A stretch of DNA of 64,000 nucleotides, taken from contig CM030333.1 in the NCBI GenBank assembly GCA_017654855.1, positions 248,001 to 312,000 of the forward strand, written 5' to 3'. Below the pieces are notes generated by a model, which did not search any database, was not told where the DNA came from, and saw nothing but the letters and a program-made list of their open reading frames with translations. Positions 1 to 64,000 of the stretch are shown one piece after another. The DNA comes from Podospora anserina. Its lineage: Eukaryota. The position numbers and the translations under genes were made by a program. Numbering within the stretch: the stretch's first letter is position 1; every line of letters starts with the position of its first letter.

Positions 1-148
1 ATCACTCTCGTCACCTTATGATCACTTGGATCACCACGCTCCCGGCGCTCCCAGGCGCTCCACTTCCTATTTAGTTCCCGTAGCAATTAGTTAGGTACAT
101 CCCCTGCCCCACATACTATTTAACTTACCTATTGGCTTAACGGTAATA
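1..148 (-). repeat. Partial Gypsy LTR (U3 end), cut by window edge
   Basis: Reverse complement begins tattaccgttaagccaa, matching the LTR start at 9237 (tattacagttaagccaa; RIP of TGTCAC..); GC-rich with repeated gatcac motifs. Confidence 0.7.
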
Positions 149-799
149 AGTTTTGGTTTAATTTAAAAACCTAATAATATTAAAAACTTTAAGCTTTTCT
201 ATACGCCTATAAAGTTTCTTTTATAATATACTTAATTTAAAAAATTACTTTATTAAAGCTTTTATAAATCTATAGGGGATTTCCCTTTTTTAAATATATA
301 TAGTTTTAAATTTCTTATAGATTTAATATCAAACTTTAAAAAATTAACTAACTTTTAAAATTATTTCTTAATAGAAAACCCATGAAATTCTTAGAACCTT
401 CTTTCTATTATAAATTAATAATACTATAAACCTTTTTTACATTATAGTATAAATACTTTTGTAACTAAAATAATAAACTTTCTTTTCAATACTTTTAAAA
501 ACTTTAATACCTTTATTATTATTTATTAATATATTAATATAATAAGTAATATTATTATTGAAATTATGTTTTCCCATAATAAAATTTTAAATTTAATAAT
601 ATAGATATATAAGGTATTTTATTTTTAGGGTTTTAAAACCTAAAGTAATTTCTATATCTTTTGTAATTTTAACAGTATTTTTTCTTTTTTTCTTTATATT
701 TATTATCTTTAATATTTTTAACTTTTTTTTTTTTAACTTTTTTAACTTTACTCTATAGCCTTAAATAATATCTTCTCTATTCTCATAAATCATTCTTTA

Positions 800-992
800 A
801 ATACGCCGTGCTCGTCGCGCTATACCTTCGATTACCTCGAGCATCTTGTATCCTGCAGAGTGCTCGTGTGTCTTAGCGCCGTAGCACTTCTGGCCTATTC
901 CGACTTGCTACTTCCTAGCTCTCTTAATAAATAGCTGGGGGCGTCTCGCGCCCTACATACTATGCAACCTATCGTTAGGTTAACTTATGATA
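800..992 (-). repeat. Probable LTR U3 remnant
   Basis: GC-rich island; ggggcgtctcgcgccc resembles ggggcgccccgcgcccc in LTR 33482; ends ttatgata (RIP of TTGTGACA); conserved R/U5 half not seen; left boundary approximate. Confidence 0.4.
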
Positions 993-1000
993 ATATGTAA

Positions 1001-1560
1001 ATATTCTATAACCTGATATTTTATTAATTTAACCCCTATAAAAAAGCCCCCTATTTATGGAGATTTAATTAGCTAAGTTATTAAAAATAAATAGAATTAT
1101 TATAGAACTAGAATAATTAAAAGTAACGGGGAAAAATGAAGTTAATGAATTAGAGGTAATAAAATTATTGAAAAGAATTAATATATGAATATTTTGATTA
1201 TTCTATACTTTCTTACTTTAACTATTATAAAAAAGCCCTCTACTCGTAAGGACCTAGCTAGCGTGATCCCTATAAGTAAAGCAATATTATTATGTAGTTG
1301 AAAATTTTTAAATAAATAAGATAATTAAAATAAAGATAAAATCCTAGATTTAAATATACTAAAACGGAAAAGTATAATTGTAAAATAAGATAAAGTTAAT
1401 GGGAAAAAATAGAATTAATTATTTTTAAATAATATTAGTAATGTTTATAGAAATTAATGTATAAATATTTTATAACCCCTAAATCTCTATACTTTAACCT
1501 CCATATTAAAGCTATTTCTTTATAAAAACCCAAGCAATTAAGTTTATATAAATAAAAGTT
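1001..1560 (+). repeat. Three degenerate tandem copies of an unresolved background repeat
   Basis: Units starting aatatt.. at about 1001, 1188 and 1465 with shared ..aaaaagccc..(g)gacct.gct.. motif; related to 5047-5111, ~8640, ~18590, ~61505. Confidence 0.5.
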
Positions 1561-2065
1561 AGTTATAAATATATAATTTATTTGTTTAGCTTCTAAGAAT
1601 TTTTAATTTACATAGATAATTCCTTTAATATTAGAACCTTTATAGGTTTAATAGTAAGAAGTTTAGTTTATTAATATACAAATAAATCTATCTTCATAAC
1701 TAACTACTTTATTCCTAATATTAAGACTAGCTTTATAAAGCAATTGATTAATCGGTAAAGTCCTCTTCTCATATTCTTTCAACTTCTTTCTCAATAACTT
1801 TAATATAATAAAAAAAGCTTTAGACTTCCTTTTTAGTAATTTTATATATTAAATATTTTTAATAAATAAAATATGGTATATTAATTTTAAAGAGTTTTTA
1901 ATAAAAGATTTATTTTATAAAGTAATGTATAAGTAATTTATAAAAAAGACCTTAGTATTATAATATAATAAAGACCTTTATTTAGAGTCTATTATAGAGG
2001 TAGTCTTTAATTAATTATCCTAAAACTTTATAAAAAATAAATATAAGCTTTAATTAAAGATCTAG

Positions 2066-2457
2066 CGTTACGTTCTTGAATGTGGATTTTTGGCGGTGTC
2101 GGCCAATCAGAAGGAAGAAGGAGATAGCTAATTAGAGGAATAAAAATCAAACCTACTAAAAGGATTATTAAATTAAAGATATAATCCGAAAAGTAGGATT
2201 ATTGGATTATTATAATAAACTAACGATCCGGCTCTAAGGATTATTAGAGGAGGATAATAATCCTAAGGGACGGTAGTCTATATACACGGAGGAACTAGAT
2301 AGCTTATAGATACTTCCGCAGTATGCAATGCAAGTTACATTCGTTGGTATTAGACTATTGTGACTGAGATAAGCCATTATTGTGCACTGAACCAATTATC
2401 TAAAAGTACCTCTAACTAAGTATCCCTTTCAGATGTTATAGATGGGGGTCCGTCATA
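2066..2457 (+). repeat. Solo Gypsy LTR (GGATYAT-type U3)
   Basis: Conserved R/U5 block tctata..cggaggaact..ttccgcagtatgcaa..tatccctttcag..cgtcata; flanks tctag/tttac are only a partial TSD. Confidence 0.8.
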
Positions 2458-5400
2458 TTTACTTAAAAATCTTATTAAAAATACCATTTAAAAGTGACCT
2501 AGGGGTATTACTCTCTAATTAACCGCTATAAGCTTACTAGAGTTATCGTAAAATAAATTTAAAGCCTTTACTAAATAGTATAGTATTGAATAATTAAGAG
2601 ATAGAAAAAATTCTTTTATAATATATTTTGGTAATATATATTATTATAGTATAGGTATTATAAAATATATATAAATTAACTTGTTTAACTTAGTTATTAG
2701 CAGTAATATATAGGTAAATCTATTCTTATTTTTCAAGAAAACCTTAAAACTTATAATCCAGGTTTTTCATTTATAAATTAATACCCGAATAAAATAGATA
2801 TACCCAAAAGGTCTTTTTTAATATCAAAATTAATTAATATAAATAATTAATAATATATTTATTGTAAATCTAAGTATATTTAACAATTAGTATTGAAAAT
2901 TAATTAAAGTCCGTAGTTTATTCTAGCCTAAATAAATAACTATTTCGGTTTTAATTACTTTATTAAAGGCTTCAAAATATATTTCTTTCTCCTAAAATAG
3001 CGCTAATAACCTATCATACAATAAAAGAAACTATTAAATTAAGAATATTCTTTTAAACTTATTTATAATAATTTTTAGTAAGAACTATTCTTGTATTTCT
3101 ATGTAATATAGTATTATTGGAATTATAATGCTTAAACTTTATTATTATTATTTATGAATTTATTTTTAAAACTAACTGTATTACTAAAATTTTTTTAAAT
3201 AAGTATCCTACTTAATAAATATAATTCTTAAACAACTAATATAAAGAAACGTATTATTTATTATTAAAAGTTTGGTTTTATTTAATTGTTTAATTACTTT
3301 ATAATACTTTCGAAAGTAATAAAGAAATATGATAAGAATTATTAAGCGAATTATAAAACCTTTACTTTTCTTTAGTAAAGTATCTATTAATATATTTTTA
3401 ATATTATGATAATGTATGAAATAGAAATGATAATAAAATGTTTTTTTAATTTTATTTATATACTTCTATATAAAAAATATTTATTTGAAAATTATTCTTT
3501 CATTTTATGATCCTTTTATTAAAATAAATAAAGTACGTTATAATTCTATAAATTCTAGTTATTACTTTTTAAATCTAGTTACAAGGACTAACTAATTAAA
3601 ATCGTTATAAATAAAAGGCTCCTCTATAGAGTAATGACTTTTAAAGTTATAAGTCTATTTATATATTAACCTCTTAAGTATGTTGGATAACCTTGAATTT
3701 CAAACTACTAATACTTTTCGCTACTATTTTTACATTATTTTGAAATCTTTCTTTACTATTTTTATTTAAAGTAATTACCTTTATATTTTATTAACCTACT
3801 CTGTAAGCATGTAATACCTCCGTTTAATTATATAAACCTTAGCCTATTAATTATATTCAAATTTATACTTTTAATTACTTACTCTTTTTTAATTTTATTT
3901 AATATTCAAGAGAAATTTATTTTACCTATAAAATAAAGCTTAATACTTTAAGCGTAAATATATTCAATTTATTTTCGATAACTAGTAGTTTATTAATGAT
4001 CATAAAAAATATTAAAATAAAAAATTAAATTATTAAAATCATTTTTTAGGTTTTAATAAAAGGTTTTTAATATAATGGAAATACAGACTATTTAATTAAT
4101 ACATAGTAGATAGTTAGTTTAATAAGTTATTATATTTGTTGAATCTTAATCTAATAATTTATTATATTTTAGTACTTTTTAATAGATTAAAAAAAAGAAT
4201 TTTGCAAAAGGAACGCTAACTTTATTTAGACCTTCATAAGTCTTTTTTTTAAAGATTTAGTTTTTTATATAATATAATAAATAAAAATATTACTAAAATA
4301 TTCTAAATTATATTTCCGGAGTATTCTATAAGCTTTCTTTATAAAGACTTTATACTTAAATCATCACTTTAAATTATTTTAAAAAGGAAGTTAAAATAAT
4401 TTGAATTATAAATATTTACTTAATATTTATTTATAATTAGTCTGTTAAAAAATAAAATAGTGTAGTTTTTGAATTATGTAGACCAGTTATTGTTTATACT
4501 ATAATAATAATATATATATACTATAATAATAATATATATATACTTTAATGTAGTATCTAAGATACTAAAATTTAATTTTATAATAAATAGTAAGCTTTTT
4601 AAAATATTTAATAAACAGTAGTAGTATTTCAATATTGTTTTAATGTATAATAATTTAATTAACTAAATACTTATAAATAGAAGACCCGCTTTGTAAGGCG
4701 GATTCTTGGGCCTATAAATATATCTATATTTCATTACTTATTTATTTATAATATTAGGAAGTTATAATGTAAGGAGATAAGATATAGGGATTAATTTATT
4801 TTTTTAATAATTAAGATTTTCGAATATAAAGGAGATAAAGGCTTATGATTAAATATTCCTGTAATATTTATTTAATAAGTTATTATATATTTTCTTACTA
4901 CTAGTTAAATAGCTTTTATATTTTATTAATTTTTAATAAAGCTAAAATAGACTTTGCAATATTCTTTTAAAATACTAAATCATATTACGTTTGTTTGGGG
5001 CTTTATAAATCTCTTATTTTTTAACTTTTTATTTTATTTTAATATAGTAAAGAAAGCTCTACTTATAGGGACTAAGATAACTAAGTCCCTACAGGCAGTG
5101 GGCTTCTTTACAGGAGTCAAGGTCAAGGTAAAGAAGTCCGAGGTTGTAAGATATCTACGCACTAATTTCTGTATATATCTTCGCTACCTTCGACAATCAA
5201 TTAACTACCCTTCCGCCCTCTTTGGAGGTGTAAATTCCACCTCTAATTTAACTATTTTATCTATTCAAGTTATATAGTACTATTAACGAGTTTTTTTATA
5301 CCTTCGAGTTTCTTATAAACTTCTTCGACCTACACTTTCTATTTAAAAACTAATTCAGGCCTAAAGTATATTAAAACTATTAATATAATTCTTATTTAAT

Positions 5401-8400
5401 AAGGAATTAAGATATACTTAAATGTAGATATGAATTCAATAATTATTAATAGCCGGCTTTTTAAAAGCTAGGATAATATAGCTTTTGGATTATAAAGGGT
5501 ATTTAATTTTTATAGTATAACAGAAATCAATATACCTTTTAAAATAATATAGTATTTAATATACTAGAATTTAAGTTAATAATATATTATATCCTTTATT
5601 ATTATTTATTAGTTAATAAGTTTATATTAGTATTATATTTTATTTACTTTAAAGTTACAAACTATGTAGTTATGTTAGTAAACCTTTTAAAAATTTTAAA
5701 GTCTTTCTAAGTTTCTTAAAACTATACTTTTGATTTAGTTATAAACTTAAATGTAAAGTTAAAGTATTTCAAAATTATTAATTTAAGTTCTACTAAAGGT
5801 AAAAACTTAAAGTATATTTTAATACTAAATATTTATTTAATATTTACAAATAATTAAACCTTCAAAAATTAAAACAAAAAGGGTAAAAATTACATAGGTT
5901 ATTGAAATTTGATTATATAGTAAAAATAATTATAGTTTATAATATATAGTTTTTACGATCCTAAAATCTCACGTTATAATAAGTGAAAAGCTTTTTGATA
6001 CTTAGTAAAGAATAATTATATTTCAATATTCTATTTTTTCAATATTTATTTATTTGTTTATTATACTAAGTAGTTTTTATATAATAGAAAAATAGTTTTT
6101 TATAGTTTTTTAATAGTATAAGTTTCTATTATATTGGTTTATTTTAGCCCTTTATTATTAGTACCAACTTTATTATTTTAATAATAAGTGGAGTTATTAT
6201 TCCTTTTTTCTATATTGGGCCACGGCTGTTTCTATAATAAAGAAAATAATATATTTTATATTAATAATATAACCCATGAATCTTAATTTCACAAATTATT
6301 TCCTTTATTATACTTTTACGTAATAGAAAAGTAGTATTTATATATATAGTATTTCTAAAGGCCTATATAATACTACTATTTAAAGCAATCTTAATCTTTT
6401 ATTATACGTATTTGCTTTATTATTTTGGTTATGTATAAGTATTATTATACCAGTTTCTTAAATGTATACTCCAGTACTCTTTATTAAACCTATTTAAAAT
6501 AATACATAGGGTATTAATTAAAAGAATATTTAATTTTAAACTTAGTATAAACGTAGCTGTGAAAAAATTATATAAATTATATTGTAAAGTATCTTTCTAT
6601 AAATAGTATTAATATAAAATATATTAAAGGTTCCAAATTTTAAAAGCTAAATAATATACAAAATAAGTTGGGTAGAAAAAAAACCGCCGTATTATATCGT
6701 AATAAGTAGGAATAGTAGCCTTGCTTAATATTAAAACGATAAAAAATAATATTAATAATAGGAGATTAAAATAGCCACGAGTGATAATACTACGAACGTT
6801 TATAAAAACTATATAAAACATTTAGTTCCGTATTTTACAAGTAAATCCTTACGATAATAATATATTAAATTAATATAATTCTATTTTAAATACATACAGA
6901 AGTATTTATTTATTATAAGATTTAATTTCAATTTATTAAGTTCTATACTAGTTTAAATTCAATACTTTATTCAGAACTATATTTATCTCTATTAAATTAT
7001 AAAAACCAAACAGTTTCTATAATTTTAAAATTTTATTATTTTAATTTTTAAGAAATTAATTCTTTATGCTTATTAGATAAATGTTTATAGTTAAAATATA
7101 TATCAACCTTTTATTTTCGGTAAAATTTACATTAAGAATTCTACTATATTTTAGTTTTAAATTACTAATTTAGAAAGTATTTTAAAAAAGATTATGAATA
7201 GTACTATATAATTTAATACTTTTCAATAAATAAAATAATTAAATTAGGTATGAAATTTTTATTTTAACTAAAACAAAAATGTTTATATAATATTACAATA
7301 GGATAAACTAAAATAATGTTTTAATTTCAATCTTATTAAATAATATATAAGTTTTTAAAACATGTCCCCAGGTATCATATAAAAGTAAAAGGAGTAACTA
7401 TATTTATAGATAGTTATTAAATTTAAAAAGTATAATGGGCCTAAACAGAATTGTTTATTTATAGGTAGCCCTTTATATTACTTTTTCCTCTAATTAAAAA
7501 TATATTATTAAAGCCTTAGAGTTGTGTATGTTTCATATTTTTATCTTTAAGCGTTGTGTAATATTACCTATATAGCTAAACCTTTGAATGCTTTTTTCTA
7601 TTACCCTCTTATTTAATTTAATAATTTAATAGTAATACCTCTATAGCTAAAGCTATAATTAGAGGTTTAGTTATTAAATCCTATGCTTTACTATATTTTC
7701 TTACCTAAATCCTCCATTTAGTTTTTAATACTTTCTATAATATTATTACAAATTATTACACAATATTTTAATTACCGTAATATAAATACTATACTATATA
7801 CTAATTACATAAATATAATTAACGTCCCTACTTTTAAAGGAAAGATAGCGATTATTTAGAACCTTCCAATACCCCTCCTGAAAATAACTTTAATAAATAT
7901 AATTTTAGTTAAGTAAGATATTAAGGGATTTGTATGGTAATAGGCACGCGTAGGTAAATAGTGTAAGCCAATAGCATGTGGTCTAAGTGAGTTGAATTAA
8001 GTTAAATGAGGAAGACAAAGAAGAGATTCCGGGGGTAGTATCTATATGATGTGCGGTATGTGATCCCGCCCGTCGTTACCTAACATACTATGAATCTTAG
8101 CATATTATATAATATATTAATATTAGTAGATTTGGAAGTACTCTATTAATAAAGGTAAGGTTATATAAAGTTAGAAAAAGTTAATATTGATACAGTAAAA
8201 TCAATATGGTTCCCTATTAAATATTAAAAATGTTATTTATTATAAAATCAAACTCCAGCGTATGAAATAGGATACCATAAAAAGAATTATCTCTATTTCT
8301 ATTAAACTATAAAAAGCTATATAACTTATATAGTTAATAAATTATATCACCTTAGAATACTAGTTATTAATACTCATTAAGTATATATTAGTAATTAAAA

Positions 8401-9236
8401 TACATTTAACTTTAGCTTCAATATATTTCACCGCTAAGTTACTTATTAAAAACAAAGTATAGTTCAAAAAAAGTAGATACAGAAGTTGGACATATTGAAA
8501 AGTCCTAAATAAATAAAATAACAAAAATTAAAATAAGAAGTATAGTACCAGAATAATATAAAATTAAAACTAAAAAATATTGTTTTAGAAAATCGATATA
8601 TATAGGTCCTATAATGGTAGACCCTTTACGTAAACGTTTATAAAAGAGGCCTCATACTTATAAAGACATGGCTAGTTAAATCCTTATTAGTAAATATTTT
8701 ATCAAATAAAATTCCTATAATTAAAAAGCATAAATGAAAATATTTATATAAATTAAAAAAATACTCTTCGATATAAGGAAATCTTAATAAAATATAACAA
8801 TTCACTATTACTATATTATTCAGTCAATGTATACTCATAATACAAAGGATAAAAATAATATATAACAATATCAAAAAATAATAAAAGCTACCCTTAATCC
8901 AATTAAGCTAGAATTAAAAATAATTCACATAAAATTAATTAAATATCACATATTAAATGGTTTCATTATTTTATTAATTTCGTTATTGAATACTAATGTT
9001 ATATCAATTGAAAAATAATAGATTAGTCTTTATAAAATCCAAAAACTTTGTGGTATATAAATAGAAGTTTATAAATAGAAAATCAATAAAGTTTAAAGAG
9101 TTTTGTTAACCTATAAAAACACTAGTAGAATCTTATTAAAAGAATTCCATAATATATGTAGTATATATGTCAAAAATTTATACTTAATTTAAAAGAATCT
9201 TTCCTTTTTATTATTTAAGTTAATAAACTTTTAGGT

Positions 9237-9509
9237 TATTACAGTTAAGCCAACGGGCAAGGGCGGACCGTGTACGGGGTACGACACGCACATCCAATCG
9301 CTAACAGAACCAATTAGGACCGAAGGAACTAGATAATATAAATAAATAGTTCCGTAGTATATAATATAAATTATAATAACTAATATTTAAACTATTATAA
9401 TTAAAATAAACTATTTATTATATACTAATTAGCTATACCGAACTAATATTATTCAGAAATACCTTTAATTAGTATCCCTTTTAGAGGTTCTAATTAGGGG
9501 TTCGTTACA
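9237..9509 (+). repeat. 5' LTR with internal deletion
   Basis: tattacagttaagcc...ggggttcgttaca; 273 bp versus 405 bp for the 3' LTR; motif array and TATA missing. Confidence 0.85.
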
Positions 9510-9566
9510 CGTTATATACTTACTTTCACTTTATTATAGATAAATTAAAAGCTTTTTGTTACTATT

Positions 9567-12500
9567 ATAGCCGGATATAAAAGTATTTAAATAAACAGCT
9601 CACCCCTAGCCTAAGTAACAACAGGCCTTCTACTATCATAACTATATTTAAGATTATACTCGCGGAATAGTTTATTAAACCTATTAAAGAACTTAAAAAT
9701 AAAGTTTAAGAAATCTAAAATTAAATTATTACTATAATAATTGTATTTAAATCGATATTTAGGTTCCCAGTACCGGAATACTATAGAAGAGGAAAAATAA
9801 AATTTAAGTAGTTTGTAATTGAGTTTAAACCCTATTTTTAATACTACTTAAATTAATTTATTAATAAAAAATCAAAAACGATTTCTATAGTAATTGAACT
9901 TAAAAATTAAGCTTTAATATAATTCTAACCTATCTTTAACAATTATTACGCGGAAGAGGAGAAAGATTAGAAAAGGATTATAGTTTAGTACTTAAAAAGT
10001 ATTATATTTTTAAAGTTAAGTTTAGAAAAGTATTTAAGGAATATAATAAAGTAAAGCGTCCGTAAAAAAGGTTCATAAACCTACGTTAAATACGCTTATT
10101 AACGAATTACGTAGCTTAATTTAAAATCACTAGTATATATAATACTATTAATGATAAAGGATTAATATAACTCTTTTATAACAGCTTTTAAAAACGGTAA
10201 AGGATAAATTATATACAAAGTCGGGGTTTAATATTATTAATATATATATATCAATAATCTTACAAACCGACGATAAATGATTCTAGCGGTATATAGAGAA
10301 AAGAAATAACAATAAGAGATACTATAGTATATTTATTTTAATAATAGAGATAAATAACACTACTTTAGTATTAATTACTCTGGTACTATATATGTAAAGC
10401 GATAAAAACTAACGTTATATAGTAATGAAGGCTATAAGATTGGGGTTAAAGTAAAAGTAACCTTAAGTATTTTAATTACGGTAAAGTAAAGTGCTTTAAA
10501 AAAAATTATAAAGTATTTAAACGATTCGGTTAGAAAAAGGGGATTACGGTAATTATTATATTAGAAAGACCGAGCGTTATAGAGATTGTAATTATTGGAT
10601 ATTAGTAAGGAAAGTTTCGAATATCGTGGAAAATTCTAGTGAATATACTAAAGAAAAGGAAGTAAAGCTCTAGGAGTTAGGATATACGAAAAAAGTAAAG
10701 TATAAAGTATAAGGAAAAATGTTTTTAAATATAAATGTTATAAAATTAACCAATATAAATTATTAAGGAAATTATTATAGAGGTTATCAAAAATATTAAC
10801 CCTACAGAATAAAAAAGATTTACCTAATAAACGATACTAAATTAATAATGTAAATGATATAGGATAATCCGCGTATAATAAATACTATAACCTTAAAAGT
10901 TTATATATAAAGATTAAAAGGAATATTAAGAAAATATGAAAGTTATTAATATTAGGATTACGAAATAGTTAAAATAAAATGTTTTAATTATATAATATAT
11001 ACCCTATAAAGAGGATATAGTATAACTCTATCCTAAATATCTAGAATATTAAAAAATACTTGAATTTAAATAGAAGATATAGAGAAATATAATACACTAT
11101 TAAAGTATATTATTATACGGTTATTGGCCGGTATATAAATTAAATAAGAAAGGTAAATATTAAATAGGTATGAGAAAAATAATTGACTAGAAACATTCTA
11201 AGAAAACATAAACAATTACTTTCTATAGAGAATTTAAAAGTTAATTAGACAAAAAAAATAATCTTTAAGTAATATAGTTTATATTTAATTATATTAAATA
11301 CCATTTCGAATCCATACAAAACCGAAAATTCTTTTTTAGTTTTATAGGGAAAAATAATACCTACATAATATTTAAGCCTGGACTATATATCATGTTTACG
11401 AAACAAAGTTCAGCAATTCCATTCACTAAAGGAGTTTAAAGAAATGAATAAGTAGCGGAACCGCTACTAAATATAGGAACGATAAGATATAAAGAAAGTT
11501 AAAAACGGAAAAAAAAAAGAAATTAAACAAAATTAATTAGAAATATTTCCGTTAAAAGATAATCAGGAATAGAAAAATACTTTTCAATAATATAATTATT
11601 TAAAAACCGATTCGCGGTCTTTCGCGGGAGCCAGTAATCTCTAATATATTACAAAAAGAAGCGTTAAAAGTATCGGCGTAAAGAGAAAGTATAAAATACT
11701 AACGCGATATTTATTAAAGAAGTTACTACTATATAAAAAAGAAGTAAGAAAAATAATTATTTTCAATTTATAATACATTAAAAATATATTTAAGCGGTTT
11801 AAGATAAAGCTAATTTTGTTTTAATTTATATATTAGGTTAAGATAGTATAAAAAATTAATTGTAATACAAGGACTATTCTTAACATAAAACCTCTTTAGA
11901 GAAATTTTACTTTTAAATATTATAATTAAAAGGAAAAGAATTTTAATTATGTTTAATATTATAAATATAAGACCCTCGAAAAATATAATTATAGAGTAAT
12001 TATAATATAAAGACTATTACTTAGATATTAATTAGAGGAATAGTAGCTACTTACGATTAAAAGAACCTTTAAAATATCTAATTAACGATAGGAGATTAGG
12101 AGTATATATAAAGGAAAATATAGGATAAATACTTTTTACGGTACTACTATAAGGAGCTTAAAAAGTAATAGTATAATTTATTAACATTAGTAATAAGATT
12201 AAAGCAGTAAGGTTTATAAATATACCGACTATAATAATATAAAGAAAAGTAATAAAAAAGTAATACTGTCAGAATATCGAGGATACCTAACTTTTATAAT
12301 TAGGTATTTAAAAGGACTTTTAGAGTAGAAACCATAGAACTACAAAATTAAACTAAAAGAAGGAATTAAATTACAGTTATTCAAAGTCTACTATATTAAC
12401 GATAATTAAACTAAAGAATCATAAAAGTACATAAATAAAAATTAAAAAAGAGAATATATTAAAGAGTTGTTATTACTAATATAATACTCCGTATTTTTTA

Positions 12501-15160
12501 GACCGAAAAAAGATGGTGGCTTATAACTATATATAGATTATTATTAGTTAAATAACGAGACGGTAAAAAATAAATACTCGCTAATATTAATATTTAAATT
12601 ACGGAATTAATTAATTAGGGCGTAATATTTATACGCCTAAATATATTTGTTAGGTGCGTTTATATACGAATTAAAGAAAGGGATAAATAGAAAATAGCCT
12701 TCAATAAACTTTATAGTTATTTTAAATATCTGGTAATATTATTCCAGTTAATTAATACGCCCGTAACGTTTTAATCTTTCGTTAATTATATAATTAAAAT
12801 ATACCCCGATAAAATAGTAATATACTATCTTAATAATATTTTTATTTACTTACGTAATTTAAAGAAATATAAATATATATAGGAAATATTTAACGTAGTA
12901 TATAAAGCCGGACTTATTGTTAATATGGGAAGGAGCGAGTTCCATAAGTGAAAGATAATATATTTAGAATATTTAATATTATTAAATAAGCTTTGGATAA
13001 AACTTAAAAAGATTAAAGTAGTTAAAGACTAATCTATGCTATAATTATAAATATACGTTAGAAAATTCCTAAAGTTTATAAATTTCTATTCAATATTTAT
13101 CCGGGGGTACGTAAAAATTACGTAGCTATTTAACTACTTAATTGAAAAAAATATAAGGTTCCGGTAAGGGTAGGAAAAAGAGTACGCTATGTAGGAACTA
13201 AAGGAAACTATTTTAAGGGACCCGGTATTTAAATTACTAAACTTTAATTAACCGTTTTAAGTCGAGGTTAATATATTAAATTACACGATCAGAGGATAAT
13301 TAAGGTAGCGAGACGACGATAGAAAACTATACCCGGTAATTCTTTTTAAAAGGAATTAGAGGGGGTACGTTAAAACTATCTAATTTACAATAAGGAATTA
13401 CTTACTATTATTAAAGTATTTAAAAAGTAAACGCTATATTTAGTGATATTAACTACGAAATATAACTCTGTATAGATTATAAAAACCTGAAATATTTTAT
13501 TATTACGAAGGTTTTTAATATATAAGAAATATAATAATTACAGTTTTTTTCGGAGTTTAACTTTTAAATTAATATAAAAAGGGTTTGGAAAAGACTAAAG
13601 TAAACGCGTTTAACTAGCGAGCCAACTACTATAAAAATATATCTAAGGAATTACTATTATTACCCAACAAAATGATAAAAGGTACTTTTAATTATCTATT
13701 ATAATTATAAATTAAGTATTATATGATATACTATAAATAAGTTACTTTTAATAGAGATTAAAGGAAGCTAAATAACGATATTACGGAGTCATATTGGTAA
13801 GAAAAATTAAAGCCGTAAGGTATTTAAAGAGATAATTAAAAAAGATTATAATATAAAAATCGAACGTACCTAAAACTAAGTAATAAAATAGTATTATTAA
13901 TAGAAGTAAATAGGTCGAAGCTTAAAAGATATATAAATATCGTAAAGACTTTAGAAAGAATTAAATAATACTTTAATTAATTAAAGATTTAAAATAACGT
14001 TAAAAAAGTTATTTAGCTATATTATATAGATTAAAAATAAGGCTTATAAAGTATAAGCCTCAAAGATTTTCAAAGCTATTATTAGTAACGGAACGATTAT
14101 AAAGTCTAATTAATAGACTTTATAAATATGGAAAAATATAGTAACTAGCGTTAAATACAATAACATATTAACGGTAGTCGATAAACTTACTTAATAGGTA
14201 CACTTTTTACTTTATAAAGAGACCGAATCGGTAACGTCATTAACGGATATAGTATTATAATATATCATAGTAATATATATATATATATATATAAATAAAA
14301 GAGTTGATTACGGACGATAATATTAATTTTATATTAAAGCTTTAAAGAACATTAATAATAAAGTTAAGGGTAGTAAGTAAAGCGTCTTCGGCCTACTACC
14401 CTTAAATAAACGGTTAGATGGAACGGCTTAACTAAATCGTAAAATAATACTTACGGAGTTATATTATTTTCGAGTAAAACGATTAGGTTAAACTATTATT
14501 AAGAATATAATTAATATATAATATATTATTAATAAGAATATTTAATATTACGCCGGTTTTCGTAACCTTTCAATATAAAGTAAACCTACGGTAGAGACTT
14601 AGTATTAAGGTACTTAGGGCTAGTGTTAAAGTAAATAAGTTTTATATATTCTAGAATAAACTGAAAAAGGAATTAGAGATGATAAAAGAAAGAATGCGTA
14701 AATGTTATAATATTAAAAGGCTCGAGGGACTTCGTTTTAAAGGAGGGGATATAGTATTCTTTTCTATACGTAATTTACGTATTAAGAGACAGTAAAAAGC
14801 TAGACTCTAAAAAAATAAGCTTATTTAATATTAAAAGAAACATATCAGAGATACTATTCAAATTGAAGCTACTTAGTATAATACGTTACGGTTATATACT
14901 TTTTATATCTCACTTTCAAAACCCGTACTACCAGTAAATAAAGCTAATATATAGGAAGTGGTAAAGAATAAAGAAAAAAAATATAATATTAAAAAATATT
15001 AAAGTTTTGGTTTGATAAAGGTTAATTAGAATATTTACTTAATTAATTAAAATGCTTAGCTATAAAAATCTTCTAACAATTAACGGTAAACTTTAATCAT
15101 TTAAAAAAGCTAAAGAATTTTATTAGTAATACTTAAACTAATTAAAACTAATATAAATAA
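9567..15160 (+). pseudogene. gag-pol relic (capsid, Zn knuckle, PR, RT, RNase H, IN, chromodomain)
   Basis: Colinear with 53093-58641, e.g. ccgaaaaaagatggtggctta (PKKDGGL) and gcctactacccttaaataaacggttagatggaacgg (AYHPQ.DGQ.ER after de-RIP); end approximate. Confidence 0.85.
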
Positions 15161-15208
15161 AAAACTATATTAAGATTCTCGAAGAAATCGAAAATCCTAA
15201 TACACTAA

Positions 15209-15278
15209 AACCTCGGCGGAAATCGAACCCGCGCCTCCGACGTAATAGCCGGCGTACTAGGTACTATACTACGAGGTT
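15209..15278 (-). ncRNA. tRNA-like gene inside Gypsy element
   Basis: AACCTCG TA GTAT AGTACCTA GTAC G CCGGC TATTAC GTCGG AGGC GCGGG TTCGATT TCCGC CGAGGTT: perfect 7-bp acceptor stem, T-loop/B-box, 6-nt anticodon loop. Confidence 0.75.
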
Positions 15279-15329
15279 AATAAAGACGAAGGAATCTAGA
15301 TATAACTAACGTTACGCGTTTTAACTACC

Positions 15330-15935
15330 CTAAATTAACGGCGTATTACCGGTAGTACCCTATATAGTCAAAAAAGAAGGACCGGCTATACTAGGGTTTA
15401 GGAAAAATTCGGCGGGCTAGTTTAGGCCCAAAGAGAGATCCAGGAAGGAAAAGTCGGAAGAGACGATAGTAAAAGGCTTTACGGCGGGATAATTTTTAAA
15501 AAGAAACGGAACGAATAGATTACTTTTTATACTTAGTTCTTTCTAACTCCTTTATACTATCGAAATTACGAAAGACGGCTCGCGATATTTGTTTTAATTA
15601 AGCTTTTTTTAAGCGACGAAATAACGGACGCTAATATAAGTTACTTCGGTAACTTCCACGGTTTTTTTTTAATTTAGTTTCGACGGTATTATATAGAAAA
15701 GTATTTTAGAAAAGTTAATAACAATATATATTTAAGTATTATAATAATATAAAGTTTAATAAAAATATTTATAGTAACGTAAAGAATCGGAAGAGGAAAA
15801 AACGTAAAAAAGGTTACGGGAAATATACGCGGAGTAGAATAAAAGTACTTTAATCAAATTGCGGAGGATCTTTTTTATAAAGCTTTATTAGTTAAACGCT
15901 TTGAAATATCTTTATTTATTTATACGGTTAAATAT
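15330..15935 (-). pseudogene. Antisense Zn2Cys6 ORF relic, variant B
   Basis: 15836-15741 reads Y-SA-Y-ISRNLF-Y-VFSSSDSLR-Y-YK-Y-FY*TLYY-Y; all six Cys positions are TAC/TAT (RIP of TGC/TGT), spacing X2,X6,X9,X2,X7. Confidence 0.7.
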
Positions 15936-16048
15936 TATAAAAGTAAAGAAAAGTAAAGGGGAATACTTATAGGAAGGAAAAGACGGGAAATAAACAGTTA
16001 TTTTAAAGCTTAAATCGACGGGACTTTAACCTAAAAGAAAAGGTATTA

Positions 16049-16453
16049 TATTATAGTTAAACTAACGGGTAGAGCGGACTATATACAGGGTATAGAATGT
16101 ATAATTAATCGCTAATAAAACTAAATAAAATAGGAATTTCTTTACCTATATAATTATTATTAAAAATTAATAATCTTACGTAGGATTATTACTAAAGATT
16201 TATAATCTAAGCTAGGATTATTATTAAGGGTTAATAATTTAGGAGACTACTAATCTTATATATATAGAGGAACTAGGTAGTATAGATAGATATTTCCGTA
16301 ATATACAATATAAATTATAATTAATAGTATTAAAGCTGCGATAATGAAAACAAACTATTTATTACGTACTATTTAGCTATACCGAACCAGGATTATATAA
16401 ATGTGCCTTTAATTAGCATTCTATTTAGAGGTTCTGGATAGGGGTTTGTTACA
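16049..16453 (+). repeat. 3' LTR (GGATYAT-type U3)
   Basis: Follows purine tract aaaagaaaagg; conserved R/U5; ends ggggtttgttaca. Confidence 0.85.
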
Positions 16454-17068
16454 CGTAGTTGTTATGGCGATAATGTAATCCCGGGTCTATTAAACCTCGC
16501 TCTCGAGTTCCTTAACGCGTTTAATAAGCTGTTCCGTAAGTGTAATATTAAATCTAGTTGTCGTAGCGGAAGGTCCGTCGCTGCCTGGGCTAGGCGGGAT
16601 GTCTTCTATTTAAACGTTTTTAGGTCCGGCTATACTAATGAAAAAACGCTTTCAAGTTATCTATAATAAAGTTAAAGTAAGTATATAACGTATAACGAAC
16701 CCTTATCTATAATCTCTAAAAAGGATATTAGTTAAAGGTACTTTTAAATAATCCTACTTCGGTATAGTTAATTAGTATATAATAAATAGCTTATCTTAAT
16801 TACAATAGTTTAAATACTACCGATTTTAACTTATATTATATACTGTAAAACCATCTATCTATACTAGCCAGTTCCTCCGTATATATAAACCTCCATCCTC
16901 CAGGTACCTCCGTACCTGGCTTACCGTGGCCCACTAGTGATCCGGCTCACCTTTACTAAGAGGTGAGCGCCCCATTACCCTGCAGCCCCGCCGTTACATT
17001 TGCCTTGATTGGCTACTACGGCCTGCTGCAGTTCCCACTTGGTCTTGCTATATAGTTGGTTTGTGACA
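16454..17068 (-). mobile_element. Gypsy remnant: 5' LTR (16691-17068), leader and start of gag
   Basis: LTR tataacgaaccc...ttgtgaca with its own distinct U3; gaaggtccgtcgctgcctgggctaggcgggatgtc matches gag start at 53120-53160 in reverse. Confidence 0.85.
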
Positions 17069-20000
17069 CCTCTTTACCATAGAAACTCCTTTACCGAAGC
17101 CTTATTATACATTAAACAGTACTAAAACATATAGAAGATCAGCTATTACTACTTTTTCTTATTTTAGCTTTTCGACTATATACTATATAATATATATATA
17201 TAATATTGTATATATAATCGATAAGGCTAAACTATAAATTATGTTAAAGGTAACGAGTAACTTATTTATATTTTCTAAAGTTTCTATTAATATCTTCGTA
17301 AAAATATTAAACTCTGAAAGCTTAAACCTCTAATAAAATAAGAATATTAACGGCCTCTATACCTAATACTTTTATTATTAAAAAAGTCAAATACTTCATG
17401 AAATGTAATTAGAATATAGATATATAAAACGATGGATTTTTTTAAAAAAAAGAATATAGTAAAAGGTTAGTTAGCTAAGAAAATAATTATCGTGAAAGTA
17501 GTACTAAATCTAAAGCAACCAAGAAAAAATAAAAGTAAATTTAAAATGGTTATATTTTAAATATAGTAAAAGAGAAACTATATAAAATACATTATGGTAT
17601 AAAAAGGTACTATTCTGTAAGATAATAAACCCAAAATTATTTTAATCATTATTTTTCATATCTATTTTATTTTTATACCTTTAATTTCATTATTATATAC
17701 CTTGTATTTAAAACCTTATTTATTATTGCGGATTTGTTATGTTTTAGACGCTATTAATTTATTAGTAATATAGAATAAACTATTTTAAGAAAATGAATTA
17801 TTTAATACATTACTTTAATGTTTAAGTTATTACATATTATTGATATTTTCTAATACTTTAACTCTAACCTTTCTTATTTAAATACCAAATCCATTCATCC
17901 AAATTACTTATAGGTTAATTAAGAAAAGACTAAAAAAAAGATTCTCAACGTAAATTACTAAATATACAAAAAATATTATTTATTATATGTTGATTATATA
18001 CATTGTATCTATTGCTTAAACTTTTTTTCTAAAAACTTTTAATACTACCTATATAAGCCTAATAACAGTTCTTAAAATTTAAAATTTCTCTATGCGTAAA
18101 CCTTTACTTATATGATAATTACTTTGTACTACTGAAGACCTCGTTAATTAGGTCTATATAAATAAAGGAATGTTATAAAATATCTGTATATTAATTTTTT
18201 AGAAAGTTTTATTACGTTTAATAACTAATTAGCTATAGTTCCCTTTACTAACCTTATTTTATTTTACTATTATACCTTTATCCTTCGCCTTAACTAACAA
18301 TATCAATTGCTTACCTAATTTAGTAATTTTATATTATGAAAATCTTTAAATTCTATAATTATTATAGTAAAGATCCTAATGTTTTTACAATACTTCTAAA
18401 CTTTACTAAGCTATATTTCTTAGTTACTTAAAAATTTAAAACTAAAATATCGAAAAATTATTAGTTAATTCTTTTTTTTAAAATTAAAAGTTTAAACATA
18501 TTTTATTTATAAATATTAATTTAGTAAATATTAGTATTTCCCTTTTTTAAATAAAGTAATATAAGTTTATAATTATATACGTTATTTAACTCTACGTATA
18601 AGGACCTAGTTAGCTAGGCCTCTACAAGAAAGATATTTCTAAGAATTAAGGTCAAGAAATCTCGGGTGATAAGGTATTTATGTTCTAAGTTTTTAACCAT
18701 TCTTATTGTATTTAACAATTAATTGACTATATTTTAATGGTATTTTTTCCTTTTTACATTAATTAGAAATATTATTTCTACATTTCATTTACTTATTTAA
18801 TTTATTTAAGACTTTTAAATTCCATAATAATACTAATGAGTTTTTAAGATAATTATAAGATCTATATAAAGTATTTAGAAATTATATTTTTCTTTAATTA
18901 CTTATAATTTATATTATATAGTATTCTGGAATGTAGTTTTGTTGTAAGTAGGAAGTTATTTTCAGTAGGTAATAAAAAGTAATATTATATTAGTATTATA
19001 TTCCTTTCACATCAATTTAGTGCTCTATTATATTAATTAGGTTTTTTTAGAGTAAAAAAATAGTCTTTTTAATATTACAATACTGGTCCAATACTAGTAG
19101 GTTGATGGATACTGGGTATGTGTGGGTAAGCGGGGCTTTGGGAGCGAGTGAGTAAGTAGTTAAAGCTTTGCCCTAATTAAAGAACTTTACGCTTTAAGTA
19201 AGATTGAAATTTCCTTTTTGGTTTTCTTTAATATATAATTTAATTATTTAGTATAGTATAATTATAATTTCGTTTTAGAACTTATTTAGTAAGTAGTAAT
19301 AAGTATAAACTTTATTTATTATACTTTAAAAATATTTATCTTTTACCCTTTAACTAACTTATAACTCTATATTATTGAATGAACTATATTATTTTGCGGG
19401 CTATATAATTTAACTATAAGTAATTTAGTACCTGATCTTTTTTTTAAAACTGGAATTTTGGTAAGGTCCTCTATAACTATATTTATGAACTCTACTAGAG
19501 CTATGACTAAAGTTAAATGGTAAATTAAAATTAAAATTGATATCTTTATAAACTTAGGTAAATTCCTTAATTAAAACCGTAAATGTGAGATAAACCTCTA
19601 TTCATCTAGTATACTATATAATTGTGTTTTTAATTCCTTATAAATATACTACCCAAATTCTAAATGGTTAAAATACCCCTACATATAGTAATAATAAAAT
19701 TAATAGTAAATTTATTTTATTTAAAGTTAAGAAATCTTTTTAAGAATACAATTTCAGAATCACGTTGTAATTATATCATTGAGGATATATTAATAACTTC
19801 AAGGTAAAAATACGAAGGTTTAATGAATGATATAATTATATAAAAGGTTTTTGTTTACTTTAACCACTTTTACTCAAAAACAATATACTTTTACTTCTTA
19901 GGCTAATATAATATAACAAAAATATACAATACTTTTAAAGATTTATTAAAAAATTTAATCGAGAAATAGCCTTTATATAATATAGTATTTAATTGAAATA

Positions 20001-23000
20001 AATTGTCTTTCTTTTTATACCGACTCTATTAATAGATATAAAACAACTAAAAAATAAATAACTAACTTCGCCATTATATTAGAGGCTAAAAATAAACTCT
20101 TATTAAAATTAATATTACTATGGTTAATATTTATTAATAATCATTAATAGTTATTTAGAATATCATAATTATTACTAATAAAGCATTATCATCGAAAAAG
20201 AAAGAGTAGGCTTAAGCTACTACTTAAATAGCTAAAGCCGAGGATTATGTTGCTAAAGATAAACTACAATATACTTATAAGGCTATCCTGCTAAAAAGGG
20301 TTAATATCGAAAGTAAAGTCTCATGTATTATCATAATACTTTACAATTTAAAGCTTTGTACTATTTAAAGTCTAGTTATACTTTTAGAATAGAAAACGCT
20401 TTTTATTTCTATGGTAATAAGAAAGTTTTTTTTGTAGTTATCTTTATACATATTTTAGAAGAGAAACTACTAAGAATTTAGTATTATATCTAAAAAATAA
20501 ATATCTTAATAAATTCCAATTTCTTTATAAATACCTACTTTAGGATTTAGATCGTGATTATGGTAATAATGTTATTAAAAAGAATAATCCATAATTATAA
20601 TAATCACTACTAAGGTAAATAAATAATCTTACAGGATTTTACAAATAAATCTATATATTTCATTAAAAATAATTTTTCTTATTGAATCAACATAATAAAA
20701 CTTAATAATAAAAATACTATTGCTACCTTTAATAAATTATTATTAAAACTCTCTAGACTTCTTTATTATTAAAATATATATATAAACTAATATTAAGGGG
20801 TTACTATTCCATATAAAAGGAGTAAAGCTATATTAATAAAAATTACTTCAAAAAGTAAAAAGAGAATCAACGATAAAAACTGAAAAAGATGGTAATAATA
20901 TCATTTATAGCAGAAGAAGTTAAACTATTACTACTGCTTTTTCAATTAAAGTTTTAATACTTTAATTATTCAAAAATAGAACCTTTATACTTCAAATAGT
21001 TTTTTGAAGGAGAAGTTATGTAAAAACTTAATAACTATTAATTTTAATATTATGAACTCTGGTATTATTTGATATAAACTTTTTTTAATTATTTGGAATT
21101 TAGATGATATTATTATTAAAGGGAAATTGTGGATTAAAAATAAGTTTTTCAAACTATGATTAATACTACTTTTTATCTTCTAATAAAACTTCTGAAGTTA
21201 AAGATTCTATAAAGAATAATTTCACTTAATCATTCCTTAACAAAATTAAAAACTAGATAATGTATTTTATAATACTCTACTACTAATTAATATTATTATA
21301 TTAAAGAATTAAAATATATTAAAGCTTTTAGAAGTAGAATAGTAGTAAACGAATAGTTTTAACCGGATATATAATATTTAAAGATTAGCTTATAAAATAA
21401 TTTAATAAGCAGAAGAACTTCCAAATTTTAAATTATAGATTAAAAGCTTGAAACTAAATTTAGAAAGATATTATGAAACGATTCTATAAAATTATGAAAA
21501 TCTAGAAACTAATATACTTACTATTACCGAGCGAGGGGATTTATATACCTTTTTTATAATTATTATTATAATAATAACTAAAGTTGTTTTGTATAATTAA
21601 ATAGGAAAATATATTAAAGTAACTAATTTATATAAAATAAATTCCTTCATGTAAGAGAAAGAATAATAAATAAGGATTATGGTGTAATTACTTAAGGATA
21701 GTAACGAGTTATATTACCAAGTATATACTATATTTCCTTGAAATGCTACGAACTTTCAAGTATATTTAGTAAAAAGTAATTTCATATAGTACTACTTTAT
21801 TTTACCTATATATATATATATATATATTTACTATCTAATATTATAAGATATTGATTAATAAACTAATAGTATAGAACGTATATATTATAGATATCTTAAA
21901 TATAAAATAATACCGGTATTATATATGCATAAAGCTTACAACAGCCTTTATTTTTTCAATACATTATTAAAAGTTAAACACTATTATTGAGAAAGACTAT
22001 TGCCCCCTTTTTTTCCACTACTAAAATTATAGCTTATATCAATTATGCTAAAACCTTTCTTAGGATTTATATAGATTAAATACATCAGTATATTCAAATA
22101 TACTTTAATAATACAAATTGACCATACTCTAGATATAGTATAGTACCCCTAAATGAAGAGTATTATAATTAATAAACTCTTAACATTTCAGTAATATGTT
22201 AATAAACTATAATAAGGTATTTACACTTATTTCATTTAGTCTATCTTGAAAATATTCTAATTTATTAAATTGTAAAGTAAAGAGTTAATTTATATTAAAT
22301 CAATATTAATATATTTACAAGAGGTAGTATTATAAACTAAAATTAAAAGGTATAAGGTTTATATAATATAGATAAAATATTAAGGGCTTATTAACGTTGA
22401 GACTACTATAATTAACCCTCTTAACATTAATTAGCTCATAGAAAAACTATTAAACTATTTATAAGTTTAATAAAGAAGTATTAATTATTTAATTTATAAA
22501 TTATGAATCAAAATTTCATGAAGCCCCAAAAAGCTATTAAAGGCTTCTACCTTTTAACATTTTCACTCTATTTAATTTATAAAGCTATAAATTAATTTTA
22601 TTAATAATATACTAGCTAATATAATATTTAACCTCTAAAAAGAACTTAGTACCCCGGAGTATATTACTTTAAAATAATATAAAGTACTAAGTATAATTTA
22701 TTAATCTAAAATAAAACGTTTTTTACTGGTATAAAATTATTCTAAGTATAACGGGCGAAATATATTAAGTTCTAAGGTACCCTACTTATTATTATAGTAA
22801 ATTACAAGGCTTTAAAATATCTTTTAATAATATATTTACTAACTATAGAGTAATAATTTCGATTAATAAAAGATTTTTTTATTATTTTTATTTTATATAC
22901 TACGCTAATATTAAAAATTTCTTTTCTAATCTTTTATTAAAAAAAGATAAGATTATAAAACCTAAAAATGTTTAGTTATAGTATAGTACGGTTTCAATTA

Positions 23001-26000
23001 ATTTATAGGCTACCTAATTGATTAATAAGACTACATATTTAATTATTAATAAAACGACTAATTTATAATTATAATTCGGGTAATTATATTTCTTATATTA
23101 ATAATAAGTTTTGGGTATAATAATGTTGTTGATTTAAAAGATTTGAAAATCAAAATAGATATAAAGTAATTTTATTATAATCTATACTCTACAACCTTAT
23201 TAACGCTATGTTATACAGTAATAAAATAACAAATCAATTAGACTATATTATAATTATATCATGAAAGAAAACGTATCATTAAATAAACTCATTTTATATT
23301 ATGAAATCTACTTGCCGGTATTTTAAGAGTATGATTTGTATAGGAGAATCTTTATTAGAATTATAAAAGAATAATTATTAATTTCTGCCAAAGTGAAATT
23401 AAGAGTTGCTATAGATATTTAATCCGTAAATAAATATTACTAACGTCCAAAATTAATATATTCTCAATGATTTACATTAATAAATATAAATACTATAAAA
23501 TAAAACCTTTAGATTTATATTTTTATTTAAAAACAACCTATATATAAAAATGCCTTATTATGGTTCATAAAATTCTTTTAAAACAAATATAGATTTGGTA
23601 ATATATTGATTATAAATTAAGTATAAGTTAATCAAATTAATTATATTTCTTTTTTAGAATACTTGTACTATAGTAAAGAAACTGTTAAAATATATTAGAA
23701 AGCAGTATTTTACATTTTTTGAATTTTCTAATATTATTATATGCAAGAAAAATAATTATAAATCTTTTTTAAATGGTAGGATAAGTTAAAGTTTTTAAAA
23801 GGATGTTCTTTTAAAAGTTACATCTGTTCTTTATAAGTGATTTAGATAGTATGTTAAAGGTTATTCTTACAGTAAATACTATATAAATAAATTTATTATA
23901 TAATAGTTCCGAAGTTTTACTTTATAAAATATTAGTAGGTTATTCTATCGAGTTATTATTTCATTAGAGGAATAAAGTAGACTTAATACCCTAATTTATT
24001 AATGAGAAAGTATTTTGTACATAAAGCTATAAAAAAAAGTCTAGACCATTTACTAATATATTTAAATTATTTAGGGAAAAGCAAATGGAGCATAGAAGAA
24101 ATAATGGATAATAGTAAGTCAATATCATTGAAAATCCAACTTTAATATTAAAAAGAAAGTATCTAATTAAAAAGAATAAATAAATTAATTAATTTAATAA
24201 TAAACTAAAATCTTCATTAATATAATAGATTTATACAATTCTAAAAAAGGAAGGTTATACATCAATTAAAAATATTAAAAAGGTTAAAATTTGAGTAGGA
24301 TATTTAAAGCTAAATAATTACGTAAGCTTTTTAATAAATCGATTAAGGGTTAAAAAATAAAGAATTTAAATTTTAAAACAAGAAGAAATTATAATATTCA
24401 CTAAAATCTAAAATAAATAGCCTTTTTTTAAAAAGGATGTATTATAATACACAATAGTACTAAATTAATTAAAAGGGTTAAGGTCTTAATATAATTTATT
24501 ATTTAATATCAGACTTTAAAAATATATTTAATTTCTTAAATTAATATTACTATAAAAATAAAATAAATTAAAATCTTTAATATATTTAACGAAGTAAATA
24601 TAAGTATAGTTAAACAGCAATATAATAATCCAGGTAATCCTAATAATAATGAACTAATTTATATAATAAAAGAATAATTAGTAGAGTATAATTATTACTT
24701 TATTTAGATTTTACTTATTAGACTGTAAAATTTATATAGTTTTTTTTAAAGTCTTATTGTATTCTTTTTGGGTGGTATTATAGTCTTTTAGTATTGATAT
24801 TTACTTTACTATTCTAAGAACTATTTTTTATATTATCCTCCGGCGCCTTTTTATAATTAAGGTCAATTTTTCGATATTCTTATACTATATCCCGGTAATT
24901 CAATTAAAAGGAATTTTATACGCGGAGAGTTACTTAGGTAGGTTTTATAAATAAAAGGTTTCTTAATAAAGGTTAAAGTAAAGAAGTTTAAGGATATAGA
25001 TTATATATATATATAAAGATTTTATAAAACATTTTTATTACTTCTGGAAAGTAACTAACTATTTTTTTCTACTAACCTTCCATTATCCCCATACTATACC
25101 TATTTGTCCCATCCTAATCGAAAATGAATATTTTAATTTTATCTTCATTATTTTCAAAACACAATATAATAATTAATATAAATAATTTTTTTAATAGTTT
25201 AAAAAATTTCATAAATTCCCCAAACAGTAACATTTATTTTAATTATTAATTGAGGACTAAATAGGTTAACATTATTAACGCAAATCTTTTTTTTAAAAAA
25301 GAAATATATACTTGCATCATAATAATTCACCTCAGAGTATTAATAATAAATTTTCAAAAGGTTAAAATAATAAAACCTTTAAATTATATGCAGTATAGCA
25401 TAATAAAAATAAGTATAATTTTCGTATATTAAATAACACGATTATTATAACCTAAGAAGAAAACCTTCGAAGATATAGAAATACTTATAAAAAATGGATA
25501 AATACAATAAGTATCAAAGTAGGACTAATAGATTATATACTATATCGTATATATGGTAGAGTAAGCTTATATTAATTTAAAGGACTTAATATAATAAAAT
25601 ATAAACGCTATTCAATACATTTAATATAGTATTAGATAAAACGCTAACGATAATATAGATACTATCATTAGTACTAATAAATCTTTTTCTCTCCTATAAG
25701 AACTAATAATAATATCTTTATAATTTATTTAATTACAACTTCCTTTTTATTTAAGTAATATTAGCTTTTTTAATTATTAATATTCATAATTAATAAGATA
25801 TAGCTTTTTTACTATAAATCTTTGGAAATATTTAATAGAACTATATAGTTTTGATTAAATAAGCTATAATAGTTAAACTATTATTATTTTCCATTCTAAT
25901 CTTTACTAAATCAAAAACCCCTCACTATCTTTCAACGAAAAATCACGAATTAAACTACCAAAAGTATTACTACTTATAAAATGCCTAGTAAAATAAAAGA

Positions 26001-29000
26001 TTGATTTTAATAGTTATATACTATTATTGGAGTTATAAACGCTACGATTTGGGGCTATTTTAGCCCTTCAATATTTACCTTTGTCTTCCTATCTTAATAA
26101 TAAATAAAGTCAAGATTTCCTTTCTTATATTATGCCCCGGTACTTTTCTTTTCAAAAAACCCTGCCTTTTATTTATATTAATAATATTCTTATACTATTA
26201 AATTAAAAACTATTTAAAATATACATTATTTTGAAGAATCGAATTCAAATTATAATATTCATTGTAGCAAAGTATAACTATTAAAAAATATTCTTTTAGT
26301 AGTATTATATAAATAATAAGAAAAGGTTTCTTATTTATTCGGAAATTATAATACAGTAATTAAGGATCTTTATTTAGGATTGCTTCTGATAGAAACTTTA
26401 TATAAATAAAGAGTACTTATAATAAAGAATTACGATACGAGAATTTTTATTAAATACTGTATTACTATGAAATATAGTATTTAATACATAGATATATATT
26501 ATGATTATAATGTTATTAACATACAATGTATTTATTAGTCTTTAGTAATTGATTAGGAAAGTTAAAAAAAAAAGCCCTATATTATGAAGTAGATAGTTTT
26601 TCTTTTTAAATAAAACATGAAAAATAAATAGCAACGAATTATATAAAGTAAGATAGAGGATAAATACATAGTATAGTAAGTTGAAGGTAGAGTATTTAGC
26701 ATCTAAAAAGAGATTAAATAAGGGGTATAGTAGTATAAATATAGATAAATGAATATTTCTATAAAACAAGCTTAATAAGAAATTAAAGGAAACTTCTTTT
26801 AGAATGAATAAATAATAAAAATAGAATTATTAAAAGAATATTTAAAATTTAGGGTTGGGAGGTTATAGTAGTATTTTTAAAAAGATGAAGTTAAAATTTT
26901 GAATAAAAGAATCAACGAAGTAAGTATTGGAAACACTACTGAATAATATATAATCGTTGGAAAATCAGGCGGTATATTTACTTTAAAGTTTTTATAAATT
27001 TATTAGTTTTATAATATAGGATACTGTATATTAAATACTTTACTAGAAACGTAAGACTAGTTTATTATTAGTTTTTAATTTTCACTTAAAATACTAATAA
27101 GTTTCCTTTTATTTATATTAGTTTTGATTAGTCTAAATATACTAAAAACTCTCTTTAATTTATTCGAATAGTTAAAGTATATCGTTACTTTTTATAAATT
27201 ATTCGTAATTAAATATCCTAAGTAATTAGTTAAATATATTAATTATTTTTTATTAAATTACTAATTTAATATTCTTTTTATATTATATTCTTTTTTCCCG
27301 TTCTCCGCTACTTCCTATATATTAATATTACTTACCAGTAATACGGGTTTTAAAAATAAAATATAAAAAGTATATAACCGTAAATATTTTATATTAGGTA
27401 GCTTTCATACGAATATTGTCTTTAATATTTTCCTCTTAATTTTAACAAACCTATTTTTCTATAGTCTGGCTTCCTACTAGGTCCCTTAATATATAAATTA
27501 CATATAGAAAGGAAAACTATATTCCCTGTTTAAAGTAAAGTCCCTTAAACCTTTCAATATTATAATATTCCTACATTCTTTTCCATATAAACTTTGAATT
27601 TTTCTTTACATTTACCGTAAAACATATATAATTTACTTACTTTAACCCTAACCTTAGGTAGTTTATCATTAAATCCTTACCGTAAATTCACCTTTTATAT
27701 AAAGTTTATAAAAGACAATATAACTTTATTTATTTTTATTAGTAATATATAGTAGATTAACTATACTGTACATAGAAATTTAACATAATGACCTTACTTA
27801 AAATTACTATAATCCCGTAAATATTATTTCACAATCTAATTCAGCCGCTTTATTTAATTATTTATTTAAAGATAATAAACTAAAAACGCTTTACTTATCA
27901 CCTCTAGCCTTATTATTAACGCTCTTAAAACTTCGATATAAACCTAATATCGCGGTGCGTAATAACTCTTTTAACGATATATATACTACTGTCATATACT
28001 ATAATACTATATCCGCTAATTAATTTACCTATTAAGTTTCTTTATATAGTAAAAAATATATGTATATAATAAACTTATTACTACCCTTAATAAATTATTA
28101 TATTTAATACCGGCTACTATATCCTTTAATTTTAATAATTTAATAATTAAACTAATTATAGTTCAACTTTATAATTATTCGCTTATTAATAATAGTTTTA
28201 AAAATTTATAAAACTTATACCTTATAACCTTTGTTATTTTATATATATAGTGTTATTAAAAAACTTTCTTAATATTATTTTTAATCCTTAACTAATTAAA
28301 GAACTATTTAATCCTTTCTATAATTTTTATAATACTTATAAATTTACGTACTTCGACCTATACGTTTCTATTACTAATCCCATTTCATTACTCAACCTTG
28401 TATATACTCAATTTTTATACTATAGTTTTCCCTAATTATCCTTTTAAATACTTTATAACTTTAATCTCTGCTATTAATATTACTTTATAATATCGTTATT
28501 TAATATCTCTTGATACTTATTATCAGCAATTTATTTAAATAGATTATATAATACTTTATTTACGGTTAGAGTAAATACTTAAAAATACCTTTTAATATTT
28601 CTTAAGTAATAATAATAATTCCTTAAATAAATTTGTTTAATAATCGGTTTATTATACATATATTTATCCTGATATTTTTCGAACTCTTATTATAATTAAA
28701 TTAAAGCTTAAAATCCGAAAGAAACTTTAACTATCGTGTTTATTATAAGTTAGGAATTTTATTATCTATATAAATATATACTTTATAATTAAAAGTATTA
28801 AAATATAGCTGTTACTTTTTAAAGACTTTAATAATAATAAACAATTCTTATTATAAATTAGACAGTTTAAATATACCTCCTTCTATTTCTTTAAAGAATA
28901 ATTATTAAGTATAATTTTCCATCGTCGGTTCGCTAACCTAATTATCCTTCGATCGTATAATGTAATATATTAGCCTCGAACACGAACGGTCGATTAAAGT

Positions 29001-30967
29001 CTAGTAATTTAAAAATAGGGTCCTTTAAAATAGCTTGTTTTAACCTTTAAAAAGCCTATATTTCCTTTCACCTTTACCGAAACTCTACGTTTTTCTTAAT
29101 TAAATAATTAAATACCTATGTGATCATTACATATTTCCAAAAATAAATCTTATAAAAAGGTTATAAATTTTTAAAATTTTTTAATACATATTAATAATTA
29201 TAACGTAAATTTCTTTTAAATAATATAATTTTCCTAGGTTTTATCTAAACTTTACTTAATAATATTAAATATCCTAACTATATTGTTTTTTATATATAGA
29301 ACTTACTCTTTTCTTTATTAATTGAAGGTCCGGCTTTATATAATACGTTAAATGTTTGTTATATATACTATTTATATTGTGCTAAGATATATAAATAAAG
29401 AAAATTATTACCGAAATAATATATTATTATTTTATTAAGATATTTCTGGATTATATAATGAGTAAGAGATTAAAATGTTATAGGTATATTAAATAATTCG
29501 AATGATATTATAAAGTATTTAAAATATTTATAAGGTATATAAAACCCTATTTTTTATTATTTCTTTCTTTAATCTATATATAAATATATTTAATACGTAT
29601 ATTTAAGTATATAAATTATTATATTTTAGTTAATTAACTCCGTAATTTGGTTATTAATAGTAATAAGTAGTTATTCTTTACCGCCTTTTATCGGTACGAA
29701 GTAAATAGGATATTTTACTAGTAATATAAACTCATTAATATATTTTCTTTTTAAACATTCGTCTTAATATTACCGTAACGTTTTTGTTTACTTACCGTTA
29801 ATATAATAAACGTTAAATAACCGTAGCTTAACTCTTTCTTTTAACTTAATTACGTAGTTCTATAGTCACCGCTTTAAAATCACTTTTAATATTTAACCGT
29901 AAATGTTATATATCTTGAATATTCTACCGGTACCGCTTTTTTCCCGCCTTTTTTTATATTATTATAATAAACATATTAATTAACCTCCGATATTTTTATT
30001 CATATTATTAACCTTACTTCTTTGATTTTACCGCCTATATCTATAAATTATACTATTACTTTTTTAACACCTTACGGTAGAACTATACAAGATACTTATA
30101 TTATACTTTATTCTATATATACTTTTAATTTACTATTTTTAATTAAATACTTTTAAAGGTCTTTTAATGGTAAATAACTACTATCCCTTTAATTGATATT
30201 TAAGTTAAGATTTAATACTATAATTACCCTATAATTATATCCTGCGAGGGTTCTATCTTTATAATATTAAGTATAATTATAATGATTTTCCCTTCGATTA
30301 TAATATTTAAAAATAATATTTCTCTATAAACTCTTTACGTTAAAACTAGTATTTATATTACGATTAATCTTTTTTAAATATCGTAATTTGGTATACGAAT
30401 TATAACGAAATCAAATTTATTTCCGTACTTTTATTTACTAATATAACCGGTTAAATATTTTTTAAATATATTATAATTTAAAAGCGTTTATCTTTCCTAC
30501 TTTTCCTTAATATAATAGTAATTTTATTAATAAATAGCGGGTTATTATTTTATTTTTTTACTTTATACCGATATTTCCGATAATACTTTTTATAGTCTAT
30601 TAAAATTACCGGCCCCCGCGAAAAGCCGGAAATCGTTTCTAAAATAATTATATTCTTTAAAAGGTTTTTCTTATTCAAAGTCATTTAATAACGTAAATTC
30701 TTTTAATTATTTCCGCTTAATATCCTTTTACTTCCGTTTTTAACTTGTTTAATATCTTACTATACTGATATTTAATAGTAGTTTTACTACTTAATCATTT
30801 CTCTAAATTTTTTTGTTTAATAATACCGTTTAACCTTTTTTCGTAAATAAAACGTATAGTCCGGGTTTAAATATTACGTAAGTACTACTTTATTTTGTAA
30901 ATCTATATTATTTTTTGTACCTTATTCTTTTACCTATTGAAAGTAATATCGTATATATTTAAATATA

Positions 30968-32450
30968 ACGTATATTATAAGCGAGTCGTACATATAAGCG
31001 AGTCGTACAGTCTCCACCACCCTACAACAACTATCCTCAATTATACCGCAACAACATTAGGAAGCAACTACAATTACATCAGAAACGGCTGAATCAAATG
31101 ATTCCCCAGCCTCCTGGCAAGTGCGCGCGTTATGGCCAGGCTTGCCGCACACACCACAGCACCGAACCGTCGTACGAGCCCCCCCTGCACTACCGCCATC
31201 CGGCTGTATTTCTTCCACTACCTCCCCACCCACGGCCTTCTGGTCTAGTAGATCCTGTGCATCTTGCACAGTAAGTGATCCTCCGAGCCGTACACGTGTT
31301 TTTTTAGTTCTCCGGCGCTTACTTAGTGCCTCATTGGCCTTACGGAGCGAAGAGACCTCTGCCTGTAAGAGGGCCACTTAGTGCATTACAGCTATCGTAC
31401 CCTTAGTAAATTGATCTATAGCACCTAATATTAAAGTCGGGGAGTTATTTTGATGGTTGGTAATACGAGTCTTGATAAGCGTTAGGTGTGAGTTAGCTTC
31501 TCGGGGGTTTTATAGTGTTTGGAATACCTAAAGGAGTACCGTTATTTGCCCTTCGTACGGGACGATGTATAATAATCGAAGTGCTTGATCCAATCTAGGC
31601 CTACCGGATTGGTAGTCCAGCTATTATCGGTAATTGCGATACGCTAGGTAAACAGTAAATTACACTCGGTATACCAGTTAGTAAAGTAGTATTATGCGGC
31701 TAAAATAATAAAGGGCGGGATAGCCTAGCCGAGGGCATTAACTCCCTAGATTACCGTTACCCACTCGCGGTTACTAGGCTGGGCCAGTTTTACCTTACTA
31801 AGGCCGTCCGAGGTTATAACTACCATACCTACGAAAATAATACCTATTATAAACCTAGTCTCGTCGAAGTTATAAATATCGTTATCTATAATACCGTACT
31901 TAACCTTGGTATTCCGTACGAACGTAAACCACTCGGCAATAACCTTCGGATCCTCGCACTTAGCCCTCTGGTAATCGTATCTACGCGTAAAACGCATACG
32001 GAGCTGTGGCTGGCGTTTAACGAAGTTGTGTGCCCAGAGCTTGCTAACAGGGGGCGCGTCGCGTACGCGCAGCAGTTGGTTAGCCATATCTTCCACACCA
32101 CGTAACCTTAGTGGAAAAGCTCGCGTAGATAGCTTAATAATATAGTAAATAATAGCCTCCTCTTCGGATTGAGTAAGCTTCTTCGATCTGGGCGTAGTAT
32201 CGCGTCGTGCAGGCCGGCCGGCGCGTCGGTTAGAGAGAGTCATAGGTGGTACGTTGTAAAGCTTAGCTACAGCTCGGAGGCTTAATTTTTCGTCCTTTTG
32301 GAGAGCCTTAAGGGCTAAGAGTATCCTGGCTTCCTTTGAAGTAAGAGGCATGTTGGGTTGTGGAAAAAATTGATGTTAGGTGTAAGGAGGACGCGTCGTG
32401 GTGGAGACTGTACGACTCGCTTATATGTACGACTCGCTTATAATATACGT
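30968..32450 (-). mobile_element. Fot1/pogo (Tc1-mariner) DNA transposon, internally deleted
   Basis: 53-bp perfect TIRs (acgtatattataagcgagtcgtacatataagcgagtcgtacagtctccaccac), TA target duplication, 1483 bp. Confidence 0.95.
31057..32351 (-). pseudogene. Fot1/pogo transposase relic
   Basis: HTH/CENP-B-like N-terminus, YNFDET motif, C-terminal CxxCxxxGHxxxxC knuckle; RIP stops and ~375-bp deletion near 31550. Confidence 0.92.
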
Positions 32451-33481
32451 TAAACTATATTACTTAAAAGCTATTGTCTAATTTAATTAAGCCTTAAATT
32501 TCAATAGGAAAAAAATATTTATTTCTTTTTAAACTTTTTCTATTTGACTATTATATTCTTGATTAATTATATTTTACTTTCATTATTTATTTCTTCTACC
32601 GGCTTATAATCGTATAGTAATATACTTTAGAAATATATTATATATTTATATATAATATATTTAAACCAAAGTACTTTTTAATTTTCCGGATTTGTAAAAT
32701 AAAATTATATTATATTTTCTTTATAAAATAAATATTGTATAATTAAAGTTGTTTATTTTAATTATTTTTCGTAGCTTTTATATACGAACTTTTAAATCTT
32801 TAATACTTATTATATATAGATTATCCTATATTATTTATATTACTGTTTTAATTTCGTTTACCGGGTAACTCCTTTTTATTATATAGGACTATCGTTTTTA
32901 ATAACACCCATAGTAATATCTTTAATAATTTATATTAATTAATCTTATAATTTTTATACCTAAAACATTCCTTTTTTATACTTCGCTTTTAACCTTTTTA
33001 TTATATTCCGTAATTTATAAAATTCTACTTCTTTTTATTTAGTATATTAACTACGGTTTTCTTCGAAATTCAAAGCTTTACTTTCTTAATATCTAATAAC
33101 TATAACTTCTATAATCTTTAATACTTTTAATATAGTAATTACCGTAATTTCTTTTTTTAATTAAATTATTTAAATATTTTATAATCCTTTTTAAAGTACC
33201 TTACTTTACTATAATAAAATAACTTAAAATTACTTTAACTTTAATTCCGGCCTTACAGCCTTTACTATTATATAACAACCTCTATCGGTCTTTCGTAAAA
33301 AATACCGGGGTAACTAATATTAAAGTATTACCGCTTACGTTTATCGTTAAAGCGGTTATTACTATACTATCCCTTATTATTATTTCTCTTCTCCGTATAA
33401 CGTTTAAACTACCGATCGTTAATCCGTATAACTATAACGATATATTTATCGATAATATTAAACCTCGACTTTTTATATAAT

Positions 33482-33871
33482 TATAACGAACCCCTATATA
33501 GAACCTTTAAAAGAGATACTGGTTAAAGGTAATTTCTGATAATTGGTTCGGTGTAGCTAAACAGTACACAATAAGATATCTCGATATAAATATAAGATGC
33601 TATGAATATAACTGTGAATTGCATACTGCGGAACTATCTACAAGCTATTTAGTTCCTCCGTATATATAGACCTATAGATTACCTGGATCGCGTTCCTTAG
33701 CGGTGATCCGGATTATATCCTCCACCTGAGGCTCACTATGATCACCGTAATCCTGTCGCTCCGCTCACCGGGATCACCATGAGCCTTTCGCTCCTCTTCC
33801 GACTGGTCCGTAATGACTGGCCAGGGGCGCCCCGCGCCCCGTGCGTTGGTCCCCCATTAACGATTGTGATA
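33482..33871 (-). repeat. Solo Gypsy LTR (GATCAC/GCTCAC-type U3) inserted in gag
   Basis: Conserved R/U5; gag sequence continuous across it; flanks ataat/atact (4/5 TSD). Confidence 0.85.
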
Positions 33872-34532
33872 ATACTTTATCCTTTATTTTTTAAAGCCGT
33901 TATAAAAAAACTATATTAATCCTTTTTTATTAATAGTATTATATAAGCTATGGACTTTAAATAAAACCGCGTAATATATTATTATACGCGTTTAATATAG
34001 ATTTATAAACCTCTTTTACATATACTTTACCTTATCCTACTCCCTAAATACTTCTTTAGATTTTTCCACGAAAATATAATAACTTTTAAAGTATTAAACC
34101 GTAATTTTCTATTAATCTTCCCTCTCTTTATAATAGTTATTTAAGATAGGTTCGAACTATATAAAAGCTTTATATTTAAGCTTAAATACCGTAAAGATTA
34201 TTTTTAATTTTTATTAATAAATTAATATAAATAGTAATAAAATTAGGTTTTAAACTAAGTTAAAAATACTTTAAGCTCTAGCCTTTCTCTTCTATAATAC
34301 TCCAGTACCGGGAACCTGAATATTAATTTAAGTATAATTATTCTAGTAATAATCTAATACCGGATTTATAAGACTTTACTTTGAAACTTTTTAATATATT
34401 TAATAAAGTATTCCGTAAATATAATATCCGATCTAATAATAATAATAAAAGGTCCGTTATTATTTAGGTCCGGCTATAGTAATAAAAATACTTTTAACTT
34501 ATTTATAATAAAGTTAAAATAAATATATACCG

Positions 34533-34940
34533 TATAACGAACCTCTATTTAAAGCCTTTAGAAGGGATACTAACGAAAGATATACTGAAATAATCCTGGT
34601 CCGGTATAACTGAATAATATATATTAAATGAATTATCTTAATTATAATAATTTAAATGTTAATAATTATAACTTATAGTTATATATTACTGAACTATTTA
34701 TCTATATTAGTTAGTTCCTCCTCATATATAGACCTAGGGACCGTGGACCGTTGACTTCCAGACGGTCCTCGGTCCTCTCCTTATTAGCCGATAGTAGACC
34801 GTGGCCCGTAAGCCCCGCCGCGGTCCCCGGTCGCAATCTCATTGGTCTATCTTGTCCACCTAGACCGTAAGCCCCGCTCAATCGCCTGGTCCAGTCCTGA
34901 TTGGTTCCTTACGTCTCCACCTTCTCCCAAAACCGTGACA
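34533..34940 (-). repeat. 5' LTR (GGACCG-type U3)
   Basis: tataacgaacc...aaccgtgaca; adjoins leader and gag start on the minus strand. Confidence 0.9.
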
Positions 34941-36510
34941 ATATATAAAGTTCCATCTTAATATAGTAATGTTTTAAAAGGAGGCTCAAATTAAGTGTAT
35001 AATTTAAAATGAAAATGCATAAAGTTTAATATAAAGTTTAAATTACTAAATTACCCAGTATTATATACAAACAATAACTTCAATTCTCTCAGGTTATATT
35101 ATTCTATATTAAGAATATAGTTACTACGGTGTTTTTAAAAAGTAAAAAGATTTTAGTACTAGAAAAGAGGAATCTAATTAATATATTCCAATTTATCATT
35201 ATAACATATAGATATCACCTTCAATATTCCTGGTAAAATATTAACTTGAATTATAATTTTTTTACCAATTATTAAAGGAAGGATTATGATATAGAAGGGA
35301 GAAACATCAGTAAATTTAAATACTATTAATTTAATTATGAAAGTATGATTAAGCTGAAAATATAGCCGCTAAATAGGTTAGTAAATTAATTTGAATTATC
35401 CTAATTAAAATAAAAAAACATAGGTTAATACGTGAATAAATGAAAATACATTAATAAGTAACAACAATAAAATATGTAAATTAAAATATGTTTAGTTTTG
35501 TGTTTTCAAAGCTCGATTTTAAGCCTATGTCGTATTGAAAGAAGAAAGAGTAAAGTTCATTTTAGGATATCTATAAGAAAGTGGGGAATTAAAAGTAATA
35601 AAACAAAATATTATAAAAGCATTAAATTATCTTGAGTAACAAATTATAAATGTTATTTATTTCTTTCACAGAAGAAGTAAATAAATCCCTAAAGCTGCAC
35701 ATTGATTACTATAAATACATATAAAAGTCATGAAAAATCATTACTCTTCTGTTTTATACAATAAAATATCTTTATTCTACTTTTATAATTCACTTATCAT
35801 TTTTGGAAAGTTTATTAATTAAAATTTTCCAAGTTACTTCTATAACTATTACAGTATAGTACATATCTTAATAATATCGTAAAATCTTTAAAGAATAAAA
35901 AAGAATATTCGTAATATATAAATCAAGTATGAAGCTGGCTTAATGTAAAAAATAATCAAGAGCAGTTTTATACTATTAAGATCCAATTGTTAAACTTTAG
36001 AAATCTAATTATTTGCCCTTTTGGGAGTAGCCAAGGCTACTATTGCCGTATCTTACGTTGCCCCGGGCGCTTTGATGTAAAAGACAGTTATTTATGAAAA
36101 TTACAATTAATAATATACAAATAAGTTGAACGTCATTTATTGATTTTAAAGGTATTTAGTTCTCCTTCGGTTTTCATAGTTTTTACCAAAGCTTTTAAAA
36201 ACTATATTACTCAATTGTATATTTATTAATATTATTGATTTAGAGTAGTGTCACGGTTGTGAGAGACAGTGGAGACGCAAAGAACTAACCAGGACTAGAC
36301 CGGGCGATCGAGCGGGGCTCACGGTCCACGGTCCAGTATCGGTCAATAAGGAGTGGACCGGGAACCGCCTATAAGTCAACGTAACGGTCCACGGTCCTTA
36401 GGTTTATATGTATAGAGGAACTGGTTAATGTAAATAGATAATTCCGTAATATATAATATCGATCACAATCGTTAATATTTAAACTATTATAATCGAAGTA
36501 ACATATTTAT

Positions 36511-37100
36511 TTTTAAAATACAGCTTTTATTTGTGGATTTTACAGTGTATCTGAGCCCTGTAGAAGACAGGGCCTCAGAGGCAATACAATGGCTTGAATC
36601 AGCAGTGCTTAGGCACTACCGTTGCCGGAACGGAACTCGGCCTCCTGAAGCAATCCGAAGTCCCGGAAAGCCGAACGCTAAGGCCAGTGCCCTGCAGCGG
36701 TTAAACGGTAGCGCAACGTAGCCTGTAACGTGGCCTGTAACCTTATTTTAGTTAGCGTACTTAGCGGGCGTTCGGGCCCGGAAACGGAGTCACCCTCGGG
36801 GAGCGAGTGGAAGACCGACGGCCTATAAGACCTCTGCCTCACACTCTATTCACTGTGATATTTCCTAGTCTGTAAGGTTCAATCAATATACTGGTTCACT
36901 ATACTTATTAGTGCCTTACAAGCCTATGTTACAGTGATTACCTTCCATATATTACAGGGCGCCGCCCCTGTAATCCACCTTCCTTCAGTGCCCCGGTAAC
37001 TGTCGAATGCTGCAGTCAAAGTCTTCTTCGCTCTCAGTGTACTGCGCCGATAGCTATTCGAGCCTATATTCTACATGCCTCAATAGCACCTATATCAACA
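36511..37100 (+). repeat. Solo LTR of an unrelated family (possibly Ty1/Copia)
   Basis: 590-bp GC-rich insert ending tcaaca, tttat/tttat 5-bp TSD, host LTR resumes after it; 5' terminus degraded; strand inferred from tataag and tcaatcaata placement. Confidence 0.7.
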
Positions 37101-38695
37101 TTTATTATATACTATTTAGCTATACCGAATTAGGATTATTTAAAGGTGCCTTTAACTAATATCCCTTTTAGATGTTCTGAATAAGGGTTCGTTATACGTT
37201 ACCCACTTACTTTAACTCTATTATAAATAAATTAGAAGCGTTTTTTCACTACTATAGCCGGACTTAAGAATATTTAAATAGAAGGCGTTATGCCTAGCTT
37301 AAATAACGAGGAACCTACCACCAGTATTAGACCTACATTTATAACTATAAAATAGGTTATTAAGCGTACTAAGAAACTCGCGAATAAAGCTTAATAAACC
37401 TGGAAAGAAATTATCATTATTTTAATTATACTTAAAATGATGATTAAGTTTTAAATACCGGAATACTATAAAAAGAAAAAAGTAAAAGTTAGAGGGTCTT
37501 TAGTATAATTGAAAACCAATTTTCGTTTTTACTTAAATTCATTTACTAACGAAAAGTTAAAAGTAATTTTCGTAATAATAAAACTTAAGGATAGCGCTTT
37601 TATAACTTGAACCTATTTGTAATAATTACTATAAAGAAGAGCCGGAAAGTTAGGAAAAGATTACGGTTTAATATTTTAAAAGTTATCGCGCTTTTAAGAC
37701 TAAACTTGGAAAGGTATTTAGGAAGTAGAACGAGGTAAAGCGTACGTAAGAAAGGCTCGTAAACCTACATTAAATACGCTTAATAATAGATTACGCAGCT
37801 TTATTTAAAATCGATAGTTTACGTAATACTATTAACGATGAAAGGTTAATATAGGTTTTCTATAACAGATTTAAAGAAAAAATACAGGACGAGTTATATA
37901 AAGAGTTAAAGCTTAATACTATCTATAAATATATCGATATAATTACATAGATTGACCATTAATAATTCTAACGTTGTACGAAGAAAAGAATTAATAATAA
38001 TAGGGATTACTACGGTAATAACTACCCTAATAATAAATAGAAATAACGATGTTTTATAAAAGTTACTTCGGTATTATATATGTAGGACTAATTAATATTA
38101 GGGTTATATAATGATAGAGGCCGTAAAGCCGGGGCTAAGGTAAAGATAACCTTAGGTACTTTTATTATAGTAAAGTATAATATTTTAGAAGGATTAAAAG
38201 GTATTTAAATCATTTAGTTGAAAAACAGAGATTACGGTAATTATGATATTGAAAAGACCGAAGGTTATAGAGGTTATAGTTATTAGGTATTAGAGAAATA
38301 AAGCTTTAAATTTCGAAGAAAACCCTAATTAATATACCGAATAAAAAAAGTAAAGTTCCAGAAAGTACGGGAAGTAATAAAAAGGTCAAAGGTAGAGTAC
38401 GAACAAAGAAATCTTTTAATATAAGAATTACGGGATTAATTAATAAAAACTGCTATGGAAATTATTACGGGAATTATTAAGAATAATAACTTTATATAAT
38501 AGGAAGGACCTACCTAGGATATAACATTAAAGAGGTAATAAAATTAATATCAGGATCGCGAAGTTGCTACGATAAATACCATTGGTTAAATAATATATAT
38601 TTTATAAAGAAAATATGGTATAACTTTATTTTAAATATCCGGAATATCGAAGAGTAGTTTACTTCAAATATATTATATACGGATGTACGGTATAT

Positions 38696-39078
38696 TGTGA
38701 CGAACCCCTGTACAGAACCTCTGAAAGGGATACGGGTTGAAGGTAACTTCTAACAATTGGTTCGGTGCAGCTAAACAGTGCACAACAAGATGTCTCAATG
38801 TAAACACAAGATACCGTGAATACAATTGTGAAATTGCATACTGCGGAACTGTCTATCCACGCCAGCCAGTTCCTCCGTATATATAGACCTAATGCCAAGC
38901 CTGGCACCGTCCTGGATCGATGGACTCGAGTATCGATCCCATCGATACTGTCCATTTTGGGATTGACTCTTCTGGATCGTTCCTCGATCCCAATGATCCT
39001 GTTCTGACTGGTCCTTGATCCTGTTCTGATGATTGGTCCGTGGTGCGCCTGCGCCCCGCTGAGTGTCAAGCCGTGACA
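38696..39078 (-). repeat. Solo Gypsy LTR (GATCGA-type U3), little RIP
   Basis: tgtgacgaacccc...ccgtgaca, perfect tatat/tatat TSD, same subfamily as LTRs 52652 and 59608. Confidence 0.95.
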
Positions 39079-42000
39079 TATATTATTAAAGGAAATCATT
39101 ATATAGTTATTAACTAATATATAAAGTAAATATAGAGAGCAAATTATAATTAATTAGGAAAATCATATTTAAATAGGAAACGTTCTAGGAGGAAATAAAC
39201 GATTATTTTTTTATAGAAGAACTAGGACGTAATTAAGTGAAAAATAATTTTTAAGTAATATAATATATGTTTAAATATATAAAATCTTACTTCGATTAGA
39301 TTAATAAAAGAAATATAAAAAATAATATAAGTCTATAATAAAAAGTCATACTTACGTAATACCTAAGCCCGGACTATACGCTATATTGATAAAAGAAAGT
39401 TAAGCGATACTATTAAATAAAAGAGTTTAAAAAATACTTGAATAGTGGAACTGCTATTAAAAAGAAGTTTAATAAAATATTAGGAAAATTAAGAACAGAA
39501 AATAAAACAAAGTTAAGCGAAAGTAATTCAAAAAATTCGCGATATTAAATAACCTAAAGTAAGAAAACGTCTTTAAAGAATATGACTATTGAAAAAAATA
39601 ATTTATAGTCCTTTACGGAAGCCGGTAACCTTTAACGGATTAGAAAAAATATTTTTAGAATTATCGGCGTAAAGCAAAGGTATAATATAAAGACCCGATA
39701 TTTATTAGCGAAATCGTTACTATATAGAGAGGAAGTAAGAAAAATAAACGCCTGCAAGGTATAGTTTGTGAAAAGGATATTTAAGCGGTAATATTACTAA
39801 GTGAAAATATAGAAATAAACTTAATTTCTTTATAGTTCGTATAGTATATGAAAATAGTATGATAAAAAGAAGGAATAAATCGTTATGTAAAGACTATTTC
39901 CTACGTAAAATGTCTACAAAAACTATTAATTTTAAATGTTATAATCGAAGGGAAAACAATCTTGATTGTATTCAATATTATAAATTCAAGACCTTCCAAA
40001 CATATAGTTCTAAAGTAATTATAGTATAGAGACTATAATCTAAATATTGATTAAAAGGAATGTAATTACTTGCGCTTAAAAGAATTTTAAAAGGATTTAA
40101 TCAGCGCATGAAAATTAAAAATATGTATAAAGTAAAGTGTAAGAAAAATACTCTTTACGGTACTATTGTTTAAGACCTAAGAAATAATAATACATTTTAT
40201 CGACATAAGCGGTAAGATCGAAAAAGTAAGGTTAACGACGTTAATAGAGATATCGGAAGTTAATAAGTATATTTATTATAATAATGTAAAAAAAGGCGAG
40301 AAAGAAGCGGTACCGGTAGAGTATCGAGGATACTTAACGTATACGGTTAAATATTTAGAGGGACTTCTAAAGTATGGACCGTAAAACTATAAAATTAAAG
40401 TAAAAGAAGGAACAAAACTACGGCTATTTATGGTTTATTATATTGATAATAGATAAAGTAAGGAATTATAAAAATACTTGAACGAAAATTTAAAGAAAAG
40501 ATATATTAAGGAATCTATATCGCTCATAGGATACACCGTATTTCTCGTATTCAAAAAATAGTAACTTATAACTATATATAAATTATTGCTAACTAAATAA
40601 TAAGACGATAAAAAATAACTACCCGCTACCGTTAATATTTTAATTACAAAGTTAATTAGTTAGTATATTAATAATTTATATACTTAAGAATATTTATTAG
40701 GTACATTTATATGAAGATTAAGAAAAGGATAAATAGAAAATAGCGTTTCGCATACTTTATAGTTATATCGAATATCTTATAATACTTTTTAGGGTAACTA
40801 ATACGCCCGCGACGTTTAAAGCTCTCGTCAACTATATAATCCGGCAGTACTTTAATACAATAATAATATACTATTTTAACGACGGTTTTATTTTTTTACA
40901 TACGCTAGAGGAATATAAAACGATACGTACGAGAGATATTTAACGTACTGTATAAAACCGGACTTTTAATTAATAAAAAGAAGAGCGAATTTTACGTATG
41001 AAAGATAGTATATTTGGAAATATTAAAAAATTATTAAGTAAGGTTTAATAGAATGTAAGAGAATTGTAGTAGTTGAAAACTAATTTATATTATAATTATA
41101 AATATATCTTCAAGAGTTTTTAAAACTTATAAACTTTTATTGGATATTTATTTAGAAGTATATAAGGATTGCGCGGCTATTTAGTTACTTAATGAAGAAA
41201 AACGTAGAGTTCCGGTAAAGGTAGGGGGGAAAATAGGCCTTTTAAGAGCAAAAGAAAATTATTTGAAGGATATAATATTTAAATTATTAAAGCTGAATTA
41301 ACTAGTCGAGGTCAAAATCAATATATTAGATTATACGATTAGTAAATAATTCAGGTTGTAAAATAACGACGGAAGTTTTATCCGGTAATTTTTTTTCAAA
41401 GAAATGAAAGGAAATATATTAGAACTAGTTAATTTATGAAAAAAGTTACTCGCTATTATCGAAGCGTTTCAAAAGTACAGGTTATACTCTAATAATACTA
41501 ATTACGTATCCGAGAACTCGAGGGCCGGGCTTAATAGACCGAAAAGCAGATTACGGTAATCCGCTCGAGCCCCGCGTAAATAATTAAGTTCCCGGTACCG
41601 GAACGCTATAGCCGCGGTAAGGAAAAGTTTAAAGGAATTTTCACCTAGTTTAAATCTATTTTCGTTATTATCTAAACTAATTTATTACTGAAGAGTCTAA
41701 CGTACTATTCACAATTACTTAATTTAAGCAAATAGTATTTATACAGTTCGAACCTATTTTAAACAATTATTATAAATCTTTAATTATTGAATAATAAAGT
41801 GATATAGTCTATCTAGTATTTCTGAAATTTTCTGAATGTTTAAGACCCAGCTTAAAGAGGTATTTAAAAAATAAAATAAGGCAAGGCGCGCGTAGGGGAG
41901 ACTCGTAGGTTTATATTAAACGGGTTTAATAGTGAAGTATACGGCTTTATTTAGGATCGATAACTTACATAATAAAGTTAACGATAGAGGGTTCATATAA

Positions 42001-44419
42001 TTTTTTATAGTAGCTTTTAAAAAAAAAGTAGAAAAAGAATTATATTAAGATTCGAGGCTTAATATTATCAATAAGTATATCGCTATAGCTATACGGATCG
42101 ACGATAAGGAATTCTAATATAGTATAAAGAAAAAAGGTACTACTGAGGATTATTATAGTCATAACTACTTTAACGATAAATATAAACGGTAATACCCTAA
42201 TACTAATTACCTCGGTACTATATGTATAAGACCTAAACGTTAACGCTAATAGTAATAGAGGCTATAGGGCGGAACTAGGTTAGGAATAACTTTAAGTATT
42301 TCAATTATAGGGAAGTGAAATACTTTAAAAAACCCAATCAGATATTCAAATAATTTAGGTAAAAGAAGAAGGTTATTATAGTAATTATTATATCGAGAGG
42401 ACCGAGAATTATAAAAGTCGTAACTATTAAATTCTAGAAGAACAAAGTTGTATATTTCGAAAATACCTTTTATTAATATATTAAATAAACAAACGTGGAG
42501 TTTTAAGAATATAAGGATATTATAAAACGGTTAAAGGTAGAATATAAAGAAGGGAATATTAAATCATAAACTTTATGGGATTAAATAATATAAACTAGTA
42601 CGAAAGTTAAGAAGTATAAGCACTCTATTTTACAAAAGAAATAGATAAAGCAAAGAGTATTAAAAATTTAATATTTTTAAGATGAAATTATAATTATATA
42701 ACGGACCTACGTTACGGACAAGTATACATATAAAAGCTAGGAAAAGCATTACGAAAATAAAAAGGTTATTCATATTAAGCTTTTGACATACTCCGGATAA
42801 GTACTTTTACTTATATAATATAAATTCCATAAAAGAAACGTAGTATAATTTTGTTTTAAATATCCGCAATATCGGCAAATACTTTAGTTTTAAAATATTA
42901 TATACAAATATACAAAGTACTATTAAAGTTAGTTTTTATATAGCTATTAGCCGGTATATAAAGAGGGTAAGAATGGAAACTTCGAACCGGTTAAAATGAC
43001 TAAAATTAAATAGGAATAATACGAAAAGAAACTAAATGATTATTTTTTATAGAGAGTTTAAGACCCGGTGAAAATAAAACCAATCTTTCAATAAAACGGT
43101 TTATACTTGATATATAAGATGTTATTTGAATAAAATAAAGTAGAATGATAATAAGATTATGTTAAAGGAATTCGCTTTAATATATTCTAAAAGTCTCGAC
43201 TTTATATTCTACTTATGAAAGAAGGTTAAGCAGTATTATAAACTATTAACCGAGGTTAAAACTAATACTATAGCTAAAGAATAGAGGCGTAACCGAAGGA
43301 AAGTTCTATAGGGTATAAACGACGAAAGGTAGGAAGAAACTTAACGGTAATTATTGAATGTATTTAATAAGATTAAATAATTCAGCATATGAAAATATAT
43401 TGAAAAAAACATTATCGTTTAAGAAACGACTTGCGACCTTTCGCAGGGGCCGCTACAATTTAACGGACTACGAAAAGTGCCGTCGGAGATATCGGCGTAA
43501 AGCAAAGGTACATAATAATAATCCGATATTCGTTAGCAAAATCACTACTAGATAAAAAAGAAGTAAAAGAAATAAAAGTTTTAAGGAAATAATAGATATA
43601 ATATATTGAAAAAATCTTAGAGTAATAATATTAATAAATAAAAGTACGGAAATAGATTTAATTTTGGTATAAATTATATATTAAGTCAAAATATTATATA
43701 AAAGAAGAATCCATCATCACATAAAAACTATTTTTGACTTAAAAAGTTTATAAGGAAATATTAACTTAAGCTATTATAATGGAAAGAAAAATAACCTTAA
43801 TTATACTCAATAGTATAAATATAAAGCTTTCAAACAATATCATGTTAAGATAATTGTAATCCCAGGATTATAACCTAGATATCAATTAAAAGAATAGTAG
43901 TTATTTACGATTCAAGGAAGTTTAAAAAATATGTACGTAAAAATAGGAAATTAGGCGTATATATAGAATAAAGTATAAAAAAAAGTACCTTTTATAATAC
44001 TCCCGTTAAGAGCCTAAAAGGTGATAGTATATTCCATTAATATAGGTGGTAAAATAGAGAAAAGTAAAGTTAACCACGTTAATAAAACTATCGGAAATTA
44101 ATAAATACGCTTATTATAATAACGTAAAGAAATGTAAGAAAAAGGCGGTACCGGGACAATATTAAAAACATTTGGCTTTTATGGCTAAGTATTTAAAGGG
44201 ATTTCTATAATAAGGACTGTAGGATCACGAAATTAAATTTAGAAAAGGAACTAATTACGGCTATTTGAGGTCTACAATATTAACGATAAGTAAGATAAAA
44301 AACTATAAAAGTATATAAACGAGAATTTTAAAAAAAGGATATTCTAGGGAGTTTATATTATTAATAAACAACCCCATATTTTTTGTACTAAAAAAAACGT
44401 TAAGTTAAAATTATACATA

Positions 44420-46281
44420 ACGTATATTATAAGCGAGTGACCCATATAAGCGAGTGACCCACTTCCCACCACACCGTAACAAACTATCCTCAATTATACT
44501 GCAACAACACTAGGAAGCAACTACAATTATATTAGAAACGGCTGAATCAGATGATTCCCCAGCCTCCTGGCAAGTGCGCGCGTTATGGCCAGGCTTGCCG
44601 CACACACCACAGCACCGAACCCTCGCACGATCTCCCCCTGCATTACTATTATCCGGCTGCGTTTCTTGCACTTCCTCCCTATCCACGGCCTTCTGATCCA
44701 GTAGATCCTGTGCCTCTTGTATAGTAAGTGACCCTCCAAGCCTCACACGTGTTTTTTTGGCTCTCCGGCGCTTACTTAGTACCTTATTGGCCTTACGGAG
44801 CGAAGAAACCTCTGGACGAAGGAGAGCCACTTAGTGTATTATAGCCGTTGTACCCTTAGTAAGCTAGTTTACCGTAGCTAGTATTAAAGTCGGGGAGCTA
44901 TTTTAATGGTTAGTAATGCGAATCTTAATAAGCGTTAACTGTGAGTTGGCTTCTCGAGGGTTATATAGTGTCTGGGAGACCCAAAGTTATATAGTACCGG
45001 GCCGTAAGTTTAGAGGTATTAACGTACGAAGCTTTATATCTAACTTAAAAAGCACCCTCTCTGGATTATACGGTATAAAGTTAATACCCGTAAAGCTACC
45101 CTATATATTCTTCTCTATTATAAAGGCGAAAAAGGTTTCGCGGAAAGTATAAAGGAACTCGAGCTTACTTATATAATTAATATATATACGCATTAAGTCC
45201 TCGATCTAGCGACCGTACGCCTATTTTAACGGCCTAAAGTAATTAATATCGAGTAACTGGAAAAGGTAGGAGGAGTATAGAGGTATATAGAATATAATAA
45301 TATTATTTTACTAATAATAACGCTCGAATTTAATTAAGTAGTAACTTTCATAGCCGTTAAGGATTAATAACCGGTATTTACTTTTTATACGGGGCGCTAT
45401 ATAGTAGTCGAAATACTTAATTTAATCTCAACTTACTATATTAGTAATTTAATTATTATTAATAATTACGATACGTTAAATAAATAATAGATTATATTTA
45501 ATATATTAATTAGTAAAGTAATATTATACGGCTAAAATAATTAAAGGAAGGATAGCTTAGCCGAGGGTATTAACTCCCTGGATTACGGTTACCTATTTGC
45601 GGTTACTAAACTAAGTTAGTTTTACTTTACTAAGGCTATCCGAAGTCGTAATTACTATACCCGCGAAAATAATACCTATTATAAACCTAATTTCGTTAAA
45701 ATTATAAATATTATTATTTATAATACCGTACTTAGCTTTAGTATTTTGTACGAGCGTAAATTACTTAGTAATAACCTTTAGATCCTCGCATTTAGCCCTC
45801 TGGTAATCGTATTTACGCGTAAAACGCGTACGGAGTTATAGCTAGCGTTTAACGAAGTTATGTGCCCAAAGCTTGCCAATAAGGGGCGCGTCGCGTACGC
45901 GTAGCAGTTAGTTAGCTATATCTTCCACACTACGTAATCTTGGTGGAAAAGCTCGCGTATATAGCTTAATAACGTATTAAACAATAGCCTCCTCTTCGGA
46001 CTAAGTGAGCTTCTTCGATTTGGGCGTAGTATCGCGTCGTGCAGGCCAGCCAGCGCGCCGACGCCCTAGAGTCTTACGATCGACTCCATAGATCTTAGCT
46101 GCGGCTCGTTCGCTTAGATTCTTGTCGTTTTGAAGTGCTTGGAGGGCTAAAATTATGTGGGCTTCATTTGAATTAGAAGGCATCTTGGATGGTTGAGGAA
46201 ATTGTTGTTGAGTGCGAAGGTGTTATGTTACGAAGGAAGTGGGTCACTCGCTTATATGGGTTACTCGCTTATAATATACGT
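44420..46281 (-). mobile_element. Fot1/pogo DNA transposon, full length (1862 bp)
   Basis: 47-bp TIRs with one mismatch (acgtatattataagcgagtgacccatataagcgagtgacccacttcc), TA duplication, splits the RT LCVDYR motif. Confidence 0.95.
44510..46183 (-). pseudogene. Fot1/pogo transposase relic
   Basis: ORF fragments MPSNSNEAHIILALQALQ.. and ..RCCGVCGKPGHNARTC; centre riddled with RIP stops. Confidence 0.92.
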
Positions 46282-48959
46282 TAAACTACCGACGATTATA
46301 TAACGAAATAGTAGAAAATAAGTACCCGCTACTGCTGATGATTAATTTATAAAGTTAATTAAATAAAGTATAATATTTTATACGCTTAAACTACCTCTTA
46401 AATTTATTTATATTTAAATTAGGGAAAAGAATAAATAAAAAATAATATTCGGTATACTTTATATTTATTTCAAATACTTTATAAGATCATTCGGGTTAAT
46501 TAATCTACTTACGGCGTTTTAATCTTTCGTTATATATATAATCCGGAAATACCTTTATAAAATAAAAATATATTATCTTAACGACGTTACCATTTACTTA
46601 CGTACTTTAAAGAAATTCCAATACAATATACGAAAAATAAACGACGTATTATACGGAACTAAAGTTTTACTTAATAAAGAAAAGCGAGTTCTATATACAG
46701 AAAATTATATATTTTGGATATTTAATATTTTTAAGTAAAGTCCGTATAGAATCTAGAAAATTTATAGTAGTTAAAGACTAGCTTAAGGTATAATTATGAA
46801 TACATATTAGCAAAATTTAAAGTTTATTAATTCTTATCGGATTTTTATCCGGAGATATATAGATTTTACGCGATTATTGAACTATTTAAGTAAGAAAATA
46901 TAAGGCTCTGGTAAGAGTAGGAAGAAAAGTAGGCCTTTTAAAAGTTAGAAAAATTATTTTAAAGGACCTAATATTCAAATTGCTAGATCCTAATCAACTA
47001 TTTAAAGTCGAGATTAATTTATTAAGTTATACAATCCGTAGATGATTAGGCTACCGAGATAATAACGGAAAGTTATATTTGGGAGCTTTCTTTTCGAAAT
47101 AGCTAAAAGGGGTATATTAAAATCATTCAACTTACGATAAAGAATTACTTGTTATTATCGAAGCGTTTCAGAAATAAAAGCTATATTTTAATAATCTTAA
47201 TTACGAAATGTAGGTCTATGTACATTAGAAAAACTTACAATACCTTACTATTACAAAAGTCCTTAGCGTATAGTAAACTCGATAGTCAAAATTTCTTTTG
47301 AAGTATAATTTTTAAATTATTTATAAAAAGAGTTCGAAGAACATAAAACAAACATATTTAGCCGGTAGGCGGACCACTATAAAAATATACATAGGGAATG
47401 GTTATTATTATTTAAAAAGACGTTGCAACATATCCTTAAAAGATTTACTTTAATTATAAATAACATATTATATAATATATTATAAATAAATTACGTATAA
47501 GAGAATATAAAGGAAAAATAAATAACGATATACGGAATAATACTAATGAGAAAAGTCAAAGCTGTAAAATAGTTAAAAGGATACTTAAGGATATCTATAG
47601 TATAAGAAGCGGACCTACGTAGAGCTAGGTGCTAAAAAGGTATTAACAATGAAAATCTATAGGTTAGGGTTCGGAAAAGATATAGGTATTATTAAAATTA
47701 TAGAAAAAGAAACAATACTTTAATTAATTAAAAACTAAAAATAATATGAAAAAAGCTATTTAGTTATTTTATACGTATCAAAAAGTAAAGGTCATAAAGT
47801 ATAACCCTTGTAGATTTTTTAGGTTATTATTAATAGCTAAATGGCTATAGAGTTTAATTATAGTGAACTTTACTACGAAGTTACTAAAGTTAAAGAATAC
47901 GGTAACCGGTATTGAATATAATAGTATATTAACGATAATCGATAAATTTATTAAATAAAGGTACTTCTTACTTTAAAGAAAGGTCTAACTGATAAAGTAA
48001 TTAATGGATATAGTATTATAACACATTATACTAATATAGGTATAATTAAAAGAATTTGTCACGGACCGCGATATTAAATTTATATCATAGTTTTAAAAAG
48101 CGTTAATAATAAAATGAAAGATAGTAAGTAAAGCGTTTTCCGCCTAATACCCTTAAATAGACGGATAGACGGAACGGTTTAATTAAATTATAAAATAGTA
48201 TTTACGGAATCATTTCAATTCTAAGTAAAATAACTAGGTTAAACTACTACATACCGTATGATTAGTGAACAATATATTATTAACCGAGACGGTAAAAGTA
48301 ATATTTGTCTTCATAAATTATAAATAGAAAGTAAGCTTATGTTAGGGACTGGATATAAAGTTGTCTAGGGCTACAGTCAAAAGAAGTAAGTTATATATAC
48401 TTTATAGTAATCTTAAGGAAAAACTAGAGTTTATAAGAAATAAGATGCGGAAATACTATAACTTCAAAAAGCTCGAAGGACTTTACTTTAAAGGGGGGAT
48501 ATAGTATTCCTTTTTATACGTAATTTACGTATTTAGAGAACTACTAAGAAACTAAACTATAGGAAAGTAGGCCCATTTAAAGATAAAAGGAAAAGATTAA
48601 AAATAGTATTTAAGGTAAAGTTACTTAATATAATATATTTGTAACTATATATCGTTTGAATTTTATTTTTAAAACTCGTATTATTTGTAAATAAAGTTAA
48701 GATTTAGAAAGTAACGGAGGACGGAAAAAAATGTATAATATAGAAAGACTTTTAGAGTTATAGTTTATTTAAACTTAATTAAAATCCTTAATTAAATAAA
48801 TAGATTACCTAACTATGGATAATTTATAGAAACTATCGGTAAACCTAAAATATTTACATAAACTGAAAAAATTGTATTGGTAATATGTAAACTGACCTAA
48901 GCTAAAAGAAGATTAAGTATTTAAGTTTATAGTCGGGTACTTATTAACTTAAATACAAA

Positions 48960-49029
48960 AACTTCAACGAGAATCGAACCCGCGCTTCCGATATCATAGT
49001 CGATATACTATATACTGTATTATAAAACT
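48960..49029 (-). ncRNA. tRNA-like gene relic inside Gypsy element
   Basis: Same 70-nt length and position as the other copies; GCGGGTTCGATTCTCG T-arm retained, rest RIP-damaged. Confidence 0.6.
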
Positions 49030-49080
49030 AATAAATGTTTAGGGATTTACTTACAAATGACGTTATATACTTTAATTGCT

Positions 49081-49726
49081 TTAAAACGTAAAAGAGTTTT
49101 ACCGGTAGTACTTGAATTAATTAAGAAGAAGGGACCGGTTACGTTAAAGCTAGGACTTAGGGAAAGATCAGAAGGGTAGTCGAGGCTTAAGGGGGAATCT
49201 AAGACATAAAGAGCCTATAAAGCGGCGTTCTAAATGGCTTCCAGCTATATAGAGATATCGTAAGAAGATTCGGGCGGTACGGAAATAGCCGACTATACTA
49301 CCTGAGTGTTTTCCTTTAAATACTCCGCGCAAATAGCCGCTCTTTACGAATATAGAGAGAGAGACGTATTTATCTTATTCCGAGAAGCTTAATGATTGAT
49401 TACGAAAGTGAATCCTTAAGTTTTTACTCTTTACGTTCGAGTTTATTTTGCTTTTTTAAGGCTCGAGTTACTATAAAGCAATTAATTATAATATAAAAGT
49501 AAAAAAGATATACTTACGAGCGGAGCCTACGTTAGAACCGTTATACAGGATTTTACGGCGTACGTATTTAAAATACTGACAAGAGCCGGAGATTACAGTA
49601 TAAGGGATCCTGAAAGTAAAATAAATATAGTAAAGTGTTATAGTAGATTTATTGCGGAAGATTCGTAAAGCGAGAGAAAACTAAGTGTTTAGTTTTACAA
49701 TAACGTTTCTATATACAGTTAAATAT
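49081..49726 (-). pseudogene. Antisense Zn2Cys6 ORF relic, variant C
   Basis: 49632-49543 reads Y-YI-Y-FTFRIP-Y-TVISGSCQ-Y-FK-Y-VRRKIL-Y-NG; six TAC/TAT codons with spacing X2,X6,X8,X2,X6. Confidence 0.7.
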
Positions 49727-49817
49727 AATAAAGTACGGTAAAAAAAAAGATTTATAACATTATTAAAGTTAAACAAAAATTAGGCTGTAGGGACTTTAGC
49801 CTAAAAAGGAAGTGTTA

Positions 49818-50163
49818 TATTACGGTTTTGGGAAACGGTAGAGATATAAGTAACTATTGACCGCTGGACCGGGCGATTTTACGGGGCTTACCGTCAAATA
49901 AATAGGACAGACCAATAAAATCTGGACCGAGGACCGTAGTGGGGCTTACGATCCATGGTTCTAAGGTCTATATGTACGGAGGAACTAGCTAGTGTAGATA
50001 AATAGTTCCGTAGTATATAATATAAATTATAAGGTTAGTATCTTAACTATTATAATTAAGACAAGCCATTATTTTATACTGTTTATCTATGCCAAAACAG
50101 GATTATTTAAAAGTGCCTTTGACTAGTATCCGTTTTAGGGGTTCTGGATAGGAGTTCGTCACA
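49818..50163 (+). repeat. 3' LTR (GGACCG-type U3)
   Basis: After purine tract aaaaaggaag; tattacggttttggg...gttcgtcaca. Confidence 0.88.
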
Positions 50164-52651
50164 TTTACCTTTAAAATTTATTTAGAATAATTTCATTTTT
50201 TTAGGAAAAGAATTATGATATATTTAATGGGAAATTTATTTAACATAAAGTTTTGAAACAAATGTAGGTAGTTGATTAAAAAAAATTTAAAACTTGTGAT
50301 TAAGAAAGCAGAATAATAACAGAACTTTTGAAGTTCATTTTATAAAATAATATATACTACCATTTAAACGTTATAATCATTCTGGAAATTATAAAAGCAT
50401 TTAATAACTAACTTGAATTACTTATATTAATAAGGAATTACCTCTAAAAGCTGAAAGTTATTAATTTGATTAGTACTAAATTTATTAAAAGCGTTATATT
50501 ATGAGAAACTAGTTAAATATCTGAATACTTTCTATAAAATACTATGATCACTATTTCAAAAGAAAGTTGTCATTTTATTATTAATGATTTTATAAATTAT
50601 TCTTTACTTATGAGAATTTAATCAAGTAGGTGCTTTTAAATAAAAGGCTTTTTGTAGAGCTTGAAGTAAAAAAAAGTAAAATCTGAAAATATTCTATACT
50701 AACTTCTTTAAGTATTTTCGTTACTTTTAATAAGGTATTCACCGTACTTCTTCCCATATTATACCGGTATTGTACTCTTCTTTTTCTACTTTAATCAATG
50801 TCCAAATTCTAGATTTATATATTAGCATTAATACATCTTTTAATAATTTTAAGAATTTTATAAACTCATTATATTACATTTTTTAAATTCTCTTCTAACT
50901 TATGTTATATTGAAAAAACGCGTAAATATATTTGGATCATAAATATTTATTAAGTATATCAATCATTAATTTTTTAATGGTTAAGGTAATGTATTTTCCA
51001 AATTATATATGTTGTTTTGTTTGTATAATATAAAATAATATTGAATATATCGGAATTTGATTTTGTAATAAATAATAAGTTTATTTCTATATTTAATAAA
51101 GAACATTTTTACATAATATGAATTAAACAATTTGATATATTAATTTGGCTTTTATATAACAGGGGATTAATTTTGTATAGTTTTATGCAGGGTTTATAAC
51201 GTTATCATTTGCGGCTACTTTAGTTCTTTTTATGTTAGTATTAACTTCAACGTTGTAATAGTGGATAAAGCTATTATTCCTATCTCTTATATTAAACTCT
51301 GGCGCTTTGATTTTTAAAAAATAAAGTTTGATTACTACTAACAATTATTATATTTAATATCGATATGTTTAAAAAAGAAGATTGTTAAAAAAGTACCAAA
51401 ACTACTTATAGTCCTCTTCGGAGAGAATATTATTAAACAGAAAAAATTATGAAAAAGATTATTTATAATTTATGTAATTAAATTATCATAAATTAAAATA
51501 CTATAATTATATAAACTTCATTATTAGAATAATTGAAATCTAATATACAATTGTTTTTTATATTTTTGAATTGGTACCATTTTATAATTATTATAAAGCT
51601 AACGTACATTATAAGCGAGTCGCGCACTGGCCATTGCGACGCGTTCTCTCTACACTTAACATCATACTTCTCTACAACTCAACATGCCACCTACTTTAAA
51701 AGAAGCGAGGGTAATCTTAGCCCTTAAAGCTCTCCAAAAGGATGAAAAATTAAGCCTCAGAGCCGCGGCTAAGCTCTATAATGTACTACCAACAACCCTC
51801 CGCGACCGACGCGCTGGCCGGCCTGCACGACGCGATACTACGCCCAATTCGAAGAAGCTTACTCAATCAGAAGAGGATGCTATTATTCAATACGTTATTG
51901 AGCTATATGCGCGAGCTTTTCTACTAAGATTGCGTAGTGTAGAAGATATAGCTAACTAACTATTCCACGTACGTAACGCGCCCCCTATTAGTAAGCTCTA
52001 GGTATATAACTTCGTTAAACGCTAATTATAACTCCGTACGTGTTTTACGCGTAGATACGATTATTCAAGAGTTAAGTATAAAGATCTAAAGGTTATTGCT
52101 GAGTAATTTACGCTCGTACGGAATACTAAGGTTTAGTACGGTATTGTAGATAATAATATTTATAACTTTAACGAGATTAGGTTTATAATAGGTATTATTT
52201 TCATAGGTACAATAGTTATAATCTCGGACGGCCTTAAAAAGGTAATACTAATTTAGTTTAATAATCGTAAATAGGCGATTATAATTTAAGAAGTTAATAC
52301 CTTTAGTTAAACTATCCTTACGTTTATTATTTTAGCCGTATAGTACTACTTTACTAATTAATATACTAAGTATAATTTCCTAACCGACTAGTATATCGTA
52401 ACGATTAATAATAATTAAACTATTAATATAATAAGTTTAGATTAAATTAAGTACTTCGATTACTATATTACGTTCCGTATAAAAAGTAAATACCGGTTAT
52501 TAATTTTCGATAGTTACGAAAGCTATTATTAAACCGAATTCGAACGCTATTATTAATAAAATAATATTATTACGCTCTATATACCTCTATATTTTTCTTA
52601 TTACGTTTAGTTATTTAATATTAATTACTTTAAGCTACTAAAGTAAGTGTA

Positions 52652-53035
52652 TGTCACGGCTTGACACTTTGGTGGGGCGCGGGGCGCACCACGGGCCAAT
52701 CATTAGTACAGGAGCGAGGACCAATTAAAGCAGGATCATTGGGATCGAGGATCGATCCAGAAGAGTCAATCCCAAAAGGGACAGTATCGATAGGATCGAT
52801 GGTCGAGTCAATCGATCCAGGATAGTGCTAGGCTTGGCACAGGGTCTATATATACGGAGGAACTGGCTGGTGTAGATAGACAGTTCCGCAGTATGTAATT
52901 TAAGCTTGTATTCACGGTATTTAGTGTTTACATTGAGACATCTTGTTATGCACTATTTAGCTACACCGAACCAATTGTTAGAAGTTACCTTTAACCAGTA
53001 TCCCTTTCAGAGGTTCTGTACAGGGGTTCGTCACA
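52652..53035 (+). repeat. 5' LTR (GATCGA-type U3)
   Basis: tgtcacggcttgacac...ggggttcgtcaca; CCAAT boxes; TATA at ~52847. Confidence 0.97.
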
Positions 53036-53037
53036 CG

Positions 53038-53046
53038 TTGCATACT
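53038..53046 (+). promoter_or_regulatory. Self-priming primer-binding site
   Basis: TTGCATACT is the reverse complement of AGTATGCAA in the LTR (52890-52898, one RIP change; intact in LTRs 2066, 33482, 38696); no TGG tRNA-type PBS. Confidence 0.75.
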
Positions 53047-53092
53047 CACTTCAACTCTGTCACGGATAAGTTAAAGGCGTCTTTTTACTACC

Positions 53093-56000
53093 ATGGCCCA
53101 ACCCGAGAACGTTCAGATGGGAGGCGTCCCGCCTAGCCTAACTATCGAGGGACCTTTTACGGCAGACGCCAGGTTCAGGGTCACCACGGCTCAATAGCTT
53201 ATCGATCGCGTTAAAGAGTTTAAAGCCGAAGCCCAGTAGACCAGGGAGCAGGTTCTTGCTCTCTCGGCGGCTAGGCCCACGCACGTAACTAAGTTCCCGG
53301 CACCGGAGCACTATAGAGGCGGAAAGGCAGAGCTTAAAGGTTTTTTAATCTAGTTTAAAATTTATTTTCGTTACTACCCGGAATAGTTCGATACGGAGGA
53401 GTCGAAGGTAGTATACGTAGCTACCTGGCTTAAGGATAAAGCTTTTATTTAGTTCGAGCCTATTTTTAACGACTATTACGAGGTAGTGGCGGAGGACCAG
53501 AAAGAGATTACTGTCCAGTGTTTTCGGAGTTACCGAGCCTTCGAAATAAAGTTTAAAAAAATATTTAGGGAATATAATAAAGGTAGGTGCGCGTAAGAGA
53601 AGCTCGCGAATCTACGGTAAATACGTTCGGTAACGGAATATATTATTTAGTTTAAAATTAATAATTTACGTAACGAAATTAACGATAAGGGATTAATATA
53701 AACCTTTTATAATAGCCTTAAAGAAAAGGTAAAGGACGAATTATATAAGGAGGAAAGGCTTAACACTATCGATAAATATATTACTATAGTTATACGGATC
53801 GATAATAAATAATTCTAACGTCGTGCGGAGAAGAGAAACTATAATAATCGGGGTTATTACGGAAATTACCGCTCTAATAATAAACGTAAATAATAATATT
53901 TAACTACTAATTACTCCGGTACTATATATTCGGGATTTATAAATATCGATACTATATAGTAATAAAGGTTATAAGGCTAGGGCTAAAGTAAAGATAACTA
54001 TAAGTATTTTAATTATAGTAAAGTAAGATACTTTAAAAAGGATTACCGGGCACTTAAGTAACTTAAATAAAAAAAAGAGGTTACCGTAATAATTATTATA
54101 TCGAAGGGACCGAGGGTTATAGAAGTCGTAGCTATCGGGTATTAATAAAGTAAAATAATAAACTTCGAAGAAAACTTTAATTAATATACCGAATAAAAGG
54201 AAATAGAGTTTTAGGGGCTACGGGAAGTAATGGAAAGGCTAAAAGCAAAGTATAAAGAAAAAAACCTTTAAATATTAATATTCTAGAATCGATTAATATA
54301 AATTACTATAGAAATCGCTACGAAAGTTATTAAGGATAATAACGTTATATAGTAGGAAGGACTTATTATATAAACGATATTAAAAAAGTAATACGGTAAG
54401 CGTAGGATCGTTATTTCGCAAGAAATATTATTATTTATAAAGCTCGTATATAAATATTAAGAAAAATATTAAAAAGGTAAGAAGGTCGCTAATATCGGGA
54501 TCGCGAAATTATTAAGAAATATATTTATACTTATATAATATATACCCTATAAAGGAAATATAATATAATTTTATTCTAAATATCCGGAATATCGGAAAAT
54601 ACTTTAATTTTAATATATTATATACGGATATATAAAGTACTACTAAAATAAATCGCTATACGGTTACTAGCCGGTACGTAAGTTTATACTAAAATATATA
54701 AAATACTACGTTAAATATACGAACGGTTAGGATATAAATAATAATATATATTTTTAGGAAAAAGTGGTACTAGGTTAGTGCCTAAACCCAAATTACGCAC
54801 TATATTTATAAAAAAAAGTTAAACGATATTATTAAATAAAAGTATTTAAATAAACGATTAAATAAAAAAACCGTTATCGGATATATATATAAAAAAATAT
54901 TAAATATATAAAAGACGGAAAATAGGAGGAAACTAGGTAAGTATAGTTAAAAGACTTTATATTATTAAATAACCCGGAGTAAAAGGATATTTTTAAACGA
55001 TATAACTATTTAAAAAACGATTCGCGGCCCTTCGTAGGGGCCGGTAATCTTTAATAAATTACGAATAGTATTTTCGGAAGTATTAGCGTAAGGCGAAGGT
55101 ATAGGATAATAATCCGGTACTCGTTAACGAGGTCGTTACTATATAAAGAAGAAGTAAAAAAAATAAACGCTTCTAGGTTATAGTATACTAAAAAAATATT
55201 TAGGCGGTAATATTAATAGACGGCGGTATAAAGACAAACCTAATTTCGTTATAGTTCGTATACTAAACTCGTATACTATAAAAAAAAAAAAAGGAATGGA
55301 TCGTTATATAAAAATTATTTCCAACGTAAAAAGTCTATAGAAAAACATTACCTTTAAATATTATAGTCGAAGGAAAAATAACTTTAATTATATTTAATAT
55401 TATAAATATAGGACCCTCGAAGGATATAATCCTAGGGTAACTATAGCATAAAGACTATAACCTAGATATTAATTAGAGGAATAGTAACTATTTATAATTA
55501 AAAGAACCTTAAAAGTATTTAATTAACGATAGGAGATTAGGCATACGTATAGAGTAGAGTATAGGATAAGTACCTTCCACGGTACTACCGTAAGGAGCCT
55601 AAAAAGTAATAATATACTTTATCGATATAAGTAATAAAATCGAAAAAGTAAAGTTAACGACGTTAATAGAAATATCGGAGGTTAATAAATATATTTATTA
55701 TAATTATATAAAAAAAAATAAAAAAAAAGTAATATTAATAAAATATTAAAGATATTTAACCTTTACGGCTAAATATTTAGAGGGACTTTTAAAGCGAGGA
55801 CCGTAGGACTACGAAATTAAATTAAAAAAAGGAGCTAAGCTATAGCTATTTAAAGTTTACTATACTAACGATAAATAAAATAAAAAACTATAAAAGTATT
55901 TAAACGAAAATCTAAAAAAAAAATATATTAGGGAGTCTATATCGCTAGTAGGATACCCCATATTCTTTATACCGAAAAAGGACGGTAATTTACAATTATA

Positions 56001-58641
56001 TATAGATTACCGCTAGCTAAATAACGAGACGGTAAAAAATAGTTACCCGCTATCGTTAATATCTAAGTTACGGAGTTAATTAATAAGGGCGTGATATTTT
56101 ATACGCTTAAATATACCTATCGGGTATACTTATATACAGATTAAAAAAAGAGATAAATAGAAAATAACGTTTTGTATACCCTATAATTATTTTAAGTATC
56201 TCGTAATACTATTTAGGCTAACTAATACGCCCGTAACGTTCTAATCTCTCGTTAATTATATAATCCGGAAGTACCTCGATAAAATAATAATATACTATTT
56301 TAACGATATTTTTATTTATTTATATACTTTAAAGGAATATAAGTAATATATATAAAAAATACTCGACGTACTATACGGAGCTAGACTTTTAATTAATAAA
56401 AAGAAAAATAAATTCTACGTATAAAAAATAATATATTTAGAATATTTAATATCGTTAAGTAAGGTTCGTATAGAATTTAAAAAAATTATAGTAATTAAGG
56501 ACTAGTTTACACTATAATTATAAATATACGTTAAGGAATTTTTAAGGTTTATAAATTTTTACCGGATATTTATTTATAAATATATAAGTATTACGCGGTT
56601 ATTTAATTACTTAATTAAAAAGGATATAGAGTTCCGGTAAGGGTAAAAAGAAGAGTAGGCCTTCCAGGAGCTAAAAGAGGCTATTTTAAAGGACCCGGTA
56701 CTTAAATTGCTAGATCTTAGTCGACCGTTCGAGGTCGAGGCGGATATATTAGATTATACGATTAATAAATAATTAAGATAGCGAAACGACGATAAAAAAC
56801 TATACTTAGTAACTTTCTTTTCGAAGAAATTAAAGGAGGTACGTTAAAACTACCTAATCTACAATAAAAAGCTACTTACTATTATCGAAACGTTCGAAGA
56901 ATGGAGGCCCTACCTTAATAATACTAATTATAAAATACAGGTCTATACGGATTATAAAAACCTATAATACTTTACTATTACGAAGGTCTTTAACGTATAG
57001 TAAACGCGATAGTTAAAGTTTTTTTCGGAATTTAATTTCTAGATTAATTATAAAAAAGGTTCGGAGAACGCTAGGGTAAACGCACTTAGCCGGCGGGCCG
57101 ACCACCACAAAGATACATCCAAGGAGTCACTACTATTACTTAAAGAAACGCTAAACGGTACTTTTAAGTATCTACTATAGCTATAAATAGAGTATTACGT
57201 AGTGTATTGCGAGAGGGCTACTTCCAGTAAGTACTAAAGGAAGTTAGGCAGCGATATTATAGAGTAATATTAATAGAAAAAATTAGAGCCATAAGGCATC
57301 CAAAAAAATAGTTAGGGAAGATTATAGTATAAGAATCGAGTATACGTAATACTAGGTAATAGAACGACATTAGTGATAGAGATTTATGGATCGAAGTTCG
57401 GAGGATATATAAGTATCGTAAAGACTATAGAAAAAATTAAATAATACTTTAATTAATTAAGGATTAAGGACGACGTTAAAGAAATTATTTAATTATACTA
57501 TACGTATAAAAAAACGAGGGTTACGAAGTATAAGCCTTATAGATTTCTAGAGTTATTATTAATAGTAAAACGACTATAAAGTTTAATTACGATAAATTTT
57601 ATTACTAAATTACTAAAGTTTAAAAATACAGTAACTAGCGTTAAGTATAATAATATATTAACGGTAATCGATAAGCTTACTAAATAAGTATACTTCTTAT
57701 TATATAAAGAAACCTAATCGGTAAAGTAATTAATAAATATAGTACTATAATATATTATATTAATATATATATAATTAAAAGAATTTATTACGGACCGCGA
57801 TACTAAATTTATATTAAAGTTTTAAAGAGCGTTAATAACGAGGCTCGGGGTAATAAGTAAAGCGTCTTTAGCTTATTACCCTTAGACGGACGGTTAAACG
57901 GAACGGCTTAATTAAATTATAAAATAATATTTACGGAATTATATTAATTTCGAGTAAAATAATTAGGTTAAACTTTTACTTATAGTATAATTAATATATA
58001 ATATATTATTAATTAAAACGACTAAAGCTATACCGTTCTTCGTAAATTTTAAATATAAAATAAACCTACGGTAGGGACCTAGCGTTAAAGTACCTAAGGC
58101 TAGGGTTAAAGTAAATAAACTATATATACTCTACGGTAAGCTTAAGTAAAAACTGGAATTTATAAAGAAAAGGATACGGAAATACTATAATACTAAAAGA
58201 CTTAAGGAACCTCGCTTTAAAGGGGGAAATATAATATTCCTTTCTATACGTAATTTACGTATTAAAAGACTTAGCAAGAAGCTAGACTATAGGAAAGTAG
58301 GCCCGTTTAAAGTTAAAAAGAAAATATCGGAGACGGTATTCGAACTAAAGTTACCTAGTACGATACGTCTACGGTTATATACTTTTCACATTTCACTTCT
58401 GGAACCCGCACCACCAGCGAATAAGGCTAATATACAGGTAGTAGCGGAGGATAAAGAAAAAGAGTACGATATAGAAGAAATACTAGATTTACGGTTTAAC
58501 AGAGGTTAATTAAAGTATTTAATTAGTTAATTAAGATATCCAGCCACAAATAACTCGTAGGAACCAGAAGCATATCTTAACTACCTAGATAAGCAAAAAG
58601 CATTCCACCGGTAATACCCGGACCGACCAAAACCTAAGTAA
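53093..58641 (+). pseudogene. gag-pol relic
   Basis: De-RIP motifs: KFPAPEHY.GGKAELKGFL, CFNCGKVGHFKKDC (~54005), LIDGG protease (~55215), YYFDDI RT (~56293), YTDHKNL and DALSR RNase H, TDRDTKF and AYHPQTDGQTER integrase, GPFKV, EYDVEEILD..NSWEP chromodomain; true stop uncertain. Confidence 0.92.
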
Positions 58642-58696
58642 TAAAAAGATCTGTGCCCAAGCCACGGAGAGGTATCCATGAACTTAGACACAAAAG

Positions 58697-58766
58697 AACC
58701 TCGGCAGGAATCGAACCTGCGCCTTCGACGTGGTAGCCGACGTACTACACACTACACTACAAAGTT
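58697..58766 (-). ncRNA. tRNA-like (tRNA-Gly-GCC-like) gene inside Gypsy element
   Basis: AACTTTG TA GTGT AGTGTGTA GTAC G TCGGC TACCAC GTCGA AGGC GCAGG TTCGATT CCTGC CGAGGTT then CTTTT; cloverleaf, A/B-box-like motifs, T4 run. Confidence 0.75.
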
Positions 58767-58817
58767 AGAAAGTATGAAGGGGACTAAATATAAGTAGTAC
58801 CACGCGCCTCAACCACC

Positions 58818-59501
58818 CTAGGGAGGGGAAGGCGCGCCGACGGCAACATCTTGGGCGGCCAGGAAGGAAGGACCGGCCACGCCCGGATCCAGGGAGAAGT
58901 TAGGTGACCAGTCGAAGCCTGAGGCAGGACCTAGGAAAGAGAAGTCGGAAGGCAGGGTATTGGAAGACTCTGCCGTGGGACGGCCCCGGGGATCTGGAGA
59001 GGCGGGGGCCGGAGGAGGAGGAGGAGGAGCGTCGCCAGGCGGCGAGACAGACTGTGCGGCCAGCGCAGCTTCCTCCTGCTCAACACGCTCCAGCTCTTCC
59101 ACACTGTCAAGGCCACGGGAGACGGCCGCAGCCATCCGCTCAAACCACATTCGTTTCTATAAGCGTAGGCGGTTAATTTTCTAATCCAAGGCCGCGCGTT
59201 GGGACTCGGCCTCTACCATCTCCGTCTCTAACTAATCGTGTTGGGAGATGACCTTACGGAGCTGCTGGACGGACAACCCACGAGCGTCGCAAAGGGATTA
59301 GTTATACTGTATATAGGAAGCGCAACGATCGGAGACGGAAGGGGAAATCTTGCAGGAGAAGCCACGCCTCTCGTAAAAGGAACAAATACGCTTTATAATA
59401 ATGGCAAACCGTAAGATAGTAGCAAGTAGCTCGTCACGATCCGCGGTTTTCGAGTGCAAAGGTTTAATACCGGGTCGCGCCTTACTTACGCGGTTAAACA
59501 T
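58818..59501 (-). pseudogene. Antisense Zn2Cys6 / coiled-coil / Pro-rich acidic-tail ORF, variant A (227 codons)
   Basis: Track ORFs 59298-59501 and 58818-59150 are in one frame, separated by four TAA/TAG codons consistent with RIP of Gln; C-SF-(Y>C)-ERRGFS-C-KISPSVSDR-C-AS-(Y>C)-IQYN*SL-C. Confidence 0.85.
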
Positions 59502-59591
59502 AATAAAGCATAATAAATAGGGGAAAAAGGGGAGAACTTACAAGCGTTGGTAGACGTAGGAGAGTAGGCTAGGCCGACGGGACTTCGGCCT

Positions 59592-59602
59592 AGGAGGGGG
59601 AG
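59592..59602 (+). promoter_or_regulatory. Polypurine tract
   Basis: aggagggggag 5 nt before the 3' LTR. Confidence 0.8.
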
Positions 59603-59607
59603 CGTCG

Positions 59608-59991
59608 TGTCACGGCTTGACACTTTAATAGGGCGCGGGGCGCACCACGGGCCAATCATTAGTACAGGAACGAAGACCAATTAGAGCAGGATCATTAGGA
59701 TCGAGGATCGATCCAGAAGAGTCAATCCCAAAAGGGACAGTATCGATAGGATCGATGGTCGAGTCAATCGATCCAGGACAGTATTAGGCTTAGCACAGGG
59801 TCTATATATACGGAGGAACTGGCTGGTGTAGATAGATAGTTCCGTAGTATACAATTTAAGCTTATATTTACGGTATTTAGTATTTACATTGAGACATCTT
59901 ATTGTACACTATTTAGCTGCACCGAACTAATTGTTAGAAGTTACCTTCAACCAGTATCCCTTTCAGAGGTTCTGTACAGGGGTTCGTCACA
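59608..59991 (+). repeat. 3' LTR (GATCGA-type U3)
   Basis: Direct repeat of 52652-53035. Confidence 0.97.
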
Positions 59992-62573
59992 ATGTATAAT
60001 TATTTAATCGAGGACTTAATACGTATATATATTAATTATATTAATAAGTTCGAGTTCCTCTATACTTTCCGGGAGGGTTTTTTCGCCTCTAAATAAAGAA
60101 GAATATATAGGGTAGCTTTACGGGTACTAGCCTTACGCCGTACAATCTAAAAAGGGTATTTTTTAAACTAAATATAAAGCTTTATACGTTAATACCCCCG
60201 ACCTTACGGCCCGGCACTCTATAACTTTAGGTATTTTAGATATTATAAAACCCCCGAGAAACTAATTTATAGTCTACGCTTATTAAAACTCGAATTACTA
60301 ATTATTAAAATAGCTTCCCAACTTTAATACTAGTTACTATGGACTAGCTTACTAAGGGTATAATGGCTATAATATATAAGGTGACTCTCCTTCGGTTAGA
60401 GGTCTCTTCGCTCTGTAAAGCTAACGAGGTATTAAGTAAGCGCCGGAGAGCCAAAAAAATATGGGTGTAGCACGAAGGATTATTTACTGTGTAAGATGTA
60501 AAGGATATACCTGACTAGAAGGCCGTGGGTGAGGAGGCAGCGCAAGAAACGCAGCAGGATGGCGGTAGTGCAAGGGGGGCTCGTACGAAGATTCGGTGCT
60601 GTGGTGTGTGCGGCAAGCCTGGCCATACTGCACGTACGTGCCAGGAGGCTGTAGAATCGTCTGATTTATCTATTTCCGATGGAATTATCGTGGTTTCTTA
60701 GTATTGTGGTTGTATAATTGAGGGTAGTTATTGTAGGGTAACGGAGAGTGCGCGACTCGCTTATAATGTACGTTAAGGTTTATTAGGTTTGAGTTAATAT
60801 TATATTTTCAATCATTAAAGTGTATATATATATATATCAAGGAGGTTTTATACGTAATTTACGTACTTTCCAAAATGTCTTTACCCTATCTTACCTATAC
60901 CCTACTTATCCTATAACCCTTCTTACTTTTGTTATTAGCTATACCCCTATCCCTACTCTCTCCTCTTCAGCTTTAATCTCTACTTTTCAATAACTCTGAT
61001 TTGGTATCCTACTTAAAACCGTGTAAAATTACATTTTTCAAAAAGCTCTATATTATACTATTATTCATTTCTTTCCATAAAAATCTTTATACAAACTTAT
61101 TATTAGTTAGTATATAAATTACTATATATTAAAAGTGAAATATAAGTAAATAAATGTTGTTCTTATTAACTAGATTATTTAATTTGTATCTAAAGATTGA
61201 TTCTTCTTTTAATTCTTTAATTAAAATTTAATCATCCTTTTCTCTTCATAGGAAGCAATATTTTATCGGTATTATATCTATCTTTTTCACACTAATCTCG
61301 TAGCCTATTATACTAGTTGGTTTTTTATATGACGGATAAATAGTTCTTTTCTGTGTAGTTCTCTTAAAGCCATTTTAGCCCCCTATTGTTTATATTTCAT
61401 TGGTCGTTTCAACACTGACGAGGCTATTTTGCCGTCTTTTATATTACCTTACGCCCGGGCACTTTGGTTTTCTTCTTTTAAATTACTTATTATAATTATA
61501 CTTTATTTATAGGGACCTAACTAGCTAGGTCTCTACGTGTAGAAGTCTTCCTTATACAGGTTAAAGTAAGAAAATCCAAAGTTATAAAATTTTTATATAC
61601 TTATTTTTTCAATGTATTTGTCACTTTCAATAATTAACTAATCATGGTTCTTTTTATTAACATTATAGTATTATAGTCTTATCTCTTATTTCTTTTTTAT
61701 TAAAAATTGCAAACTTATATTTAACTTCTCTATTTTATTTTTTTAGAATTTTTCAACTATATAATACTATTGATAAGTTTTGTATGATGTTTAAAATCTT
61801 TATAAATTCTTTTCTATTTATATTTTCTGATTCAATTATGAAGTTAAAGCTAAGATATACCCAAATTATTAGTTTAAACTTTCCTCAAAGTAAAAGGTTT
61901 AAAAGTTTGATTATAAAAATTTATTTAATGATTAGTAATGATTAGTCTATCAGCAGTTAAAGTATTCTATTTCAAATCATTCAAATTTTTTAAATTTTCT
62001 TTAGGTTAATAAAATAAATATTGGTTTTATTCAGGATAGTATTTAATATATCAAAATTTACTTACGGTTTTTAAAACTATTTAAGAGAAAATATATAGAA
62101 TTAACTTCCGTTTTCTATTATTGATTTAATAGTATATTTCATTCTTGAGTTATTTATAAAATAAAAATTAGAATCTATACAGGTTTTTAAAGCGCTGTAA
62201 TATCATTATTAACGATTGTTTGAATTATTAATCATAAATATTTATTTTATTATTTTCATAAAAATACAGTTAATATTTCTTTTCTTTACACTATACTTAA
62301 ATGTTTTTCTTGAATGATTTATTATTTTTATCCCCTATTTAGTTTTATATTAAAGGTTTTATTAAAAAATCCATTAAAATTATTTGAGAGAAAATAGAAT
62401 ATCTAAAGTGTTGAATTATTTATTAAAGATTAGAATAATAGTATAATTATTCCAGTATTAAACCGTAATTGAATTAATAAATATATATAGATTATAAATA
62501 TTCAACCAAAGGTTTCTCTTATTTTTAATAATATTTCATTTCAGAATAGAATAATCAAAAATTGAAATAACAT

Positions 62574-62618
62574 TTATTATTATTATTATTATTATTATCA
62601 TTATTATTATCATTATTA
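62574..62618. repeat. (ATT)n microsatellite
   Basis: ttattattat.. with two atc interruptions. Confidence 0.85.
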
Positions 62619-63270
62619 GTAAAGATAATCAACTTTTGTCATATTTTTATATAAAATGTTCTTCATAAAATTTAAGATTAATTATGGATCTATTGTTAAT
62701 AATAGAGTATAAAGGAATCTTTTCTTTTCCACAAGTTAACGATATGCTATGTTTTTATACTAAGCTTTTGAGATACAATATAATAAATAGAACATGTATT
62801 TTTATTTCTAAATAAAAGTTTGATTTATATAAATTACATTAGAACATTGAATATATTCAACAAAGGAAAATTGTAAGTTCTATAATTACTATTATTCTTT
62901 TGAAAAGGTAAATATTATTTAGTTATATGGAAAGCATATAATTACTCCAAAATTGAATGATCTTTGTTAACATCTTATATATAAGTAAATAGTATTTTTC
63001 TTATTAATTTAATTTCCAATATTAAACTAAATATATATTAAAATGTAATAACCTATACTTTTATTAAAGAAAATGAATAAGACTCAATAAAATATAATAG
63101 TATATTGTTTAAAAATATTGTATAAAATAACATATAACTATAATACACATTCTTAGAAAAAGGTTCAATATATTTAATGAAGAAAACTTTTTACTATATA
63201 AAGTTCAATTCTTTTTTAATATCATTCATTACGAGACTTGAAAGTATGTAAATTTGCACTATATAAGTCT

Positions 63271-63336
63271 TAATTTAATAATTTAATAATTTAACAATTT
63301 AATGATTTAATGATTTAATAATTTAATAATTTAATA
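63271..63336. repeat. 8-bp tandem repeat (taatttaa)n
   Basis: About eight copies with tgatttaa/caatttaa variants. Confidence 0.8.
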
Positions 63337-64000
63337 AAAATAAAGATAAAATCTTTTTGCTATTATATTTTTCATTTTTCTAAATATAGAATACTTTAAA
63401 CCTGATAAATCTCAAATCGAAACTTATATTAAAAATTAATTTCTATAAGCAAAAATCTATATATGTGTACTATTTAAAAGGTTTATAATTACATATCATT
63501 AATTTACGTAAAATTAAAAAGACCTAAAATGATTAATAGATTTTTTAAAACATATTAATATTCGTATACTTTAAAACATAAAAATAAAAATTGATATTTA
63601 CAATAAACAGTTAAAATAACCTTAAATGATAATTTTCTAAACCTTAAAAAAAAGCTAGATAAAAAAAATGCGCATTTTGTTTTATAAAAATATTACTTGG
63701 TATAAAAAATTATTATATTGATATTAAGAAATATTTTTTTCATCAAATATTAAACGCCCTTCTTAATTATTATATCTAAATTGAAATTTTAACTGTTAAA
63801 TATTATATTACATTAAAAATTCATTTTATTTTTGATATATTAGAAATATCTAATAATTTACATAATTCGACAAGAATGTTACTTATTTTTTTCAAGAATA
63901 ACTAGTCATTCTCGAGGAAATATTTATGATTCAAATAGATTTAACATTTTAGTTTCCTGATTGAATAATAAGTGGAATTCTTTTAAAAAAAAGGTTTATA

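Follow-up and report, generated by a model that had tools for sequence, protein, structure and literature searches.

A tRNA-like unit, probably captured by an ancestor, between pol and an antisense gene in degraded Gypsy elements of Podospora anserina

What is a tRNA-like sequence doing inside a Gypsy retrotransposon, on the strand opposite to the element's pol and just behind a second gene on that opposite strand? The question is raised by the 64,000 nucleotides of Podospora anserina DNA analysed here (assembly GCA_017654855.1, contig CM030333.1, positions 248,001 to 312,000), the whole of which we call the window. A sequence-only reading had described in it a cloverleaf embedded antisense in every Gypsy copy. 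We ask below what the sequence is, where it may have come from, whether it has been conserved, and what it might have done for the element.

The host element and its primer site

The window is AT-rich (26% GC, free of N; most 2-kb bins have 17–36% GC), and self-BLAST reveals nested, diverged copies of a single element, approximately 65–75% identical to each other. The copy that carries the best-preserved tRNA-like sequence has these landmarks:

52652–53035, plus strand: 5' LTR (TG..CA), preceded by the 5-bp target duplication GTGTA; 93.75% identical to 59608–59991
53036–53049, plus strand: primer-binding region of the self-priming type, complementary to LTR positions 52890–52898 and not to the tRNA-like sequence
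55603–58641, plus strand: pol, with reverse transcriptase, RNase H, integrase SH3 and a chromodomain remnant (Pfam RVT_1, RT_RNaseH, SH3_Tf2-1) and 60 in-frame stops
59608–59991, plus strand: 3' LTR, with the purine tract GGAGGGGGAG (59593–59602) before it and ATGTA after it (self-BLAST and sequence)

For the Pfam search, the in-frame stops of the window's pol were written as X; 59 of the 60 are TAA or TAG, and the stop codon of pol itself lies at 58639–58641. The Pfam Chromo domain was matched only in L001, an intact relative that is described below. By its Pfam domains and LTR hallmarks, the host is a Tf1/Tf2-like chromovirus (Ty3/Gypsy) degraded by repeat-induced point mutation (RIP), and all copies of the family in the window are now inactivated by RIP. 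A second repeat family, whose copies are 78–85% identical (30959–32457, 44411–46288, 51589–52651 and 60007–60772), lies within or next to the Gypsy copies; one of its members splits the element at 41568–49828 at approximately 44420–46296.

Could the tRNA-like sequence be the element's own primer? The sequence-only reading had supposed that the element primes itself and does not use the tRNA-like sequence for this purpose, and the arrangement next to the 5' LTR agrees: positions 53038–53046 (TTGCATACT) are complementary to LTR positions 52890–52898 (AGTATGTAA) with one RIP-type mismatch. Allowing 3 mismatches, the 3' end of the tRNA-like sequence has 7 complementary sites (4.8 expected), and none of them is adjacent to an LTR. 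The self-priming layout and the lack of an LTR-adjacent complement rule the tRNA-like sequence out as the element's primer.

The tRNA-like unit

The tRNA model of Rfam (RF00005, gathering score 29 bits) matched the minus strand of the window at three places, and these were the sole Rfam matches in the 64 kb. A fourth place scored under the threshold in the same search and was recognized by alignment. The components are as follows:

58696–58766, minus strand: best-preserved copy of the tRNA-like sequence, 54% GC, a 7/4/5/5-bp cloverleaf with anticodon loop TACCAC and T-loop GGTTCGATTCC (Rfam, 43.1 bits; ARAGORN; sequence)
15208–15278, minus strand: second copy (Rfam, 43.3 bits; ARAGORN)
48959–49029, minus strand: third copy, strongly RIP-mutated, 35% GC (Rfam, 30.7 bits)
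27005–27075, plus strand: fourth copy, decayed and situated in an inverted element (gap-free alignment)
58692–58695, minus strand: TTTT run abutting the last tRNA-like base, resembling a Pol III terminator (read from the sequence)
58767–58817, minus strand: 51-nt spacer from the antisense ORF stop to the tRNA-like sequence, containing TTATATTTAG at 58792–58783 (sequence)

The cloverleaf that had been proposed for three copies is therefore real by Rfam, all three exceeding the gathering score, and the coordinates first given for it miss one base at the 3' end; at the fourth place, the suspected decayed trace is also genuine. The tRNA-like sequence is present in all four window copies that contain that part of the element. 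In the best-preserved copy it sits in a 176-nt spacer, with 51 nt separating it from the stop of the antisense ORF and 54 nt from that of pol.

Both of the putative Pol III signals, a B-box-like sequence and a T run, are present. By inspection against consensus motifs, GGTTCGATTCC of the best copy is a perfect fit to the B-box, and the A-box region fits partially (approximately 9/11). CCA is not encoded at the 3' end. What the element carries is a complete tRNA-gene-like unit, comprising cloverleaf, partial A-box match, perfect B-box match and T-run (58695–58692), without CCA. ARAGORN detected two of the copies and reported both as "tRNA-???", with the anticodon and isotype not assignable. The sequence-only reading had likened the 3' half to eukaryotic tRNA-Gly(GCC). 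In a column-wise de-RIP reading of three copies, 21/21 stem positions are paired, and ARAGORN returned "?(Gly|Trp)". Because the folding energies of single copies are no better than those of shuffles (z −0.7 to +1.1), tRNA identity rests on the covariance model and the alignment. Farther along the antisense direction, the pol stop region at 58636–58648 (plus strand) reads TAATAAAAAG, which contains AATAAA in the sense direction and TTTTT in the antisense direction approximately 50 nt past the tRNA-like sequence; the region may hold a second terminator or a poly(A) signal, and it is not conserved between copies.

Does the element carry a working tRNA gene? The scores above the Rfam gathering threshold, together with the B-box and terminator, are what such a gene would offer, but 31–43 bits is a modest excess over the 29-bit cut-off. 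Moreover, the anticodon loop has 6 nt in all four copies (the loops being TACCAC, TATTAC and TATGAT), the D-loop is without GG, and ARAGORN assigned no isotype, the de-RIP reading included. By its short anticodon loop and the missing GG, the tRNA-like sequence is non-decoding, as the sequence-only reading had suspected, and a decoding tRNA gene carried by the element is close to refuted.

A different possibility is that the sense strand is the one that matters, i.e., that this region of the genomic RNA is the full-length complement of a host tRNA and serves as a tRNA-binding site. In the yeast element Ty3, the primer-binding site is bipartite, with one half at the 3' part; the region at issue here is likewise situated in the 3' portion of the genomic RNA, and the plus strand of one copy folds as well (−21.7 kcal/mol, z −1.25). 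We nevertheless judge this very improbable, given that the primer site has the self-priming layout, with no 5' site matching the tRNA-like 3' end, that G-T pairs of the minus strand become A-C mismatches on the plus strand, and that the tRNA model gives matches on the minus strand alone. We know of no host tRNA with the tRNA-like sequence.

The antisense six-cysteine ORF

Upstream of the unit, on the same strand, lies a protein-coding sequence:

58821–59504, minus strand: antisense ORF of 228 codons in one frame, with a six-cysteine cluster, then a coiled coil, and four RIP-type in-frame stops (homologues, alignment, fold hits)

The tRNA-like sequence begins 51 nt after the stop codon of this ORF (58820–58818), matching the "about 50 nt downstream" of the sequence-only reading. 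All four in-frame stops are TAA or TAG. Three homologues, P0002–P0004, were found (E-values of 1.7e-40, 1.6e-36 and 7e-18), and the two named ones come from the Sordariomycetes Hirsutella and Parathielavia. In the alignment to these homologues, two tyrosines of the window's ORF stand opposite cysteines and one stop stands opposite glutamine; we read these replacements as RIP-type changes.

The earlier label of "zinc cluster" fared less simply. Six cysteines, spaced C-x2-C-x6-C-x9-C-x2-C-x7-C, are invariant in 7/7 aligned intact or nearly intact homologues, and the Gal4-type (Zn2Cys6) cluster has the spacing C-x2-C-x6-C-x(5–12)-C-x2-C-x(6–8)-C. The family as a whole (the window's ORF, P0002–P0004, L001, L003, L004, L013 and L026) consists of proteins of approximately 190–225 residues with a helix of some 50 residues after the cysteines and an invariant VEELE motif. 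Pfam, including its zinc cluster entry PF00172, gave no match for the window's ORF or for the intact homologues. An AlphaFold model of middling confidence (pLDDT 68) was compared to the PDB using Foldseek; all 11 matches were Zn2Cys6 domains (Pho7, Leu3, Gal4, Hap1 and Cep3), and these were weak (E 0.15–2.6). A profile search of PDB sequences yielded insignificant matches only, among them residues 12–45 of Cep3 (E 3.8). The cysteine spacing and the weak fold-level similarity thus speak for the label and the missing Pfam match against it; "zinc-cluster-like" appears to be a fair, if unproven, description.

Two compositional features of this region may be recorded. The bin containing the antisense ORF (58001–60000) has 46% GC, as opposed to 25–27% in the pol of the same element (54000–58000), and the antisense ORF region is the most variable between copies, with 28–45% transversions plus gaps. 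This region may have escaped RIP for want of a similar duplicate.

Related elements without the unit

Is the unit a regular part of this kind of element? Scanning metagenome contigs with the ORF alignment yielded 40 related loci (206,836 nt in all), 28 of which also hold the end of pol. None of the 40 contains a tRNA detectable by ARAGORN or by Rfam at the gathering threshold. A covariance model built from the four copies in the window likewise matched none of the 40 loci at E-values up to 10, recovering only its four training copies.

In all 28 loci holding both, the pol end and the ORF stand tail to tail. In 23 of these, pol and the antisense ORF overlap by 53–293 nt, as measured between aligned conserved ends and hence independently of stop codons; because of this overlap, there is no room for a tRNA-like sequence in those loci. 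The remaining five have positive spacers of 36–154 nt, three of which stem from pol alignments that end early. In relatives whose pol aligns to the end of the chromodomain, that end typically falls approximately 64 nt inside the ORF, whereas in the window it falls 183 nt beyond the ORF stop. The intact locus L001 illustrates the common arrangement: its ORF spans 631–1290, and pol, on the other strand, ends at 1109, such that the ORF overlaps the end of the Chromo domain. In L007, a pol-frame alignment that ran through the tRNA-like region was rejected; it is a low-similarity basic tail rather than homology.

The ORF match carries 1–13 in-frame stops in 34 of the 40 loci, and the pol stops of the relatives often fall at Trp or Gln positions. 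Most of the loci resemble RIP-damaged copies that stem from the genomes of fungi in the communities sampled. The sampled relatives are built without the unit; most being degraded, they are not shown to be active. The statement that "every Gypsy copy" bears the cloverleaf consequently holds for the window, where 4/4 copies with that region have it, and fails beyond it, with 0/40; structural conservation in related elements, by which the sequence-only reading had proposed to judge its claim, is absent. As an observation in its own right, these related retrotransposons share a conserved tail-to-tail gene overlap, in which an antisense six-cysteine ORF extends over the 3' end of pol.

Origin of the unit

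How did the window's family come to differ? The segment that lies at −64 to −30 before the ORF stop in the relatives aligns twice in the window, in 8/8 relatives examined:

58830–58864, minus strand: copy 1 of the duplicated segment, 35 nt, coding for the C-terminus of the antisense ORF (aligns to −64 to −30 of 8/8 relatives)
58598–58632, minus strand: copy 2 of the duplicated segment, antisense of the C-terminal end of pol (...YPDRPK) (aligns to −64 to −30 of 8/8 relatives)

Similarity to these segments was assessed by strictly scored alignment against shuffles. A z of at least 2 was reached by the pol-side copy in 24/28 loci and by the ORF-side copy in 12/28, compared to 1/28 for the tRNA-like stretch. 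Altogether, the window's element has gained approximately 232 nt, with at least 35 nt of the overlap duplicated; the gained part includes the T-run and approximately 34 nt of new sequence upstream of the tRNA-like sequence.

These comparisons make it very probable that an ancestor of the family acquired the tRNA-like sequence, in antisense orientation, where pol and the ORF had overlapped tail to tail. The capture would be specific to this family because none of the 40 relatives carries a tRNA and because a duplicated piece of the overlap flanks the new sequence; since the overlap segment was duplicated, each gene would have retained its own end. In having neither the CCA of a mature tRNA nor the body and tail of a SINE, the gained part resembles a fragment of a tRNA gene locus. 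Template switching during reverse transcription, or recombination at the DNA level, may have been the source of the insertion.

An alternative origin had been named in the sequence-only reading: a decaying tRNA-derived SINE that retroposed into the ancestral element, the duplication being its target-site duplication. The unit does have a tRNA-type head with a B-box, and relative to the related elements it is indeed an insertion flanked by a duplication. However, the T-run follows directly after the cloverleaf, leaving no tRNA-unrelated body or tail, and the approximately 34 nt of new upstream sequence would not be carried by a Pol III transcript. Target duplications of SINEs are typically shorter than 35 nt, and the duplication found here is at least that long. 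Further, no free-standing copy was found in the 64 kb of the window or in the 206,836 nt of the 40 related loci. The insertion itself stands, and its being a SINE is quite improbable.

Conservation among the window copies

If the unit was captured, was it then preserved? Differences between the copies, in pol and in the tRNA-like sequence alike, are mainly transitions (18–32% of sites, as opposed to 1–11% transversions). Such an excess is the expected signature of RIP, which makes C-to-T changes on both strands, and it points to a filamentous ascomycete as the source of the DNA. As transitions are uninformative in RIP-mutated DNA, constraint was measured by transversions and gaps.

In the three good copies, only 2 of the 71 columns of the tRNA-like sequence have a transversion or gap; 27 of the 71 have transitions, a RIP load as heavy as elsewhere. 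Over the 3.6 kb that could be aligned, 71-nt windows have a median of 9 transversion/gap columns, and 79 of 3628 (2.2%) are as conserved as the tRNA-like sequence; 75 of these fall among the 2590 in pol, in its most conserved parts. Pairwise, the transversion-plus-gap rates are 1.4–2.8% for the tRNA-like sequence, 19–26% for the two flanking spacers and 5.6–10.4% for pol. The difference from the flanks is pronounced (Fisher p 2e-4 to 3e-5, in comparisons that share copies and are not independent), and that from pol is marginal (p 0.18, 0.086 and 0.043 in the three good copies, again not independent). The tRNA-like sequence has no indel in any of the four copies, as against 6–34% gaps in its pol-side flank. 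The 51-nt spacer differs by 4–6 non-transition changes between copies, and the 54 nt downstream of the tRNA-like sequence are the least conserved stretch (28–40% transversions plus gaps). All of these values come from three or four related copies, with flanks that are AT-rich and hard to align.

The fourth copy behaves differently. Compared to the copy at 58.7 kb, its tRNA-like sequence has 42% identity, 44% transitions and transversions at 10 of 71 positions; these 14% transversions exceed the 7.3% of its pol (p 0.04) and fall below the 43% of its flanks. Constraint is thus not uniform, since in this copy the tRNA-like sequence has changed more than its pol.

We also examined pairing, using the structure written from the Rfam alignment. 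Stem cells are paired in 90.5% of cases, compared to 83.9 ± 1.9% in shuffles (reached by 0/500) and 34–48% with slid partners. Paired positions had been said to change together between copies. This is seen in 5 of the 21 pairs, but all of the changes are transitions and the count was reached by 118/500 shuffles, which is not significant. The apparent compensation on both sides of a stem is weak evidence because the stem arms, as inverted repeats, expose the same context to RIP on opposite strands.

Must the unit have had a function at all? It could be a neutral passenger: a fragment of a host tRNA gene or pseudogene, captured once by recombination or template switching and inherited by descent, functionless, with its apparent conservation reflecting few copies and poorly alignable flanks. 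The design of the element evidently does not need it, as 40/40 related loci do without; the non-canonical 6-nt anticodon loop, the insignificant, RIP-type covariation, the marginal comparison to pol and the fourth copy, decaying faster than its pol, all fit this account. What such a passenger explains poorly is the transversion-plus-gap rate, which is lower than in the neighbouring non-coding flanks by a factor of 7–13 for the three good copies and of 3 for the decayed one, as well as the ranking of the tRNA-like sequence among the 2.2% of 71-nt windows with the fewest such changes and its freedom from indels. We regard this account as a possibility of real weight, though clearly less than an even one. 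Whether selection retained the 71 nt during the diversification of the family strikes us as evenly balanced; the evidence from the aligned copies is moderate, and the fourth copy dissents.

A possible role between convergent genes

The explanation that we prefer, tentatively and with slightly less than even confidence, is that the captured unit acted as punctuation between two convergent transcription units. We propose this role because of the strand of the unit, its position close behind the antisense ORF, and the fact that the cloverleaf is preserved as a whole and not in its two promoter boxes alone. The unit would have been active as a punctuation mark while the family was active. A Pol II transcript of the antisense ORF would run into the cloverleaf, which RNase P and RNase Z would excise from it. 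Excision would set the 3' end of the mRNA 51 nt past the stop of the antisense ORF, and it would remove read-through RNA antisense to pol. Pol III and TFIIIC on the A and B boxes might form an additional roadblock. The three roles put forward in the sequence-only reading, a TFIIIC chromatin barrier, an RNase P/Z cleavage signal and a source of small RNA, are all candidates at this stage.

RNA processing as the specific mechanism is possible but doubtful. A non-polyadenylated mRNA end is expected to need a stabilizing motif, and by inspection no A-rich or U-rich motif of this kind is present in the 51 nt upstream (58817–58767). As for the roadblock, a bound Pol III complex would hinder the element's full-length sense RNA too.

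The fullest version of the proposal is that an autonomous LTR retrotransposon separated its overlapping genes by a duplication and a captured tRNA gene, which was then selected as a processing or Pol III signal ending the antisense transcript. We consider this version rather unlikely. If true, it would be a transposon-borne counterpart both of mascRNA-type 3'-end formation and of the borrowed 5S promoter of Cassandra.

Comparison with known systems

The tRNA-like 3'-end module of long Pol II transcripts is typified by MALAT1 and its mascRNA. The unit described here resembles that module in being a non-decoding cloverleaf that follows a putative Pol II unit on the same strand, where an RNase P cut would make the upstream 3' end. 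It differs in that inspection revealed no triple-helix or A-rich stabilizer upstream and in that the upstream RNA would be a short protein-coding message inside a transposon. In yeasts, tDNA and TFIIIC serve as chromatin barriers and Pol II roadblocks. Here too, B-box-like and A-box-like sequences lie between two predicted transcription units; unlike at yeast tDNA barriers, a roadblock would also impede the element's full-length RNA.

Borrowing of Pol III genes by retroelements is known: Cassandra has taken up 5S, and SINEs have tRNA heads. The Cassandra TRIM retrotransposons of plants have a 5S rRNA-derived sequence with a Pol III promoter inside their LTRs (bioRxiv 10.1101/2023.07.14.548913). 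Like Cassandra as described there, the present family is an LTR family in which all copies have a sequence derived from a Pol III gene, here apparently conserved and with a putative internal promoter. By the same account, the Cassandra sequence is 5S, situated in the LTR, in sense orientation and in a non-autonomous element; ours is tRNA-like, internal, antisense and in an autonomous chromovirus, and it lies between two convergent protein genes, unlike that of Cassandra.

The antisense gene brtn of the Boty-like elements was reportedly first described by Zhao et al. in 2011. In the cited passages on Boty-like elements of Botrytis and Sclerotinia, this gene lies between pol and the 3' LTR (PMC7264820, PMC8365987, PMC4227169). 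The elements portrayed there, the window's family and 28/40 of the related loci have one plan in common: they are fungal Gypsy elements with a chromodomain, in which an additional ORF on the antisense strand lies after pol and before the 3' LTR. The likeness is one of layout, and those passages mention no tRNA-like sequence. The antisense ORF family may correspond to brtn.

Fungal tRNA-derived SINEs, such as AfuSINE2 (PMC5063351), resemble the unit in that a tRNA-related Pol III head occurs as an insertion. Compared to such SINEs, the unit is without body and tail, its terminator abuts the cloverleaf, its upstream flank was apparently captured with it, and the sequence searched contained no free copies. 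A full-text literature search, evaluated at the abstract level, turned up no earlier description of an autonomous fungal Gypsy element with an internal antisense tRNA-like sequence between pol and an accessory gene.

Significance

Without selection on it, the unit would be no more than a commonplace pseudogene, captured into repeats that are now dead and RIP-mutated. If it was selected, the family would offer a compact natural case of overlapping convergent genes that were pulled apart, and of a tRNA-like RNA serving as a transcript boundary in fungi. It might then also represent a route by which a transposon limits its own double-stranded RNA.

Follow-up and report, generated by a model that had tools for sequence, protein, structure and literature searches.

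What is a reading frame doing on the strand opposite to pol, in the stretch that separates the pol gene of a fungal retrotransposon from its 3' LTR? The question is raised by a locus of Podospora anserina, which lies in a 64,000-nt piece of the assembly GCA_017654855.1 (CM030333.1, positions 248,001-312,000, forward strand). This whole piece is termed the window, and all coordinates given below refer to it. The window is AT-rich (overall GC 0.26), carries strong signatures of repeat-induced point mutation (RIP) and is filled by diverged copies of one Gypsy-type element. Copy counts of the element and of the antisense frame are those found within these 64 kb. Among the sequencing runs listed, 15 DNA-type or unlabelled runs, all from one organism, contain a share of 0.95-0.97 of the sampled words and five presumed RNA runs a share of 0.13-0.52; none of the listed runs is recorded as RNA.

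The element that harbours the frame extends from 52652 to 59991 and is a complete Ty3/Gypsy chromovirus, as judged from an LTR pair, a target-site duplication and matches to reverse transcriptase, RNase H and integrase. The 5' LTR (52652-53035, plus strand, 384 bp) has TG...CA ends and shares 93.75% identity with the 3' LTR at 59608-59991 (plus strand, 384 bp). The duplication reads GTGTA on the 5' side (52647-52651) and ATGTA on the 3' side (59992-59996); the two agree at four of five positions, and the single G/A transition between them is of the RIP type. Gag-pol occupies 53036-58640 on the plus strand, where it was recognised by Pfam matches in spite of heavy RIP mutation. With its stops read as X, pol matches RVT_1, RT_RNaseH, RT_RNaseH_2 and SH3_Tf2-1 in one frame, and the domains follow the chromovirus order of reverse transcriptase, RNase H and integrase. 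The C-terminal end of pol, recognised by eye in the translation and without a Pfam match, we take to be chromodomain-like. Finally, a polypurine tract-like run, AGGAGGGGGAG, is read in the sequence at 59593-59603 (plus strand), 4 nt before the 3' LTR, and its position suggests that it served as the plus-strand primer site.

The antisense frame lies within the approximately 970 bp between the end of pol (about 58640) and the start of the 3' LTR (59608). Since the LTR pair, the duplication, the pol matches and the polypurine run flank it, the frame belongs to the interior of a bounded element, and the placement beyond the chromodomain and before the 3' LTR, which a sequence-only reading of the locus had proposed, agrees with coordinates, LTRs and duplication alike.

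On the minus strand, 59501-58818 constitutes a single frame of 227 codons followed by a terminal TAG; the proposed joining of two shorter ORFs in one frame thus holds. Four in-frame stops interrupt it: codon 68 is TAA, and codons 90, 107 and 115 are TAG. These had been read as RIP-mutated glutamine codons. In alignments inspected by eye, stops 68, 90 and 115 correspond to Gln in some relatives, and therefore at least three of the four stops fit CAR>TAR changes caused by RIP, whereas stop 107 corresponds to Ala in most relatives.

A six-position motif occupies the N-terminal part of the translation (C40, Y43, C50, C60, Y63, C71), with the layout CX2[Y]X6CX9CX2[Y]X7C and the codons TGT, TAC, TGC, TGC, TAT and TGC. 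Both tyrosines align with Cys of an intact relative of 187 amino acids (BLASTP, 52% identity, E 2e-36), and both fall on invariant Cys columns in an alignment of 91 six-Cys relatives. Judged by these alignments, the two tyrosines were formerly cysteines, as had been proposed (TGY>TAY), with the other four Cys left intact. On this point, the intact relatives stand in for a de-RIP consensus. Downstream of the motif, the translation of the window ORF also contains the other segments that had been described: a heptad-like one, a Pro-rich stretch and the acidic/aromatic SDFSFLGPASGFDWS tail.

The damage is unevenly distributed along the element. The ORF has a GC content of 0.57 and a RIP composite index of 0.87, while the corresponding values for pol are 0.27 and 0.14; the ORF is therefore far less mutated than the pol gene of the same copy. 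The copy in the window is a dead pseudogene killed by RIP. By homology, the joined frame at 58818-59501 (minus strand; 227 codons, four in-frame TAA/TAG, two Cys>Tyr) is a real, RIP-damaged antisense accessory ORF, and the relatives described below, 198 at E<=1e-3, exclude a chance frame.

These relatives form a sizeable protein family. A phmmer search against 1.84 billion representative sequences yielded 198 proteins at E<=1e-3, of which 75 reach E<=1e-10 and 10 reach E<=1e-30; most are 150-220 amino acids long. Word-index protein searches contributed little (1, 6 and 1 matches). The closest named relative is the 187-aa protein mentioned above, a hypothetical protein of Hirsutella rhossiliensis. 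Further named members come from Staphylotrichum, Corynascus, Gaeumannomyces and Fusarium, invariably annotated as "hypothetical protein"; all of these genera belong to the Sordariomycetes. Neighbours in the ESM Atlas are Ascomycota clusters with 77-140 members each. The six Cys are the sole invariant columns among the 91 aligned six-Cys members, whose identity to the first sequence ranges from 25 to 65%. All six Cys are present in 99 of the 162 family proteins that were collected, with a spacing of 2, 6-7, 8-10, 2 and 6-8 residues. The family consensus starts with a basic N-terminus (MSxRVxK...) and a short helix (LLxxIL), continues with the Cys module (CSxCExxGxxCxxSxSDSSRCxECVRxxxSxCD) and a long helix running through RLRKQKKxW and RGIDxxEELERVEREEAE, and ends in a variable tail with a recurrent DW motif.

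Is the gene a regular component of the element, or the accident of a single copy? A homologue of the ORF region follows pol in three of the four copies in the 64-kb window that possess the 3' end of pol, i.e., in the majority of them. The degraded homologue of copy A (15339-16048, minus strand) is marked by colinear tblastn pieces and scores 284 in a transition-tolerant local alignment; that of copy C (49089-49817, minus strand) reaches 193.5 in the same kind of alignment. In the controls for this procedure, shuffled sequences scored at most 82 for copy A and at most 77 for copy C, and four unrelated stretches of the window at most 57. The fourth copy, located in reverse orientation at about 26200-27110, gave no ORF match, its score of 42 not exceeding those of shuffles. 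At the protein level, copies A and C were mostly missed, and DNA-level alignment tolerating transitions was needed: an HMM search recovered copy A at 15523-15618 only (E 0.0027), and neither tblastn nor HMM gave a protein-level match for copy C. The Cys codons in the element copies read either TGY or TAY, with all six positions reading TAY in copy A and three of the six in copy C. Inside the window, the linkage of the ORF region to the element family, in an equivalent position in all three copies, is thus confirmed.

The ORF is accompanied by a second unit. On the ORF's strand, 52 nt downstream of its stop, the segment 58696-58766 (minus strand) matches the tRNA family of Rfam (RF00005) over the full length of the model with 43.1 bits, the gathering score being 29. 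The corresponding units of copy A (15208-15278, minus strand) and copy C (48959-49029, minus strand) score 43.3 and 30.7 bits, respectively. ARAGORN reports an irregular anticodon loop, "(acca)", for 58696-58766 and leaves the anticodon unassigned. In alignments inspected by eye, this loop comprises 6 nt, one base short, in all three units, and the GGTTCGATTCC box as well as a T-run after the 3' end are kept. Given the 6-nt loop in all three copies and the lack of a nameable anticodon, the unit is tRNA-like and probably non-decoding. A role as the element's own primer was considered and rejected, as the 3' end of the unit lacks complementarity to the stretch that follows the 5' LTR.

Beyond the window, the association with repeated DNA has to be read from the proteins themselves, and profile scans of metagenome, viral and genome contigs produced no confirmed locus for any homologue. 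The motif occurs in 119 of the 162 collected proteins, and in 20 of these (19 besides that of the window) at least one of the Cys positions is Tyr. When each of the 20 is paired with its nearest intact relative, 16 different proteins result, so that the substitution is spread over many lineages. In the Tyr-bearing members, the share of the residues F, Y, N, K and I amounts to 0.13-0.40, as compared to a mean of 0.13 in intact members. Cys>Tyr replacement combined with a shift to AT-rich codons is the effect of RIP on repeated DNA, and therefore these footprints support an element-borne family, and with it LTR linkage of homologues outside the window, without proving it. RIP can also leak into single-copy genes that reside beside repeats.

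The Cys module had been identified with the fungal GAL4-type zinc cluster. Zn(2)-Cys(6) domains follow the spacing rule CX2CX6CX5-12CX2CX6-8C, and the spacing of the window motif (2, 6, 9, 2, 7) satisfies this rule when both tyrosines are counted as Cys; those family members in which seven residues separate Cys2 from Cys3 deviate from the classical X6. This part of the identification stands, but the profile threshold does not support it. The HMMER comparison with the Zn_clus family that the sequence-only reading had called for turned out negative for the window protein, which has no Pfam match at all and none to PF00172 at E<=10. Among the relatives, PF00172 is the commonest Pfam family; at E<=0.1 it matches 17 of 91, the best with 7.9e-5, and in another set, at E<=1, 7 of 32. 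When the ten most Zn_clus-like relatives were scanned singly, one reached 23.1 bits and nine 13.6-20.5 bits, and hence one in ten passes the gathering score of 21 bits. Moreover, the best PF00172 stretches are shifted in register, such that the first CX2CX6C half of the family motif is laid on the second half of the profile. Pfam matches to MIF4G_like_2, DUF465, zf-C4H2, CENP-H and families of that sort were discarded, as they are below threshold and located on the coiled coil.

Comparison with solved structures gives a similar picture. Searched against the PDB, a profile of the Cys domain produced nine matches at E<=10, among them LAC9 (E 0.093); six of the nine (LAC9, Cep3 twice, RSC30, LEU3 and PUT3) are Zn2Cys6 proteins. 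The matches to PUT3, RSC30 and Cep3 are weak and in register over all six Cys. PDB profile matches to TAL effectors (E 0.0018-0.023) are spurious; they sum up an 18-residue repeat motif, and no single stretch is significant. AlphaFold2 modelled the 187-aa relative with a pLDDT of 84.2 and the isolated Cys domain with a pLDDT of 84.9. The sole Foldseek matches of the two models in the PDB were Pho7 and PPR1; the structural check points in the expected direction, but with E values of 1.2-6.0 and TM-scores of at most 0.45 the likeness is weak. One neighbouring cluster in the ESM Atlas bears the automatic name "Zn(2)-C6 fungal-type domain-containing protein". Taken at the level of motif, weak profile matches and weak fold matches, kinship with Zn2Cys6 domains is suggested, and the Cys module is plausibly related to the binuclear cluster but diverged from it, or else similar to it by convergence, with membership below the curated thresholds.

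Zn2Cys6 proteins such as GAL4, PPR1, PUT3, LEU3 and Pho7 resemble the family in their six Cys of compatible spacing and in the linker and coiled coil that come next. Several features set the family apart. Its loop between Cys3 and Cys4 is longer (8-10 residues), its helix is very long (about 50 residues), with a predicted antiparallel pairing, the fungal-specific transcription factor middle domain is missing and the whole protein comprises only about 190 amino acids. In addition, the module is nearly neutral, with a mean net charge from Cys1 to Cys6 of +1.4 (range -3 to +7, 99 members), whereas DNA-contacting Zn2Cys6 domains are strongly basic.

The layout of cluster, coiled coil and acidic tail had further been taken for that of a minimal dimeric activator. 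The AlphaFold2 model of the 187-aa relative contains two helices, which span residues 78-128 and 134-155. A two-copy complex prediction of residues 33-160 with zinc scored 0.51, the best control 0.00. In the calibration of this score, the mark concerned was attained by 21 of 30 solved same-chain pairs and by 0 of 23 single chains from microbes, and by 17 of 29 pairs and 0 of 30 single chains from eukaryotes. Contacts agree between the dimer runs to at least 92%, and the partner pLDDT is no lower than 81. Contacts such as 98/112, 105/105, 87/119 and 84/123 add up to pair sums of about 207-210, which indicates an antiparallel arrangement. The model supports binding without demonstrating it, and a homodimer held together by an antiparallel coiled coil is predicted. 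With such pairing, one Cys module would come to lie at either end of the rod. In solved GAL4-type structures, the zipper is parallel. Of the activator layout, the succession of six-Cys module, long helix and acidic/aromatic tail was recovered, but the predicted orientation of the coiled coil departs from it.

Extra genes in this position are not without precedent, and the assumption that standard chromoviruses carry only gag and pol does not hold. Passages of PMC7264820 describe antisense extra ORFs between pol and the 3' LTR in plant elements and in Boty, for which no biochemical function had been assigned, and suggest a regulatory function of the kind that retroviral accessory proteins have. 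The window ORF satisfies the positional definition of the aORF-3R class, as it is located on the opposite strand of a bounded element, in the interval that pol and the 3' LTR enclose. The nearest parallel is brtn of Boty (Zhao et al. 2011, Virology 417:248; as cited in PMC7264820, PMC8365987 and PMC4227169), an extra antisense gene between pol and 3' LTR of a fungal Gypsy element. According to the respective sections, the Boty antisense ORF occurs in Botrytis and Sclerotinia (PMC7264820), and brtn is drawn in BcGypsy1 and missing from the current B05.10 annotation (PMC8365987); it is also mentioned in passages of PMC4227169 and PMC5987419. These descriptions of brtn, as far as they extend, include neither a Cys motif nor a tRNA-like unit, both of which are present at the window ORF. 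The hosts of brtn are Leotiomycetes, whereas the window protein has all its named relatives in Sordariomycetes, and the two genes are likened here by position and not by sequence comparison. The name brtn appeared on none of the matches among 30 looked-up clusters and the search listings.

The plant aORFs (Grande gene23, RIRE2, Retand, PvRetro13) share position, orientation and presence in most copies with the window ORF, and for some of them PMC7264820, in its section on these genes, reports nuclear proteins or an antisense promoter of their own. Yet, they belong to a different kingdom and to non-chromovirus lineages, and a Pfam match of the plant mobile domain or SMC type was found neither for the window protein nor among the families listed for its relatives. 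A comparison with HTLV-1 HBZ and Tax or with Tas of foamy viruses would be one by analogy: the likeness concerns the position near the 3' LTR, the antisense orientation in the case of HBZ and the design with a dimerising coiled coil, and no homology of these regulators to the window protein was seen. HBZ is a bZIP protein and not a zinc-cluster protein. The comparison with retroviral accessory proteins is made in general terms in the relevant part of PMC7264820. Literature searches for zinc-cluster ORFs in LTR retrotransposons, including those by way of extra ORFs, Neurospora or RIP, returned no description of such an ORF, and the main texts of Muszewska 2011 and crapaud 2024 mention neither "antisense" nor "zinc". 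Accordingly, antisense extra ORFs as such are known; what is new is that this position holds a member of a large, conserved and unannotated protein family of recognisable design, and that a tRNA-like unit adjoins it.

The reading that we favour, with a probability of roughly 60%, is that of an accessory gene, inactivated by RIP in the window and carried antisense between pol and 3' LTR by a fungal Ty3/Gypsy chromovirus lineage. Instead, the ORF might be a passenger, i.e., a host zinc-cluster-like gene that was captured once together with a neighbouring tRNA gene and is useless to the element, most relatives being ordinary host genes. In genome assemblies, the named homologues indeed figure as ordinary hypothetical proteins, two of which are encoded on contigs of 8.5 and 14.2 Mb, and most clusters are known from one to three contigs. 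ORF and tRNA-like unit are neighbours on the same strand, as they would be in a fragment of host DNA, and a section of PMC7264820 discusses gene capture by retroelements. The same section states that captured genes are found in one or few copies and conserved extra ORFs in most copies, and the ORF is present in three of four copies here. The RIP-type Cys>Tyr changes and the AT-biased composition of 19 other members from 16 lineages are likewise typical of repeated DNA, and on balance we regard a passenger as unlikely. Far less probable still is a functional antisense RNA, rather than a protein, that pairs with genomic RNA and feeds or regulates RNA silencing. This possibility is raised in PMC7264820, and Boty-type elements of Botrytis are described in part of PMC8365987 as strong sources of small RNAs; but six invariant Cys and a helix pattern kept at 25-65% identity amount to conservation at the protein level, which an RNA does not require and which therefore argues against a function of the RNA alone.

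A closer competitor, which we nonetheless consider doubtful, accepts the element-borne gene and disputes the transcription factor. The six-Cys module would then be a zinc-stabilised knob for protein or RNA interactions, mounted on an antiparallel coiled-coil rod, and the protein an adaptor or chaperone that assists, for instance, in nuclear import or export of RNA or cDNA, in tethering or in countering silencing. The low net charge of the module, the antiparallel orientation of the predicted dimer and the sub-threshold, register-shifted Zn_clus matches are in keeping with such a role, for which Cer1 of C. elegans provides a precedent: as reported in PMC10309623, export of its genomic RNA needs a non-Gag accessory protein. 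On the other hand, the sole fold matches and most of the weak profile matches are to DNA-binding Zn2Cys6 domains, and the basic N-terminus of the consensus could supply contacts to DNA. Of the sequence-only reading, the damaged gene inside a Gypsy element is borne out, and the gene recurs in three of four copies; the Zn_clus profile falls short of its threshold, the predicted dimer is antiparallel, and the function as an activator is a proposal.

If the ORF is the remnant of an accessory gene, its intact form would encode a protein of about 190 amino acids with a basic N-terminus, a short helix and a six-Cys module (CX2CX6-7CX8-10CX2CX6-8C), followed by a helix of about 50 residues that is predicted to form an antiparallel homodimer, an acidic second helix and a disordered tail with a conserved DW motif. 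Such a protein would bind zinc, dimerise and presumably operate in the nucleus, where it may act on nucleic acid or chromatin to the benefit of the element, e.g., by regulating LTR-driven transcription or the chromatin state of the element. Its gene may have been transcribed from a promoter of its own, situated beside or inside the 3' LTR, and the tRNA-like unit may be part of the same antisense module.

A more specific version, which at this stage is speculative and improbable, envisages an Ascomycete chromovirus lineage with a two-part antisense module next to the 3' LTR. It would be composed of a zinc-cluster-like dimeric regulator, which binds the element's own LTR or chromatin in its vicinity and corresponds to the accessory regulators of retroviruses, and of the tRNA-like unit immediately 3' of its gene. 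As an equally speculative part of this version, the latter might serve in mRNA 3'-end formation by tRNA-processing enzymes or recruit Pol III components as a chromatin boundary. Should the two-part module prove true, the family of about 200 clusters would constitute a major, hitherto unrecognised class of fungal retrotransposon accessory proteins. The recognisable architecture, the approximately 200 clusters and the existence of intact members in culturable fungi bring the function of retrotransposon accessory genes within reach of experiment. The family is without a Pfam model, and recognising that a mobile element carries it would also improve the annotation of genes and repeats in fungal genomes.

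In the Gypsy element at 52652-59991, pol is separated from the antisense open reading frame (ORF) that encodes a zinc-cluster-like protein by a tRNA-like unit on the minus strand (58696-58766; Rfam RF00005, 43.1 bits), and corresponding units, likewise antisense to their element and in the same place, are found in two further Gypsy copies, termed A (15208-15278, minus strand, 43.3 bits) and C (48959-49029, minus strand, 30.7 bits); the gathering score of the family is 29 bits. The units have an irregular anticodon loop, contain the B-box-like GGTTCGATTCC and are followed on their 3' side by a T-run. Possible explanations are a signal for 3'-end processing, a Pol III unit or captured DNA.

Several database relatives of the antisense ORF are longer than the conserved protein. 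The gene calls of P0003/P0153, P0010/P0157, P0025 and P0018 comprise 40-130 additional residues 5' of the conserved MSxRV start, and in the family alignment these N-terminal extensions have short motifs in common, e.g., "PLL". P0007 and P0010 share a C-terminal tail past the usual protein end. The extensions at both termini appear to stem from read-through into conserved flanking sequence. Past the sixth cysteine, the motif C-D/Q-A-x-G-L-S/T-x-x-Q (columns around CDxxGxSxxQL in A2, the family alignment) weakly matches a TAL effector repeat unit in the PDB. The summed E value is 0.0018 and all individual stretches are non-significant; we consider the likeness coincidental.

Damage by repeat-induced point mutation (RIP) is very uneven within the single element 52652-59991: the LTRs and the antisense ORF show a GC content of 0.44-0.57 and a RIP composite index of 0.85-1.02, and pol shows values of 0.27 and 0.14, respectively. 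A larger number of related genomic copies of pol than of the element ends would fit this pattern. Right behind the 3' LTR starts another repeat family (60007-60394 and 44817-45205; 30959-31533 and 44411-44986), the copies of which are 80-85% identical. The element appears to have inserted into or next to older repeats.
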